Below, one piece after another: positions 1 through 64,000 of a stretch of 64,000 bases of DNA. Below the pieces are notes generated by a model. It saw nothing but the letters and a program-made list of their open reading frames with translations, ran no database searches and had not been told where the DNA came from. The stretch comes from Lysobacterales bacterium (GTDB lineage Bacteria > Pseudomonadota > Gammaproteobacteria > Xanthomonadales > SZUA-36). The stretch's first letter is position 1. Each line of letters starts with the position of its first letter. The stretch spans positions 15,947-79,946 of the forward strand of contig JANLTO010000017.1 in NCBI GenBank assembly GCA_031362985.1. Direction: 5' to 3'. The position numbers were made by a program, and so were the translations under genes.

Positions 1-1355
1 CCGAACTGGTAGGCGAGGATGCCGTACCGCGTGAGCGCTTCGCGTGACAGGGGGTCCAGCTTCGCACCGGCTTCGATAATCGCCAGTCCCTCTTGCAGGT
101 GGCCCACCAAACCCACCGCGGTTCCATACAAGGTATTGGTCTCGACGCTGCCGGGAAACCGGTCCCGCGCGTCTTTGTATAGTGCAAGTGTCGTGGGCCA
201 GTCGAGTGCCAACTGTGCGCTGCGCGCCTTTGCCAGCAGGGCCTCGACGCTGGTGGGTGCCAGTTGTTCCAGCTTGTCAGCCTGGGCGCGCATCTTTGCG
301 GCGCTGACATCAAAAGCCTCCAGGCCGTTACGATTCATCCGGTCCCAGTAGTTGTACATGCCATACCAGGGGGCGACGTAGGTGGGATCCAGCGCAATGG
401 CCTGTTCGAAAAATTGCCTCGCGGTCGCAAGAGTTTCAGGGTCATCCGGAGACCCCTGATAAATGTGCTGTCCGCGCAGGTACGCCTCGTAGGCCTCGGC
501 GTTGTGCGTCCCGCCCACTGACTGCTTATCTTTGCTAAGTAAGGTAAGGCTCAGTGCCTGCGCCACTTTTTCAGCGATATCCGCCTGGATGGCAAAAATA
601 TCATCGAGGTCACGGTCGAAGGTTTCCGACCAGAGGTGGTAACCATCCCTGGTCTTGACCAGCTGTGCGGTGATGCGCACGCGGTTGTTTGCCTTGCGCA
701 CACTGCCTTCGAGCACGTTGGCCACGTTGAGCCGCTCTCCCACCTCGCGCAGGTCGACGTTTTGCCCCTTGAAGGCAAAAGAGGAAGTACGCCCGGTGAC
801 TTTCAGTTCGGGGATCTGCACCAGGGTATTGAGCAGTTCCTCGGAGAGACCATCGGAGAAGTACTCGTTTTCGGGGTCCCCGCTCATGTTCACAAACGGC
901 AGCACCGCGATGGAAAGCTCGTTGCTCTCTGCAGCCGGTGTGGTGCTGGGCCCGCTGGTGGTTGCAGCACCACTGACCTCACCGGCAACGACAGCAGTGG
1001 CAGGAGCCTGCTCGGGAATCAGCCGGTCGGCAATCAGGCCGGCTATGGCCAGCACCAACAGCACGATAATGGTGACGTTGATCTTGCGCCCGGTCTCGTG
1101 GGTGATCGATTGCTCGCGATCGATTTCACGCTCGCGCTTGATGCCCTCCGGAGTGAGTTCAAAAACCCAGGAAAAAATCAGCGCAAAAGGAAATCCGATG
1201 GCCAGCAGGATGAGCACGAAGCGAAACGCCCACCCTGGCACTTCGAGCTGGTCAAACAGCACATCGGCAATCTGCAGGATCAGCCAGCTGGCTATGCCAT
1301 ACAGCACAGCCATGCGGATCACGTTACGCCGTTTGAGTTCCTCGAATAGAGACAT
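1..1355 (-). CDS. Membrane-anchored TolB-N-like / TPR repeat protein (N-terminal ~451 codons; runs off the left edge)
   Basis: Not in the ORF track because there is no stop inside the window. Manual reverse translation from ATG (1355-1353) gives MSLFEELKRRNVIRMAVLYGIASWLILQIADVLF... (TM helices). It continues LSIAVLPFVNMSGDPENEYFSDGLSEELLNTL...VLEGSVRKANNRVRITAQLV, then a TPR-like region, and stays open to position 1. The + ORFs 636..1349 and 655..1422 are shadows of this frame. Confidence 0.8.
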   Translation of the reverse strand, partial: MSLFEELKRRNVIRMAVLYGIASWLILQIADVLFDQLEVPGWAFRFVLILLAIGFPFALIFSWVFELTPEGIKREREIDREQSITHETGRKINVTIIVLLVLAIAGLIADRLIPEQAPATAVVAGEVSGAATTSGPSTTPAAESNELSIAVLPFVNMSGDPENEYFSDGLSEELLNTLVQIPELKVTGRTSSFAFKGQNVDLREVGERLNVANVLEGSVRKANNRVRITAQLVKTRDGYHLWSETFDRDLDDIFAIQADIAEKVAQALSLTLLSKDKQSVGGTHNAEAYEAYLRGQHIYQGSPDDPETLATARQFFEQAIALDPTYVAPWYGMYNYWDRMNRNGLEAFDVSAAKMRAQADKLEQLAPTSVEALLAKARSAQLALDWPTTLALYKDARDRFPGSVETNTLYGTAVGLVGHLQEGLAIIEAGAKLDPLSREALTRYGILAYQF

Positions 1356-1360
1356 GATTA

Positions 1361-1497
1361 TGGGGTCAGGATTATGGGGTCAGCAGGATGCATGGGGTCA
1401 GAGTACTATTTGGGGTAAGTGACCCCAAATAGTACTCTGACCCCAGATACCTGACCCCAGATACAGATATTTTGACCCCAGATATTCTCTGACCCCA
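1361..1497. repeat. Array of TGGGGTCA / TGACCCCA octamers centred on a 24-bp perfect inverted repeat (1393-1416 / 1422-1445)
   Basis: TGGGGTCA at 1361, 1375 and 1393, plus the variant TGGGGTAA at 1411. TGACCCCA at 1420, 1438, 1452, 1473 and 1490. Arms TGGGGTCAGAGTACTATTTGGGGT and its exact reverse complement are separated by AAGTG. Confidence 0.9.
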
Positions 1498-1501
1498 CGT
1501 T

Positions 1502-3283
1502 TTATGGTATGCGCGCATACACTACCTTCCCGCCGAACAGCGTGGCAACGACTTTCGCATCTGAAATGCCGGCAGGGTCAATCTCGAACAAGTTCGTGTC
1601 AAGAATCACCAGGTCGCCCAGCTTGCCGACTGCTATGCTGCCGGTACTATCATCCAGGTGATTGACGTAGGCCGCGTTGATGGTTGCGGCCGCGAGGGCT
1701 TGTTCCAGCGTGATGCGTTCCTGCGGCATAAACACCGGGGTGTTGCCGGTCAGTGGCTCAACCCGGGTAACCGCCGTCTCTATGGCGAGCAGCGGATCAG
1801 GTGATGTTACGTTCCAGTCCGAACCGAAAGCAACGCGGCCTTTGGCTTGTACGATGCTGTTGATGGGATAAGTCCAGCGATACCGCTCCGGACCCACTCG
1901 TGGCAGGGTCAACTCAGTGAGGAAACTGTCCTCGAAGGCCCACATCGGCGAGAAAGTTGCCGTGACATTAAGCTCAGCAAAGCGGCTGATGTCGGCAGGA
2001 TCGACGAATTCAACATGCGCGAGGTGATGCCGCCCGTTGGTTTTGCCGTTACGCTGCTGCGCCAATTCAAAAGCTTCCAGGGCCGCGCGAACGGCCGCAT
2101 CGCCGATCACGTGGATGTGCACCTGGAAGCCCAGCGCATCCAATTGCGCCACGGCCTCGTTGAATATTTCCGGCGGTATTTTCAGCTCGCCTTTGTAACC
2201 CGGCTGGTCCGTATAATCCTGTAGTAATGCCGCCGTGCGGGGCTCTACCACGCCATCGAGGAAGAACTTCACCGTATTGGCAGTGATCAGTCCGCCGGTA
2301 TAACGGTCACGGGCGGCGACGAGTCGCGGGACCTGCTCCAATCCTTGCTCATCGTCCCACAACAGGGAAATCACCGTGTGCATTTGCAATTCACCGCTGT
2401 CGGCAAACTTACGATAGGTTGCGAGTGCCTGCAGCGGGCTTTCCGGGTCCGCGCTGGCGGAGGCCTCCTGCATGGCGGTAATGCCCAGACTATGCAGGTA
2501 TTCGATCGCACGTTGCATGCCGGCATCACGCTGGCTGGCCGGGGGCGGTGGCACGTGCGCCCGAATCAGGTCCATGGCGGATTCCTGGAAACTTCCCACT
2601 GCCTCACCGGTGGCCGGGTCGCGGTCGATGCGACCATTGGGCGGGTCGGGGGTTTCGGCGGTAATCCCGGCGATCTCCAGCGCGCGGCTGTTGGCCCAGG
2701 CCGTATGGCCATCAGCGGAGGAAAACAGCACCGGCCGGTCGCTGATCACTTCATCGAGCAGTGCCTTGTTGGGAATGCCGCTCGGGGCGAAAGCCGTGAG
2801 CTGCCAGCCGCCACCGATGATCCACTCGCGATCCGGCATGGAGGTTTTGCATTCCCCGACCTTGTTCAAATAGGTCTGCACGGTTGAGGGCAGGATATCC
2901 AGGCTGCAATCAAAATAATCCAGGCCCGACGTGTAGGGATGCGCATGCGCATCCTGGAAACCGGGCAGAACCAAACCGCCGGGTTGGGACAGCACGGTGG
3001 TGTCCGGCCCGGTCAATTCATCCACCTGCGCGTTGGTGCCTACGAGCACAATCAATCCATCCCGGATCGCCACGGCCTCTGCCCAGGGTTGCTGCGGGTC
3101 GAGGGTATAGACCCTCGCGTCCCGCACTACTACATCGGCAAATTCGGCGGCATTGGCCACGGCCGGTCCGTCAGCAGGCTGTGCGGCAGCAACAGATTCA
3201 GCTTGCGGACCGGCTTGCGGACCGCAGGCAGAAAGCATGAGTGCAGCCAGACCCAAACAAATCATGGAGTGGAATGATTTCAT
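1502..3283 (-). CDS. Metal-dependent amidohydrolase (amidohydrolase_3/YtcJ-like), predicted lipoprotein
   Basis: Track ORF 1502..3310. I moved the start to ATG 3283, which has GAGG 8 nt upstream; 3310 is TTG. Lipobox-like signal MKSFHSMICLGLAALMLSAC. Motifs GFQDAHAHP (HxH), QVHIHVIGD, AFGSDW. Confidence 0.85.
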   Translation of the reverse strand: MKSFHSMICLGLAALMLSACGPQAGPQAESVAAAQPADGPAVANAAEFADVVVRDARVYTLDPQQPWAEAVAIRDGLIVLVGTNAQVDELTGPDTTVLSQPGGLVLPGFQDAHAHPYTSGLDYFDCSLDILPSTVQTYLNKVGECKTSMPDREWIIGGGWQLTAFAPSGIPNKALLDEVISDRPVLFSSADGHTAWANSRALEIAGITAETPDPPNGRIDRDPATGEAVGSFQESAMDLIRAHVPPPPASQRDAGMQRAIEYLHSLGITAMQEASASADPESPLQALATYRKFADSGELQMHTVISLLWDDEQGLEQVPRLVAARDRYTGGLITANTVKFFLDGVVEPRTAALLQDYTDQPGYKGELKIPPEIFNEAVAQLDALGFQVHIHVIGDAAVRAALEAFELAQQRNGKTNGRHHLAHVEFVDPADISRFAELNVTATFSPMWAFEDSFLTELTLPRVGPERYRWTYPINSIVQAKGRVAFGSDWNVTSPDPLLAIETAVTRVEPLTGNTPVFMPQERITLEQALAAATINAAYVNHLDDSTGSIAVGKLGDLVILDTNLFEIDPAGISDAKVVATLFGGKVVYARIP

Positions 3284-3371
3284 AATGACCTCAAAGTAGA
3301 GTTTGCCCAAGTTCAGTTTCCCGCGGTAAGTGTTCCGGCATCAGGGGTTCTTGCCCGTAAGGGGCGCGCAA

Positions 3372-4556
3372 TCAGGGCGAGCGTGCGGCCAGTTTCGTGC
3401 CCGGCTTGGCCAACGCCAGCTCCCAGAAACGCGTCGTGAGGGAGCTGATGTTGTTACTTTCGACATTCATCAATACCACGATTCCGATGTTGTGGCTGGC
3501 CGACCAGGCGACATCCGCACGGTAACCGGACACCCAGCCGCTGTGATAGGCAATTTCCTCCTCACCCACCTGGTACACACGCCAACCGAGGCCGTAGTGT
3601 GCATCAGTGAGGATAGTCTTCCAATCCTTGTGCTGCAGGCTGCGCGGAGTTCTCACCCTTGGCTGCACCACCATGTTGATGACTTCCGGCGATATGACCA
3701 GCGGGTTTGCCCCCAGCTGCGCCATCACCCACTTGCTCATGTCGTCGATGCTGGCATTCACGCCGGCGGCGGGCGCCACGTTGTAGTAGTTGGGCCGCAC
3801 CTTCACGGTTATCCACGAACCCTTGTTTTTGACGTGGGGCTGCGCGCGGTTGTGACTGGCCATAAACGCATCAAAACCGACGGACGCGGTGTACATGTCC
3901 AGAGGTTTGAAAATGCGCTGTTGCAGCAGGTTGGCATAGGAGTTGGCGCTGACTTTTTCCACCACCGGCTGGATCAGGCTAAAGACGCTGTTCTGGTAGG
4001 AGTAGCAATCGCCGGGTGCGCAGGTCAGGGTCAGTTCCGCCATCCGTAGCTGGATTTCCGCGGCAGGCACGCCCTCTTCGAGCAGATTGTCATACGCATG
4101 GGAGACCAGCCCTGTGCTTTGTCCAAGAAGATTCTGGATTTGAATTTTGCTGGCATCGCCCTTGATGTGAAACGCCGGCAGGTACTCGGTAACCGGATCA
4201 TCCAATGACAGTATGCCTTCCTGCACCATCTGGGCTGTGAGCTCGGCGGCAAATGTTTTCGAAACCGAGGCGAGGCGGAATACGGTGTCGGTGTTGATAC
4301 GCTGCTTGCGGTTGGTATCGGTGAACCCCGCAATTCCCATGCGAATCACATGTTCCTTCGACACCACCGCGTAGGCGGCACCGAGAACCCTATCCTCTGT
4401 AACCTGCTGCCTGAACCAGCCTTCGAATTTATCGGCCAGTGCCTGCTGGGGGGAAGGCACGCCCGCTGCCAGGGCACTGGAGCAGGCCGGCAAGCAGCTG
4501 GCTATGGTTGTGGCTATCAAAGCCGCGAGGAAGGGAGCGAAATGTCTGTGTCTCAT
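3372..4556 (-). CDS. Serine hydrolase of the beta-lactamase / penicillin-binding fold (class C-like)
   Basis: 394-aa ORF with an N-terminal signal sequence. SxxK motif in LASVSKTF and YxN-like YSYQNS. Its ATG overlaps the stop of the upstream STAS gene (ATGA at 4553-4556). Confidence 0.85.
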   Translation of the reverse strand: MRHRHFAPFLAALIATTIASCLPACSSALAAGVPSPQQALADKFEGWFRQQVTEDRVLGAAYAVVSKEHVIRMGIAGFTDTNRKQRINTDTVFRLASVSKTFAAELTAQMVQEGILSLDDPVTEYLPAFHIKGDASKIQIQNLLGQSTGLVSHAYDNLLEEGVPAAEIQLRMAELTLTCAPGDCYSYQNSVFSLIQPVVEKVSANSYANLLQQRIFKPLDMYTASVGFDAFMASHNRAQPHVKNKGSWITVKVRPNYYNVAPAAGVNASIDDMSKWVMAQLGANPLVISPEVINMVVQPRVRTPRSLQHKDWKTILTDAHYGLGWRVYQVGEEEIAYHSGWVSGYRADVAWSASHNIGIVVLMNVESNNISSLTTRFWELALAKPGTKLAARSP

Positions 4557-4942
4557 GCTGTGGCTTCGCCGCGTGCAAGGAAGCTAACGGCGCTGCGAAC
4601 GGCCTCGCTGCGGCTATCGAACAATTCCGATTCACGCACCCGGTCGAGGATACCGAGGTGGCCTAGCAGTCGGGCAACAGGGAAAGTCATGCCGACTATG
4701 ATGACATGTTTGCGTTCATCTGCGGCCCGCTGTATCACTTCCCCCAATGCCAGCGCTGCGCTGCCGGCCACGCGCGGGACATCCAGCAGGCCGATGATCA
4801 GCACGCGGTAGTCGCCGATGGCGGCGAAGCGACGGGGCAACTCATTGAGACCTTCAGACAGGTCGCCGCGAAAATTCGCAAGCGAAAGGGTGTTGGGGCG
4901 TAACAACAACAGGTGATCAGCCATGCCGCAGATTATAGTCAT
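4553..4942 (-). CDS. Stand-alone STAS-domain protein (anti-sigma-antagonist / SulP C-terminal-like)
   Basis: 129-aa ORF. The pattern LDVPRVAGSAALALGEVIQRAADERKHVIIVGMTFPVARLLGHLGILDRV...LFDSRSEAV resembles STAS domains. Alternative ATG at 4924 (MADHLL). Confidence 0.55.
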   Translation of the reverse strand: MTIICGMADHLLLLRPNTLSLANFRGDLSEGLNELPRRFAAIGDYRVLIIGLLDVPRVAGSAALALGEVIQRAADERKHVIIVGMTFPVARLLGHLGILDRVRESELFDSRSEAVRSAVSFLARGEATA

Positions 4943-5015
4943 AGCCTGTCGAACTCAGCAAAGTATCCCGGGCGTTTTTCTGCCGGGCGGTTGATTCCAC
5001 GACTGATCTGCTATA

Positions 5016-8000
5016 TTGCCCAACCATCAAGATTACAAAGCCCGGCAACCTATGACAACAGCAGCGGGACAGGCAACAGGCCATCAGGGTCAACTTCTTG
5101 TCACCGTGATCGTTCCTGTGTTCAATGGAGGCTCGGACCTCGAAAAATGCCTGGCTGGAATTGCCGCCTCCACCTATCCGCCGATCGAGATCATCCTGGT
5201 CGATGATGGCTCCACCGACGGTATGACACAGGCTGTGGCAGCGCGCTATGGCGCCAGGATGATTCGACGTGAGCAGATGCAGGGGCCGGCCAGCGCACGC
5301 AATCTGGGCGCCGGTGAGGCCCGCGGCGACATCATTTTTTTCACGGATGCCGATGTTCGTCTCGATCCTGCAGCCATCTCCATTGCAGTGCAAACCCTGG
5401 ATGCCGATGCCGGATTGTGCGCCGTGTTTGGCAGTTACGATGATCAACCCGGACATGCATCTTTCCTTTCGCAGTACCGCAACCTGTTTCACCACTGGGT
5501 GCATCAAACGGGTAAAGCGGAGGCGTTTACTTTCTGGACTGGGTGCGGCGCCATCCGGCGCGAGGTGTTGTTGCAGGCGGGTGGTTTCAACGTGGACTAT
5601 AAACGCCCCAGCATCGAAGATATTGAACTGGGGGCACGGTTGCGCGCATCCGGAAACCGCATCCGGCTGGAAAAGACCATGCTCGGCCAGCATATGAAAC
5701 GCTGGACCTTCTGGAATATGCTCAAGACGGACATTTTCCACCGGGGTATACCGTGGATGGGGCTGGTACTGCGTGAGGGCCACGCGGCCAGTGATCTCAA
5801 CCTGAACCTCAGTTCCCGTTTTGCCACGTTCCTGGCCGGGCTGTTTGGCCTGTCCCTGCTGGTTTTCCCGTTCGCCGGACAGTTAGCGGCCCTTTGGCCC
5901 GCGCTGGCATTGCTGCTGGCCGGAGCGATTTGCGCGTGGCTCACTAACCCGTCTGGCAAGAGTTCCGGATCGGTGTTTTGCACAGCCCTGGCGATCTTGC
6001 TGCCCGCCGCTGCCTACGGGCTTGCGCCCAACCCCTGGGCCGCGGTGCCCCTGGCTATCATCCTTGCAATGATCTGGGCTCAACTGCCTTTTTATCGCTA
6101 CCTGGTGCAAAAGCGCAGCAGCGCGTTTGCCATCGCAGTGGTGCCCATGCAGGTGCTGTTTTTCCTCGGTTGTGTGGTTGCAGTTCCCTTCGGGATTGTC
6201 CTGCATCTGTTCAACCGCCCCCGGTGCGTAAAATTAATTTCGTTGACAGCTCTCGCTTTTGTCTTGCTCCCCGCCCGCCTCGCCGCGGCCCCGGGTGCTG
6301 CCCCGGGTACCGCTCCCGGCTTAGGCCCATCAACCATGTACTCAAGTGTGGCCCAGGTGCATCCGCAAGATGCAGCCATCCCGGCCACGGCAGAGTCCGA
6401 AGCCGGGGATGACGTGGTGTTCCAATTACCGCAGATCATCGTTGAGGGCAAAAAGCCCGAGGTACCGCCGTCCCTGATCGTGCGCAAGCTGGACATTGAG
6501 GACTTCGTCGCCACCAATTCCCATACCGTGGGCGAGGCGCTGACCTACGTGCCTGGGGTAAACGTTCAATATGGCGGAACTTCGGGTGATGCCCGGGCCT
6601 GGGTTCGCGGCTATCGGGACCGCGACGTACTGGTGCTATTTGACGGCATTCCAGTGGCATCCGGATTCGAGGGCACCATTGACCTTAATGAGATTGCGGT
6701 GCAACGGGTGGCGTCCATAGACGTGATCAAGAGTGCACCTTCGGTTATTTACGGCACTAACGCGGTGGGCGGTGTTATCTCCATTGTTCCTGCCGCCGGT
6801 GTTAGCGGATCTTTCCTCGATGGCACTTTGGAGCTGGGCGGCGATGATGAGCGGTTTGCTCACGCCAGCGGCGGAAGCGGCAACGGCAATGTCAGTTTCG
6901 CCCTGTCGGCACAGTACCAGTCGGCAGATGACTATTCCCTGTCGGATAACTACGAGCCCGAGGTCAGTCAACCGGAGGGTGACCGCATCAACAGCGACTA
7001 CGAGCGCAGCAGCCTGTTTTTTCAATTCGATGCCCTGGAATCGCCACTGGGGCACGCGTCTTTTTTTTACAACCTGGCCAATGCGCACAAGGGCCTGCCC
7101 ATTGAATCCGACATAGATGACCCGGATTATGAACGCCTGACGGAGTCAAAGCGGCAGACCATGGGCCTGTCTAACCAGTTTGGCGCGATACCGCTCGCGC
7201 TGAAGCTTTACTACAACTCCTACGACAGCGAACTGACTTCGTACACAGACCCCGATTACAGCTACATTGATGACGTGGAATCCAACGAGGACTACTCCTA
7301 CGGGGGCAATCTGTATTCCACGCTTGAGACATCGAACACCAATACCCTGATCCTCAGCACCGGTGCACAGACCGACGTGTTCACAGGCGCAGGCCAGTTG
7401 GAGGACGGCAACAAAGCCGAGCTGACCACCTACACTCTGGCGGCCGAAGACGAGTACTGGATCACGCAGAAACTGTCGCTGGCCGCGGGGGGAATTTTCG
7501 CTTACTTCGATCAAACGCAACTGAACCAGGCCAGCAGCAAATTCAACCCGCAAATCGCCCTGGGCTGGCAGGTCACACCGCGGGTGTCACTGCACGGCTC
7601 AATCGCACAACGCACCCGCTTCCCGAAACTGCGTGAATTGTACCGGCGGCGTTACGGTAACCCCGACCTCGATCCCCAGACTGCCGTTAATTCCGAGGTC
7701 GGCGTCCTGTTCCAGTACGGCAGGAGCTGGAGCACTGACCTTGCCCTGTTTCACAGCAACATTGACGGTTTGATTGAACGGGCAGACCGGCGTGCCCTGT
7801 ACACCAACTTCGAGCCCGTCACCATTGACGGCATCGAAACCGCAACCAGTGGCTGGATCAGCGATGCGTTCTTTACCCGCCTGGCTTATACCTACATCAA
7901 TGCGACTGAAGACCTGCCCGACGGCGGCAGCCGTCAACTGCGCAGCCGGCCGAAGCACACCGCGATTGCAGAGCTGCGTTATATTTTTCCAGCAGCAGTG

Positions 8001-8234
8001 ACCGTTTCCCTCAGCGGCATTTATGTCTCCGGACTGTACGACCTCGACCCCGACGGACTCTACACACGCCTACCTGGCTACTTTGTTGCCACGGCCAAGG
8101 CTATTTGGGAGTTTAGCGATCACTACGAAGCCTACCTGGCCTTGTCGAATGTCGGTGATGCCGACTACATGCAACGGCTGGGGGACCCGCGCGAAGGCCG
8201 CCGGCTGATGCTGGGTGTGAATTGCGGATTCTGA
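5016..8234 (+). CDS. Single open frame fusing a GT2 family membrane glycosyltransferase (nt 5016-6227) to a complete TonB-dependent outer-membrane receptor precursor (nt 6228-8234)
   Basis: - 1072 codons with no stop; TTG start.
- GT2 part: VTVIVPVFNGG, ILVDDGSTDG, FTDADV, GCGAIRREV, EDIELGARL, then hydrophobic helices.
- TBDR part: signal-like VKLISLTALAFVLLPARLAAA and TonB-box-like DDVVFQLPQIIVEG.
- Plug: TVGEALTYVPGVNVQYGGTSGDARAWVRGYRDRDVLVLFDGIPV.
- C-terminal ...RRLMLGVNCGF, ending in an aromatic residue. Confidence 0.8.
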   Translation: MPNHQDYKARQPMTTAAGQATGHQGQLLVTVIVPVFNGGSDLEKCLAGIAASTYPPIEIILVDDGSTDGMTQAVAARYGARMIRREQMQGPASARNLGAGEARGDIIFFTDADVRLDPAAISIAVQTLDADAGLCAVFGSYDDQPGHASFLSQYRNLFHHWVHQTGKAEAFTFWTGCGAIRREVLLQAGGFNVDYKRPSIEDIELGARLRASGNRIRLEKTMLGQHMKRWTFWNMLKTDIFHRGIPWMGLVLREGHAASDLNLNLSSRFATFLAGLFGLSLLVFPFAGQLAALWPALALLLAGAICAWLTNPSGKSSGSVFCTALAILLPAAAYGLAPNPWAAVPLAIILAMIWAQLPFYRYLVQKRSSAFAIAVVPMQVLFFLGCVVAVPFGIVLHLFNRPRCVKLISLTALAFVLLPARLAAAPGAAPGTAPGLGPSTMYSSVAQVHPQDAAIPATAESEAGDDVVFQLPQIIVEGKKPEVPPSLIVRKLDIEDFVATNSHTVGEALTYVPGVNVQYGGTSGDARAWVRGYRDRDVLVLFDGIPVASGFEGTIDLNEIAVQRVASIDVIKSAPSVIYGTNAVGGVISIVPAAGVSGSFLDGTLELGGDDERFAHASGGSGNGNVSFALSAQYQSADDYSLSDNYEPEVSQPEGDRINSDYERSSLFFQFDALESPLGHASFFYNLANAHKGLPIESDIDDPDYERLTESKRQTMGLSNQFGAIPLALKLYYNSYDSELTSYTDPDYSYIDDVESNEDYSYGGNLYSTLETSNTNTLILSTGAQTDVFTGAGQLEDGNKAELTTYTLAAEDEYWITQKLSLAAGGIFAYFDQTQLNQASSKFNPQIALGWQVTPRVSLHGSIAQRTRFPKLRELYRRRYGNPDLDPQTAVNSEVGVLFQYGRSWSTDLALFHSNIDGLIERADRRALYTNFEPVTIDGIETATSGWISDAFFTRLAYTYINATEDLPDGGSRQLRSRPKHTAIAELRYIFPAAVTVSLSGIYVSGLYDLDPDGLYTRLPGYFVATAKAIWEFSDHYEAYLALSNVGDADYMQRLGDPREGRRLMLGVNCGF

Positions 8235-9334
8235 TTTTGCTCCAGTTCCCGGGTCGACAGAATTTCTGCTTGCGCTGGGGCGTGTGCTTTGGCCTGGCCT
8301 TGCTCCTGACAACGTGCCCAATGCCCACGCTTCGGGCCAGTGATGCTTCCCCCGGATGTACGGCGCTTGCCGGCAAAACCATACGCTGGGTCGTACCGTC
8401 GCAGCCGGGTGGTGGATACGATGCCTATTCGCGCCTGCTGCAACCGTTCCTCGAACACTCGTTGGCAGCCCGTCTGCTGATCGAAAACCTGCACGATGCG
8501 GGTGGCATTGTTGCCGCCGTGACCATACGCGATGCTGCAGCGGATGGAACCACACTCGGCATCATCAATGCTTCCGGTTTGCTCGCGGCGCACGCAATTG
8601 AAGGTCAGCTTGCACCCGATCCCGCCACCGACTTCACTGTGCTTGGGCAGATTGCCAGTAACCACATGGTGGTGTTTGCCGGCCGGGATTCGGGCCTGAA
8701 GGACATCCATGACTTGCTGCGGGTGGCGCAATCCCGCCCCATTGTCGTGGGTGTGCGAGATGCGGGCTCCTCCGGTTTCTACGCAGTGCCGGTTCTCGCC
8801 GAACTGCTGGGCATGGAGTACGCGCTGGTCAGTGGCTATGTCGGCAGTCCGGCACGCACGCTGGCGGTGATGCGCGGCGAGATCGACATCTTCGCGGGCA
8901 ATTTCGACTCCGTGAGCGGGCAGGTAAAAGCGGGGGAACTCATCCCACTACTGCAGTTAACCGAATCGGCGGACAGCACGCTGCCACAACCACAACTTGG
9001 TGGCCCGGAAGGTATCGCAAGCCAGCGGGCCGCGGCCACGGGCCGAACACCGGCGCAAGCGGAGCAATTGGCCAATGACCTGGCTGCCATTGTTGGTGCG
9101 GGGCGTTTGGTGGTTGCTCCCGTGCAGCTGCCTCACCCCATTGCGACCTGCCTGGAAAATTCACTGGCCGAAATTCTGCAAAGTGCTGAGCTTGTGGCCG
9201 CCGCACAGCAGGCACAGTTGAGCATCGACTACCAGGACAGCTTGGCGGCTTACCGGGGCTTGCAGGCGGGCGCCCGGGGAGTGGAGCAGTTTCACGACCT
9301 GATCCAGGCCGCCATCGAACAGGCACGGGAGTAG
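8222..9334 (+). CDS. tctC: Tripartite tricarboxylate transporter substrate-binding protein (TctC/Bug family)
   Basis: 370-aa ORF with a signal sequence. Bug/TctC-type N-terminal core RWVVPSQPGGGYDAYSRLLQPFLE...AGGIVAA. Its TTG start overlaps the TBDR stop by 13 nt, so the start is uncertain. Confidence 0.8.
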   Translation: MRILILLQFPGRQNFCLRWGVCFGLALLLTTCPMPTLRASDASPGCTALAGKTIRWVVPSQPGGGYDAYSRLLQPFLEHSLAARLLIENLHDAGGIVAAVTIRDAAADGTTLGIINASGLLAAHAIEGQLAPDPATDFTVLGQIASNHMVVFAGRDSGLKDIHDLLRVAQSRPIVVGVRDAGSSGFYAVPVLAELLGMEYALVSGYVGSPARTLAVMRGEIDIFAGNFDSVSGQVKAGELIPLLQLTESADSTLPQPQLGGPEGIASQRAAATGRTPAQAEQLANDLAAIVGAGRLVVAPVQLPHPIATCLENSLAEILQSAELVAAAQQAQLSIDYQDSLAAYRGLQAGARGVEQFHDLIQAAIEQARE

Positions 9335-9344
9335 CCCCCGCGTT

Positions 9345-10862
9345 ATGGACATATCCGTGCTCTCCGCCGCCCAGGAAGGACTTGGCCTGGTGCTGTCCTG
9401 GCCGTATATCCTGTATCCGGTGGCCGGGACCTTGCTGGCGATGGTGTTTTCGGCCAGCCCGGGCTTGAACAGTTCCAGCCTGATGGCCCTGGCCATTCCG
9501 GTGACCTATGCCTGGGATCCACTGGCCGTGATGCTGCTGTTTGGCGCCTTCGTAGGCGGCGCCACCTTCATGGGTTCCATGACCGCCATCCTGTTCAACA
9601 TTCCGGGCAAGGCACAGAACGCGGTAACCTTGCTGGACGGCTATCCCATGACCGAGCAGGGCCGGGCAAAAACCGCTATCGGCTGCGCTGCGACTTCCTC
9701 CGCGCTGGGGTCGACGTTTGGTATTTTCTTCCTGATCGCGCTGATTCCATTGATGCGCCAGGCAGCTGTCGCGCTGGGGCCGCCGGAGTACCTGATGCTG
9801 GCCATCTGGGGGCTGACCATGCTGGCTGCCCTCACCGGGAATTCCCTGCTCAAGGGACTGGCTGCAGCCGGCATCGGTCTGTCGCTGGCGATGATTGGTT
9901 ACGACCCGCGCACGGCTGAATTGCGCCTTACCTTCGGCCTGGATTACCTGCGCGACGGTCTCAGCCTGGTGCCGGTATTCCTCGGGCTGTTCACCCTCGC
10001 CGAGGTGATCGACCTGATCGTCAGCGGTCGTGAAACGGTGTCGGGCCGGCTCAAAGCGCGAGCGCTTGGCGGCAGTGTCAGCGAGGGTGTGCGGTCGGTA
10101 TTCAGGCATTTTGGCCTGTTCCTGCGCAGTTCGATAATTGGCACCGTGATTGGCGCTGTTCCGGGTATTGGTAGCACGGTGGCGGGATTTATCGCCTACG
10201 GCCATGCCAGCCATTCAGCCCGTGACCGTTCACAGTTTGGTCGCGGCGACATCCGCGGAGTGCTGGCGCCGGAGGCCGCGATCGATGCCAAGGACGGGGG
10301 TGCGCTGATCCCGACCCTGGCTCTCGGCATACCTGGCGGTACCGGCACCGCGGTGTTGCTTGGCGCATTAACCCTGCATGGTCTTACACCGGGCCGTGAA
10401 ATGCTTACCACAAACCTGGTGCTGGTGTTCGTACTGATCTGGTCCTTGTTCCTTTCCAACTGGATCACTTCCTTGCTGGGCCTGGCCCTGGTCAACCCGA
10501 TGGCGCGCCTGAGCACCATCCGGACTGCGCGTCTGGTTCCCGTCATCCTGGTGCTGGCTGTGCTGGGGGCATTGCAATACCGGGGCCTGATAGCCGACGT
10601 GATCTGCGCAGCGCTTTTCGGACTGCTCGGTTACCTGATGAAGCGCCTGGACTGGTCACGGATTCCGCTGGTCATCGCCCTCTCCCTGGCGCCCCTGTTC
10701 GAAACCAACCTGCACCTTACCTTGCGGCTGCAGGAGCTTGGACGTATCGATTTCTGGTCGCGACCGGTGGTTCTCGTGCTGGTCGCGCTGACCGTCGTCA
10801 ACCTGATCCTGCCGGCCTTTCCCGGTCGCCTGCGGACCCTGCGTGGGAACCGCCAGCAGTGA
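9345..10862 (+). CDS. tctA: Tripartite tricarboxylate transporter large permease TctA
   Basis: 505-aa polytopic membrane protein. TctA-like N-terminus ...ILYPVAGTLLAMVFSASPGLNSSSLMALAIPVTY...FNIPGKAQNAVTLLDGYPMTEQGRA. Confidence 0.9.
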   Translation: MDISVLSAAQEGLGLVLSWPYILYPVAGTLLAMVFSASPGLNSSSLMALAIPVTYAWDPLAVMLLFGAFVGGATFMGSMTAILFNIPGKAQNAVTLLDGYPMTEQGRAKTAIGCAATSSALGSTFGIFFLIALIPLMRQAAVALGPPEYLMLAIWGLTMLAALTGNSLLKGLAAAGIGLSLAMIGYDPRTAELRLTFGLDYLRDGLSLVPVFLGLFTLAEVIDLIVSGRETVSGRLKARALGGSVSEGVRSVFRHFGLFLRSSIIGTVIGAVPGIGSTVAGFIAYGHASHSARDRSQFGRGDIRGVLAPEAAIDAKDGGALIPTLALGIPGGTGTAVLLGALTLHGLTPGREMLTTNLVLVFVLIWSLFLSNWITSLLGLALVNPMARLSTIRTARLVPVILVLAVLGALQYRGLIADVICAALFGLLGYLMKRLDWSRIPLVIALSLAPLFETNLHLTLRLQELGRIDFWSRPVVLVLVALTVVNLILPAFPGRLRTLRGNRQQ

Positions 10863-11347
10863 CCCCATTCACCAGGAAAACTGGCACAACACCCGCCTTC
10901 CCGCCACACAGTTGGCTGACCTTCGCATTTGCTGCAGGAGTTGCACTGATGCTGTGGGCTTCGTTCGGACTCAGCCGCGCTTCGTCCTGGGTTCCTCAAT
11001 GGGTGCTGGGAATCACCCTGCTTTTGCTCTTGCTGCAGCTGGTGGGTGAGTTGTTGGCTGCGCGCAGTGCCCTGGTACAGACGCAGCCACATGCGGTAGA
11101 CGACCGGCGCGGCCGTATCGTTGCGGCTGCCGCCTGGTTGAGCCTGTTGACGCTGCTTACCTGGCTGATTGGCACAGCTGCGGGCGGTGCATTGTTTTGC
11201 TACGTGTGGCTACGATGGCACGCGGGTGAACGCTGGCCCCTGGCAGTGGGGACTGCAGCCGGCCTGGGTATCGTATTGTGGGTGCTTTTCAGCCTGTTGT
11301 TCGGTGTCGGTCTTTATGCCGGCATTCTTTGGACCTGGTTAAACTGA
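10859..11347 (+). CDS. tctB: Tripartite tricarboxylate transporter small permease TctB-like
   Basis: 162 aa with four hydrophobic helices. Its start overlaps the tctA stop by 4 nt. The family call rests on size, topology and context. Confidence 0.65.
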   Translation: MTPFTRKTGTTPAFPPHSWLTFAFAAGVALMLWASFGLSRASSWVPQWVLGITLLLLLLQLVGELLAARSALVQTQPHAVDDRRGRIVAAAAWLSLLTLLTWLIGTAAGGALFCYVWLRWHAGERWPLAVGTAAGLGIVLWVLFSLLFGVGLYAGILWTWLN

Positions 11348-11485
11348 TTTCCGGGCCCGTGGGCTTTGCCCCGCGATGGTGCCCCACTGGCTTTCAGGCG
11401 CGCCGGGAAAAGCTCGCGATGACCGGCGACGGCCAGGAAAAATATCGGGTCGCGAGTAACCAGCAGTCGAAATTTCAGAATTCGC

Positions 11486-12781
11486 TCACGCTGCGCGGCG
11501 CCCAATCGCTTCGAGCAGGACGCGGCAGATGCGCACCAGCGGCGGCACCGGATCGGAAAACCAGCCGCGGTTGAGAGGACTGGTCACACGCGGGGTGTGG
11601 CCGAAATATTCCGCCTTGAAGGAGCGCAGCAGCTGTGGAATTGAGTCCTCAGTGAAAGGCTTTGCGACACCTGCGCTGCGTTTGAAACGGGTGCGCAGCC
11701 AGGTCTTGCCCTGGTCCAAAATCTGGCCAAGCAGGTGCAGGGCGTCCCACAAGGGATCCAGCAGCAACACGCCTTCGGGAAACGACGGTATCTCACCCGC
11801 ATCCTTACCCTGCGCGAGGCGCAGGAGGATCAGGGGTTCATTGATACCGAGTTCTGTCCGGTACCAGAGGTTGTGACCAAAGCGCGGGTTGATTTCCATC
11901 AGCTTGGGGATACCATCACGCTGATCAACCAGGGTTTGCACGGTCATACCCCCCCAGACGCCAAGCTGCCGCACCAGTGCGTGTACCTCCGCGGCGTATG
12001 GAACGTCGTTCGTGGTCTCAGCGGCGGCGCTGGGGGTGCGCACTCCAACCCGCCGAACCCGATGAACCCGGGGCGAAAACAAGGACACGATTTCAAACTC
12101 GGGACTGACCAGCAGGTAGTAGTTGCGCTTGGTCAGAGCCGGCACGTATTCCTGCAGCAGGGGCCTGGGCTGGATGGCGCTGAGATCTTCGTATGCCGCT
12201 TCGAGTTCTGCCAGGTCACTCGCCCACCGGATGTTCGCGCCGTGTGCATTACAACGCGGTTTGAGCACCCACGGAGACACCATGCCGGCAGCGGCGGCCA
12301 GCACATCCTCACGGCTTGAAACCACGTGGGTCAATGGCATGGGAAAGCCGACCGTTTCGGCGGCTTGCAGGGTCAGGCTCTTGTCCAGGATGCGTGTCAG
12401 CGCAGCATAAGCAGGCACCACCGTGACAATGCCCTGGCTGGCAAAGCGTGCCTTGTTCTTGGCGAAAACAAAAACCTCCGCGTCGTAGGAGGGAAAGATG
12501 GTGTCAATTTCCTCCATGGCACAGATCTCTTCGATGCGCCTGATATAAGCCTCTTCATGCGCTGTGTTTTCTTCTTCGATACGCCCGGCGCGCCAGTCGG
12601 CGGAGCAATCGGGCACGGTATAGCGCTTGCTGACGTGCCGGGACCAGGCAGAAATGCCTGCCCAACGCTGCAACACATTGCCCTGGTCCACCGTGATCAC
12701 GATCCGGTCAGCCACGTGACGCAAACAGCGCAGGATCAGGTAAGGCTGTTCCTCCCGGGTATTGGTGATCAGCACCTTCAT
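11486..12781 (-). CDS. ATP-grasp domain ligase (carboxylate-amine ligase type)
   Basis: 431 aa. Motifs PWVLKPRCNAHGANIRW, LLQEYVP, MEINPRFGHNLWYRTELGINEPL are typical of the ATP-grasp fold. The start overlaps the deacetylase stop (12778-12781). Confidence 0.8.
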   Translation of the reverse strand: MKVLITNTREEQPYLILRCLRHVADRIVITVDQGNVLQRWAGISAWSRHVSKRYTVPDCSADWRAGRIEEENTAHEEAYIRRIEEICAMEEIDTIFPSYDAEVFVFAKNKARFASQGIVTVVPAYAALTRILDKSLTLQAAETVGFPMPLTHVVSSREDVLAAAAGMVSPWVLKPRCNAHGANIRWASDLAELEAAYEDLSAIQPRPLLQEYVPALTKRNYYLLVSPEFEIVSLFSPRVHRVRRVGVRTPSAAAETTNDVPYAAEVHALVRQLGVWGGMTVQTLVDQRDGIPKLMEINPRFGHNLWYRTELGINEPLILLRLAQGKDAGEIPSFPEGVLLLDPLWDALHLLGQILDQGKTWLRTRFKRSAGVAKPFTEDSIPQLLRSFKAEYFGHTPRVTSPLNRGWFSDPVPPLVRICRVLLEAIGRRAA

Positions 12782-13620
12782 GGTTTACCGGCTCTGTCTG
12801 GTATGAAGCCTGCTTTGCCCGCCACCCGTTTTACATCGCGCAGATACTGACGCCACTGCAGCCAGGCTGTAAGCCCGCCATCGAGCAGCTTGAGGAAGCG
12901 CTGCGGCCGTTGCAGGTAATATGCATCAATGCGAGGAAGTTGCAGCATATCCGGTTGCACGGAACAGTGGCCCAGTCGGGCAGTGCAGGCACGCCGGTAA
13001 TACCGGGCGGCAAGGTCGCATACTGCGGCATCACAGTGCCCGTAAGGGTAGGCCAGTGCATCTGCCCGCGCTTGCAGGCGCTGCTCCAGCAATTCCCGGG
13101 ACTGGACCAGTTCCTGCTCAAGCACATCCGGCGATAAGCGGGTCAGGTCAGGATGGTTGAGTGTGTGGGAGCCAATTTCAAAACCTGCACGCACCCAGGC
13201 CTCAGCCTGCTGCCAGTTGAGCAGGTCGCGGTCGAAGTCCGGGTGTACCGCCCGCGCCTGTGAACCACTCATTCCCATCATCCCGGTGACCAGGAATACG
13301 GTGGCGCTGAAGCCCTGCACCGCCAGCACCGGCAGAGCCTGTTCCAACACGCTGAGATAACCGTCGTCGAAGGTCAGAACAATTGCGTTCGGCGGATAGC
13401 AACCGCTGTGATCGAAATGATCAAAAGCCTGTGCCAGGCTGATGCCGACAATACCGTGAGCTGCGAGCGACTCCATTTGCCAGCGGAACACCTGCGGTGA
13501 AATTGAGATAGTAGATGAACAATGATCAATCGCGTGGTAGGTCAGTACCGGCAAGGTGCCATCACTGTTCACTTGCAGCCTTCTCCAGTTCCCTGTTCCA
13601 CTCGGCCCGCACTTCTTCAT
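12778..13620 (-). CDS. Polysaccharide deacetylase (NodB homology domain)
   Basis: Track ORF 12778..13752. Motifs LPVLTYHAIDH, IVLTFDDGYLSV, ATVFLVTG, IGSHTLNHPDL. The longest ORF overlaps the upstream gene by 190 nt. Plausible starts are ATG 13620 or GTG 13572. Confidence 0.8.
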   Translation of the reverse strand: MKKCGPSGTGNWRRLQVNSDGTLPVLTYHAIDHCSSTISISPQVFRWQMESLAAHGIVGISLAQAFDHFDHSGCYPPNAIVLTFDDGYLSVLEQALPVLAVQGFSATVFLVTGMMGMSGSQARAVHPDFDRDLLNWQQAEAWVRAGFEIGSHTLNHPDLTRLSPDVLEQELVQSRELLEQRLQARADALAYPYGHCDAAVCDLAARYYRRACTARLGHCSVQPDMLQLPRIDAYYLQRPQRFLKLLDGGLTAWLQWRQYLRDVKRVAGKAGFIPDRAGKP

Positions 13621-14710
13621 TGTCCAGTTCCAGCTGGTCGCTGAAGCGCAAACCGATGTTCCTGACCAGAGCTGGCGCATTGATTGCCAGGTGACGAGCA
13701 GGTGTCGAGCCGGTGTTAAGGTGCTGGTGATACCAGTAAGTGGGCGGCACAAAAAGCGTGCCGGCTTTCCAGTCCACCCGCACGCGATCGTGATACGCGC
13801 CCTCGGGCCAGGTCACAGAAAAACCTTCACCTGACAGCAGCAGAATGAATGCATCGCTGGAATGCCGGTGCGCCTTCATGAACATCTTCGGCGGGATCTC
13901 CGAGACATGCAGGCTCAGCATGCTGTTGCCGGCCATCAGCCAGCGCATGGTTTCAGTGCCTTCACCGCGATAGTCGTACGGGTGGGTATCAATACTCTGA
14001 ATGTCCTCGACAAAATTGGCTGAGACCGCCCGGTCGCCGGCACTCTTTGTACGCCGGAAGTAGTCGGGTGCGCCATCGTAACGGTCGGAAAAGACGAAGG
14101 GATTTTCGGTGATAAATTCCTCACTGCGTATGACGTTCAACACAAACGGGAAGCTGGTGACCATCAGCATCCGGGCTGGCTGATCCCCTGTGCTGTAATG
14201 CTGATGGCGAACATTCAGGGGCACTGACAACAGGTCCCCCTGGTTCCACGCGACACGCTGCTCCTGTTCGCCTTCCTGTTGCATGATCGTGTAGCCGCTG
14301 CCACTGATGAAGTAGACACCTGTCTCATAAACGTGGCGCTGACTTGCAGTCATTCCCCGGGTCGGAATTTCGAGTACGCGGCCATCGATGATCTGGTAGT
14401 CGGCAAAGCGCAAGTACAGACCAGTGACGCCTTCGCCCATTTGCGGCCAGGGCCGCAACGCGATGGTGGCAACGTCATCGATCTCCAGCCCTTCAAACAT
14501 GGGCACCTCCAGCCGTGCCTGCTTTAACCAGGTTTCATAAGGCGAATCGGTCGGGGGTTCACGAACCACCGTTGGGCCCAGTACTTCCACGCCTTTCACG
14601 TAGGCGAACAACCCGAAAAACGCCCTGCGGGCAAGGCCGGTGTGCAGCAACAGCACCGCGACCAGCACCAATGCACCAAGAGCAGCAAGAATTTTCAGAC
14701 CTTTGGCCAC
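13562..14710 (-). CDS. Membrane-anchored bicupin protein
   Basis: 382 aa with an N-terminal TM helix (ILAALGALVLVAVLLL). Two cupin barrels. The second carries HxH...H metal-type motifs: KAHRHSSDAFILLLSGEG and YWYHQHLNTG. Confidence 0.7.
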   Translation of the reverse strand: MAKGLKILAALGALVLVAVLLLHTGLARRAFFGLFAYVKGVEVLGPTVVREPPTDSPYETWLKQARLEVPMFEGLEIDDVATIALRPWPQMGEGVTGLYLRFADYQIIDGRVLEIPTRGMTASQRHVYETGVYFISGSGYTIMQQEGEQEQRVAWNQGDLLSVPLNVRHQHYSTGDQPARMLMVTSFPFVLNVIRSEEFITENPFVFSDRYDGAPDYFRRTKSAGDRAVSANFVEDIQSIDTHPYDYRGEGTETMRWLMAGNSMLSLHVSEIPPKMFMKAHRHSSDAFILLLSGEGFSVTWPEGAYHDRVRVDWKAGTLFVPPTYWYHQHLNTGSTPARHLAINAPALVRNIGLRFSDQLELDNEEVRAEWNRELEKAASEQ

Positions 14711-14843
14711 AGATTTCGGCGCCTTCGATTCCGGTTCAGTAGGAATTTGCAGCTATGATATCGGCATTCAGGGTAGCCGGCACATGTGCAATGGAACATG
14801 TTGAGTTTGATACGCTCGCCCGGCATCTGCCGCGAAGTCTGCA

Positions 14844-15680
14844 ATGGTAATTGCCAGGAGCTGCCAGCGGGTCAAACGCCTGACCCCTCGCACCGTGGCG
14901 CATGTGCTTTACGGCAGAATAAAACCGCGCAAAGCGCCGCTGCTGGAGGGTCACTTCACCTCGATTTGGGGAAGATGGGCGCATGTGAACTATTACCACT
15001 GGCTGATCGATTGCCTGCCACTGCTTGCGCGCCTGGACGGAATCGCTGACTCGCCGCCGATCACCTTGCTGATGCCCCAATCCATGCCACCCGCCTGGGA
15101 GGACTCCCTCGCCTGTTGCCTGCCTTCCGGCATGGCTGTTCAACGTGCCACCGGCTGGGTACGGCCGCAGCATTTTCTATTCATCTCCCCGGGTCATCTT
15201 GGTTGGGCAGCATGGCTGACACCTGGTGGGCGGGACTACGTGCGCGGCAAAGTATTCGAACGATTCGGACTCGACGCCAACAGGAAACCGAGCCGGCGCA
15301 TTTTTGTTTCGCGCTCCAGGGCGGCAGTGCGGCGTTTGCTCAACGAGGACGAAGCGGGCCATGTGATGGCTAGATTTGGATTTGAAACCGTCCACCTGGA
15401 AGGACTGAGCTTCGAGCAGCAGGTACGGCTGTTTCACGACGCGGAATTCGTCGCCGGGGTACATGGCGCGGCATTTGCCAACCTGCTGTTCGCGGGCCGT
15501 ACGAAAGTACTGGAACTGTTCGCTTGTGATGCATTCAGGCCATTGTATTTTTTCCTGGCTCGTTCCTTGGGTCTGGATCACGAGATTCTGCTGGGCAGCG
15601 GGGAAAACCGCCTGGAAGATTTCAGCATCGCGGTATCTGACCTGGAAAGAACCGTGGAAAAAATGCTTCTCAAGGACTGA
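14844..15680 (+). CDS. Glycosyltransferase family 61 / DUF563 protein
   Basis: 278 aa. The NYYHWLIDCLPLLARL motif is characteristic of DUF563/GT61. C-terminal GVHGAAFANLLF. The N-terminus looks short for the family, so the start is uncertain. Confidence 0.65.
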   Translation: MVIARSCQRVKRLTPRTVAHVLYGRIKPRKAPLLEGHFTSIWGRWAHVNYYHWLIDCLPLLARLDGIADSPPITLLMPQSMPPAWEDSLACCLPSGMAVQRATGWVRPQHFLFISPGHLGWAAWLTPGGRDYVRGKVFERFGLDANRKPSRRIFVSRSRAAVRRLLNEDEAGHVMARFGFETVHLEGLSFEQQVRLFHDAEFVAGVHGAAFANLLFAGRTKVLELFACDAFRPLYFFLARSLGLDHEILLGSGENRLEDFSIAVSDLERTVEKMLLKD

Positions 15681-15757
15681 AGAACTCAGCGGGAGGGCCG
15701 CCTGGTGCCTGGGAATTTTGGTGACCTTGCAGCGTGTTCGTTGTAAGGTTCTGGCTC

Positions 15758-16984
15758 ATGCGATTCTGCCACGTCACCACTTTTTATCCCCCGCACAATT
15801 TTGGTGGCGATGGCATTCTCGTGCAACAGATCTGTGAGGGACTGGCCTCTCATGGCCACGAAGTCGACGTTGTTCACTGCGTGGACGCCTACAACCTCAA
15901 AGGCGCACCGGTGACGCACGCCGTAACGGATCCCCCGGGCCTTCGCCGCCACAGCCTGCGCAGCAGTTGGGGCTTGCTGTCCCCGCTGATCACACAGCAG
16001 ACCGGCCTGCCCGGACTCAAGCAGCGCACGCTCGAACACATTCTGTCAGCCCGCTACGATGTGGTGCATTTTCACAATATTTCCCTGATCGGGGGCCCGG
16101 GTATATTGCGCCTGAGCCGCGCGCCGGTCACTCTGTATACCACCCACGACCATTGGCTGGTGTGTCCTGCGCATGTGCTGTGGAAGTATCGCACTCGGCC
16201 CTGTGAGCGGCCACAGTGTTTCAGTTGCTCCATCGTCAGCGGCATTCCACCGCAACTGTGGCGTTACACGAACTTATTGCAGCGCTGCCTCGAGCATGTT
16301 GACGCGCTACTCGTTCCCAGCACGTTCGCCGCAGAGAAGCACCGCGAGGCCGGCATCAACCGCCCCATGCATGTGCTTAACTCGTTTTCCCGGCTGGCTG
16401 AGGAGTCTGGCGCCGGTGGTGATGGTGCCAACTATCGATCCGCCAAACCCTTGTTTGTTTATGCGGGCCGTTTGGAGTCATCCAAGGGGGTCGAACAGCT
16501 ACTGGAGGCCTTTCGTCACCGCCCCGGCTACGAATTGTTCATCGCCGGGGACGGTGTGCTGGCAGATCGGCTCAGGTCCGCTTATGCGGATTGCCCGCAT
16601 ATCCGCTTCCTTGGCTCCCTGCAGAAAAGCCAACTCGCTGCGCTGCTGCGCGACGCCGATGCGGTGATCAGCCCGGCCTGGGGTCCCGAAGCGTTTCCCT
16701 TGGTGAACATCGAGGCCATGTCCTGCGGCACGCCCGTCATCGCACGGCGCAGCGGTGGCAGCGCGGAGTCCATAGAGCGGACCGGAGGGGGCTTGATCTA
16801 TAACCAACCGGAAGAGTTGCTACCCCTGGTCGACCGCGTTGCCGGCGACCCCGAATTGCGGCGCAGTCTTGCGCAAAGGGCCACGGAGGGCTACTTGAGG
16901 CACTTTTCAGAAACACGCTGGATGCAGCGCTACGTCGAGATTATCAGTGCCATTGCCGCGACGAAAACAGCTGACCATTCCTGA
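15758..16984 (+). CDS. Glycosyltransferase family 4 (GT-B)
   Basis: Track ORF 15734..16984 (GTG). ATG 15758 gives MRFCHVTTFYPPHNFGGDG, typical of GT4. C-terminal E-x7-E region: PAWGPEAFPLVNIEAMSCGTPVIA. Confidence 0.85.
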   Translation: MRFCHVTTFYPPHNFGGDGILVQQICEGLASHGHEVDVVHCVDAYNLKGAPVTHAVTDPPGLRRHSLRSSWGLLSPLITQQTGLPGLKQRTLEHILSARYDVVHFHNISLIGGPGILRLSRAPVTLYTTHDHWLVCPAHVLWKYRTRPCERPQCFSCSIVSGIPPQLWRYTNLLQRCLEHVDALLVPSTFAAEKHREAGINRPMHVLNSFSRLAEESGAGGDGANYRSAKPLFVYAGRLESSKGVEQLLEAFRHRPGYELFIAGDGVLADRLRSAYADCPHIRFLGSLQKSQLAALLRDADAVISPAWGPEAFPLVNIEAMSCGTPVIARRSGGSAESIERTGGGLIYNQPEELLPLVDRVAGDPELRRSLAQRATEGYLRHFSETRWMQRYVEIISAIAATKTADHS

Positions 16985-17009
16985 AAATTTTGCTGTGATC
17001 TGCCTGTGC

Positions 17010-17261
17010 TCACCCGGCCGCAGCAATCAGGCGTAATTTCTCAACGCGCTTGAGCTTCTTGATCTGCACTTCGCGCTGGCAAGCGCTGCTGCGGGTATGC
17101 CCTCCTTCTGCAAAGACGATTTCTTGTGGCTCGCGTCCATTGAAATACTTGGCGCCGCGCGCATGGCCCAGATGCTCGGCGTAGCGTCGTTCGAGGTCAG
17201 TGGTCACCCCGGTATACAGGCTCTCGTCCGCACAGCGGATAATGTAAACCGTCCAGTTCAT
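17010..17261 (-). CDS. GIY-YIG nuclease superfamily small protein (UPF0213/YhbQ-like)
   Basis: Track ORF 17010..17327. ATG 17261 gives MNWTVYIIRCADESLYTGVTTDLERRYAEH...GAKYF...EVQIKKL, a GIY-YIG core. Confidence 0.8.
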   Translation of the reverse strand: MNWTVYIIRCADESLYTGVTTDLERRYAEHLGHARGAKYFNGREPQEIVFAEGGHTRSSACQREVQIKKLKRVEKLRLIAAAG

Positions 17262-17417
17262 GTTTATAGGGTGTCCCAGGCACGCCGCATTTACCAGCGG
17301 CTGAACGCACCTGGCGCAATTGGGCATGCCTGGGTATTTGATTGAATTTATCCAGTTCGCAAGGTATCGTCAGCACATACGTCAATGATCCTGTGGGTTC
17401 CTTTTTTGCAAATTCGT

Positions 17418-17442
17418 TGCCCGGCCCTTGCCGGGCAGTTTT
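17418..17442 (+). terminator. Rho-independent terminator-like hairpin with no obvious upstream + strand gene
   Basis: TGCCCGGC-CCTT-GCCGGGCA (8-bp GC-rich stem, 4-nt loop) followed by GTTTTGTCTT. Confidence 0.5.
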
Positions 17443-17444
17443 GT

Positions 17445-17487
17445 CTTAGGGAAGCTCTGAATCGTTCATCCATGAATGATCAGAGCA
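17445..17487. repeat. 35-bp palindromic element family, copy a (expanded loop)
   Basis: CTTAGGGAAGCTCTGA-ATCGTTCATCCATGAATGA-TCAGAGCAC. The loop contains its own TTCAT-CC-ATGAA hairpin. Confidence 0.7.
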
Positions 17488-17489
17488 CG

Positions 17490-17517
17490 CCAAGCAAAAA
17501 GTATGATTTTTGCTTGG
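17490..17517. other. Perfect 11-bp stem hairpin CCAAGCAAAAA-GTATGA-TTTTTGCTTGG
   Basis: Read directly from the sequence. AT-rich stem, followed by CTTCATTTTC. Confidence 0.6.
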
Positions 17518-17570
17518 CTTCATTTTCAATGATTTACAATCATCGAAAATGGCGGCACATCCCTGTACCG

Positions 17571-17603
17571 CAGAAACTCTGAATAATTCAGAGTTTCCTT
17601 AGC
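17571..17603. repeat. 35-bp palindromic element family, copy b
   Basis: CAGAAACTCTGAAT-A-ATTCAGAGTTTCCTTAGC. Perfect 12-bp arms (17573-17584 / 17586-17597). Lies 35 nt upstream of the permease start. Confidence 0.85.
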
Positions 17604-17631
17604 AACCGGACCGCCTTGAGAGGATTTTCCC

Positions 17632-19401
17632 TTGGGATTTGATGCCTGGTTTACAGTGGCAGTGGTGGTCAGCACGGTAGCCGTGCTGGTCAAAACCCGT
17701 CTGGCACCAGAGTTCGTCCTGGTGACCTCCCTCGCGACGCTGATGCTGTCCGGCATTTTGTCACCGGCGCAGGCCCTGTCCGGGCTGGCCAATCCCGGCC
17801 TGGTGACCGTGGGCGTGATGTACGTGATCGTGGCAGGCCTGGTGGATACCGGTGCGGTGCATGCGCTTGGGGCCTCCATACTGGGGCGTCCAAAAACTGC
17901 TGTCGCGGCGCAGTTTCGCCTGATGTTGCCGGTCACCACCATAAGCGCCTTCCTGAACAACACCCCCGTGGTCGCGATGATGATTCCAGTGGTTGAAGAT
18001 TGGGCGCGCCGCTGCGGAATTTCTGTATCGAAGCTGATGATCCCACTGAGTTATGCCGCCATCCTTGGCGGCACCTGCACACTCATTGGCACCAGTACCA
18101 ACCTCGTCGTTCACGGCATGGTCATGAGTACAACCGATCTTCCACCCATGGGCTTCTTCGAGATTGGCGCTGTGGGCGTGCCCTCGGCTATCGTCGGGAT
18201 TGCCATCGTCCTGCTCGTTTCCCATTGGCTGTTGCCCGATCGCATACCACCCTTGCGCCCGCAGGATGAAGCGCGCGAGTACTCCATTGAAATGCTCATC
18301 GAAACGGACAGCCCGCTGGTGGGGCGAACGGTGGAGAAAGCCGGTTTGCGCCATCTTCCAGGCGCGTTCCTGGCTGAAATTGAACGCGCCGGAGGGCTTC
18401 TGCCTGCAGTCTCCTCTGCCGAGATATTGCGTGCTGGAGACCGGCTGGTTTTCATCGGCGTGGTGGATTCCGTGATCGATATCCTGCGCATGCGCGGCCT
18501 GATCCCGGCTCCCGATCAACTGTTCAAACTGGACGAGCCGCGAGCGCAGCGCCGGCTGGTTGAAGTGGTGGTATCGGAATCGAGTCCGGTCATTGGACAA
18601 AACATTCGCGCCAGCCGTTTCCGCTCACGTTACGAAGCCGTGGTGATTGCAGTGGCGCGTAACGGCGAGCGCTTGTCCGGCAAGATTGGTGACATTGTAT
18701 TGAAGTCGGGTGACATCCTGTTGCTGGAAACCCGGCTGACGTTCCAGAAGCTGAACAAGAATTCGCGCGATTTTCTCCTGGTAAAAGAACTCACACATGC
18801 GCGGCTGCCACGGCATGACAGGGCGTGGCGGGCCACCGCAATTCTCACGGCCGTGGTGCTTGCAGCCGCCCTGGGTGTAGCGTCCATGCTGGAAGCGGCA
18901 CTGGTTGGCGCCTTGCTGATGGTGGTGACCGGCTGTACCAGCATCAACTCCGCCCGGGACAGCATTGACTGGAATGTCTTGATCATGATCGGCGCAGCGC
19001 TGGGAGTCGGTGAGGCGATGTCAGTCTCCGGCGCAGCATCAAGCATCGCCCATGGCTGGCTGGCCCAGGCCGGCGGCAACCCCTTGCTGGCCCTGATCGC
19101 TGTGTATGCCGTGACCACGCTATTAACCGAGGTGATCACCAACAATGCAGCAGCAGTGCTGACCCTGCCCATCGCGCTGGCCACGGCGCAGGAGCTGGGG
19201 GTCAGTCCGTGGCCGTTCATCGCTTGCATCATGATGGCGGCTTCAGCGAGTTTCGCCACGCCCATAGGCTACCAGACCAACCTGATGGTTCTCGGCCCGG
19301 GCGGCTACCGCTTTACGGATTTTGCCCGGATCGGCATCGTGCTCAACATCGTCATGGGTATCGTGGCGATAACACTGGCACCCATGATCTGGCCTTTCTG
19401 A
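17632..19401 (+). CDS. SLC13/DASS-type anion permease with two internal TrkA-C (RCK_C) domains
   Basis: 589 aa, TTG start. Polytopic halves flank two TrkA-C-like segments (VGRTVEKAGLRHLPGAFLAEIER...GDRLVFIG and IGQNIRASRFRSRYEAVVIAVARNGERL...GDILLLE). Confidence 0.85.
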   Translation: MGFDAWFTVAVVVSTVAVLVKTRLAPEFVLVTSLATLMLSGILSPAQALSGLANPGLVTVGVMYVIVAGLVDTGAVHALGASILGRPKTAVAAQFRLMLPVTTISAFLNNTPVVAMMIPVVEDWARRCGISVSKLMIPLSYAAILGGTCTLIGTSTNLVVHGMVMSTTDLPPMGFFEIGAVGVPSAIVGIAIVLLVSHWLLPDRIPPLRPQDEAREYSIEMLIETDSPLVGRTVEKAGLRHLPGAFLAEIERAGGLLPAVSSAEILRAGDRLVFIGVVDSVIDILRMRGLIPAPDQLFKLDEPRAQRRLVEVVVSESSPVIGQNIRASRFRSRYEAVVIAVARNGERLSGKIGDIVLKSGDILLLETRLTFQKLNKNSRDFLLVKELTHARLPRHDRAWRATAILTAVVLAAALGVASMLEAALVGALLMVVTGCTSINSARDSIDWNVLIMIGAALGVGEAMSVSGAASSIAHGWLAQAGGNPLLALIAVYAVTTLLTEVITNNAAAVLTLPIALATAQELGVSPWPFIACIMMAASASFATPIGYQTNLMVLGPGGYRFTDFARIGIVLNIVMGIVAITLAPMIWPF

Positions 19402-19410
19402 CGGCTCTTG

Positions 19411-19447
19411 CTTAGGGAAACGCTGAATAAATCAGAGTTTCCTCAGG
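19411..19447. repeat. 35-bp palindromic element family, copy c
   Basis: CTTAGGGAAACGCTGAATAAATCAGAGTTTCCTCAGG. Begins 10 nt after the permease stop (19401). Contains the EamA stop codon (19443-19445). Confidence 0.85.
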
Positions 19448-20327
19448 GGGGGTTTTGCCGGGCCTTGTGCATGGCCCGGATGGTGACCACGAAGATTCCG
19501 CTGAGCACCAGACCACCACCCATCAATAGTCGCCATCCCGGCCGGTCACCCCACAGCAGCACGCCAAACAGCACAGCCGTCAGCGGCGTCAGCAGCAGAT
19601 AGGGCATAATGGAAGACACCGGGTGCCGCTGGACCAGCGTGAAGAACACGCCGTGTCCGACAATGGAAGCGATCAGCCCGGTGTAAGCAACGCTGGCCCA
19701 GCCCAGCCATGGTGCGCTTGCGAGCATGTGCAACTGACCCGTCTCGAGGGTGAGAGTCGCAAGCAACATGACCGGCAGGGATATGAGCGCGGTCCAGGCC
19801 TGGAAGCTGAATACCCCTACGCCCTTGATGCCACGCATGAACACCGAACCCATTGCCTGGAACAGGGCGGAAAGCAGGGCCACGGCCAGTATGTCCAGTT
19901 GGTCCAGCATCAGTGGATCAAAGCTCAGCACAACCACTCCGGAAAACGCCACCCCTATGGCCGTGAGCGAACGCCAACCAACCTGTTCACGCAGGAAAAC
20001 CATGGCCAGGATCACCGCCATCGGGATATAGGTCTGTTGTGTGATGACGATGGAGGACAGGTCGTGCGAACGGGAAATAGCCCAGAACAACGTGGTGAAA
20101 TGCAACGCGCCGATGCACAGGCAGACAAACACCAACCGCCCCCATTGTCCCGCAGGCGGGAGACGCAAAAAGGGCACCAGCACCAGCAATACCAGCGCGA
20201 AACGCAGCGCCATGAACACAAATGGTGAGAAATACTGCATGCCTTCGGCCGCGACGACGAAGTTGAATGCCCACACCAGGCATACCAGCAGGATCAGCAA
20301 AAGGTCGCGTAAATGCATGTGCGGCAA
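19443..20327 (-). CDS. EamA/DMT family transporter
   Basis: 294 aa, 10 hydrophobic helices, duplicated EamA-like halves (LVWAFNFV...). Confidence 0.85.
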   Translation of the reverse strand: MPHMHLRDLLLILLVCLVWAFNFVVAAEGMQYFSPFVFMALRFALVLLVLVPFLRLPPAGQWGRLVFVCLCIGALHFTTLFWAISRSHDLSSIVITQQTYIPMAVILAMVFLREQVGWRSLTAIGVAFSGVVVLSFDPLMLDQLDILAVALLSALFQAMGSVFMRGIKGVGVFSFQAWTALISLPVMLLATLTLETGQLHMLASAPWLGWASVAYTGLIASIVGHGVFFTLVQRHPVSSIMPYLLLTPLTAVLFGVLLWGDRPGWRLLMGGGLVLSGIFVVTIRAMHKARQNPP

Positions 20328-20400
20328 GGCCCTGATGGAGAATCAGGGAAGCATGGGGCCCTGATCAGGTGGAGTCAAACCGGGTGGGACTGAGCGTCCA

Positions 20401-21870
20401 TCAGGCTGCTTCGGCAGTTGCCAGGTAAAACTCAAATCGAGTTCCCTGGTTAACTACGCTGGTCACGGTTATGCGGCTGCCGTGCAGTTCAAGTATGCGT
20501 TTGACGATGGCTAGCCCCAGCCCGGTTGAGGTGTCCGCGCTCGAAGCGCTCTGCTCGGAACGATAGAAGCGATCAAAAATTCGCTCCAGGTCCTGGTCCG
20601 GAATACCGCAGCCGGTATCGCTAACCGCCACGTAGACGGCTCCAGGTTTTGGGTCCAGCTTGATGCTTACCGTGCCGCCGGTCGGGGTAAATTGCAGCGC
20701 ATTGCGCAGCAGGTTTTCCAGCACCCGCTGCATCAGGCCAATGTCGGCACGAACCATGGTGGCTAGTTGTGGGGCTGCCACCGTTAGCTGGATGTTTTTA
20801 CGCTCGGCTTCCAGGGTAAATTCCTGGCTCACGTCGTGCAGCAGCTCGGACAGGGAGAAAATCTCGAGGCTGGGTCCATCGCTGCCCGCATCCAGCTTGG
20901 ACAATTCGAACAGGTCACCAATCAACTGGCCCAGCCGCTGCGTATGTTTGCGCGCTATCTCAAGATAGTGGCGCCGTTCAGTGCTGGACAGAGTGTCATT
21001 TTTCAGCAATAGCGTGTCGACGTAGCCGTGCATTGAAGCCAGGGGTGTGCGCAGATCATGTGACACATTACTGACCAGTTCGCGGCGCAATCGATCGGTT
21101 TCCTTCAGGTCCTGAAACTGTTCGTGGATTTTGTCGGCCATGCTCTGGAAGGCCGCGCCCAGCTGGCCAATCTCGTCGTCAACAGGCCCTTCGGAGATGC
21201 GGACGTCCGGGGTGAAGCCAGCCGCAGTAAATTGCTGCACGCTACGGGTTAGCCGGGTCAGGCGGCGCGTGAGCAGCCCGAACACCAGCAGGCCAATGAG
21301 GATGGCAGCAACCACGATGGCCATCATCGCACCCAGGCTGATTTTTTGTACGTAACTGCCACGGATGCTACTGGCCAGTTCGTCGTATTTCTGGCCACCG
21401 AGAATGGCATAGAGATAACCTTGCACCACCCCCTGATCCACCACTTCAGCGGCGGAGAATACTTTCTCCCGATCGAGGTTGCGTGGATCGGTGCCGTGGA
21501 ACGGCAGGTCAACCCCGCCTGCAATCAGTTGGCGCACGGGCGCCAGGTCCACGCGGTCCGTTTGCAGGGATTCCGGCGGCATGGATTGGCCGAGGATATG
21601 TCCTGCGGTATCGAGCAGGTAAATCTCAACCGTCGGGTTGATGATCATGGCTTGCCGGGACAGCAACTGCAGGGCTTCGCTGTTCACCACGCCCCTCTCG
21701 ATCAAGATGCGCTCCCCGGTGACATACATGGCAATCGAGCCGTTGAGGCGCTGCGTTAATTCTTCGTAGTAGCGTTGCGTGCTGTATTGATCAACGAAGA
21801 AAAAACCTCCGCCCGTGAGTAGGATAATGGCGAGGAAAGCGACAGAAAGTCGGGCAAACAGGGTTTTCAT
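20401..21870 (-). CDS. Sensor histidine kinase (TM-HAMP-HisKA-HATPase)
   Basis: Track ORF to 21987. ATG 21870 (MKTLFARLSVAFLAIILL) lies 14 nt after the response regulator stop. H-box ELVSNVSHDLRTPL, N-box LLRNALQF, G-boxes DTGCGI and GLGLAIV. Confidence 0.9.
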   Translation of the reverse strand: MKTLFARLSVAFLAIILLTGGGFFFVDQYSTQRYYEELTQRLNGSIAMYVTGERILIERGVVNSEALQLLSRQAMIINPTVEIYLLDTAGHILGQSMPPESLQTDRVDLAPVRQLIAGGVDLPFHGTDPRNLDREKVFSAAEVVDQGVVQGYLYAILGGQKYDELASSIRGSYVQKISLGAMMAIVVAAILIGLLVFGLLTRRLTRLTRSVQQFTAAGFTPDVRISEGPVDDEIGQLGAAFQSMADKIHEQFQDLKETDRLRRELVSNVSHDLRTPLASMHGYVDTLLLKNDTLSSTERRHYLEIARKHTQRLGQLIGDLFELSKLDAGSDGPSLEIFSLSELLHDVSQEFTLEAERKNIQLTVAAPQLATMVRADIGLMQRVLENLLRNALQFTPTGGTVSIKLDPKPGAVYVAVSDTGCGIPDQDLERIFDRFYRSEQSASSADTSTGLGLAIVKRILELHGSRITVTSVVNQGTRFEFYLATAEAA

Positions 21871-21883
21871 CTGGTCACGGCAC

Positions 21884-22627
21884 TCACGCTGCCCGCACCA
21901 CTTGAGCGGCAGGGTCCAGTTTGTAACCCACGCCCCACACCGTGACGATGTGATCGGGATGCGCGGGGTCGGGCTCGATCTTGGCACGCAAGCGGTTGAT
22001 GTGGGAGTTCACGGTATGTTCGTATCCGTCGTGGCCATAGCCCCAGACATTGTCCAGCAGTTGCGCCCGGCTGAACACGCGGCCAGGATGGCGCGCGAAA
22101 TGCAGCAGCAGGTCAAACTCCCGCGCAGTCAGGGTGACAGGTTTGCCGTTGGCATTGACTGCGCGGGTACGCGGATCAATCAACAGGTCGCCCAGTTCCA
22201 GCGTTTCTCCTTTGCTGCCGGCCTGCAGGTTGAGCGAGTCCACGCGGCGGAAAATCGCCTTAACCCGAGCGACCAGCTCAGATACGCTAAAAGGCTTGGT
22301 CACGTAGTCATCCGCTCCCAGCTCCAGGCCCAGCACCCGGTCCAGCTCAGATGATTTGGAGGTGAGCATGAGGATGGGAACAAACGCCTGATCGCGCCGT
22401 AGGGCGCGACAAATGGTCAGACCATCTACGCCCGGCAGGCGCAGGTCCAGGATGATCAGGTCCCAGGCCCGAGCGAAAGCCTGGCGCATACCGTCGTGGC
22501 CGTCAGCAGCGAGCGTCACGTCAAAGTCATTGTCCTGCAAGTGCAGCGCGAGCAACTGGGCAATATCGGGTTCGTCTTCTACAACGAGGATGCGACGAGG
22601 CTGGTTGCTAGGCATGGGGTTCATCAC
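21884..22627 (-). CDS. OmpR/PhoB family response regulator
   Basis: 247 aa. Receiver domain RILVVEDEPDI...DLIILDLRLPG...LTSK. Winged-helix output LTAREFDLLLHFARHPGRVFSR...IVTVWGVGYKL. Confidence 0.9.
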   Translation of the reverse strand: MMNPMPSNQPRRILVVEDEPDIAQLLALHLQDNDFDVTLAADGHDGMRQAFARAWDLIILDLRLPGVDGLTICRALRRDQAFVPILMLTSKSSELDRVLGLELGADDYVTKPFSVSELVARVKAIFRRVDSLNLQAGSKGETLELGDLLIDPRTRAVNANGKPVTLTAREFDLLLHFARHPGRVFSRAQLLDNVWGYGHDGYEHTVNSHINRLRAKIEPDPAHPDHIVTVWGVGYKLDPAAQVVRAA

Positions 22628-22666
22628 GGCTCATTCTTCTGCATGGCTTGTGATGATAGACCCGAG

Positions 22667-22684
22667 TTATCACGAAACTATCAC
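22667..22684. promoter_or_regulatory. Tandem direct heptamers TTATCAC-GAAA-CTATCAC (11-bp phasing), candidate OmpR-family regulator site
   Basis: Lies in the divergent region between the response regulator gene (start 22627) and the spondin_N gene (22853). Further inverted copies are TGATAGA at 22654-22660 and GTGATAG at 22758-22764. Confidence 0.4.
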
Positions 22685-22852
22685 AGGCGGTGACTAAGCA
22701 ATTACTTAACACATTGATATTAGAGAATAAATAAAGATAACTCCCTGCAAGCTCTACGTGATAGCCCCGTGAGGTATATCGCCCACCATAGGCAGCAACG
22801 GATTCACCTTGAGTGTTCCGTCAAATGCCAACTATCCAAGGAGAAAGTCGAA

Positions 22853-23500
22853 ATGATGAAATCTATTGCACTGGGCCTGTTGGGCCTGACCGTATCAGCC
22901 TCTGTTTTCGCCATGGGCCCCACGCGGGATTACGAGGTCACCATAACCAACATAACGAAGGGACAGACCTTCACTCCGACACTGCTTGTCACCCACAAGT
23001 CCGACATCAGTTTGTTCACCACTGGCGAGCCGGCGCTGGATGAATTGGCTACCCTTGCTGAATCAGGCAATACCGCACCCCTGCAGAACCTGCTGGATGG
23101 CTTACCGGACCTGGTGGCGGATACCAATACCTCGTCAGGTTTATTGTTTCCCGGGAACAGCCTCACCCTGACCATTTCGACCGGTGGCAGTGCAGACCGG
23201 GTGAGTTTTGCCGCCATGCTGATCCCCACCAACGACGCCTTTGTAGCTTTGAATTCACTGGAGCTACCCAAGAACGTGGTTGAAGTGGTGGTGCCAGCCT
23301 ACGATGCGGGTTCGGAACTGAATGACGAATTGTGCAGCAACATTCCCGGACCGGATTGCGGCGATATGGATAATTCCGGCGGAACTGGTGAAGGTTATGT
23401 CTATATCGGCAACGGCATCCGCGGTATCGGTGACCTTGATGAAGCCGAGTACGACTGGAACAACCCGGTTGCCCGCGTGGTAGTGCGTCGCGTTCGCTGA
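22853..23500 (+). CDS. Secreted spondin_N-domain protein
   Basis: Track ORF from 22769. ATG 22853 is preceded by AAGGAG and gives the signal peptide MMKSIALGLLGLTVSASVFA. YEVTITNITKGQTFTPTLLVTH...AAMLIPTNDAFVAL matches my memory of the bacterial spondin_N family. Confidence 0.6.
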   Translation: MMKSIALGLLGLTVSASVFAMGPTRDYEVTITNITKGQTFTPTLLVTHKSDISLFTTGEPALDELATLAESGNTAPLQNLLDGLPDLVADTNTSSGLLFPGNSLTLTISTGGSADRVSFAAMLIPTNDAFVALNSLELPKNVVEVVVPAYDAGSELNDELCSNIPGPDCGDMDNSGGTGEGYVYIGNGIRGIGDLDEAEYDWNNPVARVVVRRVR

Positions 23501-23519
23501 AGCACTGAGCCCGGACTCG

Positions 23520-24293
23520 TCAGGGGTGGTGCTGGTACTGCTCCAGCACTTCCCTGGTGGGCCCGTCATACTGGATATGTCCATGGCTCATGACGATGGT
23601 ACGTGGGCACAATTCACGTAGCGTTTCCAGATTGTGGCTGACGAAAATGACGGTGCGACCCTCGGCGGACATTTCCTTGATTCGTTGCAGGCATTTGCCG
23701 CGAAAATTGACGTCCCCCACCGCAATGACTTCGTCGAACAACATGATGTTTGCGTCCAGATGGGCGGCAACGGAGAAAGCCAGGCGCACATACATGCCGC
23801 TGGAATAACGCTTTACCGGGGTATCGAGCATGCCTTCTACCTCGGCGAATGCCACGATGTTGTCAAACTTGGCGCGAATCTCGTGTAGCTCCATGCCCAG
23901 GGTGGCGCCCACCAGAAACAGGTTTTCCCGCCCGGTGAACTCGGGATGAAAACCCGCCCCGACCTCCAGCATGGAGCCCACTTTGCCCTGGATCAGCGCA
24001 TAGCCTTCCGTGGGCCAGGTGATGCGCGAAAGTATCTTGAGCAGGACCGACTTGCCCGCGCCGTTGTGTCCGATGAGGCCAACGATCTCGCCGTGACGAA
24101 TTTTCAGGTCGACGTTGCGCAGTGCCCACAACACTTGCGCTGCATTACTATCCTGCTGCGGGCCGTGCTTCAGCTTGGCGATGGTGCGGCGCACGGCATT
24201 TTCATATACCTGGTGCAAACCCCGGGACAGGCCGCGCGTGCCCAGCACAAAGCGTTTGCCGAGCTGACTGACTTCAATTGCGTATTCACCCAT
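23520..24293 (-). CDS. Polysaccharide/O-antigen ABC exporter ATP-binding protein (Wzt/TagH-like, short form)
   Basis: 257 aa. Walker A GHNGAGKS, signature YSSGM, Walker B IMLFDE. It has no C-terminal carbohydrate-binding extension. Confidence 0.85.
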   Translation of the reverse strand: MGEYAIEVSQLGKRFVLGTRGLSRGLHQVYENAVRRTIAKLKHGPQQDSNAAQVLWALRNVDLKIRHGEIVGLIGHNGAGKSVLLKILSRITWPTEGYALIQGKVGSMLEVGAGFHPEFTGRENLFLVGATLGMELHEIRAKFDNIVAFAEVEGMLDTPVKRYSSGMYVRLAFSVAAHLDANIMLFDEVIAVGDVNFRGKCLQRIKEMSAEGRTVIFVSHNLETLRELCPRTIVMSHGHIQYDGPTREVLEQYQHHP

Positions 24294-24296
24294 GAT

Positions 24297-25136
24297 TTAA
24301 ACCACGTCCGAAAACGTGATTTCTTCGCGCCGGAACCAGTACAGGCCGGACACCAGAATGGTCATGGCAACGCCCCCTGACACGAGCAACATGCGCAGGG
24401 GCAGCTCTGTTTCACCCGTCAGCGCCCAGCGAAATCCTTCCACCACGGCGGCCATCGGATTGAGTTCGTACAGCAGTCGCCAGGCTTCCGGGACGACGGT
24501 GATCGGGTAAGCCACCGGGGTGGCAAAAAGCCATAGTTGCGTGATGAATGGCATGGCGTGGTTCACGTCGCGAAACCGGACATTGATGGCGGCCAGCCAC
24601 AGACCTACACCCAAGGCAGTCAAAGCCGCCAGCAGCACCAACAAGGGCAGCGCGAGAATTTGTGGCCCGGGGATGATGCCGTAGTAGAACATCAATGGAA
24701 TGAGCACCACCATGGAGGTTAACAGGTCGACCAAACCACCCAGGACTGCAGCCAGCGGCAGTAATAAGCGTGGAAAGTACGCTTTTGAAATTACCGACTG
24801 TTGCCCCACCACGCTGGTACTCGCTACGGTCAGGGCGTGCACGAAATAGGTCCACGGAACCAGGGCGCAGAACGCAAACACCGGATAGGGAACATCGCCC
24901 GAGGATACGTTCAGCCAGCGCCCAAAAAATACACTGAACACCACCATGGAAACCACTGGCTGGACAATGACCCAGGTGACACCGGCCAGGGTTTGCTTGT
25001 ACCGGGCCTTCACATCCCGCCACACAAAAATGGCCAGCAGGCGGCGGTACTCGTATACCTCCTGCAGGTTCAACGGCATCCAGCCCGCATGCGGCTCAAT
25101 GCGCCTCGTGGGCAGCTTATTGGTGTCGAACTTCAT
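24297..25136 (-). CDS. ABC-2 type polysaccharide exporter permease (Wzm-like)
   Basis: Track ORF to 25169. ATG 25136 forms an ATGA overlap with the upstream GT stop. Six hydrophobic helices, ABC-2 pattern. Confidence 0.85.
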   Translation of the reverse strand: MKFDTNKLPTRRIEPHAGWMPLNLQEVYEYRRLLAIFVWRDVKARYKQTLAGVTWVIVQPVVSMVVFSVFFGRWLNVSSGDVPYPVFAFCALVPWTYFVHALTVASTSVVGQQSVISKAYFPRLLLPLAAVLGGLVDLLTSMVVLIPLMFYYGIIPGPQILALPLLVLLAALTALGVGLWLAAINVRFRDVNHAMPFITQLWLFATPVAYPITVVPEAWRLLYELNPMAAVVEGFRWALTGETELPLRMLLVSGGVAMTILVSGLYWFRREEITFSDVV

Positions 25137-25843
25137 GCCTTTGGATGCCTGATCAACGCCCGCAACCACCGGCTCAGGGCCAGCCGGTTTACCAGCCGAA
25201 GGCCCAAAGCGTGGCGGGCGGACTGGGTCTTGTCAAGCAACCACTGCCAGGCATAGTGGCGGCGCGAGTCGTAGTGGTAGAGGACCGTGTCAAGCAGCAC
25301 CTCCTGGCGCAAGGCCCCGTCCCGGCTCATACGCAGAGCCCAATCCATGTCTTCTGCATAGTCCACGTCCGCAAAGCGGTAATGTCGGGCAATTTCACTG
25401 CGAATCGGGGTGATGTGGCAGGGCGGCCGGACGTATTCCCCCCGGCACTCATACCAGTCGGTGTACCTGATGGAGTGCACCAGCTTTCGCGGGTGGCGTC
25501 CGCAAAAAGTAATTTCGCCTGCATGGGAAATACAATCGGCCGCAGGGTTTTCGCGAATCGCAGCAAGGATGATCCGAACATAGTCAGGGCTGACGCGGTC
25601 ATCATCATCAACGAATACCAGGAACCGTCCGCGGGCCCTGTCCATGAGCTGGTTGCGTTTTGCTCCCAGTGCCTCGATACCATCGTCACTCAGGGCGCGA
25701 ATCTCGACGGCTGCCCCGGCTCCGGGCGCTGCGCTCTGGCGCGCCAGTTCCTCACGCAAACGCGTATACAACGGCAGCCGGGATTCCATCGTAGCGATGA
25801 GAATGCTCAGTACGCATTCGCCGTTCGCCGGCTGGGTATTCAT
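25133..25843 (-). CDS. GT-A fold glycosyltransferase (GT2-like, small)
   Basis: 236 aa. LSILIATMESR and the acidic FLVFVDDDDRVSPDY (DxD) motif. Coupled to its neighbours by ATGA overlaps. Confidence 0.65.
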   Translation of the reverse strand: MNTQPANGECVLSILIATMESRLPLYTRLREELARQSAAPGAGAAVEIRALSDDGIEALGAKRNQLMDRARGRFLVFVDDDDRVSPDYVRIILAAIRENPAADCISHAGEITFCGRHPRKLVHSIRYTDWYECRGEYVRPPCHITPIRSEIARHYRFADVDYAEDMDWALRMSRDGALRQEVLLDTVLYHYDSRRHYAWQWLLDKTQSARHALGLRLVNRLALSRWLRALIRHPKA

Positions 25844-27057
25844 ACCCCATGCCCCGGCCCATACTCCTTCGAGCGCTCCCGCACAAACTCCTGCACGATG
25901 CTGCGTAGCTGCCGCATGAACTGTTCCTCGGTGAAGTCCAGCATGCGCGCTGCCAGCACTTGCCGCAGTCGTGACTGCAACTCGTCGCTTTCAAGCGCAC
26001 AGCAAATGCGCTCGACCGCCTGATCGTCGGAACCATACATCAGCCCGGGCTCATTTCCGATGATTTCAACCTGCCCGCCGTTACCCGGCACGAAGACCAG
26101 GCAACCGGCGCGGACCAATTCTGCCACGGCAATACCGAAATGCTCATCCAGCATGGTATGCAAGCCGTAACGGCAGGCCCCCACCCGTTGTTCAAGTTCA
26201 TTGCGGCTGATGCCATGGTGCAATCGCACCCAGGGCCCTGCTGCCTGTGCGCGTTCACGCAGCAGGTATGCGTACGCCGGGTCCTGGATATCGCCGATAA
26301 TTTCCAGGCGGACGTCAAGGCCGCGCCGGCGCACTCGTTCAATAATGTCTATAGCTTCAAGCTGTCGTTTCCCCGGCTCAATGCGGCCCAGCGAGACAAA
26401 GGAGTGTTTGCGCTGTTCCCAGGCAACGGGGGGCGCTGACCAGCCCACCGGTGGGTGCAACACCTGGGCTTGTACGCCGTAAATGCTTCCCACGAGACTG
26501 GCAGTCCAATGCGAATTCACCAGCGTCAGGTTGCGCACTATACGCTCGAAGGAAATTCCCGATGAAAGCATCCATGGCCGGTACTGTCCCCTAAAAAATG
26601 CGCCCAGGCGCCCGGCGGGCGATAGGCGACGCACGGCATCGACCCGTTCCCGGTGCCTGGCCAAGTATGGATAATGCACATACTGGATACCCGGTCGGCC
26701 AAAATCCATTTCATTGTCAACCGCCATCGTGACGTCGAATTCTCCGCCCGTCTGGCGCGCTTTGCGCATCAGCCACGCAGCACGCTGAAAGCTGTGCTGG
26801 TCTGGATCAATGCGGTGGCTGTGCCGCACCAGCCAGGGTATTTGTACAAAGCGGAAGTCGCGTTCCTCCAGGCTGGTGCCAAAGTGCCGGTTCAATGCCG
26901 CAAAGTTCGGTCGCCGGGCACACAGTACGGTTACGTCCCAATCCTGCCGCAGGCCCTGTAGTGCCCATGCGCCGACACATTGCCCCCCACCCGGCGGATT
27001 CAGATTGACCGAACAAAAAAGCAACTTACCCCTGGTGCCGGGGCCGACTGCGGTCAC
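25840..27057 (-). CDS. Glycosyltransferase family 4 (GT-B)
   Basis: 405 aa. C-terminal EHFGIAVAELVRAGCLVFV (E-x7-E region). Overlaps both neighbours by 4 nt. Confidence 0.8.
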   Translation of the reverse strand: MTAVGPGTRGKLLFCSVNLNPPGGGQCVGAWALQGLRQDWDVTVLCARRPNFAALNRHFGTSLEERDFRFVQIPWLVRHSHRIDPDQHSFQRAAWLMRKARQTGGEFDVTMAVDNEMDFGRPGIQYVHYPYLARHRERVDAVRRLSPAGRLGAFFRGQYRPWMLSSGISFERIVRNLTLVNSHWTASLVGSIYGVQAQVLHPPVGWSAPPVAWEQRKHSFVSLGRIEPGKRQLEAIDIIERVRRRGLDVRLEIIGDIQDPAYAYLLRERAQAAGPWVRLHHGISRNELEQRVGACRYGLHTMLDEHFGIAVAELVRAGCLVFVPGNGGQVEIIGNEPGLMYGSDDQAVERICCALESDELQSRLRQVLAARMLDFTEEQFMRQLRSIVQEFVRERSKEYGPGHGV

Positions 27058-29351
27058 TGTGTTCTTCCCGGGCCGGCAGGGTATTTCCCCAATAATCTGT
27101 CTTTAAGAAAGCTGAGTACGCCAAGCGCAAGGCCTACGGCGCTATAGCAGTACTGCAGCCAGATCATCGGGACGGCACGAAGCGCAAACCAGGCACCCCG
27201 CGATCGCCACAGGAATGTAAGAAACTGAGCATTGAGTAGCACGAGCACCAGCAGCAGTCCCGCTTCTGCGGCCACCACGGAATCATGCAGCAGCGGCGCA
27301 AGGAACATCAGGCCGACCGTCACCATACTCGTGATGTTGTTGGTGCGCAGATTAAGATCGCGGTGAAATATCCGGCGTTGCAGCATGATTTTCGTCCAGG
27401 GAATTGCGCGCTGGAACACATCTGCGCGCACCAGGCTGGCCAGGGTGTAACGTTTGGTGTGGGTTAGCTGGATTGCAGAGCTTAGTAAAATGCGGTGCCC
27501 CGCCTGGTGCAGGCGATAGCCCAGCTCGACGTCTTCCATTGCCCGGTAGCGCTCGTCGAATCCGCCCGCCTGGGTGAAAACTTCCCGCCTGATGGCGCCA
27601 TAGCCGCCGCAGAAGGTTGCAGCTTCCCGTCCCGAAACCTGGTGGGTATAGTGGTGCAACAGGTTTTTATACTGGGATGCAAAGTTCTGCGCCGGCGTGT
27701 CGTCCTGGTAGGAACAAAAGGTGGCTGCCACATCAGGCTGCTGCGTAAACACATGCATGATCCGGTCCAGTGTATCGGGCTCAATGAGCACATCGGCGTC
27801 GAGAAAAAACAACAGTTCCGCCTGCGCCAGTTGCACGCCACGGTTGCGCGCCGTGGCCGCACCACGATTTCGATCGAGCCGCACAAAGCGGCCACAGCGC
27901 TCCCGCGCGATTTGGTCGCTGCCATCAGTGGAGTGGTCATCAACGACTATAAGTTCGTAATCGGTCAGATGCGAGCGCTGCAGTGCGTCCAGGCATTGGC
28001 CCAGGGATCCGATCGCGTTGTACACGGGGATGATGACCGACACACGCGGCAGCGCAGATACTGCAGTGCCGGGTTCACGCAATTCCGGCTCAGCGCCAGC
28101 CGGGACTATGCGGCCGTAGGCATCCAGCAAGCCTTGCACCACCAGGTTCCAGTCATAGCTGCTTGCCACGGTTTGCCGCGCGGTATTTACCATGCTGCGC
28201 CAGCTTTCCCGGTTGTCCAGTAAATGCAGGATCTGCCGGGCAAAATCTCCAGGCTCATCGGCAATGAACAGGTCCTTACCCTCTTTCAGTACCAGGCCCT
28301 CGCAGCCCACGCGGCTTGACACCACCGGTCGGCCCAGCGCCATGGCTTCAAGTATTTTCAGGCGCGAGCCGCCGCCACTGCGCAGCGGTGCAATGGCCAC
28401 GTGTGCGCGCTGGTAAAAGGGTGTGAGGTCATCCACCCGGTCGGTGATTTCCACCTGCCCAGGTTGTGCCAGGTGCGCAAGAAATTTCTGCCCGCCCGAG
28501 CCAATTATGGTCAGGCGGCAGCGAGGGCGTTGACGCTGCACCAGCGGCAGTACGTCGCGGCAAAATGTCTGCATGGCATCGCGGTTGGGCAGGTAACCCA
28601 TGGTACCGACGAATACCAGTTCGCCACCGCTTGTAGCATCACTGGCCGCAGCATCTGACCAGGGTTCGGGCAGGGGCAAGAGCTGCGTGCAGTCCACTCC
28701 GTTCTGGACAATGCTGATTCGCCCCGCCAATGGTTTTGCTGCATTGACGTCAAGGTTCCGGGCAAGGTTTTCCAGCCGGGCGCGGTCCTGTGCGGATACC
28801 ACGATCGAAAGGTCAAACTGTCGTGCAACCCGCGCCTCCCAACCCCGCAACGACAGCCATTTCAGCGCGGCAGGCACTCGCCCCGCACCCGAACTCATGT
28901 CCAGCATGCTGCGGTACTGCTGCGCCCCGATGTTGTGCAATGACAGCACGCAAGCCCCACGAAAGCCGGGCGCCAGATCCGCGCGATATGGCGCCAGGAA
29001 AGAGTGCTCGATTTGCACAATATCAAAGGCCTGCTCCGCCGTAAGCTGCCTGATGCGTCGGGCCAGTGCGGGGTAATAAAAAGGCGTGGTTGCACAAGGC
29101 CGACCAGCTGGCAGGCCGCGCACTGCCATGCCTAATGTTGCCAGCCAGCTTCGATCAGCAACAACGCCATCGACATGCCGGCAATACGCCCGCATCGACT
29201 GCATGTGTTCTTTCTCTGCGGGAAATTCCAGCAGAGAGAGGACTGACACCTCGTGCTGCTGCGCCACGCGCGATATCAGGTTGAAATCCCGGATTCTCGC
29301 GCCACTGCATGGTGGGACCGGCAGACCGTAGGTAATGAACAGGATTTTCAC
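27054..29351 (-). CDS. Bifunctional GT4 (N-terminal) - GT2 with multi-TM tail (C-terminal) glycosyltransferase
   Basis: 765 aa. N-terminal half: MKILFITYGLPVPPCSGARIRDFNL...GGGSRLKILEAMALGRPVV. C-terminal half: VSVIIPVYNA...LIVVDDHSTDG...FLDADV...GYGAIRREV...EDVELGYRL, followed by hydrophobic helices. The C-terminal half aligns along its whole length with residues ~25-400 of ORF 5016..8234. Confidence 0.85.
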   Translation of the reverse strand: MKILFITYGLPVPPCSGARIRDFNLISRVAQQHEVSVLSLLEFPAEKEHMQSMRAYCRHVDGVVADRSWLATLGMAVRGLPAGRPCATTPFYYPALARRIRQLTAEQAFDIVQIEHSFLAPYRADLAPGFRGACVLSLHNIGAQQYRSMLDMSSGAGRVPAALKWLSLRGWEARVARQFDLSIVVSAQDRARLENLARNLDVNAAKPLAGRISIVQNGVDCTQLLPLPEPWSDAAASDATSGGELVFVGTMGYLPNRDAMQTFCRDVLPLVQRQRPRCRLTIIGSGGQKFLAHLAQPGQVEITDRVDDLTPFYQRAHVAIAPLRSGGGSRLKILEAMALGRPVVSSRVGCEGLVLKEGKDLFIADEPGDFARQILHLLDNRESWRSMVNTARQTVASSYDWNLVVQGLLDAYGRIVPAGAEPELREPGTAVSALPRVSVIIPVYNAIGSLGQCLDALQRSHLTDYELIVVDDHSTDGSDQIARERCGRFVRLDRNRGAATARNRGVQLAQAELLFFLDADVLIEPDTLDRIMHVFTQQPDVAATFCSYQDDTPAQNFASQYKNLLHHYTHQVSGREAATFCGGYGAIRREVFTQAGGFDERYRAMEDVELGYRLHQAGHRILLSSAIQLTHTKRYTLASLVRADVFQRAIPWTKIMLQRRIFHRDLNLRTNNITSMVTVGLMFLAPLLHDSVVAAEAGLLLVLVLLNAQFLTFLWRSRGAWFALRAVPMIWLQYCYSAVGLALGVLSFLKDRLLGKYPAGPGRTQ

Positions 29352-29393
29352 TGGAAAGCAGAGACTGACGCGGCTGGATGCGGGTCCTTGCGT

Positions 29394-30200
29394 TCAGGCA
29401 TCACGATGGAGGACCTCAAAATTTGGCATTCCGTGGCAGCGGTAACCCATCTCATGCGCCATGATGCCAAGGCCTTCGGTTTCGATCTCTCCGCGATAGT
29501 CACCACGCCAGGCGCGCAGGAAATCGAAACGGGAGTGGCACTGGTTATCCTGTCGCACACGGGCAATCGGGCGGCCGAGAAAAAAAGTGGGGAAAATCAA
29601 GCCCTCGCGATGGATGTCAGCGCGCACCAGCAGCACCGTGCCACCCACCGTGTCGAGCTCCACCAGGTCACCTTCCTGGCGCATGCCATCCATGTGCAGC
29701 CTGCCATGATCGCGCCAGGCATTGCAGTCGAACGTGGGCCCACCATATTCCTTCACGCAGTGTGGCTGAACTATGTCCTTGCCGGTTGCGAGCACGCGCT
29801 GAATCAGGTCTGGCGGGTATTCAATGATGTCGACGTCGAGCCACAACACCCAATCATGTTCCTGTAAGGCGTTAAACAACAGGAAATTTCGACTCTTGGC
29901 CAGCACGCAGCGACGGTTTTTCTGTATGCTTCGGTCCCAGCGCTTCTTGCCCGTTGGAAGCTGGAAGTCAAAATCCCTTTTCCATATACGCGCAGAGGCA
30001 AAATGGCCGGCACACGCATGCAATTCAGCCTGAAATTTTTCAAACGTGCCGTCGGTGCTGTCACTTTCCAGCAATCCCACGGACAAGAGCTCGCGCGGGT
30101 AGTCCAGGCTGCGCAAACCCGCAAAATAGCTCTTCAGGCACGTGCTGGCGTTTTTTACCGGGGTGAGGATAAGAATTTTCGCTTGAGCAACCATTGGCAA
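29394..30200 (-). CDS. GT-A glycosyltransferase resembling the fungal Anp1/Mnn9/Van1 (GT62) mannosyltransferase family
   Basis: 268 aa. ILILTPVKNASTCLKSYFAGLRSLDYPRELLSVGLLESDSTDGT and WVLWLDVDIIEYPPDLI recall the Anp1 family signature. This is from memory and not searched. Confidence 0.5.
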   Translation of the reverse strand: MPMVAQAKILILTPVKNASTCLKSYFAGLRSLDYPRELLSVGLLESDSTDGTFEKFQAELHACAGHFASARIWKRDFDFQLPTGKKRWDRSIQKNRRCVLAKSRNFLLFNALQEHDWVLWLDVDIIEYPPDLIQRVLATGKDIVQPHCVKEYGGPTFDCNAWRDHGRLHMDGMRQEGDLVELDTVGGTVLLVRADIHREGLIFPTFFLGRPIARVRQDNQCHSRFDFLRAWRGDYRGEIETEGLGIMAHEMGYRCHGMPNFEVLHRDA

Positions 30201-30370
30201 GGTCGGATGTGCCGGCCTGTCTCCACTTGATGAGGCATGCGTTCATGATACTCAAGTCAAAAATCCATTGCGAGAAAGCGCTTCCGGCAATCAGCGCGAC
30301 CGGTACTTGCACGCCGGATCATTTAACGTAATGCTCAAGCCCATGATGGCTGGTACGAGGAGGGCGCCGG

Positions 30371-31873
30371 GTGCCTGACCTGTCACAGAAGCAACCGAGG
30401 GTGATTTGCATTGGCGCGGGTCCAGCCGGACTGACCGCAGCCTATCGCCTGACTGCGGCCAGGGCAAATGTCACAGTGCTGGAGCGCGACCCGGTGCATG
30501 TGGGCGGAATATCCCGCACGGAGAAGTACAAAGGATTCCGCTTCGACGTCGGTGGACACCGGTTTTTTTCCCGCTCTAAGGAAATTGAGGCGCTGTGGGA
30601 CGAGATCCTCGGCGACCAGCTGATCAACCGTCCGCGCAAATCACGCATTTTCTACAAGGGCAAGCTGTTCGACTATCCCCTGCGCGCCCTGGACGCCTTG
30701 ACCAAGCTGGGCTTTTTTGAATCCGCCTGGTGTATGGTTTCTTATTTCAAAGCGCGGCTGGTTCCCATGCGCAATCCGCAAACTTTCGAAGACTGGGTCA
30801 CCAACCAGTTCGGGCGACGTTTATTCAGCATTTTTTTTGAGTCGTATACCGAAAAAGTCTGGGGTATGAAATGCAAGGAAATCTCCGCAGATTGGGCGGC
30901 ACAGAGAATCAAGGGCCTGTCTCTGGGAGGCGCAGTGAAAAACGCACTGATTCCTTCCTGGCTACAGCGCGCAAGTAAAAAGCCCAAAACCCTGGTCGAG
31001 CAATTTCGCTACCCGCGACTTGGCCCAGGCCAAATGTGGGAGGCCTGTGCAGAAAAAGTGAGCCAGAGGGGTGGGGAAGTGTTGCTGGGAATGGAAGTAC
31101 ACCGCCTGGTGCGCAATCCCGTGAGTGGCGAATGGACCGTTTTCGCCTTGGACCCGGAGGGCGGACGGCACGAATTTCACGCCGATCACGTCATTTCGTC
31201 CGCAGCGATTTCGGATCTGGCGGAATACCTCGAACCCCGCTTGCCTGAGCCGGTGCTCGCGGCCGCCCGGGCCTTGCACTACCGCGACTTTATTACCGTG
31301 GCGCTGATCGTCAAAGACGTGGATTGCTTCGACGACAACTGGATCTACATTCACGATTCAATGGTTAAAGTAGGCCGCATTCAGAACTTCAAGTCGTGGT
31401 CTCCCCACCTGGTGCCGGATCCGGACCTGAACTGCCTGGGCCTGGAGTATTTCTGCTTCAAGGGAGACGGCCTGTGGGATGCGAAGGATGAAGACCTGGT
31501 GCGGCTGGCGGATGAAGAGCTGATCCAGTTGGGACTGGTGACCCCGGGACATGTCATGGATGGCACGGTGATTCGCCAACCCAAGGCCTACCCGGTGTAC
31601 GACGATAGCTATGAAGAGCGGGTTGCGCTTTTTCGCAGTTGGTTGGATAAGCACATGCCGGAATTGCACCTTGTCGGACGCAACGGCATGCACAAGTACA
31701 ACAACCAGGACCACGCCATGATGACCGCATTGCTCACAGCGGAAAATATCCTCGCCGGACAGAAACTCTGGGATGTCTGGCGGGTAAACCAGGACGCCGA
31801 ATACCACGAGATGGGAGAGGACCGGACGCTGGCATTCAGTGAGCGGCGGGTGCCTCGCTCAATTTCCGATTGA
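30371..31873 (+). CDS. NAD(P)/FAD-dependent oxidoreductase (amine-oxidase / UDP-galactopyranose-mutase-like fold)
   Basis: 500 aa, GTG start. Dinucleotide-binding VICIGAGPAGLTAAYRL...VLERDPVHVGGISRT...FRFDVGGHRFF. Confidence 0.8.
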   Translation: MPDLSQKQPRVICIGAGPAGLTAAYRLTAARANVTVLERDPVHVGGISRTEKYKGFRFDVGGHRFFSRSKEIEALWDEILGDQLINRPRKSRIFYKGKLFDYPLRALDALTKLGFFESAWCMVSYFKARLVPMRNPQTFEDWVTNQFGRRLFSIFFESYTEKVWGMKCKEISADWAAQRIKGLSLGGAVKNALIPSWLQRASKKPKTLVEQFRYPRLGPGQMWEACAEKVSQRGGEVLLGMEVHRLVRNPVSGEWTVFALDPEGGRHEFHADHVISSAAISDLAEYLEPRLPEPVLAAARALHYRDFITVALIVKDVDCFDDNWIYIHDSMVKVGRIQNFKSWSPHLVPDPDLNCLGLEYFCFKGDGLWDAKDEDLVRLADEELIQLGLVTPGHVMDGTVIRQPKAYPVYDDSYEERVALFRSWLDKHMPELHLVGRNGMHKYNNQDHAMMTALLTAENILAGQKLWDVWRVNQDAEYHEMGEDRTLAFSERRVPRSISD

Positions 31874-33707
31874 GCGCTTCCAACTCCTCGCGCGACTCGG
31901 CATGCTGCGGTTGCAACTCCAGGGCTTCCATTAGCAATGTCCGGGCGGCGAGCAGGCTGCTGCGTTCCGTGGGATGCATCTGGATCAGAGCCACTGCCTC
32001 GAAGTACTTTCTGAGAAAGGTTTTTGCTTCCCCCTTGATGGCCAGCCCCACTTGCTCCTCGGCTTCAATTCTGCGGCCGAGGTGAAGGTACATCATGGCT
32101 AGGTTAAAGTGCGCGAAGGATGTCGCGAGCGGTCTGCGCCCGACAGACAGAAAGGCCCGCTCGGCATCCTTGTAGCGGCCAACCTGTCCATAAGCCGATC
32201 CGCAGTGAGTGCCCAGGTCATTCAAAGAACCATCGCGTTGCAGATGTGCATCACACAACTCCACGGCGCGGGCGTTATTTTTTTCCCGCAGTTGGGCGGC
32301 CAGCAGGGTGTTAAGAATAGGGCTTTTATTGCGCAACTTTTGGTAATCGGTTTCAAACAACAGAATGTCGCTGGCCCAATCGGCGTTGCGCGACCAGGTC
32401 AGTGGCATCAGGACAGCGCAGATGATCAGGGTGGCGATCACGGCGGCATTCAGGCTGAACTTCCGTGCAAACAGCCAGAGACCAAATGCCAGCATGATGG
32501 CAAAACCGACCGATGGCAGATAAAGAATGCGGTCCGCCAGGCCCGGGTAGCTGCCCGATTCGCCCATTAAGCCGCTCGACGGCAGAATTGCAATGTAGAA
32601 AAAAGCCAGGCCGATCAGGAATAAAGGCCGCTTGCGCACATACGCCACAACTGCGCCAACCAGCACGGCCAGTTGGGCTGCAAGCGCCAACCGGGTGTTT
32701 ATTCCCGGGGCATCGTAATAAATCTGCAGCGGGTGCGGCCACAATTGAATCTTTAATCCTTCGAACCACATACCAATCGCCGGCTGCACCCGAGCCGGGT
32801 TGAAGCCCAAGCCGTGCTGCAAAGACGAGAAAACCTGGCCCGCTGCACCGGGGGGCTGTAACCCGGGCTCCGCGCCGGAACCTTGCACCACTGCGGTTGC
32901 CAGGGCATGCGAACGCAGGACCAGGTAAATGCCCAACGGCAGTAGCAGGCTGAGCACCGGAGCGCAGGCCCGCAGCCGTTGCTGCCAGGAATCGGAGCGG
33001 GTCAACCACAATACGGCTACTGCCAGCAGGGGGAGCGCAGCGCTGCTTTCACGGCAAAACAGCACCAGCACATAGACCATGTTTAGTCCCAACCACGCTT
33101 TTCCCGGTTGCTTTTGCCGGCAATCGAGGAACCACTTCAAGCCACCAACCACCCCTATGGTGACAAGGATTTCGGACCCGTTAAAAACCGAATTCACCAC
33201 TTCGGCATGGATGGGGTGAACGCCAAACAGCAAGGCTACCAGAAGCGCCAACGCCCTGGATTCGCTCCGCTCATGTCCGCAAAGCTCCAACAACTGCCTG
33301 AGGAAACCATAAACAAGCAGGGTTGCAAGCACGTGCAAGACAATGTTAACGAGGTGATATCCTGCCATCCATTCGCCAAACAACTGTGACTCCGCAGCGA
33401 TGAAGAGCAGCAGCAGTGGACGATAGAGTTTGGAATCGGTGCCACTGGCAGCCCAGAGATCTTCGCTAAAAAAGCGCAGCACGTCAGCTATGCTCAATCC
33501 GGAGAATCGGCTGCTGTCTACAAAAACCCGGTCATCGAAGGTGATGTTGTCGGGCCAGGCATTGGCATAGGCAAGCAGGGTGAACAGCACGAGCACCAGG
33601 CAGGCGATGCCATTACTCACCCCTGCCCGGTTGATGGGCCGCAGGCCAGGAGTAGTAATTTTATTGGGAGATGAGCGCTGTGCGCGGGGGTGCTTTCGTT
33701 GGGCCAT
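31836..33707 (-). CDS. GT-C fold membrane glycosyltransferase with C-terminal TPR repeats (PMT/TMTC-like)
   Basis: 623 aa. Multiple TM helices and a first-loop acidic motif NITFDDRVFVD. YRPLLLLF...GYHLVNIVLHVLATLLVY recalls TMTC/PMT_2 proteins. The last ~170 aa are TPR-like. Confidence 0.65.
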   Translation of the reverse strand: MAQRKHPRAQRSSPNKITTPGLRPINRAGVSNGIACLVLVLFTLLAYANAWPDNITFDDRVFVDSSRFSGLSIADVLRFFSEDLWAASGTDSKLYRPLLLLFIAAESQLFGEWMAGYHLVNIVLHVLATLLVYGFLRQLLELCGHERSESRALALLVALLFGVHPIHAEVVNSVFNGSEILVTIGVVGGLKWFLDCRQKQPGKAWLGLNMVYVLVLFCRESSAALPLLAVAVLWLTRSDSWQQRLRACAPVLSLLLPLGIYLVLRSHALATAVVQGSGAEPGLQPPGAAGQVFSSLQHGLGFNPARVQPAIGMWFEGLKIQLWPHPLQIYYDAPGINTRLALAAQLAVLVGAVVAYVRKRPLFLIGLAFFYIAILPSSGLMGESGSYPGLADRILYLPSVGFAIMLAFGLWLFARKFSLNAAVIATLIICAVLMPLTWSRNADWASDILLFETDYQKLRNKSPILNTLLAAQLREKNNARAVELCDAHLQRDGSLNDLGTHCGSAYGQVGRYKDAERAFLSVGRRPLATSFAHFNLAMMYLHLGRRIEAEEQVGLAIKGEAKTFLRKYFEAVALIQMHPTERSSLLAARTLLMEALELQPQHAESREELEALNRKLSEAPAAH

Positions 33708-33855
33708 GGCTTGAGTCTACGAACCTCGCAGGGGCACTTCAAGGAACTTTGTACCACCTGCGCCGGCCCGGGTCAGAAATCACCCAAATGCGAGCAGGAA
33801 AGTGTCTGCTGTGTAATACTTTTGTCGTAATCATGGTCATTTGTGGATAATATTG

Positions 33856-33892
33856 CTCAGGCAATCTCTGAATAAATCAGAGTTTCCTCAGG
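33856..33892. repeat. 35-bp palindromic element family, copy d
   Basis: CTCAGGCAATCTCTGAATAAATCAGAGTTTCCTCAGG, 26 nt upstream of the MarR gene start. Confidence 0.85.
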
Positions 33893-33917
33893 TTTCATTC
33901 GCTGACAGGAGAGGGTT

Positions 33918-34310
33918 GTGAGTTCGGATATCGCCAGAAAAAGCGCCACAGAGCTCATGACGGAGCGAGCCATGACCGGGCTGTTCAGCCGCGCCTTTTC
34001 CCAGCCCCTTAAGCTTCTGGGGCAAAGTGAGGCGTCTCTTTCCAGCTACGCTGTCTTTTGGTGCGTGGCCTATCATGCCGGAAGCACGCAGGTGGAAGTT
34101 GCTGATCTTACAGGGCTTTCCGCCAAAACCGTTTCCCGGGTAATTTCCCTCTTGGGAGAAACCGGGCAGGGTCGCGGCTGGATAAGACAGGAATCCGACC
34201 CGGCCGATCGGCGGGTGCGCCGCCTGCACCTGAGCCGCAAGGGCGAAAAAATTCACGCCAGGCTGCTGGCTGACCTGGGAACATTTGCTGGCGAGATACC
34301 CGCCGGCTAA
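33918..34310 (+). CDS. MarR family transcriptional regulator
   Basis: 130 aa. GTG start preceded by AGGAGAGGG. Winged HTH QVEVADLTGLSAKTVSRVISLL and the MarR wing motif DPADRRVRRLHLSRKGE. Confidence 0.8.
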   Translation: MSSDIARKSATELMTERAMTGLFSRAFSQPLKLLGQSEASLSSYAVFWCVAYHAGSTQVEVADLTGLSAKTVSRVISLLGETGQGRGWIRQESDPADRRVRRLHLSRKGEKIHARLLADLGTFAGEIPAG

Positions 34311-34401
34311 AGCATCTCTTTAAGTCAACATCTTGTCTGCCCGGGACAAGTGCGCATTACCCCCAGCCCGTATTGTTCTCCCTGCTTTTGCCGGGACGGA
34401 C

Positions 34402-34746
34402 ATGCCGCGGGTGAACACCATGATGAAACTCAAGCTCAAGAACCCGTGGCGCGACAGCCTGATGATTGCAACCGGGCTGAGCGCACTGGTTTTTACTTCT
34501 TCCCAGTTGTGGCAGGCAGGGCTGGCAGAATGGAGTTTTGCGCTGCTGTTTGCCACAGCCTGGTCACTGATCAGCCTGTTCCTGGCAAACGACGGGTTCA
34601 ACGAGGAATCGGGCGTAATCCTGGCCCACCTGCTCGACGACAATGTTGATCACCTGCACGAGCGCATCCACCGGTTGGAGCAGGAGTTGGCCAGCCGCAA
34701 CGACAGCGGCTCTTTCCGCGCAAAACAGGCCACTAGTAGCCTCTAA
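34402..34746 (+). CDS. Small membrane protein, function unknown
   Basis: Track ORF 34333..34746; starts at 34402 or 34420 are more likely. Two hydrophobic helices, then a charged helical tail (HLHERIHRLEQELASR). I recognise no family. Confidence 0.4.
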   Translation: MPRVNTMMKLKLKNPWRDSLMIATGLSALVFTSSQLWQAGLAEWSFALLFATAWSLISLFLANDGFNEESGVILAHLLDDNVDHLHERIHRLEQELASRNDSGSFRAKQATSSL

Positions 34747-34852
34747 CAACCAAAACGGCCCCCGGGAAAAGCGGGGGATGGACAGGGCCACCTCCCTCGT
34801 TCCGAACATCGCCAATTCCACCACCACGCATGGTTTTTCCGCCCGACCACAT

Positions 34853-34884
34853 CCTTGGAAGCTCATGGCCTTGGAAGCTCATGG
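34853..34884. repeat. Perfect tandem duplication of a 16-mer (CCTTGGAAGCTCATGG x2)
   Basis: Units at 34853-34868 and 34869-34884, read directly from the sequence. Confidence 0.9.
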
Positions 34885-35229
34885 CCATCCCGGATCGGGT
34901 TGCGTGTTCCTGGGGTTGAAAAGCGCCTTCCGGGCCCATTCCCCGGGGGCCCTAAAAACGTCGCGATGGCATCAGGCCGGTAATTAAAAACGCATTAGAG
35001 TGCGCTCATCCTGAGCTGATGGTCCATCCCTGGCCTGGACCGCATCTTCCCGCAGCGGTCCAGTCCGAATGTCACCGTACCGAGATTATTTCGGCATGTC
35101 AACGCATCCCTGGCGCGCTGGCCTGTTGCGCTGACCTTTCGGGATAGAAACCCGATCTGGGCTTTTATAACTTTTTAGAATCTATTCATTCAAAATATTA
35201 ACTTCCACAATGATGGCCCGTGAACTAAA

Positions 35230-35264
35230 TTAGGGAAGCTCTGATTTATTCAGAGTTTCCTTGG
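35230..35264. repeat. 35-bp palindromic element family, copy e (loop inverted)
   Basis: TTAGGGAAGCTCTGATTTATTCAGAGTTTCCTTGG, 55 nt upstream of the gltB start. Confidence 0.85.
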
Positions 35265-35318
35265 CTGCCGGTGATTAAACCTTTGGAGTAACGCACGCCA
35301 TCACGGAGTACCGTACTG

Positions 35319-39818
<4,500 letters not shown>

Positions 39819-39838
39819 GTCCATGAAGGCCTGAATCC

Positions 39839-41293
39839 ATGAAAGATGAAGTGATAAAAAGACGGCACGACGATTTTGCCTTTCTGGATCGCGCTCGCAG
39901 CGACCCGGACGTCTACCCTCTGGAAATCCGCCGCAGTGAATTTCGCGAAATTTACAAACCATTTGCGGCCGAGGAAGCGGCTGACCAGGGCGAGCGTTGC
40001 CTGGATTGCGGTAACCCGTATTGCGAGTGGAAGTGCCCGGTGCACAACTACATTCCCGACTGGCTGAAACTGGCATCCGAAGGCCGCATCCTGGAAGCCG
40101 CATCCCTGTGCCACGAAACCAACAGCCTGCCGGAAGTTTGTGGCCGTATCTGCCCACACGACCGCTTGTGTGAACAAGCCTGCACCCTGCAAACCGGGTT
40201 TGGCGCCGTAACCATTGGCGCGATGGAGCGCTACATCGTTGATGAAGCCTTCAGACTGGGCTGGCGGCCTGACCTCTCACGGGTTCGGCCCACACCCTGG
40301 AGCGTGGGTGTGGTTGGCGCCGGCCCGGCCGGGCTATCGTGCGCTGATGTTTTGTCGCGCAATGGTATCAGCGTGACGGTGTACGACCGCTATCCCGAGA
40401 TTGGCGGCCTGTTGAGTTTCGGCATCCCGGATTTCAAGCTGGAGCTCAAGGTCATACGCACGCGACGGGAAGTGCTGGAAGATGCAGGTATCCGCTTTCG
40501 CCTGAACTGCGAAATCGGGCGCGATATAAAAGCGCACGAATTACTGGGGATGCACGATGCATTGTTTTTGGGCACCGGCACGTATACTCCGGTGGAAGCG
40601 CAGCTGCCCGGCATGGAGAACGGTGGTATCGTTCCCGCCCTGCCATTCCTGATTGGCCAGACCGGGCATTTGTACAACCTGGACTTGCCGGACTACCCCC
40701 ACATCAGCCTGGCAGGTCAACGTGTACTGGTGCTGGGTGGTGGCGATACCGCCATGGACTGTGTGCGTACGGCGATTCGGCAAGGCGCTCAGTCCGTGCA
40801 CTGCATTTATCGTCGTGATCGCGAGAACATGCCAGGCTCGCAGCGGGAAGTAGACCATGCGATGAAAGAAGGGGTGCAGTTTGCCTTTAACACCCTGCCA
40901 CTTGGCCTCGTGCACGCGAACCGGTTATTGAGCGGGCTGCGCATTGCCCGTACCCGGCTGGTGCAAGACGCCAATGACAGTGGACGACCCCGCCCTGAGT
41001 TGATCGAAGGCAGCGAGCAAGTCCTGCCGGCCGATGCGGTTATTTTCGCTTTCGGCTATCGCCCCAGCCCACCCGACTGGCTACAGCATTTATCCGTTAC
41101 AACCCACACCGGTGGCCTGGTGCAGACCGGCCCGCAACTGTCCGGCCAAACCTCCAATCCGCTAATTTTTGCGGCCGGCGACATGGTACGCGGCTCCGAC
41201 CTGGTGGTCACCGCCATTGCCGACGCCCGCGCGGCGGCCAAATCCATCATCCAGCACCTGCAGATGCAACAGCCACAACTGCGGCGGGCTTGA
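39839..41293 (+). CDS. gltD: Glutamate synthase (NADPH) small subunit
   Basis: 484 aa. N-terminal Fe-S motif RCLDCGNPYCEWKCPVHNYIPDW...CGRICPHDRLCEQAC. Motifs VGVVGAGPAGLSCA and VLVLGGGDTAMDC. Confidence 0.95.
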   Translation: MKDEVIKRRHDDFAFLDRARSDPDVYPLEIRRSEFREIYKPFAAEEAADQGERCLDCGNPYCEWKCPVHNYIPDWLKLASEGRILEAASLCHETNSLPEVCGRICPHDRLCEQACTLQTGFGAVTIGAMERYIVDEAFRLGWRPDLSRVRPTPWSVGVVGAGPAGLSCADVLSRNGISVTVYDRYPEIGGLLSFGIPDFKLELKVIRTRREVLEDAGIRFRLNCEIGRDIKAHELLGMHDALFLGTGTYTPVEAQLPGMENGGIVPALPFLIGQTGHLYNLDLPDYPHISLAGQRVLVLGGGDTAMDCVRTAIRQGAQSVHCIYRRDRENMPGSQREVDHAMKEGVQFAFNTLPLGLVHANRLLSGLRIARTRLVQDANDSGRPRPELIEGSEQVLPADAVIFAFGYRPSPPDWLQHLSVTTHTGGLVQTGPQLSGQTSNPLIFAAGDMVRGSDLVVTAIADARAAAKSIIQHLQMQQPQLRRA

Positions 41294-41363
41294 TAAAACC
41301 TGTGTGCCACCGCGAGGTGTTAGAATAAGGCCGCTTTCTCATTGACCCTTCTTTAGTTGACCC

Positions 41364-41780
41364 ATGATGATCAAGATTACCGAAACACTCTCCTTGCAGG
41401 ATGATGAAGTGCACCTGAGCGCCATTCGCGCACAGGGTGCCGGTGGCCAGAACGTCAACAAGGTTTCAAGCGCTGTGCATTTACGCTTTGACATTCCCGC
41501 GTCCTCCCTGCCGGAAATCTGCAAGCAGCGCTTGTTGGCCATGCCGGACCGCCGCGTCAATGACCAGGGCATCATGGTTATCAAGGCTCAGCGATTCCGT
41601 ACCCTGGAGCAAAACACCAATGATGCCCTGGCGCGGCTTCGAGTGTTAATTCAGCAGTCCCTGGTTGAGCCCAGGAATCGAATTGCCACTCGCCCCAGCC
41701 GTTCTTCCACGGAACGCCGCCTGGATGGAAAGGTAAGGCGCGGTCGCCTGAAACTTTTGCGCAGCAATTTGCCGGAATAA
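41364..41780 (+). CDS. arfB: Alternative ribosome-rescue factor / peptidyl-tRNA hydrolase ArfB (YaeJ)
   Basis: 138 aa. GGQ motif in AQGAGGQNVNKVSSAVHLRFDI and a basic C-terminal tail. Confidence 0.9.
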   Translation: MMIKITETLSLQDDEVHLSAIRAQGAGGQNVNKVSSAVHLRFDIPASSLPEICKQRLLAMPDRRVNDQGIMVIKAQRFRTLEQNTNDALARLRVLIQQSLVEPRNRIATRPSRSSTERRLDGKVRRGRLKLLRSNLPE

Positions 41781-41811
41781 CACCGGTTCATTTGCACTGA
41801 TGTTCTGACAC

Positions 41812-41838
41812 GAACTATAATAGTTCCAATTACAATTG
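41812..41838. promoter_or_regulatory. Two adjacent short palindromes, candidate MarR autoregulatory operator overlapping a TATAAT box
   Basis: GAACTA-TAA-TAGTTC (41812-41826) followed directly by CAATT-AC-AATTG (41827-41838). Lies 24 nt upstream of the MarR ATG at 41862. Confidence 0.4.
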
Positions 41839-41861
41839 ATGCTTTTCAGGAGACTCATTTA

Positions 41862-42314
41862 ATGGCCCGAATTACTACCCGCAGCGCACAACAGCAGGAT
41901 TTCATCGTACTAGCGAATGAGTTGGCGCGGGCCCATCATCGATTTTCACTTTTCGACGCGGAAATCCATCGTCTGTCCGGCTCCGGGCTTACTGCCCCAC
42001 AAGCCAAAGTTCTTTTTTGCCTGGGCAATACGGATGGGCTGACCTGCAGTGAAATCACCGACGTAACACTGATTACCAAGGGAACCCTGACCGGCGTCAT
42101 TGATCGTTTGGAAGAAAAAGGACTGGTGAAGCGCTGGGGCGATGCCGATGATGGCCGCATCATCATCGTGGCTTTGACCCGCGCCGGCGACCGACTGTTT
42201 AAACGGGAGTATCCGCGCTACCTCGAAAAGCTGAAAACGCAATTCGACGGGATCAGCGCCCGGGACCGCGAACAGGCCAGCAGGCAGCTGGAACAGATCG
42301 CCGGTCTGTTTTAA
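41862..42314 (+). CDS. MarR family transcriptional regulator
   Basis: 150 aa. LTAPQAKVLFCLGNTDGLTCSEITDVTLITKGTLTGVIDRLEEKGLVKR...DDGRIIIVALTRAGDRL. Confidence 0.85.
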   Translation: MARITTRSAQQQDFIVLANELARAHHRFSLFDAEIHRLSGSGLTAPQAKVLFCLGNTDGLTCSEITDVTLITKGTLTGVIDRLEEKGLVKRWGDADDGRIIIVALTRAGDRLFKREYPRYLEKLKTQFDGISARDREQASRQLEQIAGLF

Positions 42315-42428
42315 GGCGGCATGCCCGGCGGGGGTGCTCGTGCACCCCGCGTTAGGCTAGTCCGGCTTACCCTGGAACCGCGTCTAAAGGCTATTATTCC
42401 GCTAAATCAATCAAGCGCCGGGTGTTGG

Positions 42429-42926
42429 ATGGACTGGATGATATTGTGGTGGGTGGTTGCGACCCTGTTGGTCACTGCCGGATTGGCTGGCACCGTGATC
42501 CCCGCACTGCCCGGCGTGCCCCTGGTTATGGCCGGCCTTTTTGTCGGCGCGTGGATCAACCATTTTGCGATCGTCGGCTGGGTGACGCTGGGTATTCTTG
42601 CCTTGCTGACAGTGTTTGCCCAGGTGGTGGACTTCCTCGCCAGCGCATTCGGTGTTCGTTATAGCGGCGCCGGTGTGCGCGCTTTCTGGGGCGCCACCCT
42701 GGGCGCGATTGTGGGGATTTTTTTTGGGATCCCGGGCCTGGTATTGGGCCCGTTCGCTGGCGCCGTCGTGGGTGAACTCAGCAGTGGTTCGGGTTGGCGT
42801 CAGTCCAGCCGGGCCGGGCTGGGAGCCTGGCTGGGTATGCTGTTTGCCACCGCTATCAAACTCGCCATTGCTTTTTTGATGATAGGGATCTTCATCATTC
42901 AACTCGGCTGGGGGCAGTCGGGTTGA
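42429..42926 (+). CDS. DUF456 family membrane protein
   Basis: Track ORF from 42321; ATG 42429 (MDWMILWWVVATLL). GLAGTVIPALPGVPLVMAGL...FWGATLGAIVGIFFGIPGLVLGPFAGAVVGEL is typical of DUF456. Confidence 0.7.
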   Translation: MDWMILWWVVATLLVTAGLAGTVIPALPGVPLVMAGLFVGAWINHFAIVGWVTLGILALLTVFAQVVDFLASAFGVRYSGAGVRAFWGATLGAIVGIFFGIPGLVLGPFAGAVVGELSSGSGWRQSSRAGLGAWLGMLFATAIKLAIAFLMIGIFIIQLGWGQSG

Positions 42927-42981
42927 CCTGGGCTGCTTTCTTCGGCTGCCTTTAGTTCATCGCCCTAAGTGCATGACCTTT

Positions 42982-44289
42982 TTAGCACCCCCGATACACA
43001 GTCGTTCCTTCTAATAAGAACGTTTGTAATGAACTAAATTCACCGGATATCGTACTGGATAGAATTTTCTTATTACGCACTGCTTCTAATTCAGGAGGTA
43101 ACGCAACGTCTATACCAAGTGTTTCCTCGATCACTTCCTTGAACTTGGCAGGGTGCGCGGTGCACAGGAACATTCCCTCTTCATCGCCGGCCAGAGACTG
43201 CTGCAGGGCCGCCCAGGCCAGGGCGCTATGCGGATCCGCCAGGTAGCCGTTTTGCCACAAAGCACGCATGGCGGCGCGGGTCTGTGCGTCATCCAAGGCT
43301 ACTGAGTGCAGTAAGACTTGCAGGTCCAGTCGATGACGGCTGGACAGCTCCAGCACCCGGGGAAAGTTATTCGGTAGTGACACATCCATCGCATTGGTGA
43401 TGGTTGCCACTGTGGCGTGGGGATCCCATTGGCCGCTGGCGAGAAAACGCGGCACCGTGTCGTTGGCATTGGTGGCAGCAATGATGCGGCGATAAGGCAG
43501 GCCAATAGTGCGGGCGATCAGGCCGGCGGTGACGTTGCCAAAATTACCACTGGGAACGCTGAGCACCAGTTTATCTACCGCGTGCGCCTGCGCCGCTGCT
43601 TCAAAGTAGTAGCATACCTGCGCCAGCAGGCGGGCGATGTTGATGGAATTGGCCGAGTTCAGGCCGAATGAGCGAACCAGCGATGGGGTATCAAAAGCTT
43701 GCTTCACCAGGCGCTGGCAGGTGTCGAAATCAGCCTCTATCGCCACAGTGCGCACATTGCCGCCCAGCGCACAAAACAGCTTTTCCTGCAGTGTCGAAAT
43801 CCGGCCCTTGGGGTAGAGCACTACCACCTCAATGCCCGGCTGGCCGTAATAGGCGTGTGCCACGGCCGCGCCGGTATCGCCGGAGGTGGCGGTGAGTATG
43901 GTCATGGGTCCGCCGTCGTGGAACTCAGCCAGGCAGCGGGCCATGAAACGTGCGCCAAAATCCTTGAATGCCAGCGAGGGGCCGTGAAACAGCTCCAGCG
44001 CACCTATGGAATACTCACCCACCGGCTCTACGCGCGCTGTCCTGACGGGAAAATTGAACGCGGATTCCACCATGCGCTGCATGACGGGCAGCGCTATTTC
44101 GCCCTGGGTAAGGTGCTGCAAAATGGCTACGCTGCGGGGCACGAACCCGAGGCCAAGCAGACCCGGCACGTCGGGCAAAACATCAAAATTCCGGGGGAAA
44201 TACAGTCCTTGCTGGCTCCCGAGGCCGGTCAAAACCGCCTGGCGAAAACTCGCCTGCTCTGTCGGGACCTTGATATTGATCAGTTCCAA
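42982..44289 (-). CDS. thrC: Threonine synthase
   Basis: 435 aa. N-terminus MELINIKVPTEQASFRQAVLTGLGSQQGLYFP parallels E. coli ThrC. PLP lysine context FHGPSLAFKDFG. Confidence 0.95.
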   Translation of the reverse strand: MELINIKVPTEQASFRQAVLTGLGSQQGLYFPRNFDVLPDVPGLLGLGFVPRSVAILQHLTQGEIALPVMQRMVESAFNFPVRTARVEPVGEYSIGALELFHGPSLAFKDFGARFMARCLAEFHDGGPMTILTATSGDTGAAVAHAYYGQPGIEVVVLYPKGRISTLQEKLFCALGGNVRTVAIEADFDTCQRLVKQAFDTPSLVRSFGLNSANSINIARLLAQVCYYFEAAAQAHAVDKLVLSVPSGNFGNVTAGLIARTIGLPYRRIIAATNANDTVPRFLASGQWDPHATVATITNAMDVSLPNNFPRVLELSSRHRLDLQVLLHSVALDDAQTRAAMRALWQNGYLADPHSALAWAALQQSLAGDEEGMFLCTAHPAKFKEVIEETLGIDVALPPELEAVRNKKILSSTISGEFSSLQTFLLEGTTVYRGC

Positions 44290-44307
44290 GATTCCTCCAC
44301 ACCCCTG

Positions 44308-45306
44308 TCAGTAACCGGCGCTAAGGCTGCGGGCGCCACCCAGGTCAGCACGGCAGATGTGGGCAAAACCGCTATCGTCCTGCTGGTAATGTTCCTCCAT
44401 CCAGCTGCGCAGCTGTTGCGCTACATCGGGCTTATCCGCCAGGGCAAAAACCGTTGGCCCAGAGCCGGAAATGCCAACGGCCAAGGCTCCCAGTGCCTTT
44501 AGCGCTTCGCGCGCCCGCTCAAACCCCGGCAACAGGCTGCGGCGCCAGGGCTCGGCAATCAGGTCCACCATCGAGGCGGCTGCCAGTTCGGTCTTGCCGG
44601 TGTAGAGGGCATACACGAATTGTGCAAACTGCGCGCCGTGATGCACCGCAGTTGCGCGCGGCAGTTGGCCCGGCAGCACGGCGCGGGCATCGCGTGTGTT
44701 TAATTCGGTACCCGGCCAACACACCACGGCCTGCCAGCGGACGGGCCAGGGCAGTGCGTACTCCGACTCATTACCGGGGGGACACAGGCGCAAGCCGCCA
44801 TAGCGGCAGGGAGCGATATTATCGAGATGGATTTCACCGCTGATGCCTCCTTCAACTTCAGCCATCAGGCGAAACAGTTCGCGCGAGCTGAGTGGGTTGT
44901 CGTGCCAGCGGTTAAGCACTTCCAGCGCTGCGACCACAGAACTCGCGCTGGAACCAAGACCGCTGCCGATGGGCAGACGCTTTTCCAGCACGATTTCCAT
45001 TGGCGCTACCGCGATACCACGCTGCGCCAGGACCCGCTGATACAGGCGGCAGCACTGCAGCACAATGTTTTTTTCCACGTCCTCGGGTAGCTTGTGCGCA
45101 AAGGGCCCGGTGGCGCTCAGCTTCCATTCCCGGGTCGAACCCGGTACCAGCTGCACGATGTCGCCCAACAAGGTGCCGTCCACGGGTGCCAGCGCCAGAC
45201 CGAGTGCATCAAAGCCCACCGAAACGTTGCCTATTGAAGCGGGCGCGAATACCGCCAGCGACTGACGATGCAAGCCGGGTTCGCGACTATTGGATTCCGG
45301 ACTCAT
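44308..45306 (-). CDS. thrB: Homoserine kinase
   Basis: Track ORF to 45330; ATG 45306 makes an ATGA overlap with the thrA stop. GHMP kinase motif PIGSGLGSSASS. N-terminal FAPASIGNVSVGFDALG. Confidence 0.93.
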   Translation of the reverse strand: MSPESNSREPGLHRQSLAVFAPASIGNVSVGFDALGLALAPVDGTLLGDIVQLVPGSTREWKLSATGPFAHKLPEDVEKNIVLQCCRLYQRVLAQRGIAVAPMEIVLEKRLPIGSGLGSSASSVVAALEVLNRWHDNPLSSRELFRLMAEVEGGISGEIHLDNIAPCRYGGLRLCPPGNESEYALPWPVRWQAVVCWPGTELNTRDARAVLPGQLPRATAVHHGAQFAQFVYALYTGKTELAAASMVDLIAEPWRRSLLPGFERAREALKALGALAVGISGSGPTVFALADKPDVAQQLRSWMEEHYQQDDSGFAHICRADLGGARSLSAGY

Positions 45307-47777
45307 GCACGCTGGTCCAGCGGTTGCCACACCGTGCGCAACAGGTCAGCGAATACCCCGGCCGCAGTCACCTGCGCACCCGCACCGTAACCACGCAGCA
45401 CCATGGGTATAGGCTGGTAGTAGCGGGTGTGTAATACCAATGCATTTTCACCGTCGCGCACAGCGCCCAGCGGCTTGTCTTTGGGTACCGCCTCAACAGA
45501 TACCCGGCACCTACCCTCAGCAATTCGACCAACATAACGCAACACCTGGCCCGCAGCCGCAGCCTTCCTGACGCGTTCTGCGATGCTTGCATCCAGGCCT
45601 TTGAGCGCTGCTATCAGCTCTGACTTATCGACCTCGGCAATTTCCGCCATGGGCACAGCGGGTTCAACGTCCACGTCACCGAGTTCAAGCTCCAAGCCAA
45701 CCTCGCGAGCGACAATCAGCAGCTTGCGCGCCACGTCCATGCCCGAGAGGTCATCGCGCGGATCCGGTTCGGTGTATCCGAGTTCCATGGCTTTACCGAC
45801 GGCTGCCGACATGGGCATACCATCTTCCAGCAAGCCAAAAATCATGGACAGCGATCCGGACAGGATGCCATCAAACGACTTGAGTTCATCCCCGGAACGA
45901 ATCAGCGCCTGCAGGGTATCGATCACCGGCAGGCCGGCCCCCACGTTAGTCTCGTACAGAAATTTGCGGAAGTTACGGCCCGCCGCCAAACGCATGGCGC
46001 GGTAGTACTCCAGAGATGCGGTATTGGCTTTCTTGTTGGCCGCGACCACGTTAAAACCATTTTCCAGGAAACGCACGTATTCCCCAGCCAGCGCAGCATT
46101 GGTGCTGCAATCGACCACCGTGGAATTGAGCAGGCCCAGGCGCTCGCGAATCGCGATGACGTCGTCAATGGTCCAGGCCTTGCCCTCCTTATCCAGCAGT
46201 TCGGCCCATTGATCCAGATCTACCACATTATCGGCAACGTACAGCTTGCGACTGTTGGCAATGGCCCGCACTCTCAGTTCGGTGCCGTGTTTCAACAGGC
46301 TGGTGGCCTGACGCTGGAACTGGCGCAGCAACTCCCCGCCCACATTGCCGCAACCGAGCAGGACCACGTCAACATGGGCTGTGTGGCTGAAAAACGCGGT
46401 ATGGCAGGCGCGCGTGGCAGATTGCGCATCCTCACTTTTTACCACCACCGCGATGGCGCATTCAGTGGAACCCTGGGCAATGACTTCCACGTTCACGCCG
46501 GCGGAGGAAATAGCCATCAGGAAGCGGGCCGCAATGCCCCGGTAATGCTTCATGCCTTCGCCCACCAGCGAGATAACTGCACGTCTGTCCTGCACCGTTA
46601 TTTCGCCGATGAGGCTGTGCAGCCGTTCAAAATGAAACTCCTCTTCCAGCGCCTTGCGGGCATTCTCCGCATCCGCCTGGCGCACACACAAGGTGATGCT
46701 GTATTCGGAAGAAGACTGCACAATCAACAGGATGGAAATCGACTGGCTGGCCAGCGCGTCCATGACCCGCCGTGCGATGCCGATGCGGCCACGCAAACCG
46801 CCACCCTGCAGGGTGATGGAGGCGATGTTGTCGAGGTGGGAAATGCCACGCACCACATGGCTGCGTTGCGCATCGCGGTGAATGAGCGTGCCAGGCGCTG
46901 CAGGTTCGTAGGTATTGCGGATTTCGCACAGAATGTTATTGGCCGCCAGCGGCGTCAAAGCCTTGGCTGAAATAACCTTGGCGCCAAAATAGCTCAACTC
47001 CATGGCTTCTTCGTAACTCACTTCATCCAGGCACCGGGCATTGGACACGATGCGCGGGTCCGCCGTGAAAAACCCGTCCACGTCTTTCCAGATCTGGCAA
47101 CGTCCGGCGCCAACCGCAGCAGCGATGGCGGCGGCAGAATAATCGGTACCGTTGCGGCCCAGCAACTGGATCTCGCCGCCGGCATTGCAGCCGTAGAATC
47201 CCGGCAGCACCAATACCTTGATGTCTTTGGTCAGGCGCTTTTTCAACAGAGGCGCAGCGGCCTCGATGTCCACCAAGGAATCCAGCCAATTGTCGTTGGC
47301 CAGAGGCAATACATCGGCGTCCGACCAGGCGGCAGCCACACCCCGATGCTGCAGGTAGTCCGCCATCAGGCGGCTGCAAAATCCTTCGCCGGTCGCCAGC
47401 ACCCGCGCTCGGATCCGGTCCGGACACTGGCCCAGCATGCGCACGCCTTCGATGCGCTGCGCCAGCAGTTGGGTTTGTTCTTGCAGGAATGCGCTACCCA
47501 GCGGAGTTGCAATGCCGTCTGCGGTCATGGCTGCAATGATGTCGCGTTCGCGCTTGAGCGCTTCGTCCATTTCCGCCTGAGCGCTCTCGCCCTGCACCGC
47601 CTTGTCGATGGCGGCAACCAGCAGGTCCGTTACGCTTTTGACTGCAGACAGAACCACGATGACCTGGCCATCCCCGCCGTATTGCTCAATGACATCAGCG
47701 CTGGCGCGAAACCCGGCGTAATCCGCCAGCGAGGTGCCGCCAAATTTCTGCACCACCAATGAAGTGCTGATGCTCAC
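45303..47777 (-). CDS. thrA: Bifunctional aspartokinase I / homoserine dehydrogenase I
   Basis: 824 aa. N-terminal VVQKFGGTSLAD, ACT domains, C-terminal homoserine dehydrogenase. The GTG start overlaps the asnB stop (GTGA). Confidence 0.96.
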   Translation of the reverse strand: MSISTSLVVQKFGGTSLADYAGFRASADVIEQYGGDGQVIVVLSAVKSVTDLLVAAIDKAVQGESAQAEMDEALKRERDIIAAMTADGIATPLGSAFLQEQTQLLAQRIEGVRMLGQCPDRIRARVLATGEGFCSRLMADYLQHRGVAAAWSDADVLPLANDNWLDSLVDIEAAAPLLKKRLTKDIKVLVLPGFYGCNAGGEIQLLGRNGTDYSAAAIAAAVGAGRCQIWKDVDGFFTADPRIVSNARCLDEVSYEEAMELSYFGAKVISAKALTPLAANNILCEIRNTYEPAAPGTLIHRDAQRSHVVRGISHLDNIASITLQGGGLRGRIGIARRVMDALASQSISILLIVQSSSEYSITLCVRQADAENARKALEEEFHFERLHSLIGEITVQDRRAVISLVGEGMKHYRGIAARFLMAISSAGVNVEVIAQGSTECAIAVVVKSEDAQSATRACHTAFFSHTAHVDVVLLGCGNVGGELLRQFQRQATSLLKHGTELRVRAIANSRKLYVADNVVDLDQWAELLDKEGKAWTIDDVIAIRERLGLLNSTVVDCSTNAALAGEYVRFLENGFNVVAANKKANTASLEYYRAMRLAAGRNFRKFLYETNVGAGLPVIDTLQALIRSGDELKSFDGILSGSLSMIFGLLEDGMPMSAAVGKAMELGYTEPDPRDDLSGMDVARKLLIVAREVGLELELGDVDVEPAVPMAEIAEVDKSELIAALKGLDASIAERVRKAAAAGQVLRYVGRIAEGRCRVSVEAVPKDKPLGAVRDGENALVLHTRYYQPIPMVLRGYGAGAQVTAAGVFADLLRTVWQPLDQRA

Positions 47778-49468
47778 GGCTTGTGCTCCCCGACACTGGG
47801 CCTGGCATAGGCATCAACGTGGACGGAGCGCATGGCGCGTCCCGACGGATCATTCATTTCCGCCAGGGATTTATCCCACAGGATGGCTTCCGGCGTGCTG
47901 CACGCCACGGTGGGGCCGCCAGGCACGGTTTGGGCTGCCGAGGCCAGCGGGAAATGCTGCTCGAAAATGCTGCGGAAGTAATACGCTTCCTTGGACACTG
48001 GCGTATTGAACGGGAAGCGCCCGGCTGCGCGGCTCATTTCGGCATCGCTGACCTGCTTGCCCGCGTGCTCCTTCACGGCGTCGATCCAGCCATAACCCAC
48101 GCCGTCGGAAAACTGCTCTTTCTGCCGCCAGGCAATCTCTGCCGGCAGCAGATGCTCAAATGCTTCCCGCAGGATCTGCTTTTCGATCTTGCCAGCCGTT
48201 ATCATCTTGTCGGCCGGGTTGATGCTCATGGCGACATCGAGGAAGCGGGTATCGAGAAACGGCACGCGCGCCTCCACGCCCCAGGCCGCCATGGCCTTGT
48301 TGGCGCGCAGGCAATCATAGCTGTGCAGGCGTGAGAGTTTGCGCACGGTTTCTTCGTGGAACGCCTGGGGGTTTGGCGCTTTGTGGAAATACAGGTAGCC
48401 ACCGAAAATTTCGTCCGCGCCTTCGCCGGAGAGCACCATCTTGATGCCCATGGCGTGAATTTTACGCGCCATCAGGTACATCGGGGTCGCTGCGCGTATG
48501 CTGGTGACGTCATAGGTCTCGAGGTGGTAGATCACCTCGTCCAGCGCATCAAGACCCTCCTGGATGGTAAAGGTAAAACCGTGGTGCACGGTGCCGATGT
48601 GGTCGGCTGCCTTGCGCGCAGCCTTGAGGTCGGGCGAGCCTTCCAGGCCAATGGCAAAAGAGTGCAAACGTGGCCACCAGGCCGGGCTTTGCTCGTCATC
48701 TTCCACGCGCATGGCGGCATGACGCGCAGCGAGTGCAGCGGTGATGGATGAATCCAGCCCGCCGGAGAGCAATACACCATAGGGAACGTCCGTCATCAGG
48801 TGACTGATGACCGAGTCCTCCAGCGCAGCGCGCAAAGCGGCCCGGTCGGTGACGGCGTGTGCAACGTTTTCGTAGTGCTCCCAGTTACGCTGGTACCAGC
48901 GCTGTGGCTCGGCCTGGCCGCTGGTCCAGTAATGGCCTGGCGGAAATTCGTGCACCTGGTTGCACACATCCATCAAGGCCTTCATCTCGGATGCGACGAA
49001 CAACTGGCCGTGCTGATCGTGGCCGTAGTACAGCGGCATGATGCCGATGGGGTCGCGGGCCATCATCCACACATCGGCAGTTTCGTCGTACAACACAAAG
49101 GCGAACATGCCGCGCAACTGGTCGAGGAAGTGGGCGCCGTGCTTGAGGTAAAGCGGCAGGATGACTTCACAATCGGACTCGGTGCGAAAAGCATAGGAGT
49201 CTTGCAGCGCGTGGCGAATTTCCTGGTGATTGTAGATCTCGCCATTGACTGCCAGGGCTTGCTTGCCATCCGGGCTGAGCAAAGGCTGGGCGCCGGTATT
49301 GACGTCCACTATGGCCAGTCGTTCGTGCGCCAGCACGGCCCGTGGGGCAGTGTAACTGCCACTCCAGTCGGGACCGCGGTGCCGCAGCAAGCGGGACTGT
49401 TGCAGAGCCATTTTACGGACGGTTGATACGTCCTGGCGTAGCTCTAACACGCCGAATATCGCGCACAT
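47774..49468 (-). CDS. asnB: Asparagine synthase (glutamine-hydrolysing)
   Basis: 564 aa. N-terminal nucleophile MCAIFGVL and PP-loop LLSGGLDSS. Confidence 0.95.
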   Translation of the reverse strand: MCAIFGVLELRQDVSTVRKMALQQSRLLRHRGPDWSGSYTAPRAVLAHERLAIVDVNTGAQPLLSPDGKQALAVNGEIYNHQEIRHALQDSYAFRTESDCEVILPLYLKHGAHFLDQLRGMFAFVLYDETADVWMMARDPIGIMPLYYGHDQHGQLFVASEMKALMDVCNQVHEFPPGHYWTSGQAEPQRWYQRNWEHYENVAHAVTDRAALRAALEDSVISHLMTDVPYGVLLSGGLDSSITAALAARHAAMRVEDDEQSPAWWPRLHSFAIGLEGSPDLKAARKAADHIGTVHHGFTFTIQEGLDALDEVIYHLETYDVTSIRAATPMYLMARKIHAMGIKMVLSGEGADEIFGGYLYFHKAPNPQAFHEETVRKLSRLHSYDCLRANKAMAAWGVEARVPFLDTRFLDVAMSINPADKMITAGKIEKQILREAFEHLLPAEIAWRQKEQFSDGVGYGWIDAVKEHAGKQVSDAEMSRAAGRFPFNTPVSKEAYYFRSIFEQHFPLASAAQTVPGGPTVACSTPEAILWDKSLAEMNDPSGRAMRSVHVDAYARPSVGEHKP

Positions 49469-49854
49469 GGGGCGTCCTCGTTCAGTAGTCGGGTTATCAG
49501 GGAGGCAGGTTCTCTTTGGAGCCTATACTTGGTAGTGCCTCTACATCACTTCGGATGGTCCTTTACGCACGCGGAAAAAACCAACCCGAACCGGCAATAC
49601 TAAGGGCTTACGAGCAACGAGCCAAGCACCAGAATCATGTCCATCGGAAATCGGGGCCGTTTCCGGACCAAGGGACAGTCCAAATCACACAGCTGCCGAA
49701 TGAGCCCAGTGACAGCGCTCGCTCCCTATTGACCACTTCCGGCAACCCGGCGTAGCATGATTTCGTCGAATCCACCGGCCGGTTGCGGCTCAGGATCAGG
49801 GCCATCGGTGAGGGCCGGCGTACCAAGCCCGATTTCCCGGGCCACCGCGAAATT

Positions 49855-49890
49855 CCACGGAAACTCCGAATAAATCAGAGCTTCCCTGGG
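49855..49890. repeat. 35-bp palindromic element family, copy f
   Basis: CCACGGAAACTCCGAATAAATCAGAGCTTCCCTGGG, in the divergent asnB / DUF3617 intergenic region, 70 nt upstream of 49960. Confidence 0.85.
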
Positions 49891-49959
49891 AGCTGTTTCT
49901 GACTGTGTGTCAGCTTCAGGTCTGCTGGCACGTCCTTTTGGTTTGAGCCGGAGGTCACG

Positions 49960-50403
49960 ATGAACCGTTTTACCCGCCGAAGTAGTCTTGTGTATCTGCT
50001 GTGGATCGTCTGCTTGCTGGCGCCTTTGCTGACACTGGCCCAATCCGATTCTAACCCTCCTGCCGGTGTGCTTTGGGAAGTGACTTCCCAGCCCACGATG
50101 GAGGGTATGCCCGGCTTCATACCGGCACAAACACTCAAGGTGTGCGCCAAAGCAGATGCGACTGAGCCGCCCGGTAGCGCCAACGATGAACGCGGCTGCG
50201 TTAACTCAAGTTTCCAGCGCGATAATGACACCGTGACCTGGACCTCGGTCTGCACCGGCCCGCCGGCCATGACCGGCAGCGGTGAAATCGTATTCGAGAG
50301 CGAAGACGCCTACAGCGGTGTACTCCGTTACGCCATGGCGGAAGGCACCATGGTTATCGCGCTGAGTGGCAAGCGCATCGATACCTGCACCAATCCGCGT
50401 TAG
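49960..50403 (+). CDS. DUF3617-like secreted protein/lipoprotein
   Basis: 147 aa. GGAGG lies upstream of the ATG and there is a signal peptide. Four conserved Cys with the spacing I remember for DUF3617 (LWEV...LKVC...RGC...WTSVC...GKRIDTC). Confidence 0.55.
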   Translation: MNRFTRRSSLVYLLWIVCLLAPLLTLAQSDSNPPAGVLWEVTSQPTMEGMPGFIPAQTLKVCAKADATEPPGSANDERGCVNSSFQRDNDTVTWTSVCTGPPAMTGSGEIVFESEDAYSGVLRYAMAEGTMVIALSGKRIDTCTNPR

Positions 50404-50458
50404 GGACATTCATATGCGAGCGTGTTTATCGCCCCTGGGGCACAGGTGTAATATTGAA

Positions 50459-51004
50459 ATGAGTTCGTTTCCATTCAGTCTGCTTAATTCGGCACCCATT
50501 TTTAGCCGTTTCAGGATGGCGCTTTATTTCGCTTACGCGCTTGTGCTATGCAACCCCAGCCTGGCGTTCTCCCAGGACGATTTCGACGCAGATGGCCGCG
50601 AGGTCAACGCTTACGTGCTGACCACAACCGGCTTGAACCAATTCAGGCAGGCTGCGATCAAGCTCGGCGAGTTCGCAGAAAGTGTCGCGGGTAACTGTGA
50701 CGATGAGGAGGGCGACAACTCCCTGGATGGAATGGTCGCGCGCATTCGGGACATCCCCGGCGCGGCAGAAGCAATCGAATCCACCGGTATGTCCGTGCGG
50801 AACTATGTGCTTTTCATGTTCGCGACGTTCCAGGCCGGGGTTGCCGTTTGGTCCCTGGATCAGCCTGGTGGCGCCTTGCCGCCCGGCGTTTCGATGGCCA
50901 ACGTGAACTTCTACCAGGACCATGCGGCCGAATTTCAGGAGACGGCCAGCCTGATGCCGCAGGATGAGTGTAACGGCACTGAAGACGAAAGCTACGACGA
51001 GTAA
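50459..51004 (+). CDS. Hypothetical secreted acidic protein
   Basis: Track ORF from 50366. A signal-like segment ALYFAYALVLCNPSLAFS follows ATG 50459/50516. No family recognised. Confidence 0.4.
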   Translation: MSSFPFSLLNSAPIFSRFRMALYFAYALVLCNPSLAFSQDDFDADGREVNAYVLTTTGLNQFRQAAIKLGEFAESVAGNCDDEEGDNSLDGMVARIRDIPGAAEAIESTGMSVRNYVLFMFATFQAGVAVWSLDQPGGALPPGVSMANVNFYQDHAAEFQETASLMPQDECNGTEDESYDE

Positions 51005-51017
51005 GGTGACTTCGACC

Positions 51018-52073
51018 CTAGCGCATTCCCCGCTGCAATTTCTGCAAAGCTGCGCGGCCGGGGTTGAGTTCCTCGAACGTAAACTCTTTGAGCGGCTTTT
51101 TCGCGGTGCCCGAAATGGAGTGCATTTCCGGCCAGTTTTCATCGATGAACAACAAGCCAGTGGGAATTTCTCCGCGGCCACGGTGCTGTTCGAGGTAGCC
51201 CAAGGCTGCGCTGCGACTGGTGGGATCGAAATCGGCCTCGGCTTTTTTCAACACGATGGAAGAACCATCGTGCAGTTTGACCTTTACCACTTCGCCTTCG
51301 GCATACTGCGTGGTGATTTCACTCGCAAATGGCACAAAATCGGTCGCCGTGGCTTCGTGCTTGTGTTCACGCGTATACGCGTAACTCTTGGTAGAGCCTT
51401 CGTGGTCGTTAAAGGTCACGCAAGGCGAAATCACGTCGAGCAAAGCACAGCCGGGGTGGGCAATGCCGGCTTTGATCAGCGACACCAGTTGTTCGCGGTC
51501 ACCGGAAAAACTGCGCGCGACAAAACTGGCGCCCATGGCAATGGCCGTGGCCACCGGATTGATGCTCTGCATTTGGTTGGGTGCGCCTTTCTTGGCGGTG
51601 CTGCCGGGGTCGGCAGAGGCGGAGAACTGCCCCTTGGTCAGGCCATACACCCCATTATTCTCGATCAGGTACAGCATGTTCAGGTTGCGCCGAATGGCAT
51701 GGCCAAACTGGCCGAAGCCAATGGACAGGGAGTCGCCGTCACCCGATACACCCACGCAGATCAGGTCGCGATTGCCGGCGTGTGCGCCAGTTGCTACCGA
51801 AGGCATGCGGCCATGTACCGAATTAAAACCATGTGCGCCCTTCACAAAATAGGCCGGAGTTTTGGACGAACAGCCGATACCGGACAGCTTGATGAGCTTT
51901 TCCGGAGCGATGGACATCTCCCAAAAAGCCTGTACCAGCGCGGCGGTAATGGAATCGTGGCCACAACCGGCACACAGGGTCGAGGTGGCGCCTTCGTAGT
52001 CCCTGGGCAACAAACCCAGCGCATTGCGCTTCTGACCGGGCAGATCAATCTTTGGTTTGGTGATAAAAGTCAT
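51018..52073 (-). CDS. korB: 2-oxoacid:acceptor (ferredoxin) oxidoreductase beta subunit (TPP-binding)
   Basis: Track ORF to 52121; ATG 52073 overlaps the korA stop (ATGA). MTFITKPKIDLPGQ...LCAGCGHDSI...GDGDSLSIG is the KorB/PorB TPP-binding pattern. Confidence 0.9.
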   Translation of the reverse strand: MTFITKPKIDLPGQKRNALGLLPRDYEGATSTLCAGCGHDSITAALVQAFWEMSIAPEKLIKLSGIGCSSKTPAYFVKGAHGFNSVHGRMPSVATGAHAGNRDLICVGVSGDGDSLSIGFGQFGHAIRRNLNMLYLIENNGVYGLTKGQFSASADPGSTAKKGAPNQMQSINPVATAIAMGASFVARSFSGDREQLVSLIKAGIAHPGCALLDVISPCVTFNDHEGSTKSYAYTREHKHEATATDFVPFASEITTQYAEGEVVKVKLHDGSSIVLKKAEADFDPTSRSAALGYLEQHRGRGEIPTGLLFIDENWPEMHSISGTAKKPLKEFTFEELNPGRAALQKLQRGMR

Positions 52074-53887
52074 GCGGCAGCCTCGGTAGCCATGTGTTGG
52101 GAAACGCCGTCTACGACGCATTCGCTGGAAATCGGCAAGCCATTGTAGTGCAGGATGGAAATTAATTTGCCTCCCGCGCTATCTGTTTCCAGTTTGAGCA
52201 GGGACTTCATTTGTGCATCCCGGTTTTGTTCCACTACGAACACCGTATCGTGGGCATTGAGGAACTCCTCCACTTCGGCGCCAAATGGAAAGGCCCGCAG
52301 GCGCAGGTAGTCCGCGTGGATACCCAGCTCGACCAAGCGGTCCCGCGCTTCAATCACCGCGCCATCTGAGCTGCCAAACGCCACTACGCCAAGGCGGGTC
52401 GGTTTCGCCGCACGCGTGAGTATCGCCTTTGGCACTGTTTTCTTAATCGTCTCCCACTTGACCAGCAAGCGGTCCATCACGGCCTGATACTCAGTGGCAT
52501 CCTCGGTATAACCACCCTGGCTGTTGTGGCCGGATCCACGCACGAAGTAAGCGCCCCTGGAATCTTCACCAGGCAGGGTACGGTAGGTAATTCCGTCCCC
52601 GTCCGTATCCGTATAGCGCACGAAGCGCTCAATTCTGTCCAGGTCCGCCGCACCGAGGACCTTGCCGCGGTCCGGCCGGTAGCTATCGTCCCAATCCAGC
52701 TCGGGGATCATCCAGTCGTTCATGCCGATGTCCAGGTCAGACAGAATAAAGACCGGGGTCTGCAGGCGGTCCGCGAGGTCAAACGCCGTGACCGCCATCT
52801 CAAAGCACTCCGCCGGATTGGACGGCAGCACGATCGGATGGCGCGTGTCGCCGTGCGAGGCGTAGGCGCACAGCATCAGATCGCATTGTTGCGTGCGCGT
52901 GGGCATGCCGGTTGACGGTCCGACACGCTGGATGTCGATGAACACCGAAGGAATCTCGGCGTAGTAGGCAAAGCCGATGAATTCGCTCATCAGGGAAATG
53001 CCGGGGCCGGAGGTTGGCGTGAACGCACGGGCGCCCACCCAATTCGCGCCGAGCACCATTCCGGCAGCGGCAAGCTCGTCCTCGGCCTGGATAATGCAGA
53101 AACGATTTTCGCCCGTTTCCGGGTCGGTACGAAAACGCTGGCAGTATTTGGTGAATGCATCCATCACCGAGGTGGATGGTGTGATGGGATACCAGGCCCC
53201 AACGGTGGCGCCGGCGTAGACACAACCCAGTCCGAGCGCTGCGTTGCCCTCGATTAGGATGTTACCGGCATTGTCGCCCATTTTTTCAACCCGCACGGGC
53301 AAAGGACAAGTGAAATTGGCAACTGCATAGTCATAGCCCAACATGATGGCCTGCAGATTACCTTCGACCAGCTTGGGCTTGGCGGCAAAGGTTTCCTCCA
53401 GCAGTGTTCGCACAACAGCGAGGTCGACATCGAGCAATGCTGCCAGTACGCCAACGTAGGCAACGTTTTTCATCAGGATGCGCACGCGGGCTACCGGAAA
53501 GTGTTCGTTGCACAGTTTCGCCAGCGGCACTCCCAGCACGGTGATGTCGTCGCGGTGCAGTGAGCGCTCACGTGGCCAGGTCGAATCGTACACCAGGAAA
53601 CCGCCGGGGCTGACTTCGGCGAGGTCGCGTTTATAGGTTTGCGAATTCATCGCCACCATGATGTCCACACGGCCCGAGCGCGACCTGTAGCCTTTGTGGC
53701 TGGCACGAATCTCATACCAGGTGGGCAGTCCCTGGATATTGGACGGAAACATATTCTTGCCGGTGACCGGAATGCCCATGCGGAACAAGGCCTTCATCAA
53801 CAGCCCGTTGGCGCTGGCTGAGCCCGTTCCGTTTACCGTGCCGATCTTCAGGACAAAGTCGTTTACCCGGCTTTGCGTTGCTGACAT
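52070..53887 (-). CDS. korA: 2-oxoacid:acceptor (ferredoxin) oxidoreductase alpha subunit (fused alpha/gamma)
   Basis: 605 aa. VNDFVLKIGTVNGTGSASANGLL...NIQGLPTWYEIR (gamma-like N-terminus), followed by pyrimidine-binding and transketolase-C-like domains. Confidence 0.9.
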   Translation of the reverse strand: MSATQSRVNDFVLKIGTVNGTGSASANGLLMKALFRMGIPVTGKNMFPSNIQGLPTWYEIRASHKGYRSRSGRVDIMVAMNSQTYKRDLAEVSPGGFLVYDSTWPRERSLHRDDITVLGVPLAKLCNEHFPVARVRILMKNVAYVGVLAALLDVDLAVVRTLLEETFAAKPKLVEGNLQAIMLGYDYAVANFTCPLPVRVEKMGDNAGNILIEGNAALGLGCVYAGATVGAWYPITPSTSVMDAFTKYCQRFRTDPETGENRFCIIQAEDELAAAGMVLGANWVGARAFTPTSGPGISLMSEFIGFAYYAEIPSVFIDIQRVGPSTGMPTRTQQCDLMLCAYASHGDTRHPIVLPSNPAECFEMAVTAFDLADRLQTPVFILSDLDIGMNDWMIPELDWDDSYRPDRGKVLGAADLDRIERFVRYTDTDGDGITYRTLPGEDSRGAYFVRGSGHNSQGGYTEDATEYQAVMDRLLVKWETIKKTVPKAILTRAAKPTRLGVVAFGSSDGAVIEARDRLVELGIHADYLRLRAFPFGAEVEEFLNAHDTVFVVEQNRDAQMKSLLKLETDSAGGKLISILHYNGLPISSECVVDGVSQHMATEAAA

Positions 53888-55683
53888 GGGGTCTCACCAC
53901 TGTTGCGGCCAGCGCGATAGTCGGCGGCCTGGGGAAATTGAAGGTAGGACTTCTGCATGTCCCAGGCGGCCGTGGGGCAGCGTTCGGCGCACAGGCCGCA
54001 GTGAATGCAGAAGTTTTCATCCTTGACCATGACGCGCCCGGTCTGCTTGAGTGCGTCGGAAACGAATAACGGTTGCTCGGCTTCGAGTCGCGGGGCTTTG
54101 AGCCGCTGCTCCAGGTCTTCCTGCTCACCGTCGTAAGTGATGGTCAGGCATTGGGTCGGGCAGATGTCCAGGCAGGCATCACATTCAATGCACAGGGAAT
54201 CGAAAAATACCGTCTGGATATCGCAGTTCAGGCAGCGTTCGACTTCTTTTGCCGTTTGCTCTGCGTCAAAGCCCAATTCGACTTCACGGCCCAGCTCCTC
54301 GAAACGGGCCTGCAGGGCAACGTGGTTCATCTTGCGCCGCGCTGAGGGATCAAAGTCGTTGGAATAGCTCCACTCGTGCATGCCCATCTTGCGGCTGCCC
54401 AGGTTGAGCGTGTCCGGCAAGCGATCACTGAGCTCCTCGCCGTGGCAATACTTGTGCATGGAAATTGCGGCCTGGTGTCCCTGCTCCACTGCCCAGATGA
54501 TGTTCTTGGGACCAAACGCCGAATCGCCCCCAAAAAACACGCCTTTGCGGGTGGATTCGAACGTGACTCTGTCAACCGTTGGCTCTTCCCACTTGTTGAG
54601 CTCGATGCCAAGATCGCGCTCGATCCAGGGAAACGCATTTTCCTGGCCGATGGCCAATATCACATCATCGCAGGGTATGAAAACGTCCCCGGTGATTTTC
54701 TCACTGGTAATGCGACCCTTGTCGATTGCATATTCCATCAACTCAAACGTCATGCCCTTAAGCTTGCCGTTCTCCACCACGAATTCCTTGGGCGAGTGGT
54801 TGACGATGATTTCTACGTTTTCTTCCTCCGCGTCTTCGAGTTCCCATGCGGAAGCCTTGAAGAATTCCCGCGGCTTGCGCGCCATCACCTTCACGCTTTT
54901 GGCGCCAAGACGCAGAGAGGTACGGCAACAGTCCATGGCGGTATTACCCACGCCGATGATCAGCACTCGCTCGCCGATGGATTCAATGTGCTTGAAGGCC
55001 ACGGACTCCAGCCAGTCTATGCCGATGTAAATGTTTTCCGTGTCATAACGGCCGGGTAGTTTGAGCTCCTTGCCGCGGGGCGCGCCGGTGCCGATAAAAA
55101 CGGCATCGTAGCCTTCATCGAGCAAATTCCTGAGGCTCCCGATGCGGTGGTTGTATTTCATGTCGACGCCCATGTCGACGATGTAGTCGATTTCTTCCTG
55201 CAACACCTCGGCCGGCAGGCGAAAGGAAGGAATGTTATAGCGCATCAATCCGCCCGCAACCGCCTGGGCCTCGAAAATCGTACATTCATAACCCAGCGGC
55301 ATGAGGTCATTGGCCACTGTCAGCGATGCGCAGCCCGCGCCGACCAATGCAATTTTTTTACCATTTTTCAGCTTGGGGATCAGCGGTAACTGCCCGGTGA
55401 TATCATCTTTGTGGTCGGCGGCAACGCGTTTGAGACGACAAATCGCAACGGGCTTTTCATCCATTCGCCCCCGCCGGCAGGCCGGTTCACACGGGCGATC
55501 GCAAACCCGCCCAAGGATGCCGGGAAATACGTTGCTCTCGCGATTGACCATGTAGGCATCGCTGAAGCGACCCTGGGCGATCAGGCGAATATATTCAGGG
55601 ACATCAGTGTGCGCGGGGCAACCCCACTGGCAGTCCACGACCTTATGGTAATAATCCGGATCCGAAGTGTCGGTTCTTTTCAT
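53863..55683 (-). CDS. GltD-like NAD(P)H oxidoreductase fused to a 2x[4Fe-4S] ferredoxin domain (KorC-like)
   Basis: Track ORF to 55734 (TTG); ATG at 55683.
- N-terminal Fe-S motif: CQWGCPAHTDVPEYIRL...GRVCDRPCEPAC.
- Dinucleotide-binding motifs: IALVGAGCASLTVA and VLIIGVGNTAMDC.
- C-terminal ferredoxin motifs: CIECDACLDICP and CIHCGLCAERCP.
- Overlaps the korA start by 25 nt. Confidence 0.8.
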   Translation of the reverse strand: MKRTDTSDPDYYHKVVDCQWGCPAHTDVPEYIRLIAQGRFSDAYMVNRESNVFPGILGRVCDRPCEPACRRGRMDEKPVAICRLKRVAADHKDDITGQLPLIPKLKNGKKIALVGAGCASLTVANDLMPLGYECTIFEAQAVAGGLMRYNIPSFRLPAEVLQEEIDYIVDMGVDMKYNHRIGSLRNLLDEGYDAVFIGTGAPRGKELKLPGRYDTENIYIGIDWLESVAFKHIESIGERVLIIGVGNTAMDCCRTSLRLGAKSVKVMARKPREFFKASAWELEDAEEENVEIIVNHSPKEFVVENGKLKGMTFELMEYAIDKGRITSEKITGDVFIPCDDVILAIGQENAFPWIERDLGIELNKWEEPTVDRVTFESTRKGVFFGGDSAFGPKNIIWAVEQGHQAAISMHKYCHGEELSDRLPDTLNLGSRKMGMHEWSYSNDFDPSARRKMNHVALQARFEELGREVELGFDAEQTAKEVERCLNCDIQTVFFDSLCIECDACLDICPTQCLTITYDGEQEDLEQRLKAPRLEAEQPLFVSDALKQTGRVMVKDENFCIHCGLCAERCPTAAWDMQKSYLQFPQAADYRAGRNSGETPCQQRKAG

Positions 55684-55759
55684 AAGCTGCTGAAAACCTG
55701 CCAAAAGTGGTAAGCCACGCGGGGTTCGGCGCAAGGATAACGTTTTTGTTCGGGGGGTG

Positions 55760-55771
55760 CATTAATTAATG
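55760..55771. promoter_or_regulatory. Perfect 12-bp AT-rich palindrome CATTAATTAATG in a divergent promoter region
   Basis: Read directly from the sequence, flanked by GGTG...TGCA. Lies between the kor-cluster first gene (start 55683) and the M20 peptidase gene (55908). Confidence 0.35.
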
Positions 55772-55907
55772 TGCAAATCGTCCGCGTGCCCCGCGCGGCC
55801 TCGCCCACCGTGTTTCGATCCGAACGCCCGCCACGATCGAACTACTTGCAGTCGTGCGGCTTGAGTCCTAGTGTTGAACATCATCACCCACGGCTGCCGG
55901 GCACATC

Positions 55908-57458
55908 ATGCAACGACCGATCTACCAGTTTCAATTCGCTTCTTCCTTCTGCTGCTGCACCGCACAGCTCGTGCTCTGCCTGGCATTGCTGCTTCCGGTG
56001 AGAGCTAACGCCGATCCCGCTGCTTTGGTGCAGCAATGGCGGGCGCAAAACGAACAGGCCATAGTGGACGGATTTGCGCAATTGCTGAGTATCCCGAACA
56101 TAGCCAGCGACACGGTAAACATTCGCCGCAATGCTGATTACATCAGCGGCCTGTTCGAGTCACGCAATTTCGCGGTGCGCCTGCTGGAAGTGAGCGGCAG
56201 TCCCCCGGCCGTCCTGGCCGAGCGGCTGACGCCCGGATCTGCCACCACCCTGATGATTTATGTGCATTACGATGGCCAGCCGGTTAATGCCGCGGACTGG
56301 GCTTCTGACCCGTGGACACCGTTGCTGCGCGATGCGCCGGTCGAACAGGGCGGCAAAGTCATCCCGCTGACCGCGCCGTTCAACCCCGAATCCCGCCTTT
56401 TTGCCCGCTCCGCCGGTGACGACAAGGCGCCCATTGCTGCACTGTTGGCTGCGCTGGATGCGCTGGATGCAAACGGTATCCCGTTGGCGGTTAATCTAAA
56501 GGTGTTTCTCGAAGGTGAAGAGGAAGCCGGCTCGCCGCATTTGGCGGAGATTTTGGCTCACCACCGGGACCTGCTGGGAGCTGACCTGTGGTTGTTCTGC
56601 GATGGGCCGGTGCATCAGAGCCGGCGATGGCAACTCAGCTATGGCGTGCGCGGCAGTTACGGTTTCAATCTGACCGTTTACGGCCCTAACCGGCCACTGC
56701 ACAGCGGGCATTACGGTAACTGGGCGCCCAACCCCATCATGCGCCTGGCGGAACTGCTCACGTCCATGCGTGACCCGGCCGGCAACATCCTGATCGCCAA
56801 CTACTACGAGCAGATAGTGCCCCCCAACCTGGCCGAACTCGAGGCCATCGCTGCTGCTCCCGATGTGGAAAGTGAGCTGATAAAGGAGCTGGGCATCGTT
56901 CGGCCCGAAACTGCTGACCGCCTGGAGCTGGCCATCATGCGCCCCGCCCTCAATGTGCGTGGTATTCGCTCCGGCGATGTGGGCGAGCAGGCCAGCAACA
57001 CCCTCCAGACCTCAGCCACGGCCTCAATCGACCTGCGGCTGGTGCCGGACCAGACTCCCGACTTCCTGCACGGCGTTATTGAGCAGCATATTCGCGGGCA
57101 GGGTTATTTCATCGTGTACCAGGACCCAACGGCACAGGAGCGTGCCGGTCATGACCGCATTGCGCGGCTGGAGTGGGAAAACTCCGGCTATCCGGCCTAC
57201 CGTGCGGCCATGAACCTGCCCATCGCACAAAGGGTTGCCGCCATCGTCAATGAACTGGCCGACGGCAGCCTGATCCAGCTACCGACCGGCGGCGGCAGCT
57301 TGCCGCTGTACCTGGTCGATGAAGCCGTTGGCGCGCCCATCCTGATCCTGCCAATTGCCAACCACGACAATAACCAGCACGGCAAGGACGAGAACCTGCG
57401 GCTGCAAAACCTGTGGGATGCGATCGAAATCTATGCGGCGGTGCTCACCGGCCTGTGA
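55908..57458 (+). CDS. M20 family metallopeptidase (dipeptidase/carboxypeptidase type), secreted
   Basis: 516 aa with a signal peptide. Motifs MIYVHYDGQP, ARSAGDDKAPIAALL, VFLEGEEEAGSPHL. Confidence 0.85.
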   Translation: MQRPIYQFQFASSFCCCTAQLVLCLALLLPVRANADPAALVQQWRAQNEQAIVDGFAQLLSIPNIASDTVNIRRNADYISGLFESRNFAVRLLEVSGSPPAVLAERLTPGSATTLMIYVHYDGQPVNAADWASDPWTPLLRDAPVEQGGKVIPLTAPFNPESRLFARSAGDDKAPIAALLAALDALDANGIPLAVNLKVFLEGEEEAGSPHLAEILAHHRDLLGADLWLFCDGPVHQSRRWQLSYGVRGSYGFNLTVYGPNRPLHSGHYGNWAPNPIMRLAELLTSMRDPAGNILIANYYEQIVPPNLAELEAIAAAPDVESELIKELGIVRPETADRLELAIMRPALNVRGIRSGDVGEQASNTLQTSATASIDLRLVPDQTPDFLHGVIEQHIRGQGYFIVYQDPTAQERAGHDRIARLEWENSGYPAYRAAMNLPIAQRVAAIVNELADGSLIQLPTGGGSLPLYLVDEAVGAPILILPIANHDNNQHGKDENLRLQNLWDAIEIYAAVLTGL

Positions 57459-57466
57459 GGGCGAGC

Positions 57467-57646
57467 AGGAATCGGTCTCACAGCCCGTCTTGTCCGGCAC
57501 TTCGTGCTTCCCTCGTGAATATTTCAGTCTGATCGGGACCGGTCTGGATGGGCATCGTGCCCATTCAGCCCTCGATTTTCGTCCTGAAAATGGTCCCGGA
57601 CTGAAATTTTCGCTCGGCGGCCAAAGGAGCTGTGAGACCGATTCCT
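57467..57646. repeat. 180-bp nested inverted-repeat structure (long hairpin / MITE-like or structured RNA)
   Basis: Outer arms are a perfect 18 bp: AGGAATCGGTCTCACAGC (57467-57484) and GCTGTGAGACCGATTCCT (57629-57646). Middle arms are ATTTCAGTC[TGAT]CGGGACC (57521-57540) and GGTCCCGGACTGAAAT (57592-57607). Inner hairpin ATGGGCA-TCG-TGCCCAT (57548-57564). Confidence 0.8.
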
Positions 57647-57751
57647 ACCCGCCCTTGGAGACTGTCGCGGCGTCAGAAGTCGCATATACTTAAACCGCAC
57701 AAAAACAACTCCTGCCCCATAACCGATGGCTTCAATCCAAGGAGAACACCC

Positions 57752-58144
57752 ATGACCCCCGAGCTCAAATACCTCGCCCTGAGCGCCACGTTCACGGTCC
57801 TTATGTGGATTCCCTACATCCTTGACGTCATAGCGCGCAACAAGATAGCCGATGCGGTCGGCTATCCAGCAAACCCGCTTGAGAGGTCGCCCTGGGCCGA
57901 GCGGTTGAAGAAGGCGCACTACAATTCCATAGAAAACCTGGTTCCGTTTGCCGCCATTGTGCTGGTAGCCCATGCAGCGAGCGTATCCAACGCAGCCACT
58001 GCTGCAGCTGCAGCCGCTTTTTTCTGGGCACGCATTGCCTACGCTGTGTGCTACACCCTGGCCATACCCTGGTTACGCACGCTGACGTTCGCGGTGGCCT
58101 GGGGTGGAACCATGTGCATCGCCTGGCATGTGTTGATGATTTAA
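57752..58144 (+). CDS. MAPEG family membrane protein
   Basis: Track ORF from 57632; ATG 57752 is preceded by AAGGAG. 130 aa. RAHYNSIENLVPFAAIVLVA...FFWARIAYAVCY is MAPEG-like. Confidence 0.7.
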   Translation: MTPELKYLALSATFTVLMWIPYILDVIARNKIADAVGYPANPLERSPWAERLKKAHYNSIENLVPFAAIVLVAHAASVSNAATAAAAAAFFWARIAYAVCYTLAIPWLRTLTFAVAWGGTMCIAWHVLMI

Positions 58145-58165
58145 GTCGGGTAGTTGGGATTTGCA

Positions 58166-58431
58166 GCGGGTAGGAGCGTCTTCTGACTCCCCGGCTCCGC
58201 GGTCCCGGATTACCATCCGGGACTACCTTCACATTCAAGCTGTCTTAACGGCGCCGGCCATACAGGGCATCCCGCCCTGGATGGCCAATGTACAAGGAAG
58301 TACAGGTGCCGCGAAGGCCAGGGATGGCCGGGAGAGGCCTCAAATGGGCTCCTGCCCATTTGTCACCTAACAGCTTGCCTGCTCGGCGCTGCGAAGGGAG
58401 TCAGAAGACGCTCCTACCCGCCGCAGTGCCA
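58166..58431. repeat. 266-bp element bounded by perfect 26-bp terminal inverted repeats (MITE-like / paired REP)
   Basis: GCGGGTAGGAGCGTCTTCTGACTCCC (58166-58191) and its exact reverse complement (58406-58431). The interior holds further hairpins: TCCCGGA-TTACCA-TCCGGGA and AAATGGGC-TCCT-GCCCATTT. Lies between convergent genes. Confidence 0.8.
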
Positions 58432-58435
58432 GTCC

Positions 58436-59665
58436 TTAGATCAAGGCATCCAACGCTTCGATCAGTCGTGACACTTCTCCCGCGGACGTGTAATGCACGA
58501 AGGACGCACGCAGGGCGCCTTTCTTTGGGTCAACGCCCAAGGCTTCCAGCAGACGGTTAGCGTAGTAATCTCCTGCTCCGACGCCCAGCTTTTTACCGGC
58601 CAGGCGCGTAGCGAGCTCGGCGGATGAAATTCCATCGACGGTAAAGGCCACGGTTGGGGCGCGCTGCGCGGCGTCACGGCGGCCGATCAGGCGAATGCGC
58701 GGATGACCGTCCATGAAATCCAGTAAGGGCTGCAACAACAGGGTTTCCTGACCGCGCAGCAACTTTCGCACCGCGCCGGCTTGTTCCGTGGCAGAGGCTG
58801 GCTGGCCAAAATGATGCTGATACACCGCTTCAAAGTAGTCGATGACGCCGTTGGTCGCGGCAATCTGGGCGTGGTCGGGGCCCGCGGGAATGAAGCGCGA
58901 AGTGGGCTTACCGGCATTGAAGAAATGACCCTGGTTGGGCAGTTCTGTATTGAGTTTGCTGCTCATGAACATCACGCCGAGGTGCGGGCCGTACACCTTG
59001 TAAAGTGAGAACAGGTAAATGTCGGCACCCAGCGCCGGGATGTCCGGTAGCCCATGCGGACAGTACGATACGCCGTCGACAATGGCGATCGCCCCGGCTG
59101 CATGGATGCGGTCGGTGAGTTCACGCACCGGGTTGATGCTGGCCACCACGTTGGAACAATGGGTAAAGGCAACAACACGAGTGCGCGGCCCCAGCCACGT
59201 GTCCAGTTCATCGGGATCAAGCTCACCACTGTCCGGATCAATCTTCCATTCGCGCAGCACGATGCCTGCGGCTTCCAGCCGGTGCCAGGCGCCGATGTTG
59301 GCTTCATGGTCCTGGTTAGTAACAATGATCTCATCACCTGGCTTGAGATGCTGGCGCAGGGCCTGGGCAATGACATAGGTGTTCTGCGAAGTCGAAGGCC
59401 CAAAATGCACTTCCTCGGTGGCCACGTTCAGCCAGGCCGCCATACGGCTACGCGCGGAATCCATCTGGTGTCCGGCTTCCCGTGAAGCCGGGAAATCGTG
59501 ATAGGGTTGCACCTTGGTTTCACGATAGAAGCGGTGCATCTGGTCGATGACGGGCTCGCAGGCATAAGAACCTCCGGCATTTTCGAAATGCGCAAAACCC
59601 TGCAGCGAGGGTTCCATAAACGCGGGAAAAAGACTACGAACAAAATCGAGGTCAAGCTCAGCCAT
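58436..59665 (-). CDS. Class V aminotransferase-fold PLP enzyme (cysteine desulfurase-like)
   Basis: 409 aa. Motifs IIVTNQDHEANI, HCSNVVASINP and the PLP-Lys context FSLYKVYGPH. Confidence 0.85.
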   Translation of the reverse strand: MAELDLDFVRSLFPAFMEPSLQGFAHFENAGGSYACEPVIDQMHRFYRETKVQPYHDFPASREAGHQMDSARSRMAAWLNVATEEVHFGPSTSQNTYVIAQALRQHLKPGDEIIVTNQDHEANIGAWHRLEAAGIVLREWKIDPDSGELDPDELDTWLGPRTRVVAFTHCSNVVASINPVRELTDRIHAAGAIAIVDGVSYCPHGLPDIPALGADIYLFSLYKVYGPHLGVMFMSSKLNTELPNQGHFFNAGKPTSRFIPAGPDHAQIAATNGVIDYFEAVYQHHFGQPASATEQAGAVRKLLRGQETLLLQPLLDFMDGHPRIRLIGRRDAAQRAPTVAFTVDGISSAELATRLAGKKLGVGAGDYYANRLLEALGVDPKKGALRASFVHYTSAGEVSRLIEALDALI

Positions 59666-59884
59666 TGAATCGCTCCGGGAAACCAGTGGCGATGATAGCA
59701 GCCCGCGCAGGATAAGTGCCGGCCAGGGTAACTGATCATGCGCGGGAAACTTGCTTGACGCAGGGGATGCCCAGCGGGACGATGCAGTGCTGCTCCCCGA
59801 ACCTGGGGTTTACTTCGTGTCAGGCGTCCATTAAGTAGTCAGGACACAGAACGTCTTTGCCAGCAGGGATAAGGAGAAGTTCCC

Positions 59885-60871
59885 ATGATTGAGCCCAATC
59901 CGTTCGAAACCTTGCGACAGATCGCGGGTGGTTACTGTTTGTCGCGGGGCCTGCACGTTGTCGCCAATCTTGCAGTCGCCGACAGGCTGGACGAGACCCC
60001 TCAAACAGCCGCCGAGCTGGCAGTGTCGGTTGGCGCCCATCCTGAAGCGCTGGGCCGCGTCCTGCGGCTTCTTGCCGCGCACGGGGTGTTCGAATCTTGC
60101 GCTGGCAAGTTCCGCCACTCGCCGGCGTCCCGGATGTTGCGTACCGACCATCCAAGGTCCATGCGCGATTACGTGCGAATGTTCGGCTTGCCGCCCTTCT
60201 GGGCGACCTTCGGGGAGCTGGAACAGTCCGTACGCACTGGCCTTGCGGCTGGGAACACCGTCACCTCCGGCGGCTTCTGGGCTTATCTAGCACAGCACCC
60301 GGAAGCGAACGCCATATTCAACGCGACCATGGTGACCAAAGCGCACACCCAAATCGCCGGCGTTCTTGCCGCCTACGACTTCTCGGAGTTCAAGCTGATT
60401 GGCGACATCGGTGGAGGGCGCGGCCACCTGTTGAGCGCCGTGCTGGCGCGCGTGCCGAGCGCAAAAGGAGTGCTGTTCGATTTACCGCACGTGGTCAAGG
60501 ATGCGGCTGGCGCGACGTCGCCGCGGCTTACCCGGCAGGCCGGCGATTTTTTCAAGGACACGCTGCCAGTCTGCGACGCTTACCTGGTGATGGAAGTCAT
60601 CCACGACTGGAGCGACGCCGAGTCCATTTCAATCCTGCAAGCGATCCGGCGGGCGGCGCCGTCGCATGCCAGGCTCCTGCTGATTGAAGAAATAGTCCCC
60701 GACGACCCTGGCCCGGCCTGGTCGAAGATGCTGGACATCCATATGCTCGCCCTGATCGGGGGGAAGCAACGCACGCGGCGGGAATACGAGGCGCTGTTTG
60801 ATGCGGCCGGTTTCTCATTCAAACGTGAGATTGACACGGGCGCTGGTATCTCGATCCTGGAAGCTGCCTGA
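59885..60871 (+). CDS. SAM-dependent O-methyltransferase (methyltransferase_2 family with N-terminal dimerisation wHTH)
   Basis: 328 aa. SAM motif LIGDIGGGRGHLL, VLFDLPHVV, YLVMEVIHDWSD. Confidence 0.85.
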   Translation: MIEPNPFETLRQIAGGYCLSRGLHVVANLAVADRLDETPQTAAELAVSVGAHPEALGRVLRLLAAHGVFESCAGKFRHSPASRMLRTDHPRSMRDYVRMFGLPPFWATFGELEQSVRTGLAAGNTVTSGGFWAYLAQHPEANAIFNATMVTKAHTQIAGVLAAYDFSEFKLIGDIGGGRGHLLSAVLARVPSAKGVLFDLPHVVKDAAGATSPRLTRQAGDFFKDTLPVCDAYLVMEVIHDWSDAESISILQAIRRAAPSHARLLLIEEIVPDDPGPAWSKMLDIHMLALIGGKQRTRREYEALFDAAGFSFKREIDTGAGISILEAA

Positions 60872-60897
60872 CAACCGGTCGCGGCGGATCGTCCCCT

Positions 60898-62811
60898 TTA
60901 ACCCAGCAGGAAGGCGACAATCTCTTCGGCCGCTGCTTCAGCCGTGCACGAAGTTGTATCGATATGAATTTCCGGATTCTCAGGAACCTCATAAGGGGAA
61001 TCAATGCCGGTAAAGTTCTTGAGCTGCCCCGCGCGCGCTTTTTTGTACAGCCCTTTGACATCACGACTCTCTGCCAGCTGCAGCGGTGCGTCCACATGGA
61101 TTTCAATGAACTCACCGGGCGGCAACATCTGGCGCACCAGGCGTCGCTCGCTGCTGAATGGCGAGATAAAAGCGCTAAGAACAATCAGGCCGGCATCCGT
61201 CATCAGGCGGGCGACCTCGCCTACGCGGCGGATATTCTCTACCCGGTCAGCATCGGTAAATCCCAGGTCGCGGTTAAGGCCATGGCGAATATTGTCGCCA
61301 TCGAGCAGGAACGTGTGCTTACCCAGGGCATGCAGTTTCTTCTCTACCAGGTTGGCAATGGTCGACTTACCCGAGCCCGACAAGCCGGTAAACCAAAGCA
61401 GCTTTGGCTGCTGATTTTTCTGCGCGGCGTGCGCTTCACGCGAGATCTCCAGTGACTGCCAGTGGATGTTCTGCGAGCGGCGCAGCGCAAAATGAATCAT
61501 GCCTGCTGCAACCGTGCGGTTGTTCATGCGGTCAACCAGGATGAAGCCGCCCAGATCTGGATTATCCACATAGGCTTCGAATGGCACGGCCCGGTCGAGG
61601 GAAATATTGCAGATACCAATGGCGTTCAGCGCCAGCGTGTCAGCCGCCTGGTGCGCCATCGTATTGATGTCGACTTCGTATTTCGGCCTGGTGATGCTGG
61701 CCAACACCATTGAGGTACCAATTTTCAACCAATAGGGACGGCCGGGCAGCATTTCCTGCTCGTCCATCCACACCAGCGTCGCCTCGAACTGGTCGGCCAC
61801 CTCGACCGGTGCATCTGCCATCGTGATGACGTCGCCGCGTGCGCAATCAATCTCGCTACTGAAGCTCAACGTTACCGACTGACCCGCCACCGCTTCATCA
61901 AGATCGCCATCGTAGGTCACGATGGCCTTGACCGTCGAGGTCTTGCCCGAAGGCTGGATGCGGATGGCATCCCCGGGTTTAATGCGGCCGGAACTGACCA
62001 GGCCGGAAAAACCCCGGAAATCCAGGTTGCGCCGGTTGACCCACTGCACCGCCATGCGGAAGTCACGTTCTGCCATGCGCTCGGTGTCGAGTTCCACGGT
62101 TTCCAGATGAGCCAACAGGCTGGGGCCGGCATACCAGGGAGTTTGCTCACTCAGGCTGGTAATGTTGTCCCCCTTTAGCCCTGAGATCGGAATGGGCAGG
62201 AAGCGCTCCATGCCGAGGCTGTCGGCAAAATCCCGGAAGTTCGCGACAATCTCGTCGAAGCGCGGCTGGCTGTACTCCACCAGGTCCATCTTATTGATGG
62301 CGAGCACGACGTTGCGGATGCCAATCAGGTGCACCAGGTAGCTGTGACGACGGGTTTGTGTCAGCACGCCCTGGCGTGCGTCCACCAGGATAACGGCAAG
62401 GTCAGCGGTGGAAGCGCCGGTGACCATGTTGCGGGTGTACTGCTCATGCCCGGGCGTATCGGCGACGATAAACTTGCGCCGTTCGGTGGTAAAGAACCGG
62501 TAGGCCACGTCGATGGTGATGCCCTGCTCACGCTCGGCGGCCAGGCCATCGACCAGCAAGGCAAAATCGATCTCCTGCCCCTGGGTGCCCATGCGCTTGC
62601 TGTCTTCTTCAAGACTGGCCAGTTGGTCTTCGAAGATCATCTTGCTGTCATAGAGCAGGCGACCGATCAGTGTTGATTTACCATCGTCTACCGACCCGCA
62701 GGTAATAAAACGCAACAAGCTCTTGTTCTGATGCGCCTCGAGATAAGCTTCAATGTCCTCGGCAATCAACGCGTCCGCTTGGTAGTCCTTGCCACTGCGG
62801 CTCGTACTCAT
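60898..62811 (-). CDS. cysNC: Bifunctional sulfate adenylyltransferase subunit 1 / adenylylsulfate kinase
   Basis: 637 aa. GTPase [29 protein letters not shown]-terminal APS kinase [13 protein letters not shown]. Confidence 0.95.
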
Positions 62812-63731
62812 CAGAAATACCCTTCCTGCTTTTTCTTTTCCATGGAGGTGGCCTGATCGTGATCAATGGCGCGGCCCTGGCGCTCCGAGGTGGTGGTCAA
62901 CAACATTTCCTGGATGACTTGCGGCAAGGTGACTGCCTTGCTTTCCACCGCCCCGGTGAGCGGATAGCAGCCCAGGGTGCGAAAACGGATGGACCGCTCG
63001 ACCGGAGTCTCGCCGTCCCGCAAGCGAAAGCGCTCATCATCCACCATCAGGATCAGGCCATCACGCAGCACGGTCGGCCGTGGTGCGGACAAATACAGCG
63101 GTACGATTTCGATGCCCTCTAAATGAATGTATTGCCAGATGTCGAGCTCGGTCCAGTTGCTGATGGGGAACACGCGCATCGATTCGCCCCTGGCTTTACG
63201 CGCATTGTAGAGCCGCCACAATTCCGGCCTCTGGTTCCGCGCATCCCAGCGATGACTGGCGGAACGGAAGCTGAACACACGTTCTTTCGCCCGGCTTTTC
63301 TCCTCGTCCCGCCGCGCGCCACCAAAGGCCGCGTCAAACCCATATTTGTCCAGCGCTTGCTTGAGGCCCTCGGTCTTCCACAGGTCGGTGTGCAAACTGC
63401 CGTGGTCAAACGGGTTGATGCCTTGCGCCAGGGCTTCAGGATTTTGATAAATCAGCAAATCCATCCCCGCGTCCTGCGCCGCCTTGCCGCGCAATTCGTA
63501 CATGGCCCGAAACTTCCACGTGGTGTCCACGTGCAACAGGGGAAAAGGCGGCGACGAGGGATAAAAAGCCTTTTTGGCGAGGTGCAGCATGACGGCGGAA
63601 TCCTTGCCCACCGAATAGAGCATGACGGGCTTTTCGGTTTCCGCCACCACCTCCCGCATGATATGGATGCTCTCGGCTTCAAGCCGTTGCAAATGGGTCA
63701 ATCGGGGAGATGGGGAGAGCGCGAACTTCAT
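62811..63731 (-). CDS. cysD: Sulfate adenylyltransferase subunit 2
   Basis: Track ORF to 63749 (TTG). ATG 63731 gives [31 protein letters not shown]...YSVGKDSAV, colinear with CysD. Confidence 0.95.
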
Positions 63732-63815
63732 CCGGTCATCCTGGTTCAATTGGGTTTGGCTCTATTGCTAGTGCGGGCCAGGTTCATGGTTCTTGCCACT
63801 CAGGTCTGCCTGTGG

Positions 63816-63916
63816 ATCCCGGGTCAAGCCCGGGATGACGAAAAGCGTTTAGCCGTTCCCGGGATGACGAAACCTGTTTAACCGCTTCCGGAATGACGAA
63901 GCCCGTTTAACTGTTT
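63816..63916. repeat. Hairpin plus three tandem ~30-bp units (CCCGGGATGACGAA-N-GTTTA-N)
   Basis: Hairpin ATCCCGGG-TCAAG-CCCGGGAT (63816-63836). Units are 63829-63857, 63858-63887 and 63888-63916. The third unit contains the stop codon of the edge ALDH gene. Confidence 0.8.
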
Positions 63917-64000
63917 AGTCCCGCGAGAGTGATGTACTTGATCTCGATGTATTCATCGATACCGTACTTGGAGCCTTCCCGGCCGGAACCGGATTCCTTT
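63907..64000 (-). CDS. C-terminal 30 codons of an aldehyde dehydrogenase, probably succinate-semialdehyde dehydrogenase-like (runs off the right edge)
   Basis: Not in the ORF track. Reverse translation of 63999..63907 gives [30 protein letters not shown]. This matches the conserved ALDH/GabD C-terminus ([21 protein letters not shown]). Confidence 0.5.

Follow-up and report, generated by a model that had tools for sequence, protein, structure and literature searches.

Can an inner-membrane glycosyltransferase and an outer-membrane receptor be encoded as one polypeptide, and what would become of such a product? This question is raised by positions 5016..8234 (+) of the window, i.e. the whole stretch of 64,000 nt from a Lysobacterales bacterium (contig JANLTO010000017.1) that was analysed. 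The ORF listing contains one open reading frame of 1072 codons here, which begins with TTG, and no stop codon was found in its translation. The original prediction described this frame as a GT2 glycosyltransferase joined to a complete TonB-dependent receptor (TBDR) and offered three readings: a new processed or trans-envelope architecture, internal initiation of the receptor, or a very recent loss of the stop codon or an assembly error. On a second assembly, the gene caller used ATG 5052, yielding a protein of 1060 aa. This ATG is likely the start of the fused gene and TTG 5016 an upstream alternative. The features of the locus are compiled in Table 1.

Table 1. Features of the fused GT2-TBDR gene and the genes downstream of it
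Feature	Position (nt)	Strand	Basis
GT2 glycosyltransferase part (Met1-Phe387, 1060-aa numbering)	5052..6212	+	Pfam, identity to stand-alone GT2s, AlphaFold, Foldseek
Catalytic GT-A domain of GT2 part	about 5103..5570	+	
Membrane helices of GT2 part	about 5808..6215	+	
Inferred deletion junction, TTC (Phe387) / AAC (Asn388)	6212..6213	+	His-Cys spacing and DNA alignment
Retained n-region end NRPRCVK, three positive charges, conserved Cys	6213..6233	+	Aligned to ortholog ...NDPCWK / ...SQCLN / ...LRKCAP
Retained hydrophobic core LISLTALAFVLLPA, 14 uncharged residues	6234..6275	+	Hydropathy peak at 397-410
c-region RLAAA, candidate signal peptidase I site (LAA↓A or AAA↓P)	6276..6290	+	Aligned to orthologs
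Low-complexity Ala/Pro/Gly/Ser linker, mature TBDR N-terminus	6291..6407	+	Direct reading
TonB-box-like segment DDVVFQLPQIIVEG	6408..6449	+	Direct reading; kept in orthologs
TBDR plug domain	6489..6776	+	Pfam PF07715, E 4.2e-21, residues 492-587 of 1072-codon frame
TBDR beta-barrel (extent of Pfam match)	7068..8153	+	Pfam PF00593, E 1.6e-32
TBDR terminal Phe; stop codon	8229..8231; 8232..8234	+	
TctC-TctA-TctB genes	8237..11100 (end approximate)	+	Pfam TctC, TctA; L001 gene calls add TctB

Two intact modules in one frame

The GT2 half matches Glycos_transf_2 at residues 30-185 of the 1072-codon frame (E 2.7e-28), with PF00535 scoring 99.4 bits (cut-off 23.3) and PF13641 54.1 bits (cut-off 27). 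The acidic motifs DD...D.D constitute the nucleotide-sugar/metal site of GT-A enzymes. In an alignment of 114 sequences, D51, D52 and D56 show no variation and D99 and D101 hardly any. The half is 74-81% identical to stand-alone GT2 proteins of 390-416 aa, and all of its 120 best GT2 homologs have a length between 349 and 422 aa. The AlphaFold model (pLDDT 87.9) predicts a GT-A fold, then interface and transmembrane (TM) helices (253-274, 278-297, 307-324, 328-343, 345-354 and 357-388). Top Foldseek matches are PcManGT (6yv7), BcsA (4p00) and hyaluronan synthases (E about 1e-11), at TM-scores of 0.4-0.5 that do not settle the topology of the tail. By profile and predicted fold, the GT2 half belongs to the PF00535 family and, within the GT-A enzymes, to the cellulose-synthase-like membrane subgroup. 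The multi-helix hydrophobic tail ascribed to it earlier agrees with the modelled helices. A paralog at 27054..29351 (-) is a GT4-GT2 fusion whose C-terminus lies 16 residues past the last hydrophobic helix.

The receptor half was predicted to open at nt 6228 with the signal-peptide-like stretch VKLISLTALAFVLLPARLAAA and to comprise a linker, a TonB box, a plug, a barrel and the end ...GVNCGF. Pfam and the translation bear this out. PF07715 (Plug) scores 75.9 bits (cut-off 23.9) and PF00593 (TonB_dep_Rec_b-barrel, residues 685-1046 of the 1072-codon frame) 114.4 bits (cut-off 27). Both the plug and the 22-strand barrel are recognized above their Pfam cut-offs. The half is 84-88% identical to stand-alone TBDRs of 675-684 aa, and none of its 668 codons is a stop. 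A linker equivalent of 40-45 aa is present in the orthologs; in the AlphaFold model pLDDT drops below 50 from residue 419. The counterparts of DDVVFQLPQIIVEG read ...EDDVVFQ in ortholog L036 and ...GDDVVFQLPQIIVE in L037. Plug, barrel, TonB-box-like segment and an aromatic Phe at the C-terminus together identify the half, at the sequence level, as a TonB-dependent receptor for which TonB binding is predicted. An own ATG or GTG start and a complete Sec signal peptide are missing; the h- and c-regions and three positive charges remain. The best-scoring NCBIfam models for plug and barrel (residues 488-1068) are those of the vitamin B12 receptor BtuB. An identity as BtuB equivalog was rejected, because TIGR01779 (143.1 bits, cut-off 599.7) and NF007926 (102.7 bits, cut-off 836) score far below their thresholds.

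Orthologous loci separate the two genes

In six orthologous loci from uncultured Gammaproteobacteria, the order GT2, TBDR, TctC, TctA, TctB is kept. Each of the six encodes GT2 and TBDR by separate genes whose frames differ; the stop and restart looked for in relatives are both found. The genes overlap by ATGA in L002, L021 and L036 and are 10-35 nt apart in L003, L004 and L037. In ordinary operons of this type, the GT2 has an own tail of 12-19 residues and a stop codon, and the receptor, read in another frame, has an own ATG or GTG start and a long n-region. Of these, the fused gene keeps only the end of the n-region.

The extent of the loss can be measured between two conserved codons. From a GT2 His codon to a TBDR Cys codon there are 21 nt in the window versus 109-118 nt in the orthologs (110 in L002, L021, L036 and L037, 109 in L004 and 118 in L003). 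The DNA alignment with the orthologs agrees with a deletion at the junction. Compared with these loci, about 89 nt (net 88-89) are absent, which puts both frames in register. Judged from the same alignments, the lost segment ran from the GT2 tail and stop through the ribosome-binding region and the TBDR start into the signal-peptide n-region, most of which is gone. The window sequence AAC CGC CCC CGG TGC resembles the end of the TBDR n-region in the orthologs, CTC AAC GGC CCA TGC, and from such comparisons we infer the exact position of the breakpoint. Hence, the earlier statement that the GT2 stop codon is missing holds, but the loss is larger than a stop codon.

One fusion in one genome

In a set of 5.8 billion protein clusters, the fused product forms a singleton cluster. 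Among its 120 best full-length matches, no other protein combines GT2, plug and barrel. No match to the exact 41-nt junction string was obtained in JGI metagenome contigs, and no relative with the fusion turned up in GTDB species genomes or JGI metagenomes: the loci recovered there all consist of two genes and are at best about 80-86% identical at the nt level. A conserved, selected architecture or a Rosetta-stone fusion finds no support in these sequence comparisons, because the fusion is a singleton. It is a real but ordinary lineage-specific event, a one-off mutation known in this genome only, and it defines no new protein family. Among the three readings offered at the outset, the recent loss of a stop codon comes closest, although more was deleted.

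Both halves have dN/dS values of 0.14-0.16 compared to 0.125-0.157 in ortholog controls, which indicates no relaxation. As no relative carries the fusion, selection has not visibly acted on the fusion itself, which might be of very recent origin and harmful.

The fusion would not be present in the genome as such if it were an artefact of assembly or consensus, or if only a minority of the sampled population carried the deletion. The source is a metagenome-assembled genome, and the only corroborating contig, obtained with a second assembler (Logan), shows no difference over 9,970 nt (100% identity) and may stem from the same reads. This contig was dropped as independent evidence, since it controls for the assembler only. 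Moreover, a run of five C (6217-6221) lies at the junction, and if it were one base shorter, the GT2 would end at TAA 6229-6231. Such a homopolymer error was rejected as the full explanation: it would provide a GT2 stop, but leave about 89 nt and the receptor start missing. In addition, two different assemblers arrived at the same sequence, and the loss of 89 nt of unique sequence is untypical of a de Bruijn-graph error. An artefact is consequently regarded as improbable, and the assembly error suspected earlier is unlikely.

Does the receptor have its own start?

Internal initiation, e.g. at TTG 6243, ATT 6237 or GTG 6174, would yield two proteins, with the GT2 extended by read-through part of the time. 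In-frame near-cognate and alternative start codons are indeed present, the AT-rich sequence GTAAAATTAATTT just 5' of TTG 6243 probably lacks structure, and in the ancestral arrangement translation of the receptor depended on coupling (the ATGA overlaps) instead of a strong Shine-Dalgarno sequence. However, as already pointed out in the original prediction, the only in-frame candidates between the junction and ATG 6336 are ATT 6237 and TTG 6243/6264, and none of them is preceded by a GGAG-type Shine-Dalgarno sequence; indeed, no Shine-Dalgarno-like motif was found 5' of any candidate start. Within 4500..8600, no promoter-like site was detected, and three terminator-like matches are fewer than shuffled sequence would lead one to expect. 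A start at TTG 6243 would create a signal peptide without a positively charged n-region. Furthermore, no stop codon is left, so ribosomes coming from the GT2 would run through and occlude the site. Without sequence support, internal initiation appears very doubtful.

Topology of the junction and fate of the product

Fusing an inner-membrane enzyme to an outer-membrane barrel had been considered topologically problematic. The problem is smaller than it seemed, since a hydrophobic core and a cleavage region sit right after a K/R-rich junction that is probably cytoplasmic. Three K/R residues precede the core in the fused protein versus 3-5 in the orthologs, and its 14 residues are comparable to the 13-23 residues found there. 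Behind the core, a small-residue (-3,-1) site is present (LISLTALAFVLLPA-RLAAA); the ortholog cleavage regions aligned to RLAAA are VMA↓G, AVA↓D, IMA↓D, LLA↓D and AAAA↓D. Proline at +1 blocks signal peptidase I. Because Pro follows AAA, LAA↓A, one residue earlier and with Leu at -3, is probably a better cut site than AAA↓P. The summed hydrophobicity of the core (+2.3, Hessa scale) is close to that of the third TM helix of the GT2 (+2.1). The argument that the core is too weak for a stop-transfer helix was therefore dropped, and the core could also stay as an uncleaved anchor.

The GT2 tail is K/R-rich across 120 homologs. K/R residues are abundant on both flanks of the last GT2 helix, so hydropathy and positive-inside analysis alone are ambiguous. 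Natural fusions of the GT2 family bear on the topology as well. Cytoplasmic enzymes (P450, polyprenyl synthase, L/F-tRNA transferase, GFO/IDH/MocA and carbamoyltransferase), in five fusions that are singletons themselves, follow the last helix without an added hydrophobic segment. GT-C modules have exactly one TM helix before their periplasmic D-E/D-D loop motif, and a Wzx flippase starts about 20 residues past the tail. Because of the K/R-rich tail and these three classes of natural fusions, the GT2 C-terminus and with it the junction most likely reside in the cytoplasm. The GT2-GT-C fusions also illustrate that the GT2 family tolerates an extra TM helix directly behind the tail. The AlphaFold model contains five consecutive helices past the interface helix, the last one continuous over 32 residues. 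If all five spanned the membrane, the GT2 C-terminus would be periplasmic and the core wrongly oriented for signal peptidase.

The explanation we favour, with modest confidence, is that a deletion of about 89 nt fused the coupled GT2 and TBDR genes and that the retained core permits export and cutting. The deletion joined two adjacent, translationally coupled genes for an inner-membrane GT2 and an outer-membrane receptor in one frame. The sequences demonstrate the fusion, the deletion, its uniqueness and the intact state of both halves; a cytoplasmic junction, export and cleavage are predictions. Because the GT2 C-terminus is most likely cytoplasmic, the retained core could insert N-in/C-out like an ordinary signal peptide, the n-region of which is replaced by the whole GT2. 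Export of the receptor part by Sec and a cut by signal peptidase I at LAA↓A would leave a normal mature receptor, next to a GT2 that carries one additional membrane helix at its C-terminus. This makes the processed variant of the architecture envisaged originally plausible, and it is the preferred functional outcome.

Alternatively, the deletion may be real but disabling. The receptor, deprived of independent translation and of a proper signal peptide, would then be made only as an extension of the GT2 that stays uncleaved or misfolds and is degraded or stuck in the inner membrane, the GT2 function may be compromised, too, and the locus would be a young pseudogene-like lesion. This outcome would fit a singleton absent from the six orthologous loci and the best database matches, the lack of a canonical restart for the receptor, the five-helix tail that could make the junction periplasmic and the Pro directly after AAA; a very recent inactivation would be invisible to dN/dS. 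On the other hand, both halves are fully intact with dN/dS 0.15, signal core, flanking charges and cleavage region are all kept in an ortholog-like manner, and a cytoplasmic junction, the orientation that export needs, is indicated by the three classes of natural fusions. A disabling deletion is, on balance, considered rather unlikely. In that case, the locus would show no more than a recent loss of function in a metagenome-assembled genome and would be a reminder to compare domain architectures seen only once with orthologous loci before interpreting them.

Hardly credible is a single uncleaved functional polypeptide, in which the GT2 in the inner membrane is tethered to the outer-membrane barrel as a covalent trans-envelope protein. 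The plug N-terminus of TBDRs is periplasmic. The tether would consist of the retained hydrophobic segment and a disordered linker of roughly 50-65 residues 5' of the TonB box, and a linker of this kind might be long enough to bridge much of the periplasm. Such a protein would couple an inner-membrane glycosyltransferase to an outer-membrane gate.

Comparable systems

Export and cutting of the fused protein would have a counterpart in the cytochrome b/c1 precursor FbcH of Bradyrhizobium japonicum, reportedly a polyprotein split at an internal signal peptide. As in the fused gene, a polytopic inner-membrane protein is followed by a signal-like core and a small-residue cleavage site in the same polypeptide. 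FbcH is, however, conserved and its cleavage is said to have been shown by experiment, whereas the GT2-TBDR protein is a singleton with a predicted cleavage and its second partner must reach the outer membrane. A literature search on internal signal peptides in bacteria returned nothing usable.

In the natural fusions GT2-GT-C/PMT_2-TPR, GT2-Wzx and GT2-P450, the same GT2 and tail are found, and the next module begins 10-25 residues past the last helix. In the GT-C and Wzx fusions, the partner starts with a TM helix oriented N-in/C-out, as predicted for the retained core. Unlike the receptor, the partners reside in the inner membrane or the cytoplasm, and fusions of the GT-C type are found again in many clusters. 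An outer-membrane barrel as GT2 partner has no second example among the 120 best matches.

If the product is exported and cut, the locus is a natural case of two coupled envelope genes that were easily fused without harm. It would mean that a signal peptide tolerates an entire polytopic membrane protein instead of its n-region, and would offer a ready system in which to study how Sec and signal peptidase I of Gram-negative bacteria process an internal signal peptide.

The GT2-TBDR-TctCAB operon

The gene order of ordinary GT2/TBDR/TctCAB operons, e.g. on contig CAWARM010000015.1 of MAG MFD02979.bin.1.82, matches the fused locus. Their receptors have the signal-peptide core, the linker, the TonB-box region and the C-terminal Phe in common with the fused receptor. 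The order TctC-TctA-TctB is the same in L002, L003, L036 and L037. This conserved operon may be a more interesting biological lead than the fusion.

A single reading frame for two ordinary proteins

The frame 5016..8234 (+) is a single ORF of 1072 codons counted from a TTG, and ORF listing and translation reveal no interruption. In an independent assembly, the gene caller starts it at ATG 5052, which yields a 1060-aa product. All features described here in the original prediction were recovered by translation, Pfam searches or direct reading: a GT2 glycosyltransferase is followed by a TonB-dependent receptor (TBDR) that ends in ...GVNCGF (see table). Both halves are also recognised by NCBIfam. 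By structure comparison, the GT2 part has the fold of a cellulose-synthase-like membrane GT2. The receptor scores 143 bits against the NCBIfam BtuB equivalog, far under the cut-off of 599.7; it is a TBDR, not BtuB. Each half is ordinary in its own family.

Features of the fused ORF and of other ORFs in the window (residues in the numbering of 1072 codons from TTG 5016)
Feature	Position	Strand	Evidence
GT2 catalytic domain	residues 30-185	+	Pfam PF00535, E 2.7e-28
GT2 match, extended	to residue 234	+	Pfam PF13641
Signal-peptide-like VKLISLTALAFVLLPARLAAA	from nt 6228	+	direct reading
TonB-box-like DDVVFQLPQIIVEG	6408..6449	+	direct reading
TBDR plug	residues 492-587	+	Pfam, E 4.2e-21
TBDR barrel	residues 685-1046	+	Pfam, E 1.6e-32
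Glyco_transf_61 match	14844..15680	+	
268-aa ORF, Anp1 match	29394..30200	-	Pfam PF03452, E 4.2e-52
1499-aa ORF	35319..39818	+	

Two separate genes in the orthologous loci

With the full-length protein as query, the best 120 matches contained no polypeptide other than self that combines GT2 with Plug and barrel. Next in rank come stand-alone receptors (682 and 675 aa, 87-88% identity). The GT2 part likewise has only stand-alone proteins, 349-422 aa long and up to 81% identical, among its 120 best homologs. In the protein collection, the 1060-aa product forms a singleton cluster, with entries from NCBI (a 144,882-bp contig) and Logan.

Retrieval of the coding regions of the nearest GT2 and receptor homologs yielded six distinct orthologous loci: L002, L021, L036, L037, L003 and L004. 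L002, which shares its contig with the fetched locus L005, originates from the uncultured gammaproteobacterial MAG MFD02979.bin.1.82. All six have the gene order GT2, TBDR, TctC, TctA, TctB, and in all six GT2 and receptor are two genes in different reading frames. L002, L021 and L036 have an ATGA in which the receptor start and the GT2 stop overlap, the classic arrangement for translational coupling. The genes are separated by 10 nt in L003 and L004 and, after an earlier GT2 stop, by 35 nt in L037. Downstream of more distant GT2 homologs (≤66% identity), no receptor of this kind was found. The L037 GT2 (region 188..260) ends sooner (...PSPAK*) than that of its close relative L036; therefore, the junction region is evolutionarily plastic. 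L003 looks like a noisy, error-prone assembly: its receptor is broken into three ORFs (7262..9347), and its TctC region is fragmented, too.

GT2-TBDR-TctC-TctA-TctB (window 5052..11100) is a conserved operon, found in at least six uncultured gammaproteobacterial loci. The combination of a TBDR, a tripartite tricarboxylate transporter and a membrane GT2 in one operon is an unusual pairing. Receptor N-terminal regions of this clade were compared (L002 7185..7310; L036 3240..3360; L037 259..370; L004 1992..2100; window 6225..6407). They have long signal-peptide n-regions with a conserved Cys directly preceding the hydrophobic core, and a low-complexity linker of 40-45 residues between cleavage site and TonB box.

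A deletion at the junction

DNA alignment with the orthologs revealed that a block is absent from the window at the GT2/TBDR junction. In the window, 21 nt separate the conserved His codon of GT2 (window 6204) from the conserved Cys codon ahead of the receptor signal core (window 6225); this distance is 110 nt in L002, L021, L036 and L037, 109 nt in L004 and 118 nt in L003. The net loss of 88-89 nt is not divisible by three and so brings the out-of-register GT2 and TBDR frames into register. The missing block comprises the 12-19-residue tail of GT2 with its stop, the ribosome-binding region and, on the receptor side, the start codon together with most of the long signal-peptide n-region. Since the window's AAC CGC CCC CGG TGC (N-R-P-R-C) resembles the orthologs' CTC AAC GGC CCA TGC (L-N-G-P-C), the breakpoint was probably located just after Phe387 (1060-aa numbering; TTC, 6210..6212), with T/CTC microhomology. 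Its exact position is inferred, since even the nearest relatives share only about 80-86% DNA identity with the window. The recent stop loss considered in the original prediction is essentially right, as the orthologs carry two genes, but about 89 nt and not only the stop were lost.

An assembly artefact or a minority allele would be another explanation. If the C5 run 6217-6221 were wrong by one base, GT2 would stop at TAA 6229-6231, but neither the missing ~89 nt nor the receptor start would be regained. A second assembler reproduces the junction: a Logan contig (SRR20217213) shows 100% identity to window 4265..14234, although both assemblies may share reads. The exact junction string does not occur in JGI metagenome contigs. 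We regard the ~89-nt deletion as very probably real. The C5 run is followed by GGT GCG TAA in the +1 frame (6216..6231), and a +1 shift at CCC-C would terminate GT2 three codons on as ...NRPGA*. This stop is probably coincidental.

The receptor might also be translated by internal initiation at TTG 6243, ATT 6237 or GTG 6174. However, none of these is preceded by a Shine-Dalgarno-like sequence, and a search for a promoter-like site found none. A simple deletion accounts for this singleton product, which we therefore class as a fusion of adjacent genes, a known type of event, rather than a new architecture.

In pairwise comparisons of the window with its orthologs, dN/dS is 0.14-0.16 (GT2) and 0.147-0.157 (receptor), compared to 0.125-0.157 in ortholog-ortholog controls. 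No stop was found in 668 receptor codons. This means that purifying selection has acted on the receptor for the greater part of the window's own branch, if not for all of it. Either the fusion arose recently or it is tolerated.

Location of the GT2 C-terminus

The side of the inner membrane on which the junction lies determines whether the receptor can access the periplasm. In the 120 stand-alone GT2 homologs, loops alternate as for an N-in protein: K/R are plentiful before helix 1 and in loops 299-307 and 349-356, whereas the two tight turns 276-279 and 326-328 have none. Past the last hydrophobic stretch, the tail is K/R-rich as well (~2.5 per protein). An AlphaFold model of the GT2 part (114-sequence alignment; mean pLDDT 87.9, pTM 0.83) has helices at 253-274, 278-297, 307-324, 328-343 and 345-354 and a continuous 32-residue helix at 357-388. 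A periplasmic C-terminus would result if all five long helices span the membrane.

Natural fusions of this GT2 family were taken as topology reporters. A C-terminal extension is present in 21 homologs that match the whole GT2 including its tail. In five of them, an obligately cytoplasmic enzyme follows the last helix without a further hydrophobic segment (cytochrome P450, polyprenyl synthetase, Leu/Phe-tRNA protein transferase, GFO/IDH/MocA oxidoreductase, carbamoyltransferase fragment). Recurrent GT2-GT-C fusions (PMT_2, often with TPR) have exactly one TM helix between the tail and the D-E/D-D motif, which in ArnT/PMT-type GT-C enzymes lies in the first extracytoplasmic loop. In homolog P0235, a Wzx-type flippase, a family with a cytoplasmic N-terminus, starts ~20 residues past the GT2 tail. 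These three fusion classes place the GT2 C-terminus in the cytoplasm, consistent with the positive tail. Accordingly, the highly conserved hydrophobic helix at the end of the tail would be something other than a simple fifth span. We regard C-in as the more likely topology.

Within the tail (residues 253-388, window 5808..6215), this last helix comprises ~30 residues with K/R on both flanks, invariant F359 and C374 and conserved P365/F370/F371 in the window and homologs P0124-P0235. It may be membrane-embedded without spanning, since the natural fusions imply a cytoplasmic C-terminal end; AlphaFold predicts one continuous helix there. C-terminal partners of the family are many (P0177, P0200, P0208, P0165, P0126, P0235, P0124, P0135 and others), ranging from the enzymes and the flippase to many GT-C (PMT_2) plus TPR modules. 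To judge from the GT-C fusions, this family may make a lipid-linked sugar for use on the periplasmic side.

Proposed export and cleavage

Retained at the junction are NRPRCVK with its three positive charges, LISLTALAFVLLPA as an uncharged core of 14 residues, and RLAAA as an Ala-rich c-region. They are of the same type as in ortholog signal peptides, with cores of 13-23 residues and 3-5 preceding K/R. From a cytoplasmic junction, the retained core would adopt an N-in/C-out orientation and initiate export of the receptor through Sec. Signal peptidase I would then cut the fused protein, with LAA|A as the likely site, because Pro follows AAA and Pro at +1 blocks this enzyme. The products would be GT2 with one extra C-terminal TM helix, which natural GT2-GT-C fusions suggest to be tolerated, and a normal mature receptor. 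Alternatively, the lesion might disable the receptor, the fused product being uncleaved or degraded; possible routes are a periplasmic junction, a core that acts as an anchor, or a Pro that hinders cleavage. Given a real deletion, we lean slightly towards export plus cleavage. The closest precedent known to us comes from Bradyrhizobium japonicum, whose cytochrome b/c1 polyprotein is cleaved at an internal signal peptide. The topological problem raised in the original prediction largely dissolves because the receptor signal core is kept, with the cytoplasmic junction as the likelier arrangement.

Genomic surroundings

The fused ORF is located among normal chromosomal genes. Upstream are amidohydrolase and beta-lactamase-family genes, as in the orthologous loci; downstream, TctCAB is followed by ATP-grasp, polysaccharide deacetylase, cupin and glycosyltransferase genes. 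Farther along lies an ABC-transporter-type polysaccharide locus (ABC2_membrane and ABC_tran) containing the paralog 27054..29351 (-). This is a two-domain GT4-GT2 protein of 765 aa, whose GT2 tail keeps the first, fourth and last helices and lacks equivalents of helices 2 and 3. The 623-aa ORF 31836..33707 (-) has no Pfam match at E ≤ 1e-5. The match to Anp1, a family described mainly for subunits of the yeast Golgi mannan polymerase, is unusual in a gammaproteobacterial polysaccharide locus.

Follow-up and report, generated by a model that had tools for sequence, protein, structure and literature searches.

A predicted ABC-transporter-dependent glycan operon beside genes for a UDP-galactopyranose-mutase-like flavoprotein and a putative GT-C/TPR membrane protein in a Lysobacterales genome

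We analysed a 64,000-nucleotide stretch of Lysobacterales DNA (the window), in which a first-pass annotation had placed a tightly coupled, ABC-transporter-type glycan operon of six minus-strand genes at positions 23520-30200. All six ORFs were recovered at exactly the coordinates given there, and Pfam and NCBIfam scans assigned them to the same families, including the four glycosyltransferase (GT) labels of GT62/Anp1-like, GT4-GT2 fusion, GT4 and small GT-A (Table 1). The four GT genes lie directly upstream of the exporter pair, with 4-nt overlaps among their junctions. ATGA overlaps were confirmed at 25840/25843 and 25133/25136, but the third such overlap reported previously, at 27054/27057, reads GTGA and contains a GTG start. 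Junction sequences also confirmed the 3-nt gap at 24293/24297 and placed 42 nt between the GT62 and fusion genes. The GT62 gene possibly starts at ATG at 30194 instead of TTG at 30200, and the likely start of wzm is the ATG at 25136, in the ATGA overlap with the upstream stop. From this spacing, the GT genes are predicted to be co-transcribed with wzm and wzt. The operon forms the larger part of an eight-gene block of approximately 10.2 kb (23520-33707). A divergent intergenic region separates it from the flavoprotein gene, and within this region a scan for consensus promoters and terminators gave no signal above chance and no Rfam match was obtained. The flavoprotein gene is in turn convergent with the gene for the GT-C/TPR protein, their 3' ends overlapping by 38 nt.

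Table 1. Features of the eight-gene block, in window coordinates
Feature	Position	Strand	Evidence or remark
Wzt, ATPase subunit of ABC-2 glycan exporter, short form	23520..24293	minus	PF00005, 73 bits
Wzm, ABC-2 permease	24297..25169	minus	PF01061, 75 bits; about 6 hydrophobic segments
Small soluble GT-A (GT2-like), 236 aa	25133..25843	minus	Partial PF00535 and PF13632 matches
GT4, 405 aa, GTG start in GTGA overlap	25840..27057	minus	PF00534, 49 bits
Fusion of GT4 domain (residues ~1-415) and membrane-anchored GT2 domain (~430-765)	27054..29351	minus	Pfam, both folds
Soluble GT62 (Anp1/Mnn9/Van1-like), first operon gene	29394..30200	minus	PF03452, 177.6 bits, E=4e-52
Divergent intergenic region	30201..30370	.	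170 bp, common to operon and flavoprotein gene
UDP-galactopyranose-mutase-like FAD protein, NCBIfam PRK07208 group	30371..31873	plus	NF005545, 755 bits
Putative GT-C-fold membrane GT with C-terminal TPR domain, 623 aa	31836..33707	minus	Hydrophobic segments, motif, fold

The description of the operon as an ABC-transporter-type (Wzm/Wzt) glycan system was upheld by Pfam and by homology to the Aquifex O-antigen transporter. Wzm and its cognate Wzt are encoded together, and their closest solved structures were Aquifex Wzm (6M96_B; E=4e-14) and Aquifex Wzt (6AN5/6OIH; E=4e-53 over residues 53-253); the best NCBIfam match for Wzt was the galactan-export Wzt/RfbE model, below the cut-off of that model. 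At 257 aa, Wzt stops at the end of the nucleotide-binding domain and has no match to Wzt_C (PF14524), in keeping with its earlier description as a short form without a carbohydrate-binding domain (for background on CBM-coupled export, see PMC11127046 and PMC11231755). Pfam identified no methyltransferase or kinase gene in the block, and the E. coli O9a-type sub-class was rejected on the absence of both Wzt_C and such a gene. The combination of a short Wzt and no terminator is already known from the Klebsiella O2a sub-type, so the absent terminator, listed by the first-pass annotation among the missing components, is no anomaly. Two further Wzm/Wzt pairs are present in the genome. One of these, on contig C144, pairs Wzm with a long Wzt in which Wzt_C is weakly matched; a GT2 gene and a methyltransferase gene come next, and this pair might serve as the principal O-antigen system.

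The GT62 protein far exceeded the PF03452 cut-off of 28.8 bits and matched yeast Mnn9 (3ZF8) at E=2e-24, with its WLDVDII sequence falling on the DxD-type metal-site motif of Mnn9 and the C-terminal His kept. It resembles Mnn9, Anp1 and Van1, subunits of the fungal Golgi mannan polymerase, in these respects, but it is a soluble bacterial protein whose gene shares an operon with an ABC exporter, and its activity is a prediction; no hydrophobic or transmembrane segment was detected, so the type II anchor of the Mnn9 kind is absent. Family membership points to the addition of alpha-mannose from GDP-Man, which the genome would be able to make through ManC/GMP_PMI (GDP-mannose synthase; 561 bits), and the glycan is probably mannose-containing. 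At least 1,771 relatives of similar length were found, mostly unnamed, with the best-scoring originating from bacterial metagenome-assembled genomes (MAGs) and metagenomes. Elsewhere the domain is found as a C-terminal module in giant multi-GT proteins. One distant homologue adjoins a Mannosyl_trans3 gene, which, like the presence of ManC, indirectly favours a putative GDP-Man-dependent alpha-1,6-mannosyltransferase activity. Of 201 genomes of the order, just 4 carry GT62, and the same-genus genome G083 is not among them.

The N-terminal half of the fusion protein is similar to TIGR03087, a PEP-CTERM/XrtA-associated exopolysaccharide GT model (227 bits, below cut-off), and its C-terminal hydrophobic segments lie at residues 676-760. 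Residues ~435-680, within the GT2 half, are 41-47 % identical to free-standing GT2s of ~400 aa that are encoded beside flavoprotein genes elsewhere and have 4-5 C-terminal transmembrane segments after a GT-A domain. The best PDB match of the GT2 half was chondroitin synthase, with ArnC and archaeal Dol-P-Man synthase (E ~1e-7) also among the PDB matches; in the family-model scans the domain gave weak matches to HpnI, HpnB and GT21. The separate GT4 carries an E-x7-E motif (EHFGIAVAE), and in an Abditibacteriota genome two tandem homologues of it (39 % identity) adjoin a GT62 homologue. The small GT-A is divergent, with an FVDDDD motif and no transmembrane segment, and is 78-79 % identical to its counterparts in the related MAGs L004 and L031.

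The first-pass annotation held that sugar-nucleotide genes were lacking, a claim rendered doubtful by the adjacent flavoprotein, which is UDP-galactopyranose mutase (UGM)-like by sequence, fold and active-site residues. Its best solved relatives were the UGMs of A. fumigatus and T. cruzi, which scored 71 bits in a single-sequence search and 90 bits when a profile was used, and the top 28 Foldseek matches of its AF2 model were eukaryotic UGMs (TM 0.72-0.74). The GGH loop and equivalents of R182, W315/Y317/R327 and R447/Y453/N457 could be aligned and were invariant in 29 homologues; we take the roles of these residues to be those known from UGMs, in line with mutant entries among the structure matches. 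The protein thus shares with eukaryotic UGMs (3UKA, 3UKH, 4DSG) the fold, a length of ~500 aa, the GGH loop and the UDP-Galp-binding Arg/Tyr/Trp residues, but its identity to them is only about 20 % and it fails the curated UGM models (TIGR00031, 42.9 bits versus a cut-off of 303.75; no Pfam GLF match). Protoporphyrinogen oxidases were close structural runners-up and phytoene desaturase was also among the fold matches, with weak NCBIfam matches to HpnE and CrtI (38-42 bits). By sequence, UGMs scored 71-90 bits versus about 20 for competing families. The flavoprotein therefore looks like a candidate sugar-nucleotide pyranose/furanose mutase. A canonical bacterial Glf is encoded separately in the genome, on contig C108, so the substrate of the flavoprotein may be another sugar nucleotide.

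The second neighbour of the operon is predicted to be polytopic, with about 10-11 hydrophobic segments and, in the first loop, an acidic motif, NITFDDRVF (FDD at residues 57-59), of which D58 and D59 were invariant in 42 homologues. The top PDB matches of its AF2 model (pLDDT 87) were Pmt4, PglB, ArnT and Pmt1/2 together with TPR proteins; these Foldseek matches were weak (E 8e-4 to 9e-3, TM 0.35-0.48), and with the motif they suggest a GT-C enzyme. The protein itself had no Pfam match to PMT_2 at E<=0.001. Several of its homologues match PMT_2 (PF13231), and one is labelled protein O-mannosyltransferase in one source. A GT-C/TPR enzyme, TfpW, adds D-arabinofuranose to the group IV pilin of Pseudomonas aeruginosa (bioRxiv 10.1101/2020.04.19.049825). 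The likeness to TfpW is one of architecture and would comprise similar length (623 versus 646 aa), a cytoplasmic N-terminus, ~11 transmembrane segments, a DD-type motif in periplasmic loop 1 (essential in TfpW), a C-terminal TPR domain and an association with furanose chemistry. Unlike TfpW, the protein is encoded without an adjoining pilin gene or DprE1/E2-type D-Araf genes, and is linked to a Wzm/Wzt operon.

None of the remaining large ORFs of the window gave a WecA/WbaP, Wzy_C or Poly_export match in Pfam scans, consistent with the reported absence from the window of an initiator, a ligase (Wzy_C) and an outer-membrane exporter. As a notable gap, these absences did not stand, with the functions found elsewhere in the same genome. 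Two PF00953 genes were identified, one encoding MraY (436 bits) and the other a WecA/WbpL-type enzyme (C69:39264-40379) whose best NCBIfam model was WecA at 95.7 bits, below the cut-off of 326, and which adjoins a WbpM-like Polysacc_synt_2 gene and galU. Contig C108 carries a WcaJ-type initiator (473 bits versus a cut-off of 411). Judging by the WecA/WbpL-type and WcaJ-type genes, a polyprenyl-phosphate initiator would be available. The genome contains three Wzy_C genes, including one on the same contig as the block (C102:120278-121537) amid lipid A acyltransferase, Kdo-transferase and GT4 genes of a waaA/lpxL core cluster. A Poly_export gene (Wza homologue) is located on C51 beside a Wzy_C gene. 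An O-polysaccharide has no need of a Wza-type outer-membrane exporter because LPS leaves via the Lpt system. The first-pass annotation had itself allowed that the missing genes might simply lie elsewhere, and the profile search of the genome largely found this to be so; it had also allowed that the locus might align with a characterised cluster, and no characterised orthologous cluster, nor any experimental work, was found.

Mapping the block across related genomes showed that the GT-C/TPR gene, the flavoprotein gene and the six operon genes recur in L004 and L031 with differing flanks, the L031 block containing an extra GT10 gene. The L005 block has a gltB flank in common, and synteny of the GT-C/TPR gene with the operon holds in L004, L005 and L031. 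Conservation and distribution of the flavoprotein both far exceed those of the operon. A GT2 homologous to the fusion GT2 half adjoins the flavoprotein in L020, L021/L027, L026, L028, L029 and L030; a GT-C protein (TPR type, GT87 or PMT_2) is encoded beside it in L020, L021, L025, L026 and L030; and Wzm/Wzt genes are found near it in L020, L026, L028, L030 and L032. In L020, one 973-aa protein combines the GT2 with the GT-C/TPR protein. The same-genus genome G083 carries the flavoprotein and a PMT_2 GT-C without the operon. Given this and the wider distribution of the flavoprotein, adjacency could have arisen by chance within a variable glycan island.

The above results make it very probable that the operon serves an ABC-dependent, lipid-linked glycan, the missing parts of which are encoded elsewhere. 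With less assurance, although on balance in favour, we consider the operon functionally linked to the flavoprotein/GT-C pair, and our best explanation, held at a similar strength, is that the six genes form an operon for an ABC-transporter-dependent lipid-linked surface glycan within the eight-gene block, coupled to a periplasmic GT-C step. The closest model for the main chain is the Klebsiella pneumoniae O2a (D-galactan I) locus, which contains wzm, wzt, glf and wbbMNO, with WecA and WaaL encoded elsewhere. Both systems have Wzm and a Wzt without a carbohydrate-binding domain, cytoplasmic GTs beside the exporter, a pyranose/furanose-mutase-type gene in the locus and no terminator gene, with WecA- and WaaL-type functions elsewhere. 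They differ in that GT62, GT4-GT2 fusion, GT4 and GT-A proteins stand in place of WbbM, WbbN and WbbO, with undetectable orthology, and in that the mutase-like protein here is of the ~500-aa eukaryote type and, failing TIGR00031, is not a canonical Glf. In the proposed mechanism, a polyprenyl-phosphate primer would come from the unlinked WecA/WbpL-type enzyme, the chain would be extended in the cytoplasm by the soluble GT4, GT-A and GT62, and the uncapped chain would be exported via Wzm and the domain-less Wzt, by analogy with the Klebsiella O2a-type mechanism. In the periplasm, the WaaL-like protein from the core cluster would ligate the chain to lipid A-core, and/or the GT-C/TPR enzyme would handle it.

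A 'three-component-like' periplasmic glycosylation arm would most likely be formed by the flavoprotein, the GT2 membrane domain and the GT-C/TPR protein. A furanose sugar nucleotide produced by the mutase-like flavoprotein would be used by the GT2 to charge polyprenyl phosphate, and extracytoplasmic transfer of the sugar would fall to the GT-C. ABC-dependent O-polysaccharides are known to combine with three-component GT-C modification, including by a furanose sugar, with GtrABC as the prototype and Klebsiella gmlABC and the pentofuranose system of Citrobacter youngae O1/O2 as named cases (PMC11127046). The block would share with these a Wzm/Wzt main chain, a putative polyprenyl-phosphate-charging membrane enzyme and a putative GT-C-fold transferase with extracytoplasmic action. 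In contrast, the donor in those systems arises via a PRPP-dependent phosphoribosyltransferase or GtrB rather than a UGM-like flavoprotein and a GT4-fused GT2 that has 4-5 C-terminal transmembrane segments, and the block has a TPR-bearing GT-C candidate and lacks a GtrA-type flippase. GtrA-family genes were found only on C169 and C73, and Wzm/Wzt could replace such a flippase. It counts against this explanation that chondroitin synthase, rather than a polyprenyl-phosphate transferase, was the nearest solved structure for the GT2 domain. Also weighing against it are the further exporter pair on C144, the failure of the flavoprotein on the curated UGM models together with its oxidase runners-up, the separate canonical Glf, the weak fold matches of the GT-C candidate, the lack of GtrA in the block and the wider distribution of the flavoprotein.

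Two alternatives, both unlikely and neither ahead of the other, sever or redirect the coupling between operon and GT-C. Under the first, the operon is an ordinary ABC-dependent LPS O-antigen cluster whose product is ligated by WaaL, and the flavoprotein and GT-C/TPR genes are a separate adjacent system. The Wzm/Wzt architecture and the WecA-like and WaaL-like genes elsewhere fit this view, as do the occurrence of the flavoprotein without the operon and the variable GT content of close relatives, exemplified by the sparse distribution of GT62 and typical of O-antigen loci. However, the eight genes are kept together in three lineages despite differing flanks, the GT2 domain of the operon is a member of the family found everywhere with the flavoprotein, and the genome has the further Wzm/long-Wzt/methyltransferase system on C144. 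Under the second, protein O-glycosylation, the operon would build a lipid-linked oligo- or polysaccharide that Wzm/Wzt would export for transfer by the GT-C/TPR enzyme to periplasmic or surface proteins, in the manner of TfpW or the eukaryotic PMT/TMTC enzymes. Retention of the block as a unit agrees with such a role, along with the predicted TfpW-like architecture and periplasmic TPR, the fold matches to Pmt4, PglB and Pmt1/2, and the O-mannosyltransferase label of one homologue. Nevertheless, there is no pilin, S-layer protein or adhesin gene in or beside the block, neighbouring genes vary among genomes, and TPR-bearing GT-C enzymes might equally bind glycans.

Export of a capsule or secreted exopolysaccharide via Wzm/Wzt and then through the Wza-type protein on C51 is improbable: the genome does have a Poly_export gene, and the fusion GT4 half is nearest an exopolysaccharide model, but co-location of the Wza homologue with Wzy_C is typical of a Wzx/Wzy system, and the block and window showed no KpsE/KpsD, KpsS/KpsC or Kdo-linker genes. 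Weaker still is a non-polyprenyl glycolipid pathway, in which the flavoprotein would be a desaturase or oxidase of a terpenoid or other lipid and the GT2 would glycosylate that lipid (cf. CrtQ, HpnI), with the ABC-2 pump transporting the product; the weak matches of the flavoprotein to HpnE and CrtI and of the GT2 domain to HpnI, HpnB and GT21, and the oxidase and desaturase folds that favour it are outweighed by the far higher UGM scores and retained UGM-specific substrate residues, by the absence of terpenoid synthesis genes nearby in the window Pfam scans and by the GT-C and Wzm/Wzt proteins, which suggest polyprenyl-linked sugars.

Returning to the coupled operon and GT-C step as the preferred reading, we agree with the first-pass annotation in leaving product and destination open. 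LPS O-polysaccharide as the final product is a tentative proposal, to which we give somewhat less than even weight; the acceptor may be either LPS or protein, and the flavoprotein and GT-C/TPR neighbours may decide which destination the glycan has. A broader and distinctly more speculative proposal, on the doubtful side, is that the block is one case of a widespread bacterial envelope-glycosylation pathway. The eukaryote-type UGM-like flavoenzyme would there supply a furanose nucleotide other than UDP-Galf, a dedicated membrane GT2 would charge polyprenyl phosphate with that sugar, and the TfpW/PMT-like GT-C/TPR enzyme would pass it on in the periplasm to a mannan-like chain or to proteins. 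In such a pathway the canonical Glf would supply UDP-Galf, the 'fungal-type' GT62 would build the mannan-like chain and Wzm/Wzt would export it. If true, the block would represent either a three-component system for a hexofuranose, coupled to ABC export, or a new route of protein O-glycosylation.

The operon is real and was correctly described in the first-pass annotation: all six minus-strand ORFs were found at the coordinates it had claimed, and its family labels were upheld by Pfam and NCBIfam searches. Junction sequences bore out two of the three ATGA overlaps it had reported (25840/25843 and 25133/25136), the third, at 27054/27057, reading GTGA instead, and also confirmed the 3-nt gap at 24293/24297. 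The GT62 and fusion genes are spaced by 42 nt, and the former may start at an alternative ATG at 30194. Among solved structures, those nearest to both Wzt (E=4e-53) and Wzm (E=4e-14) were subunits of the Aquifex aeolicus O-antigen transporter. Wzt is of the short form, as had been proposed, with the protein stopping at the nucleotide-binding domain and lacking a Wzt_C match. Termination coupled to a carbohydrate-binding module has been described (PMC11127046). Consensus scans for promoters and terminators gave counts no higher than in shuffled sequence, and Rfam returned a sub-threshold match only.

Genes of the glycan operon and the two genes adjoining it
Feature	Coordinates	Strand and orientation	Evidence
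ABC_tran (Wzt)	23520-24293	-	Pfam/NCBIfam
ABC2_membrane (Wzm)	24297-25169	-	Pfam/NCBIfam
Divergent GT2/GT-A	25133-25843	-	Pfam/NCBIfam
GT4	25840-27057	-	Pfam/NCBIfam
GT4 plus GT2 fusion	27054-29351	-	Pfam/NCBIfam
Anp1/GT62	29394-30200	-	177.6 bits, E=4e-52
Flavoprotein, PRK07208 group	30371-31873	+, divergent from operon	NCBIfam 755 bits, model titled only "hypothetical protein"
GT-C/TPR protein, 623 aa	31836-33707	-, convergent with flavoprotein gene	~10-11 hydrophobic segments, then TPR domain

Genes for initiation, precursor synthesis, ligation and outer-membrane export had been reported as absent from the window, and Pfam scans of its other large ORFs indeed found none. The view of this absence as a notable gap did not hold, as a search of the rest of the genome (95.8 % complete, 179 contigs) located these functions outside the window. 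Two PF00953 genes were present, one being MraY (436 bits) and the other best matched by the WecA model at a score below cut-off. This WecA-like gene follows rpsA and a LapB-like gene and adjoins a WbpM-like Polysacc_synt_2 gene and galU, an order that corresponds to the Pseudomonas wbpL-wbpM arrangement. The genome also encodes a WcaJ-type phosphoglycosyltransferase scoring above cut-off, a bifunctional ManC, a canonical Glf, a Wza-type Poly_export protein and three Wzy_C proteins, the gene for one of which lies on the window's contig, ~40 kb past the window, between Kdo-transferase, lipid A acyltransferase and GT4 genes. Both wecA and waaL are normally absent from ABC-dependent O-polysaccharide clusters, LPS is exported by the Lpt system and not by Wza, and transporters without a carbohydrate-binding module need no terminator (Klebsiella O2a type). 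Because the missing functions are encoded elsewhere and this layout is normal for ABC-dependent systems, the gap that prompted the finding is ordinary. This is an ordinary Wzm/Wzt glycan locus with its initiation, ligation and precursor genes elsewhere, incomplete only in the way usual for such systems.

The nearest relatives of the GT62 gene (83-86 % identity) were found in MAGs labelled Wenzhouxiangellaceae or Lysobacterales. The family was rare in the order (4 of 201 genomes) and absent from a same-genus genome, a patchy distribution that matches the pattern of variable surface-glycan loci. The protein, which has no membrane anchor, aligns with yeast Mnn9 at both the motif for metal binding and the C-terminal His. 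At least 1,771 relatives were of similar length, the best-scoring being from bacterial MAGs and metagenomes. Very large multi-GT proteins from cyanobacteria, a deltaproteobacterium and Azospirillum carry the domain as their C-terminal module. In these loci (L007-L011, including Azospirillum picis) the proteins span 800-1980 aa and carry at their N-termini a GT2 domain and an IHQTWKN-type domain that resembles GT32/Och1, with additional TPR and GT4 modules in the Azospirillum protein. GT62 homologues also neighbour pairs of GT4 genes or genes for Mannosyl_trans3, GT10 or PMT_2 proteins. In a Binataceae MAG (L035, 6231-15504) the homologue is clustered with Mannosyl_trans3 (fungal Mnn1-type), GT2-TPR, GT10, GT4 and methyltransferase genes, so that two 'fungal' families of mannosyltransferase occur together in one bacterial cluster. 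A plasmid search for the GT62 domain returned only generically annotated Azospirillum and Gemmobacter glycosyltransferases and no characterised cluster, and a literature search on bacterial GT62 found no paper on such a system. At the sequence level, the features and contexts of GT62 together with the presence of ManC in the genome suggest a mannose-containing chain.

The more interesting point of the locus is the coupling of the operon to a module comprising a UDP-galactopyranose mutase (UGM)-like flavoprotein, a membrane GT2 and a GT-C/TPR protein. The whole operon is syntenic in two loci from other genomes or metagenomes (L004 and L031), and in both the GT-C/TPR gene, the flavoprotein gene and the six operon genes form the same block within different flanks. 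On the related metagenome contig L031, wzt is followed by an additional gene of the GT10 (fucosyltransferase) family (2179-3051) in an otherwise identical operon, which is flanked by gamma-glutamyltranspeptidase and MmeI-type restriction enzyme genes; a gltB flank is common to the window and a further locus, L005. The flavoprotein gene has as a neighbour, in more distantly related genomes, a ~400-aa GT2 that consists of a GT-A domain and four to five C-terminal transmembrane segments and is 41-47 % identical to the window's fusion protein over residues ~435-680 of the latter. The flavoprotein gene's other neighbours there are GT-C genes of the TPR, GT87 or PMT_2 type and often Wzm/Wzt, and in one locus (L020) a single fusion protein combines GT2 with GT-C/TPR. 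Polytopic ORFs beside the flavoprotein in loci L028 and L029 were rejected as GT-C enzymes, being COX15, COX1 and MFS proteins. That the operon's fusion gene contains the flavoprotein's habitual GT2 partner argues, from sequence, that the eight genes may work together. Two observations speak against a strict link: the flavoprotein family is much better conserved and occurs far more widely than the operon, and in the same-genus genome the flavoprotein lies beside a PMT_2 GT-C with the operon's glycosyltransferases absent. A GT2-TonB-receptor fusion is encoded on the plus strand of the window (5016-8234); its GT2 part and the GT2 domain of the operon are paralogues (40 % identity over 255 aa, E=4e-53), and the former resembles the free-standing, flavoprotein-associated GT2 of other genomes even more closely.

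The best solved relatives of the flavoprotein were the ~500-aa eukaryotic UGMs from Aspergillus fumigatus and Trypanosoma cruzi, which scored 71 bits when the single sequence was used and 90 bits with the family profile. Foldseek searches with its AlphaFold model (pLDDT 71, pTM 0.74) placed these enzymes in the top 28 positions at TM 0.72-0.74, with protoporphyrinogen oxidases close behind. In HMMER alignments the protein matched the GGH loop and the equivalents of R182, W315/Y317/R327 and R447/Y453/N457, all of which were invariant in 29 homologues; it failed curated UGM models. We do not assign it as the UGM of the pathway, because a canonical Glf is encoded elsewhere. That glf (PF03275, 267 bits) and a gene for a WcaJ-type initiating transferase are ~2 kb apart on another contig (C108:3357-7463), presumably within a separate Wzx/Wzy-type polysaccharide cluster containing galactofuranose. 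The first-loop FDD motif of the GT-C/TPR protein was invariant in 42 homologues, and its structural model (pLDDT 87) gave Foldseek matches to Pmt4, PglB, ArnT and Pmt1/2, all weak. A TMTC-like identity was rejected as no TMTC or DUF1736 model matched, and the GT-C/TPR label was kept; the closest characterised architecture is that of TfpW, which adds D-arabinofuranose to pilin in Pseudomonas. Literature searches on PRK07208 and on the combination of UGM, GT-C and polyprenyl found no paper on such a system.

A palindromic REP-like element of 35-40 nt (GGAAAC.CTGAATAAATCAGAGTTTCC) occurs in five intergenic copies (17564, 19408, 33853, 35226 and 49851), one of them preceding the GT-C/TPR gene by 146 nt. 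These were rejected as mobile-element ends, as they do not bracket the glycan block. The window also carries a separate sugar-modification module (11486-16984), in which ATP-grasp, polysaccharide deacetylase and bicupin genes lie opposite GT61 and GT4 genes (families confirmed by Pfam), and, on the minus strand, sulfate-activation genes (60898-63749) comprising a CysN/APS-kinase fusion and a CysD-like PAPS_reduct-family gene.

Concerning the destination of the glycan, we tentatively favour an O-polysaccharide, a reading held at somewhat less than even confidence. The operon was rejected as the sole O-antigen exporter, and the main O-antigen role is not assignable to it, because the genome holds two more Wzm/Wzt pairs. 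One (C144:73657-77529) has a 393-aa Wzt whose tail weakly resembles Wzt_C (21.6 bits, below cut-off), followed by GT2 and class I methyltransferase genes, and is a candidate terminator-type source of the main O-antigen. The other, on a tiny 2.6-kb assembly fragment (C101:2-1299), shares 47-50 % identity with the window's pair. At the edge of a further contig (C35, 68-1834) is a paralogue of the GT-C/TPR gene (36 % identity), and together with this third pair it may represent a second such locus, split by assembly. Protein glycosylation via the GT-C/TPR enzyme is unlikely, and other fates of the glycan are less probable still.

The locus puts a soluble GT62 from a bacterium, belonging to a 'fungal' mannosyltransferase family, into the setting of ABC export. 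It also ties the very widespread and unstudied PRK07208 family, which resembles fungal and trypanosomal UGMs, to a fixed set of partners, namely membrane GT2, GT-C and often Wzm/Wzt. Should the flavoprotein, GT2 and GT-C together constitute a periplasmic glycosylation route that adds a furanose, they would extend the three-component pentofuranose systems described recently, and thousands of proteins now annotated as 'hypothetical oxidoreductase' or 'TPR protein' would gain a function.
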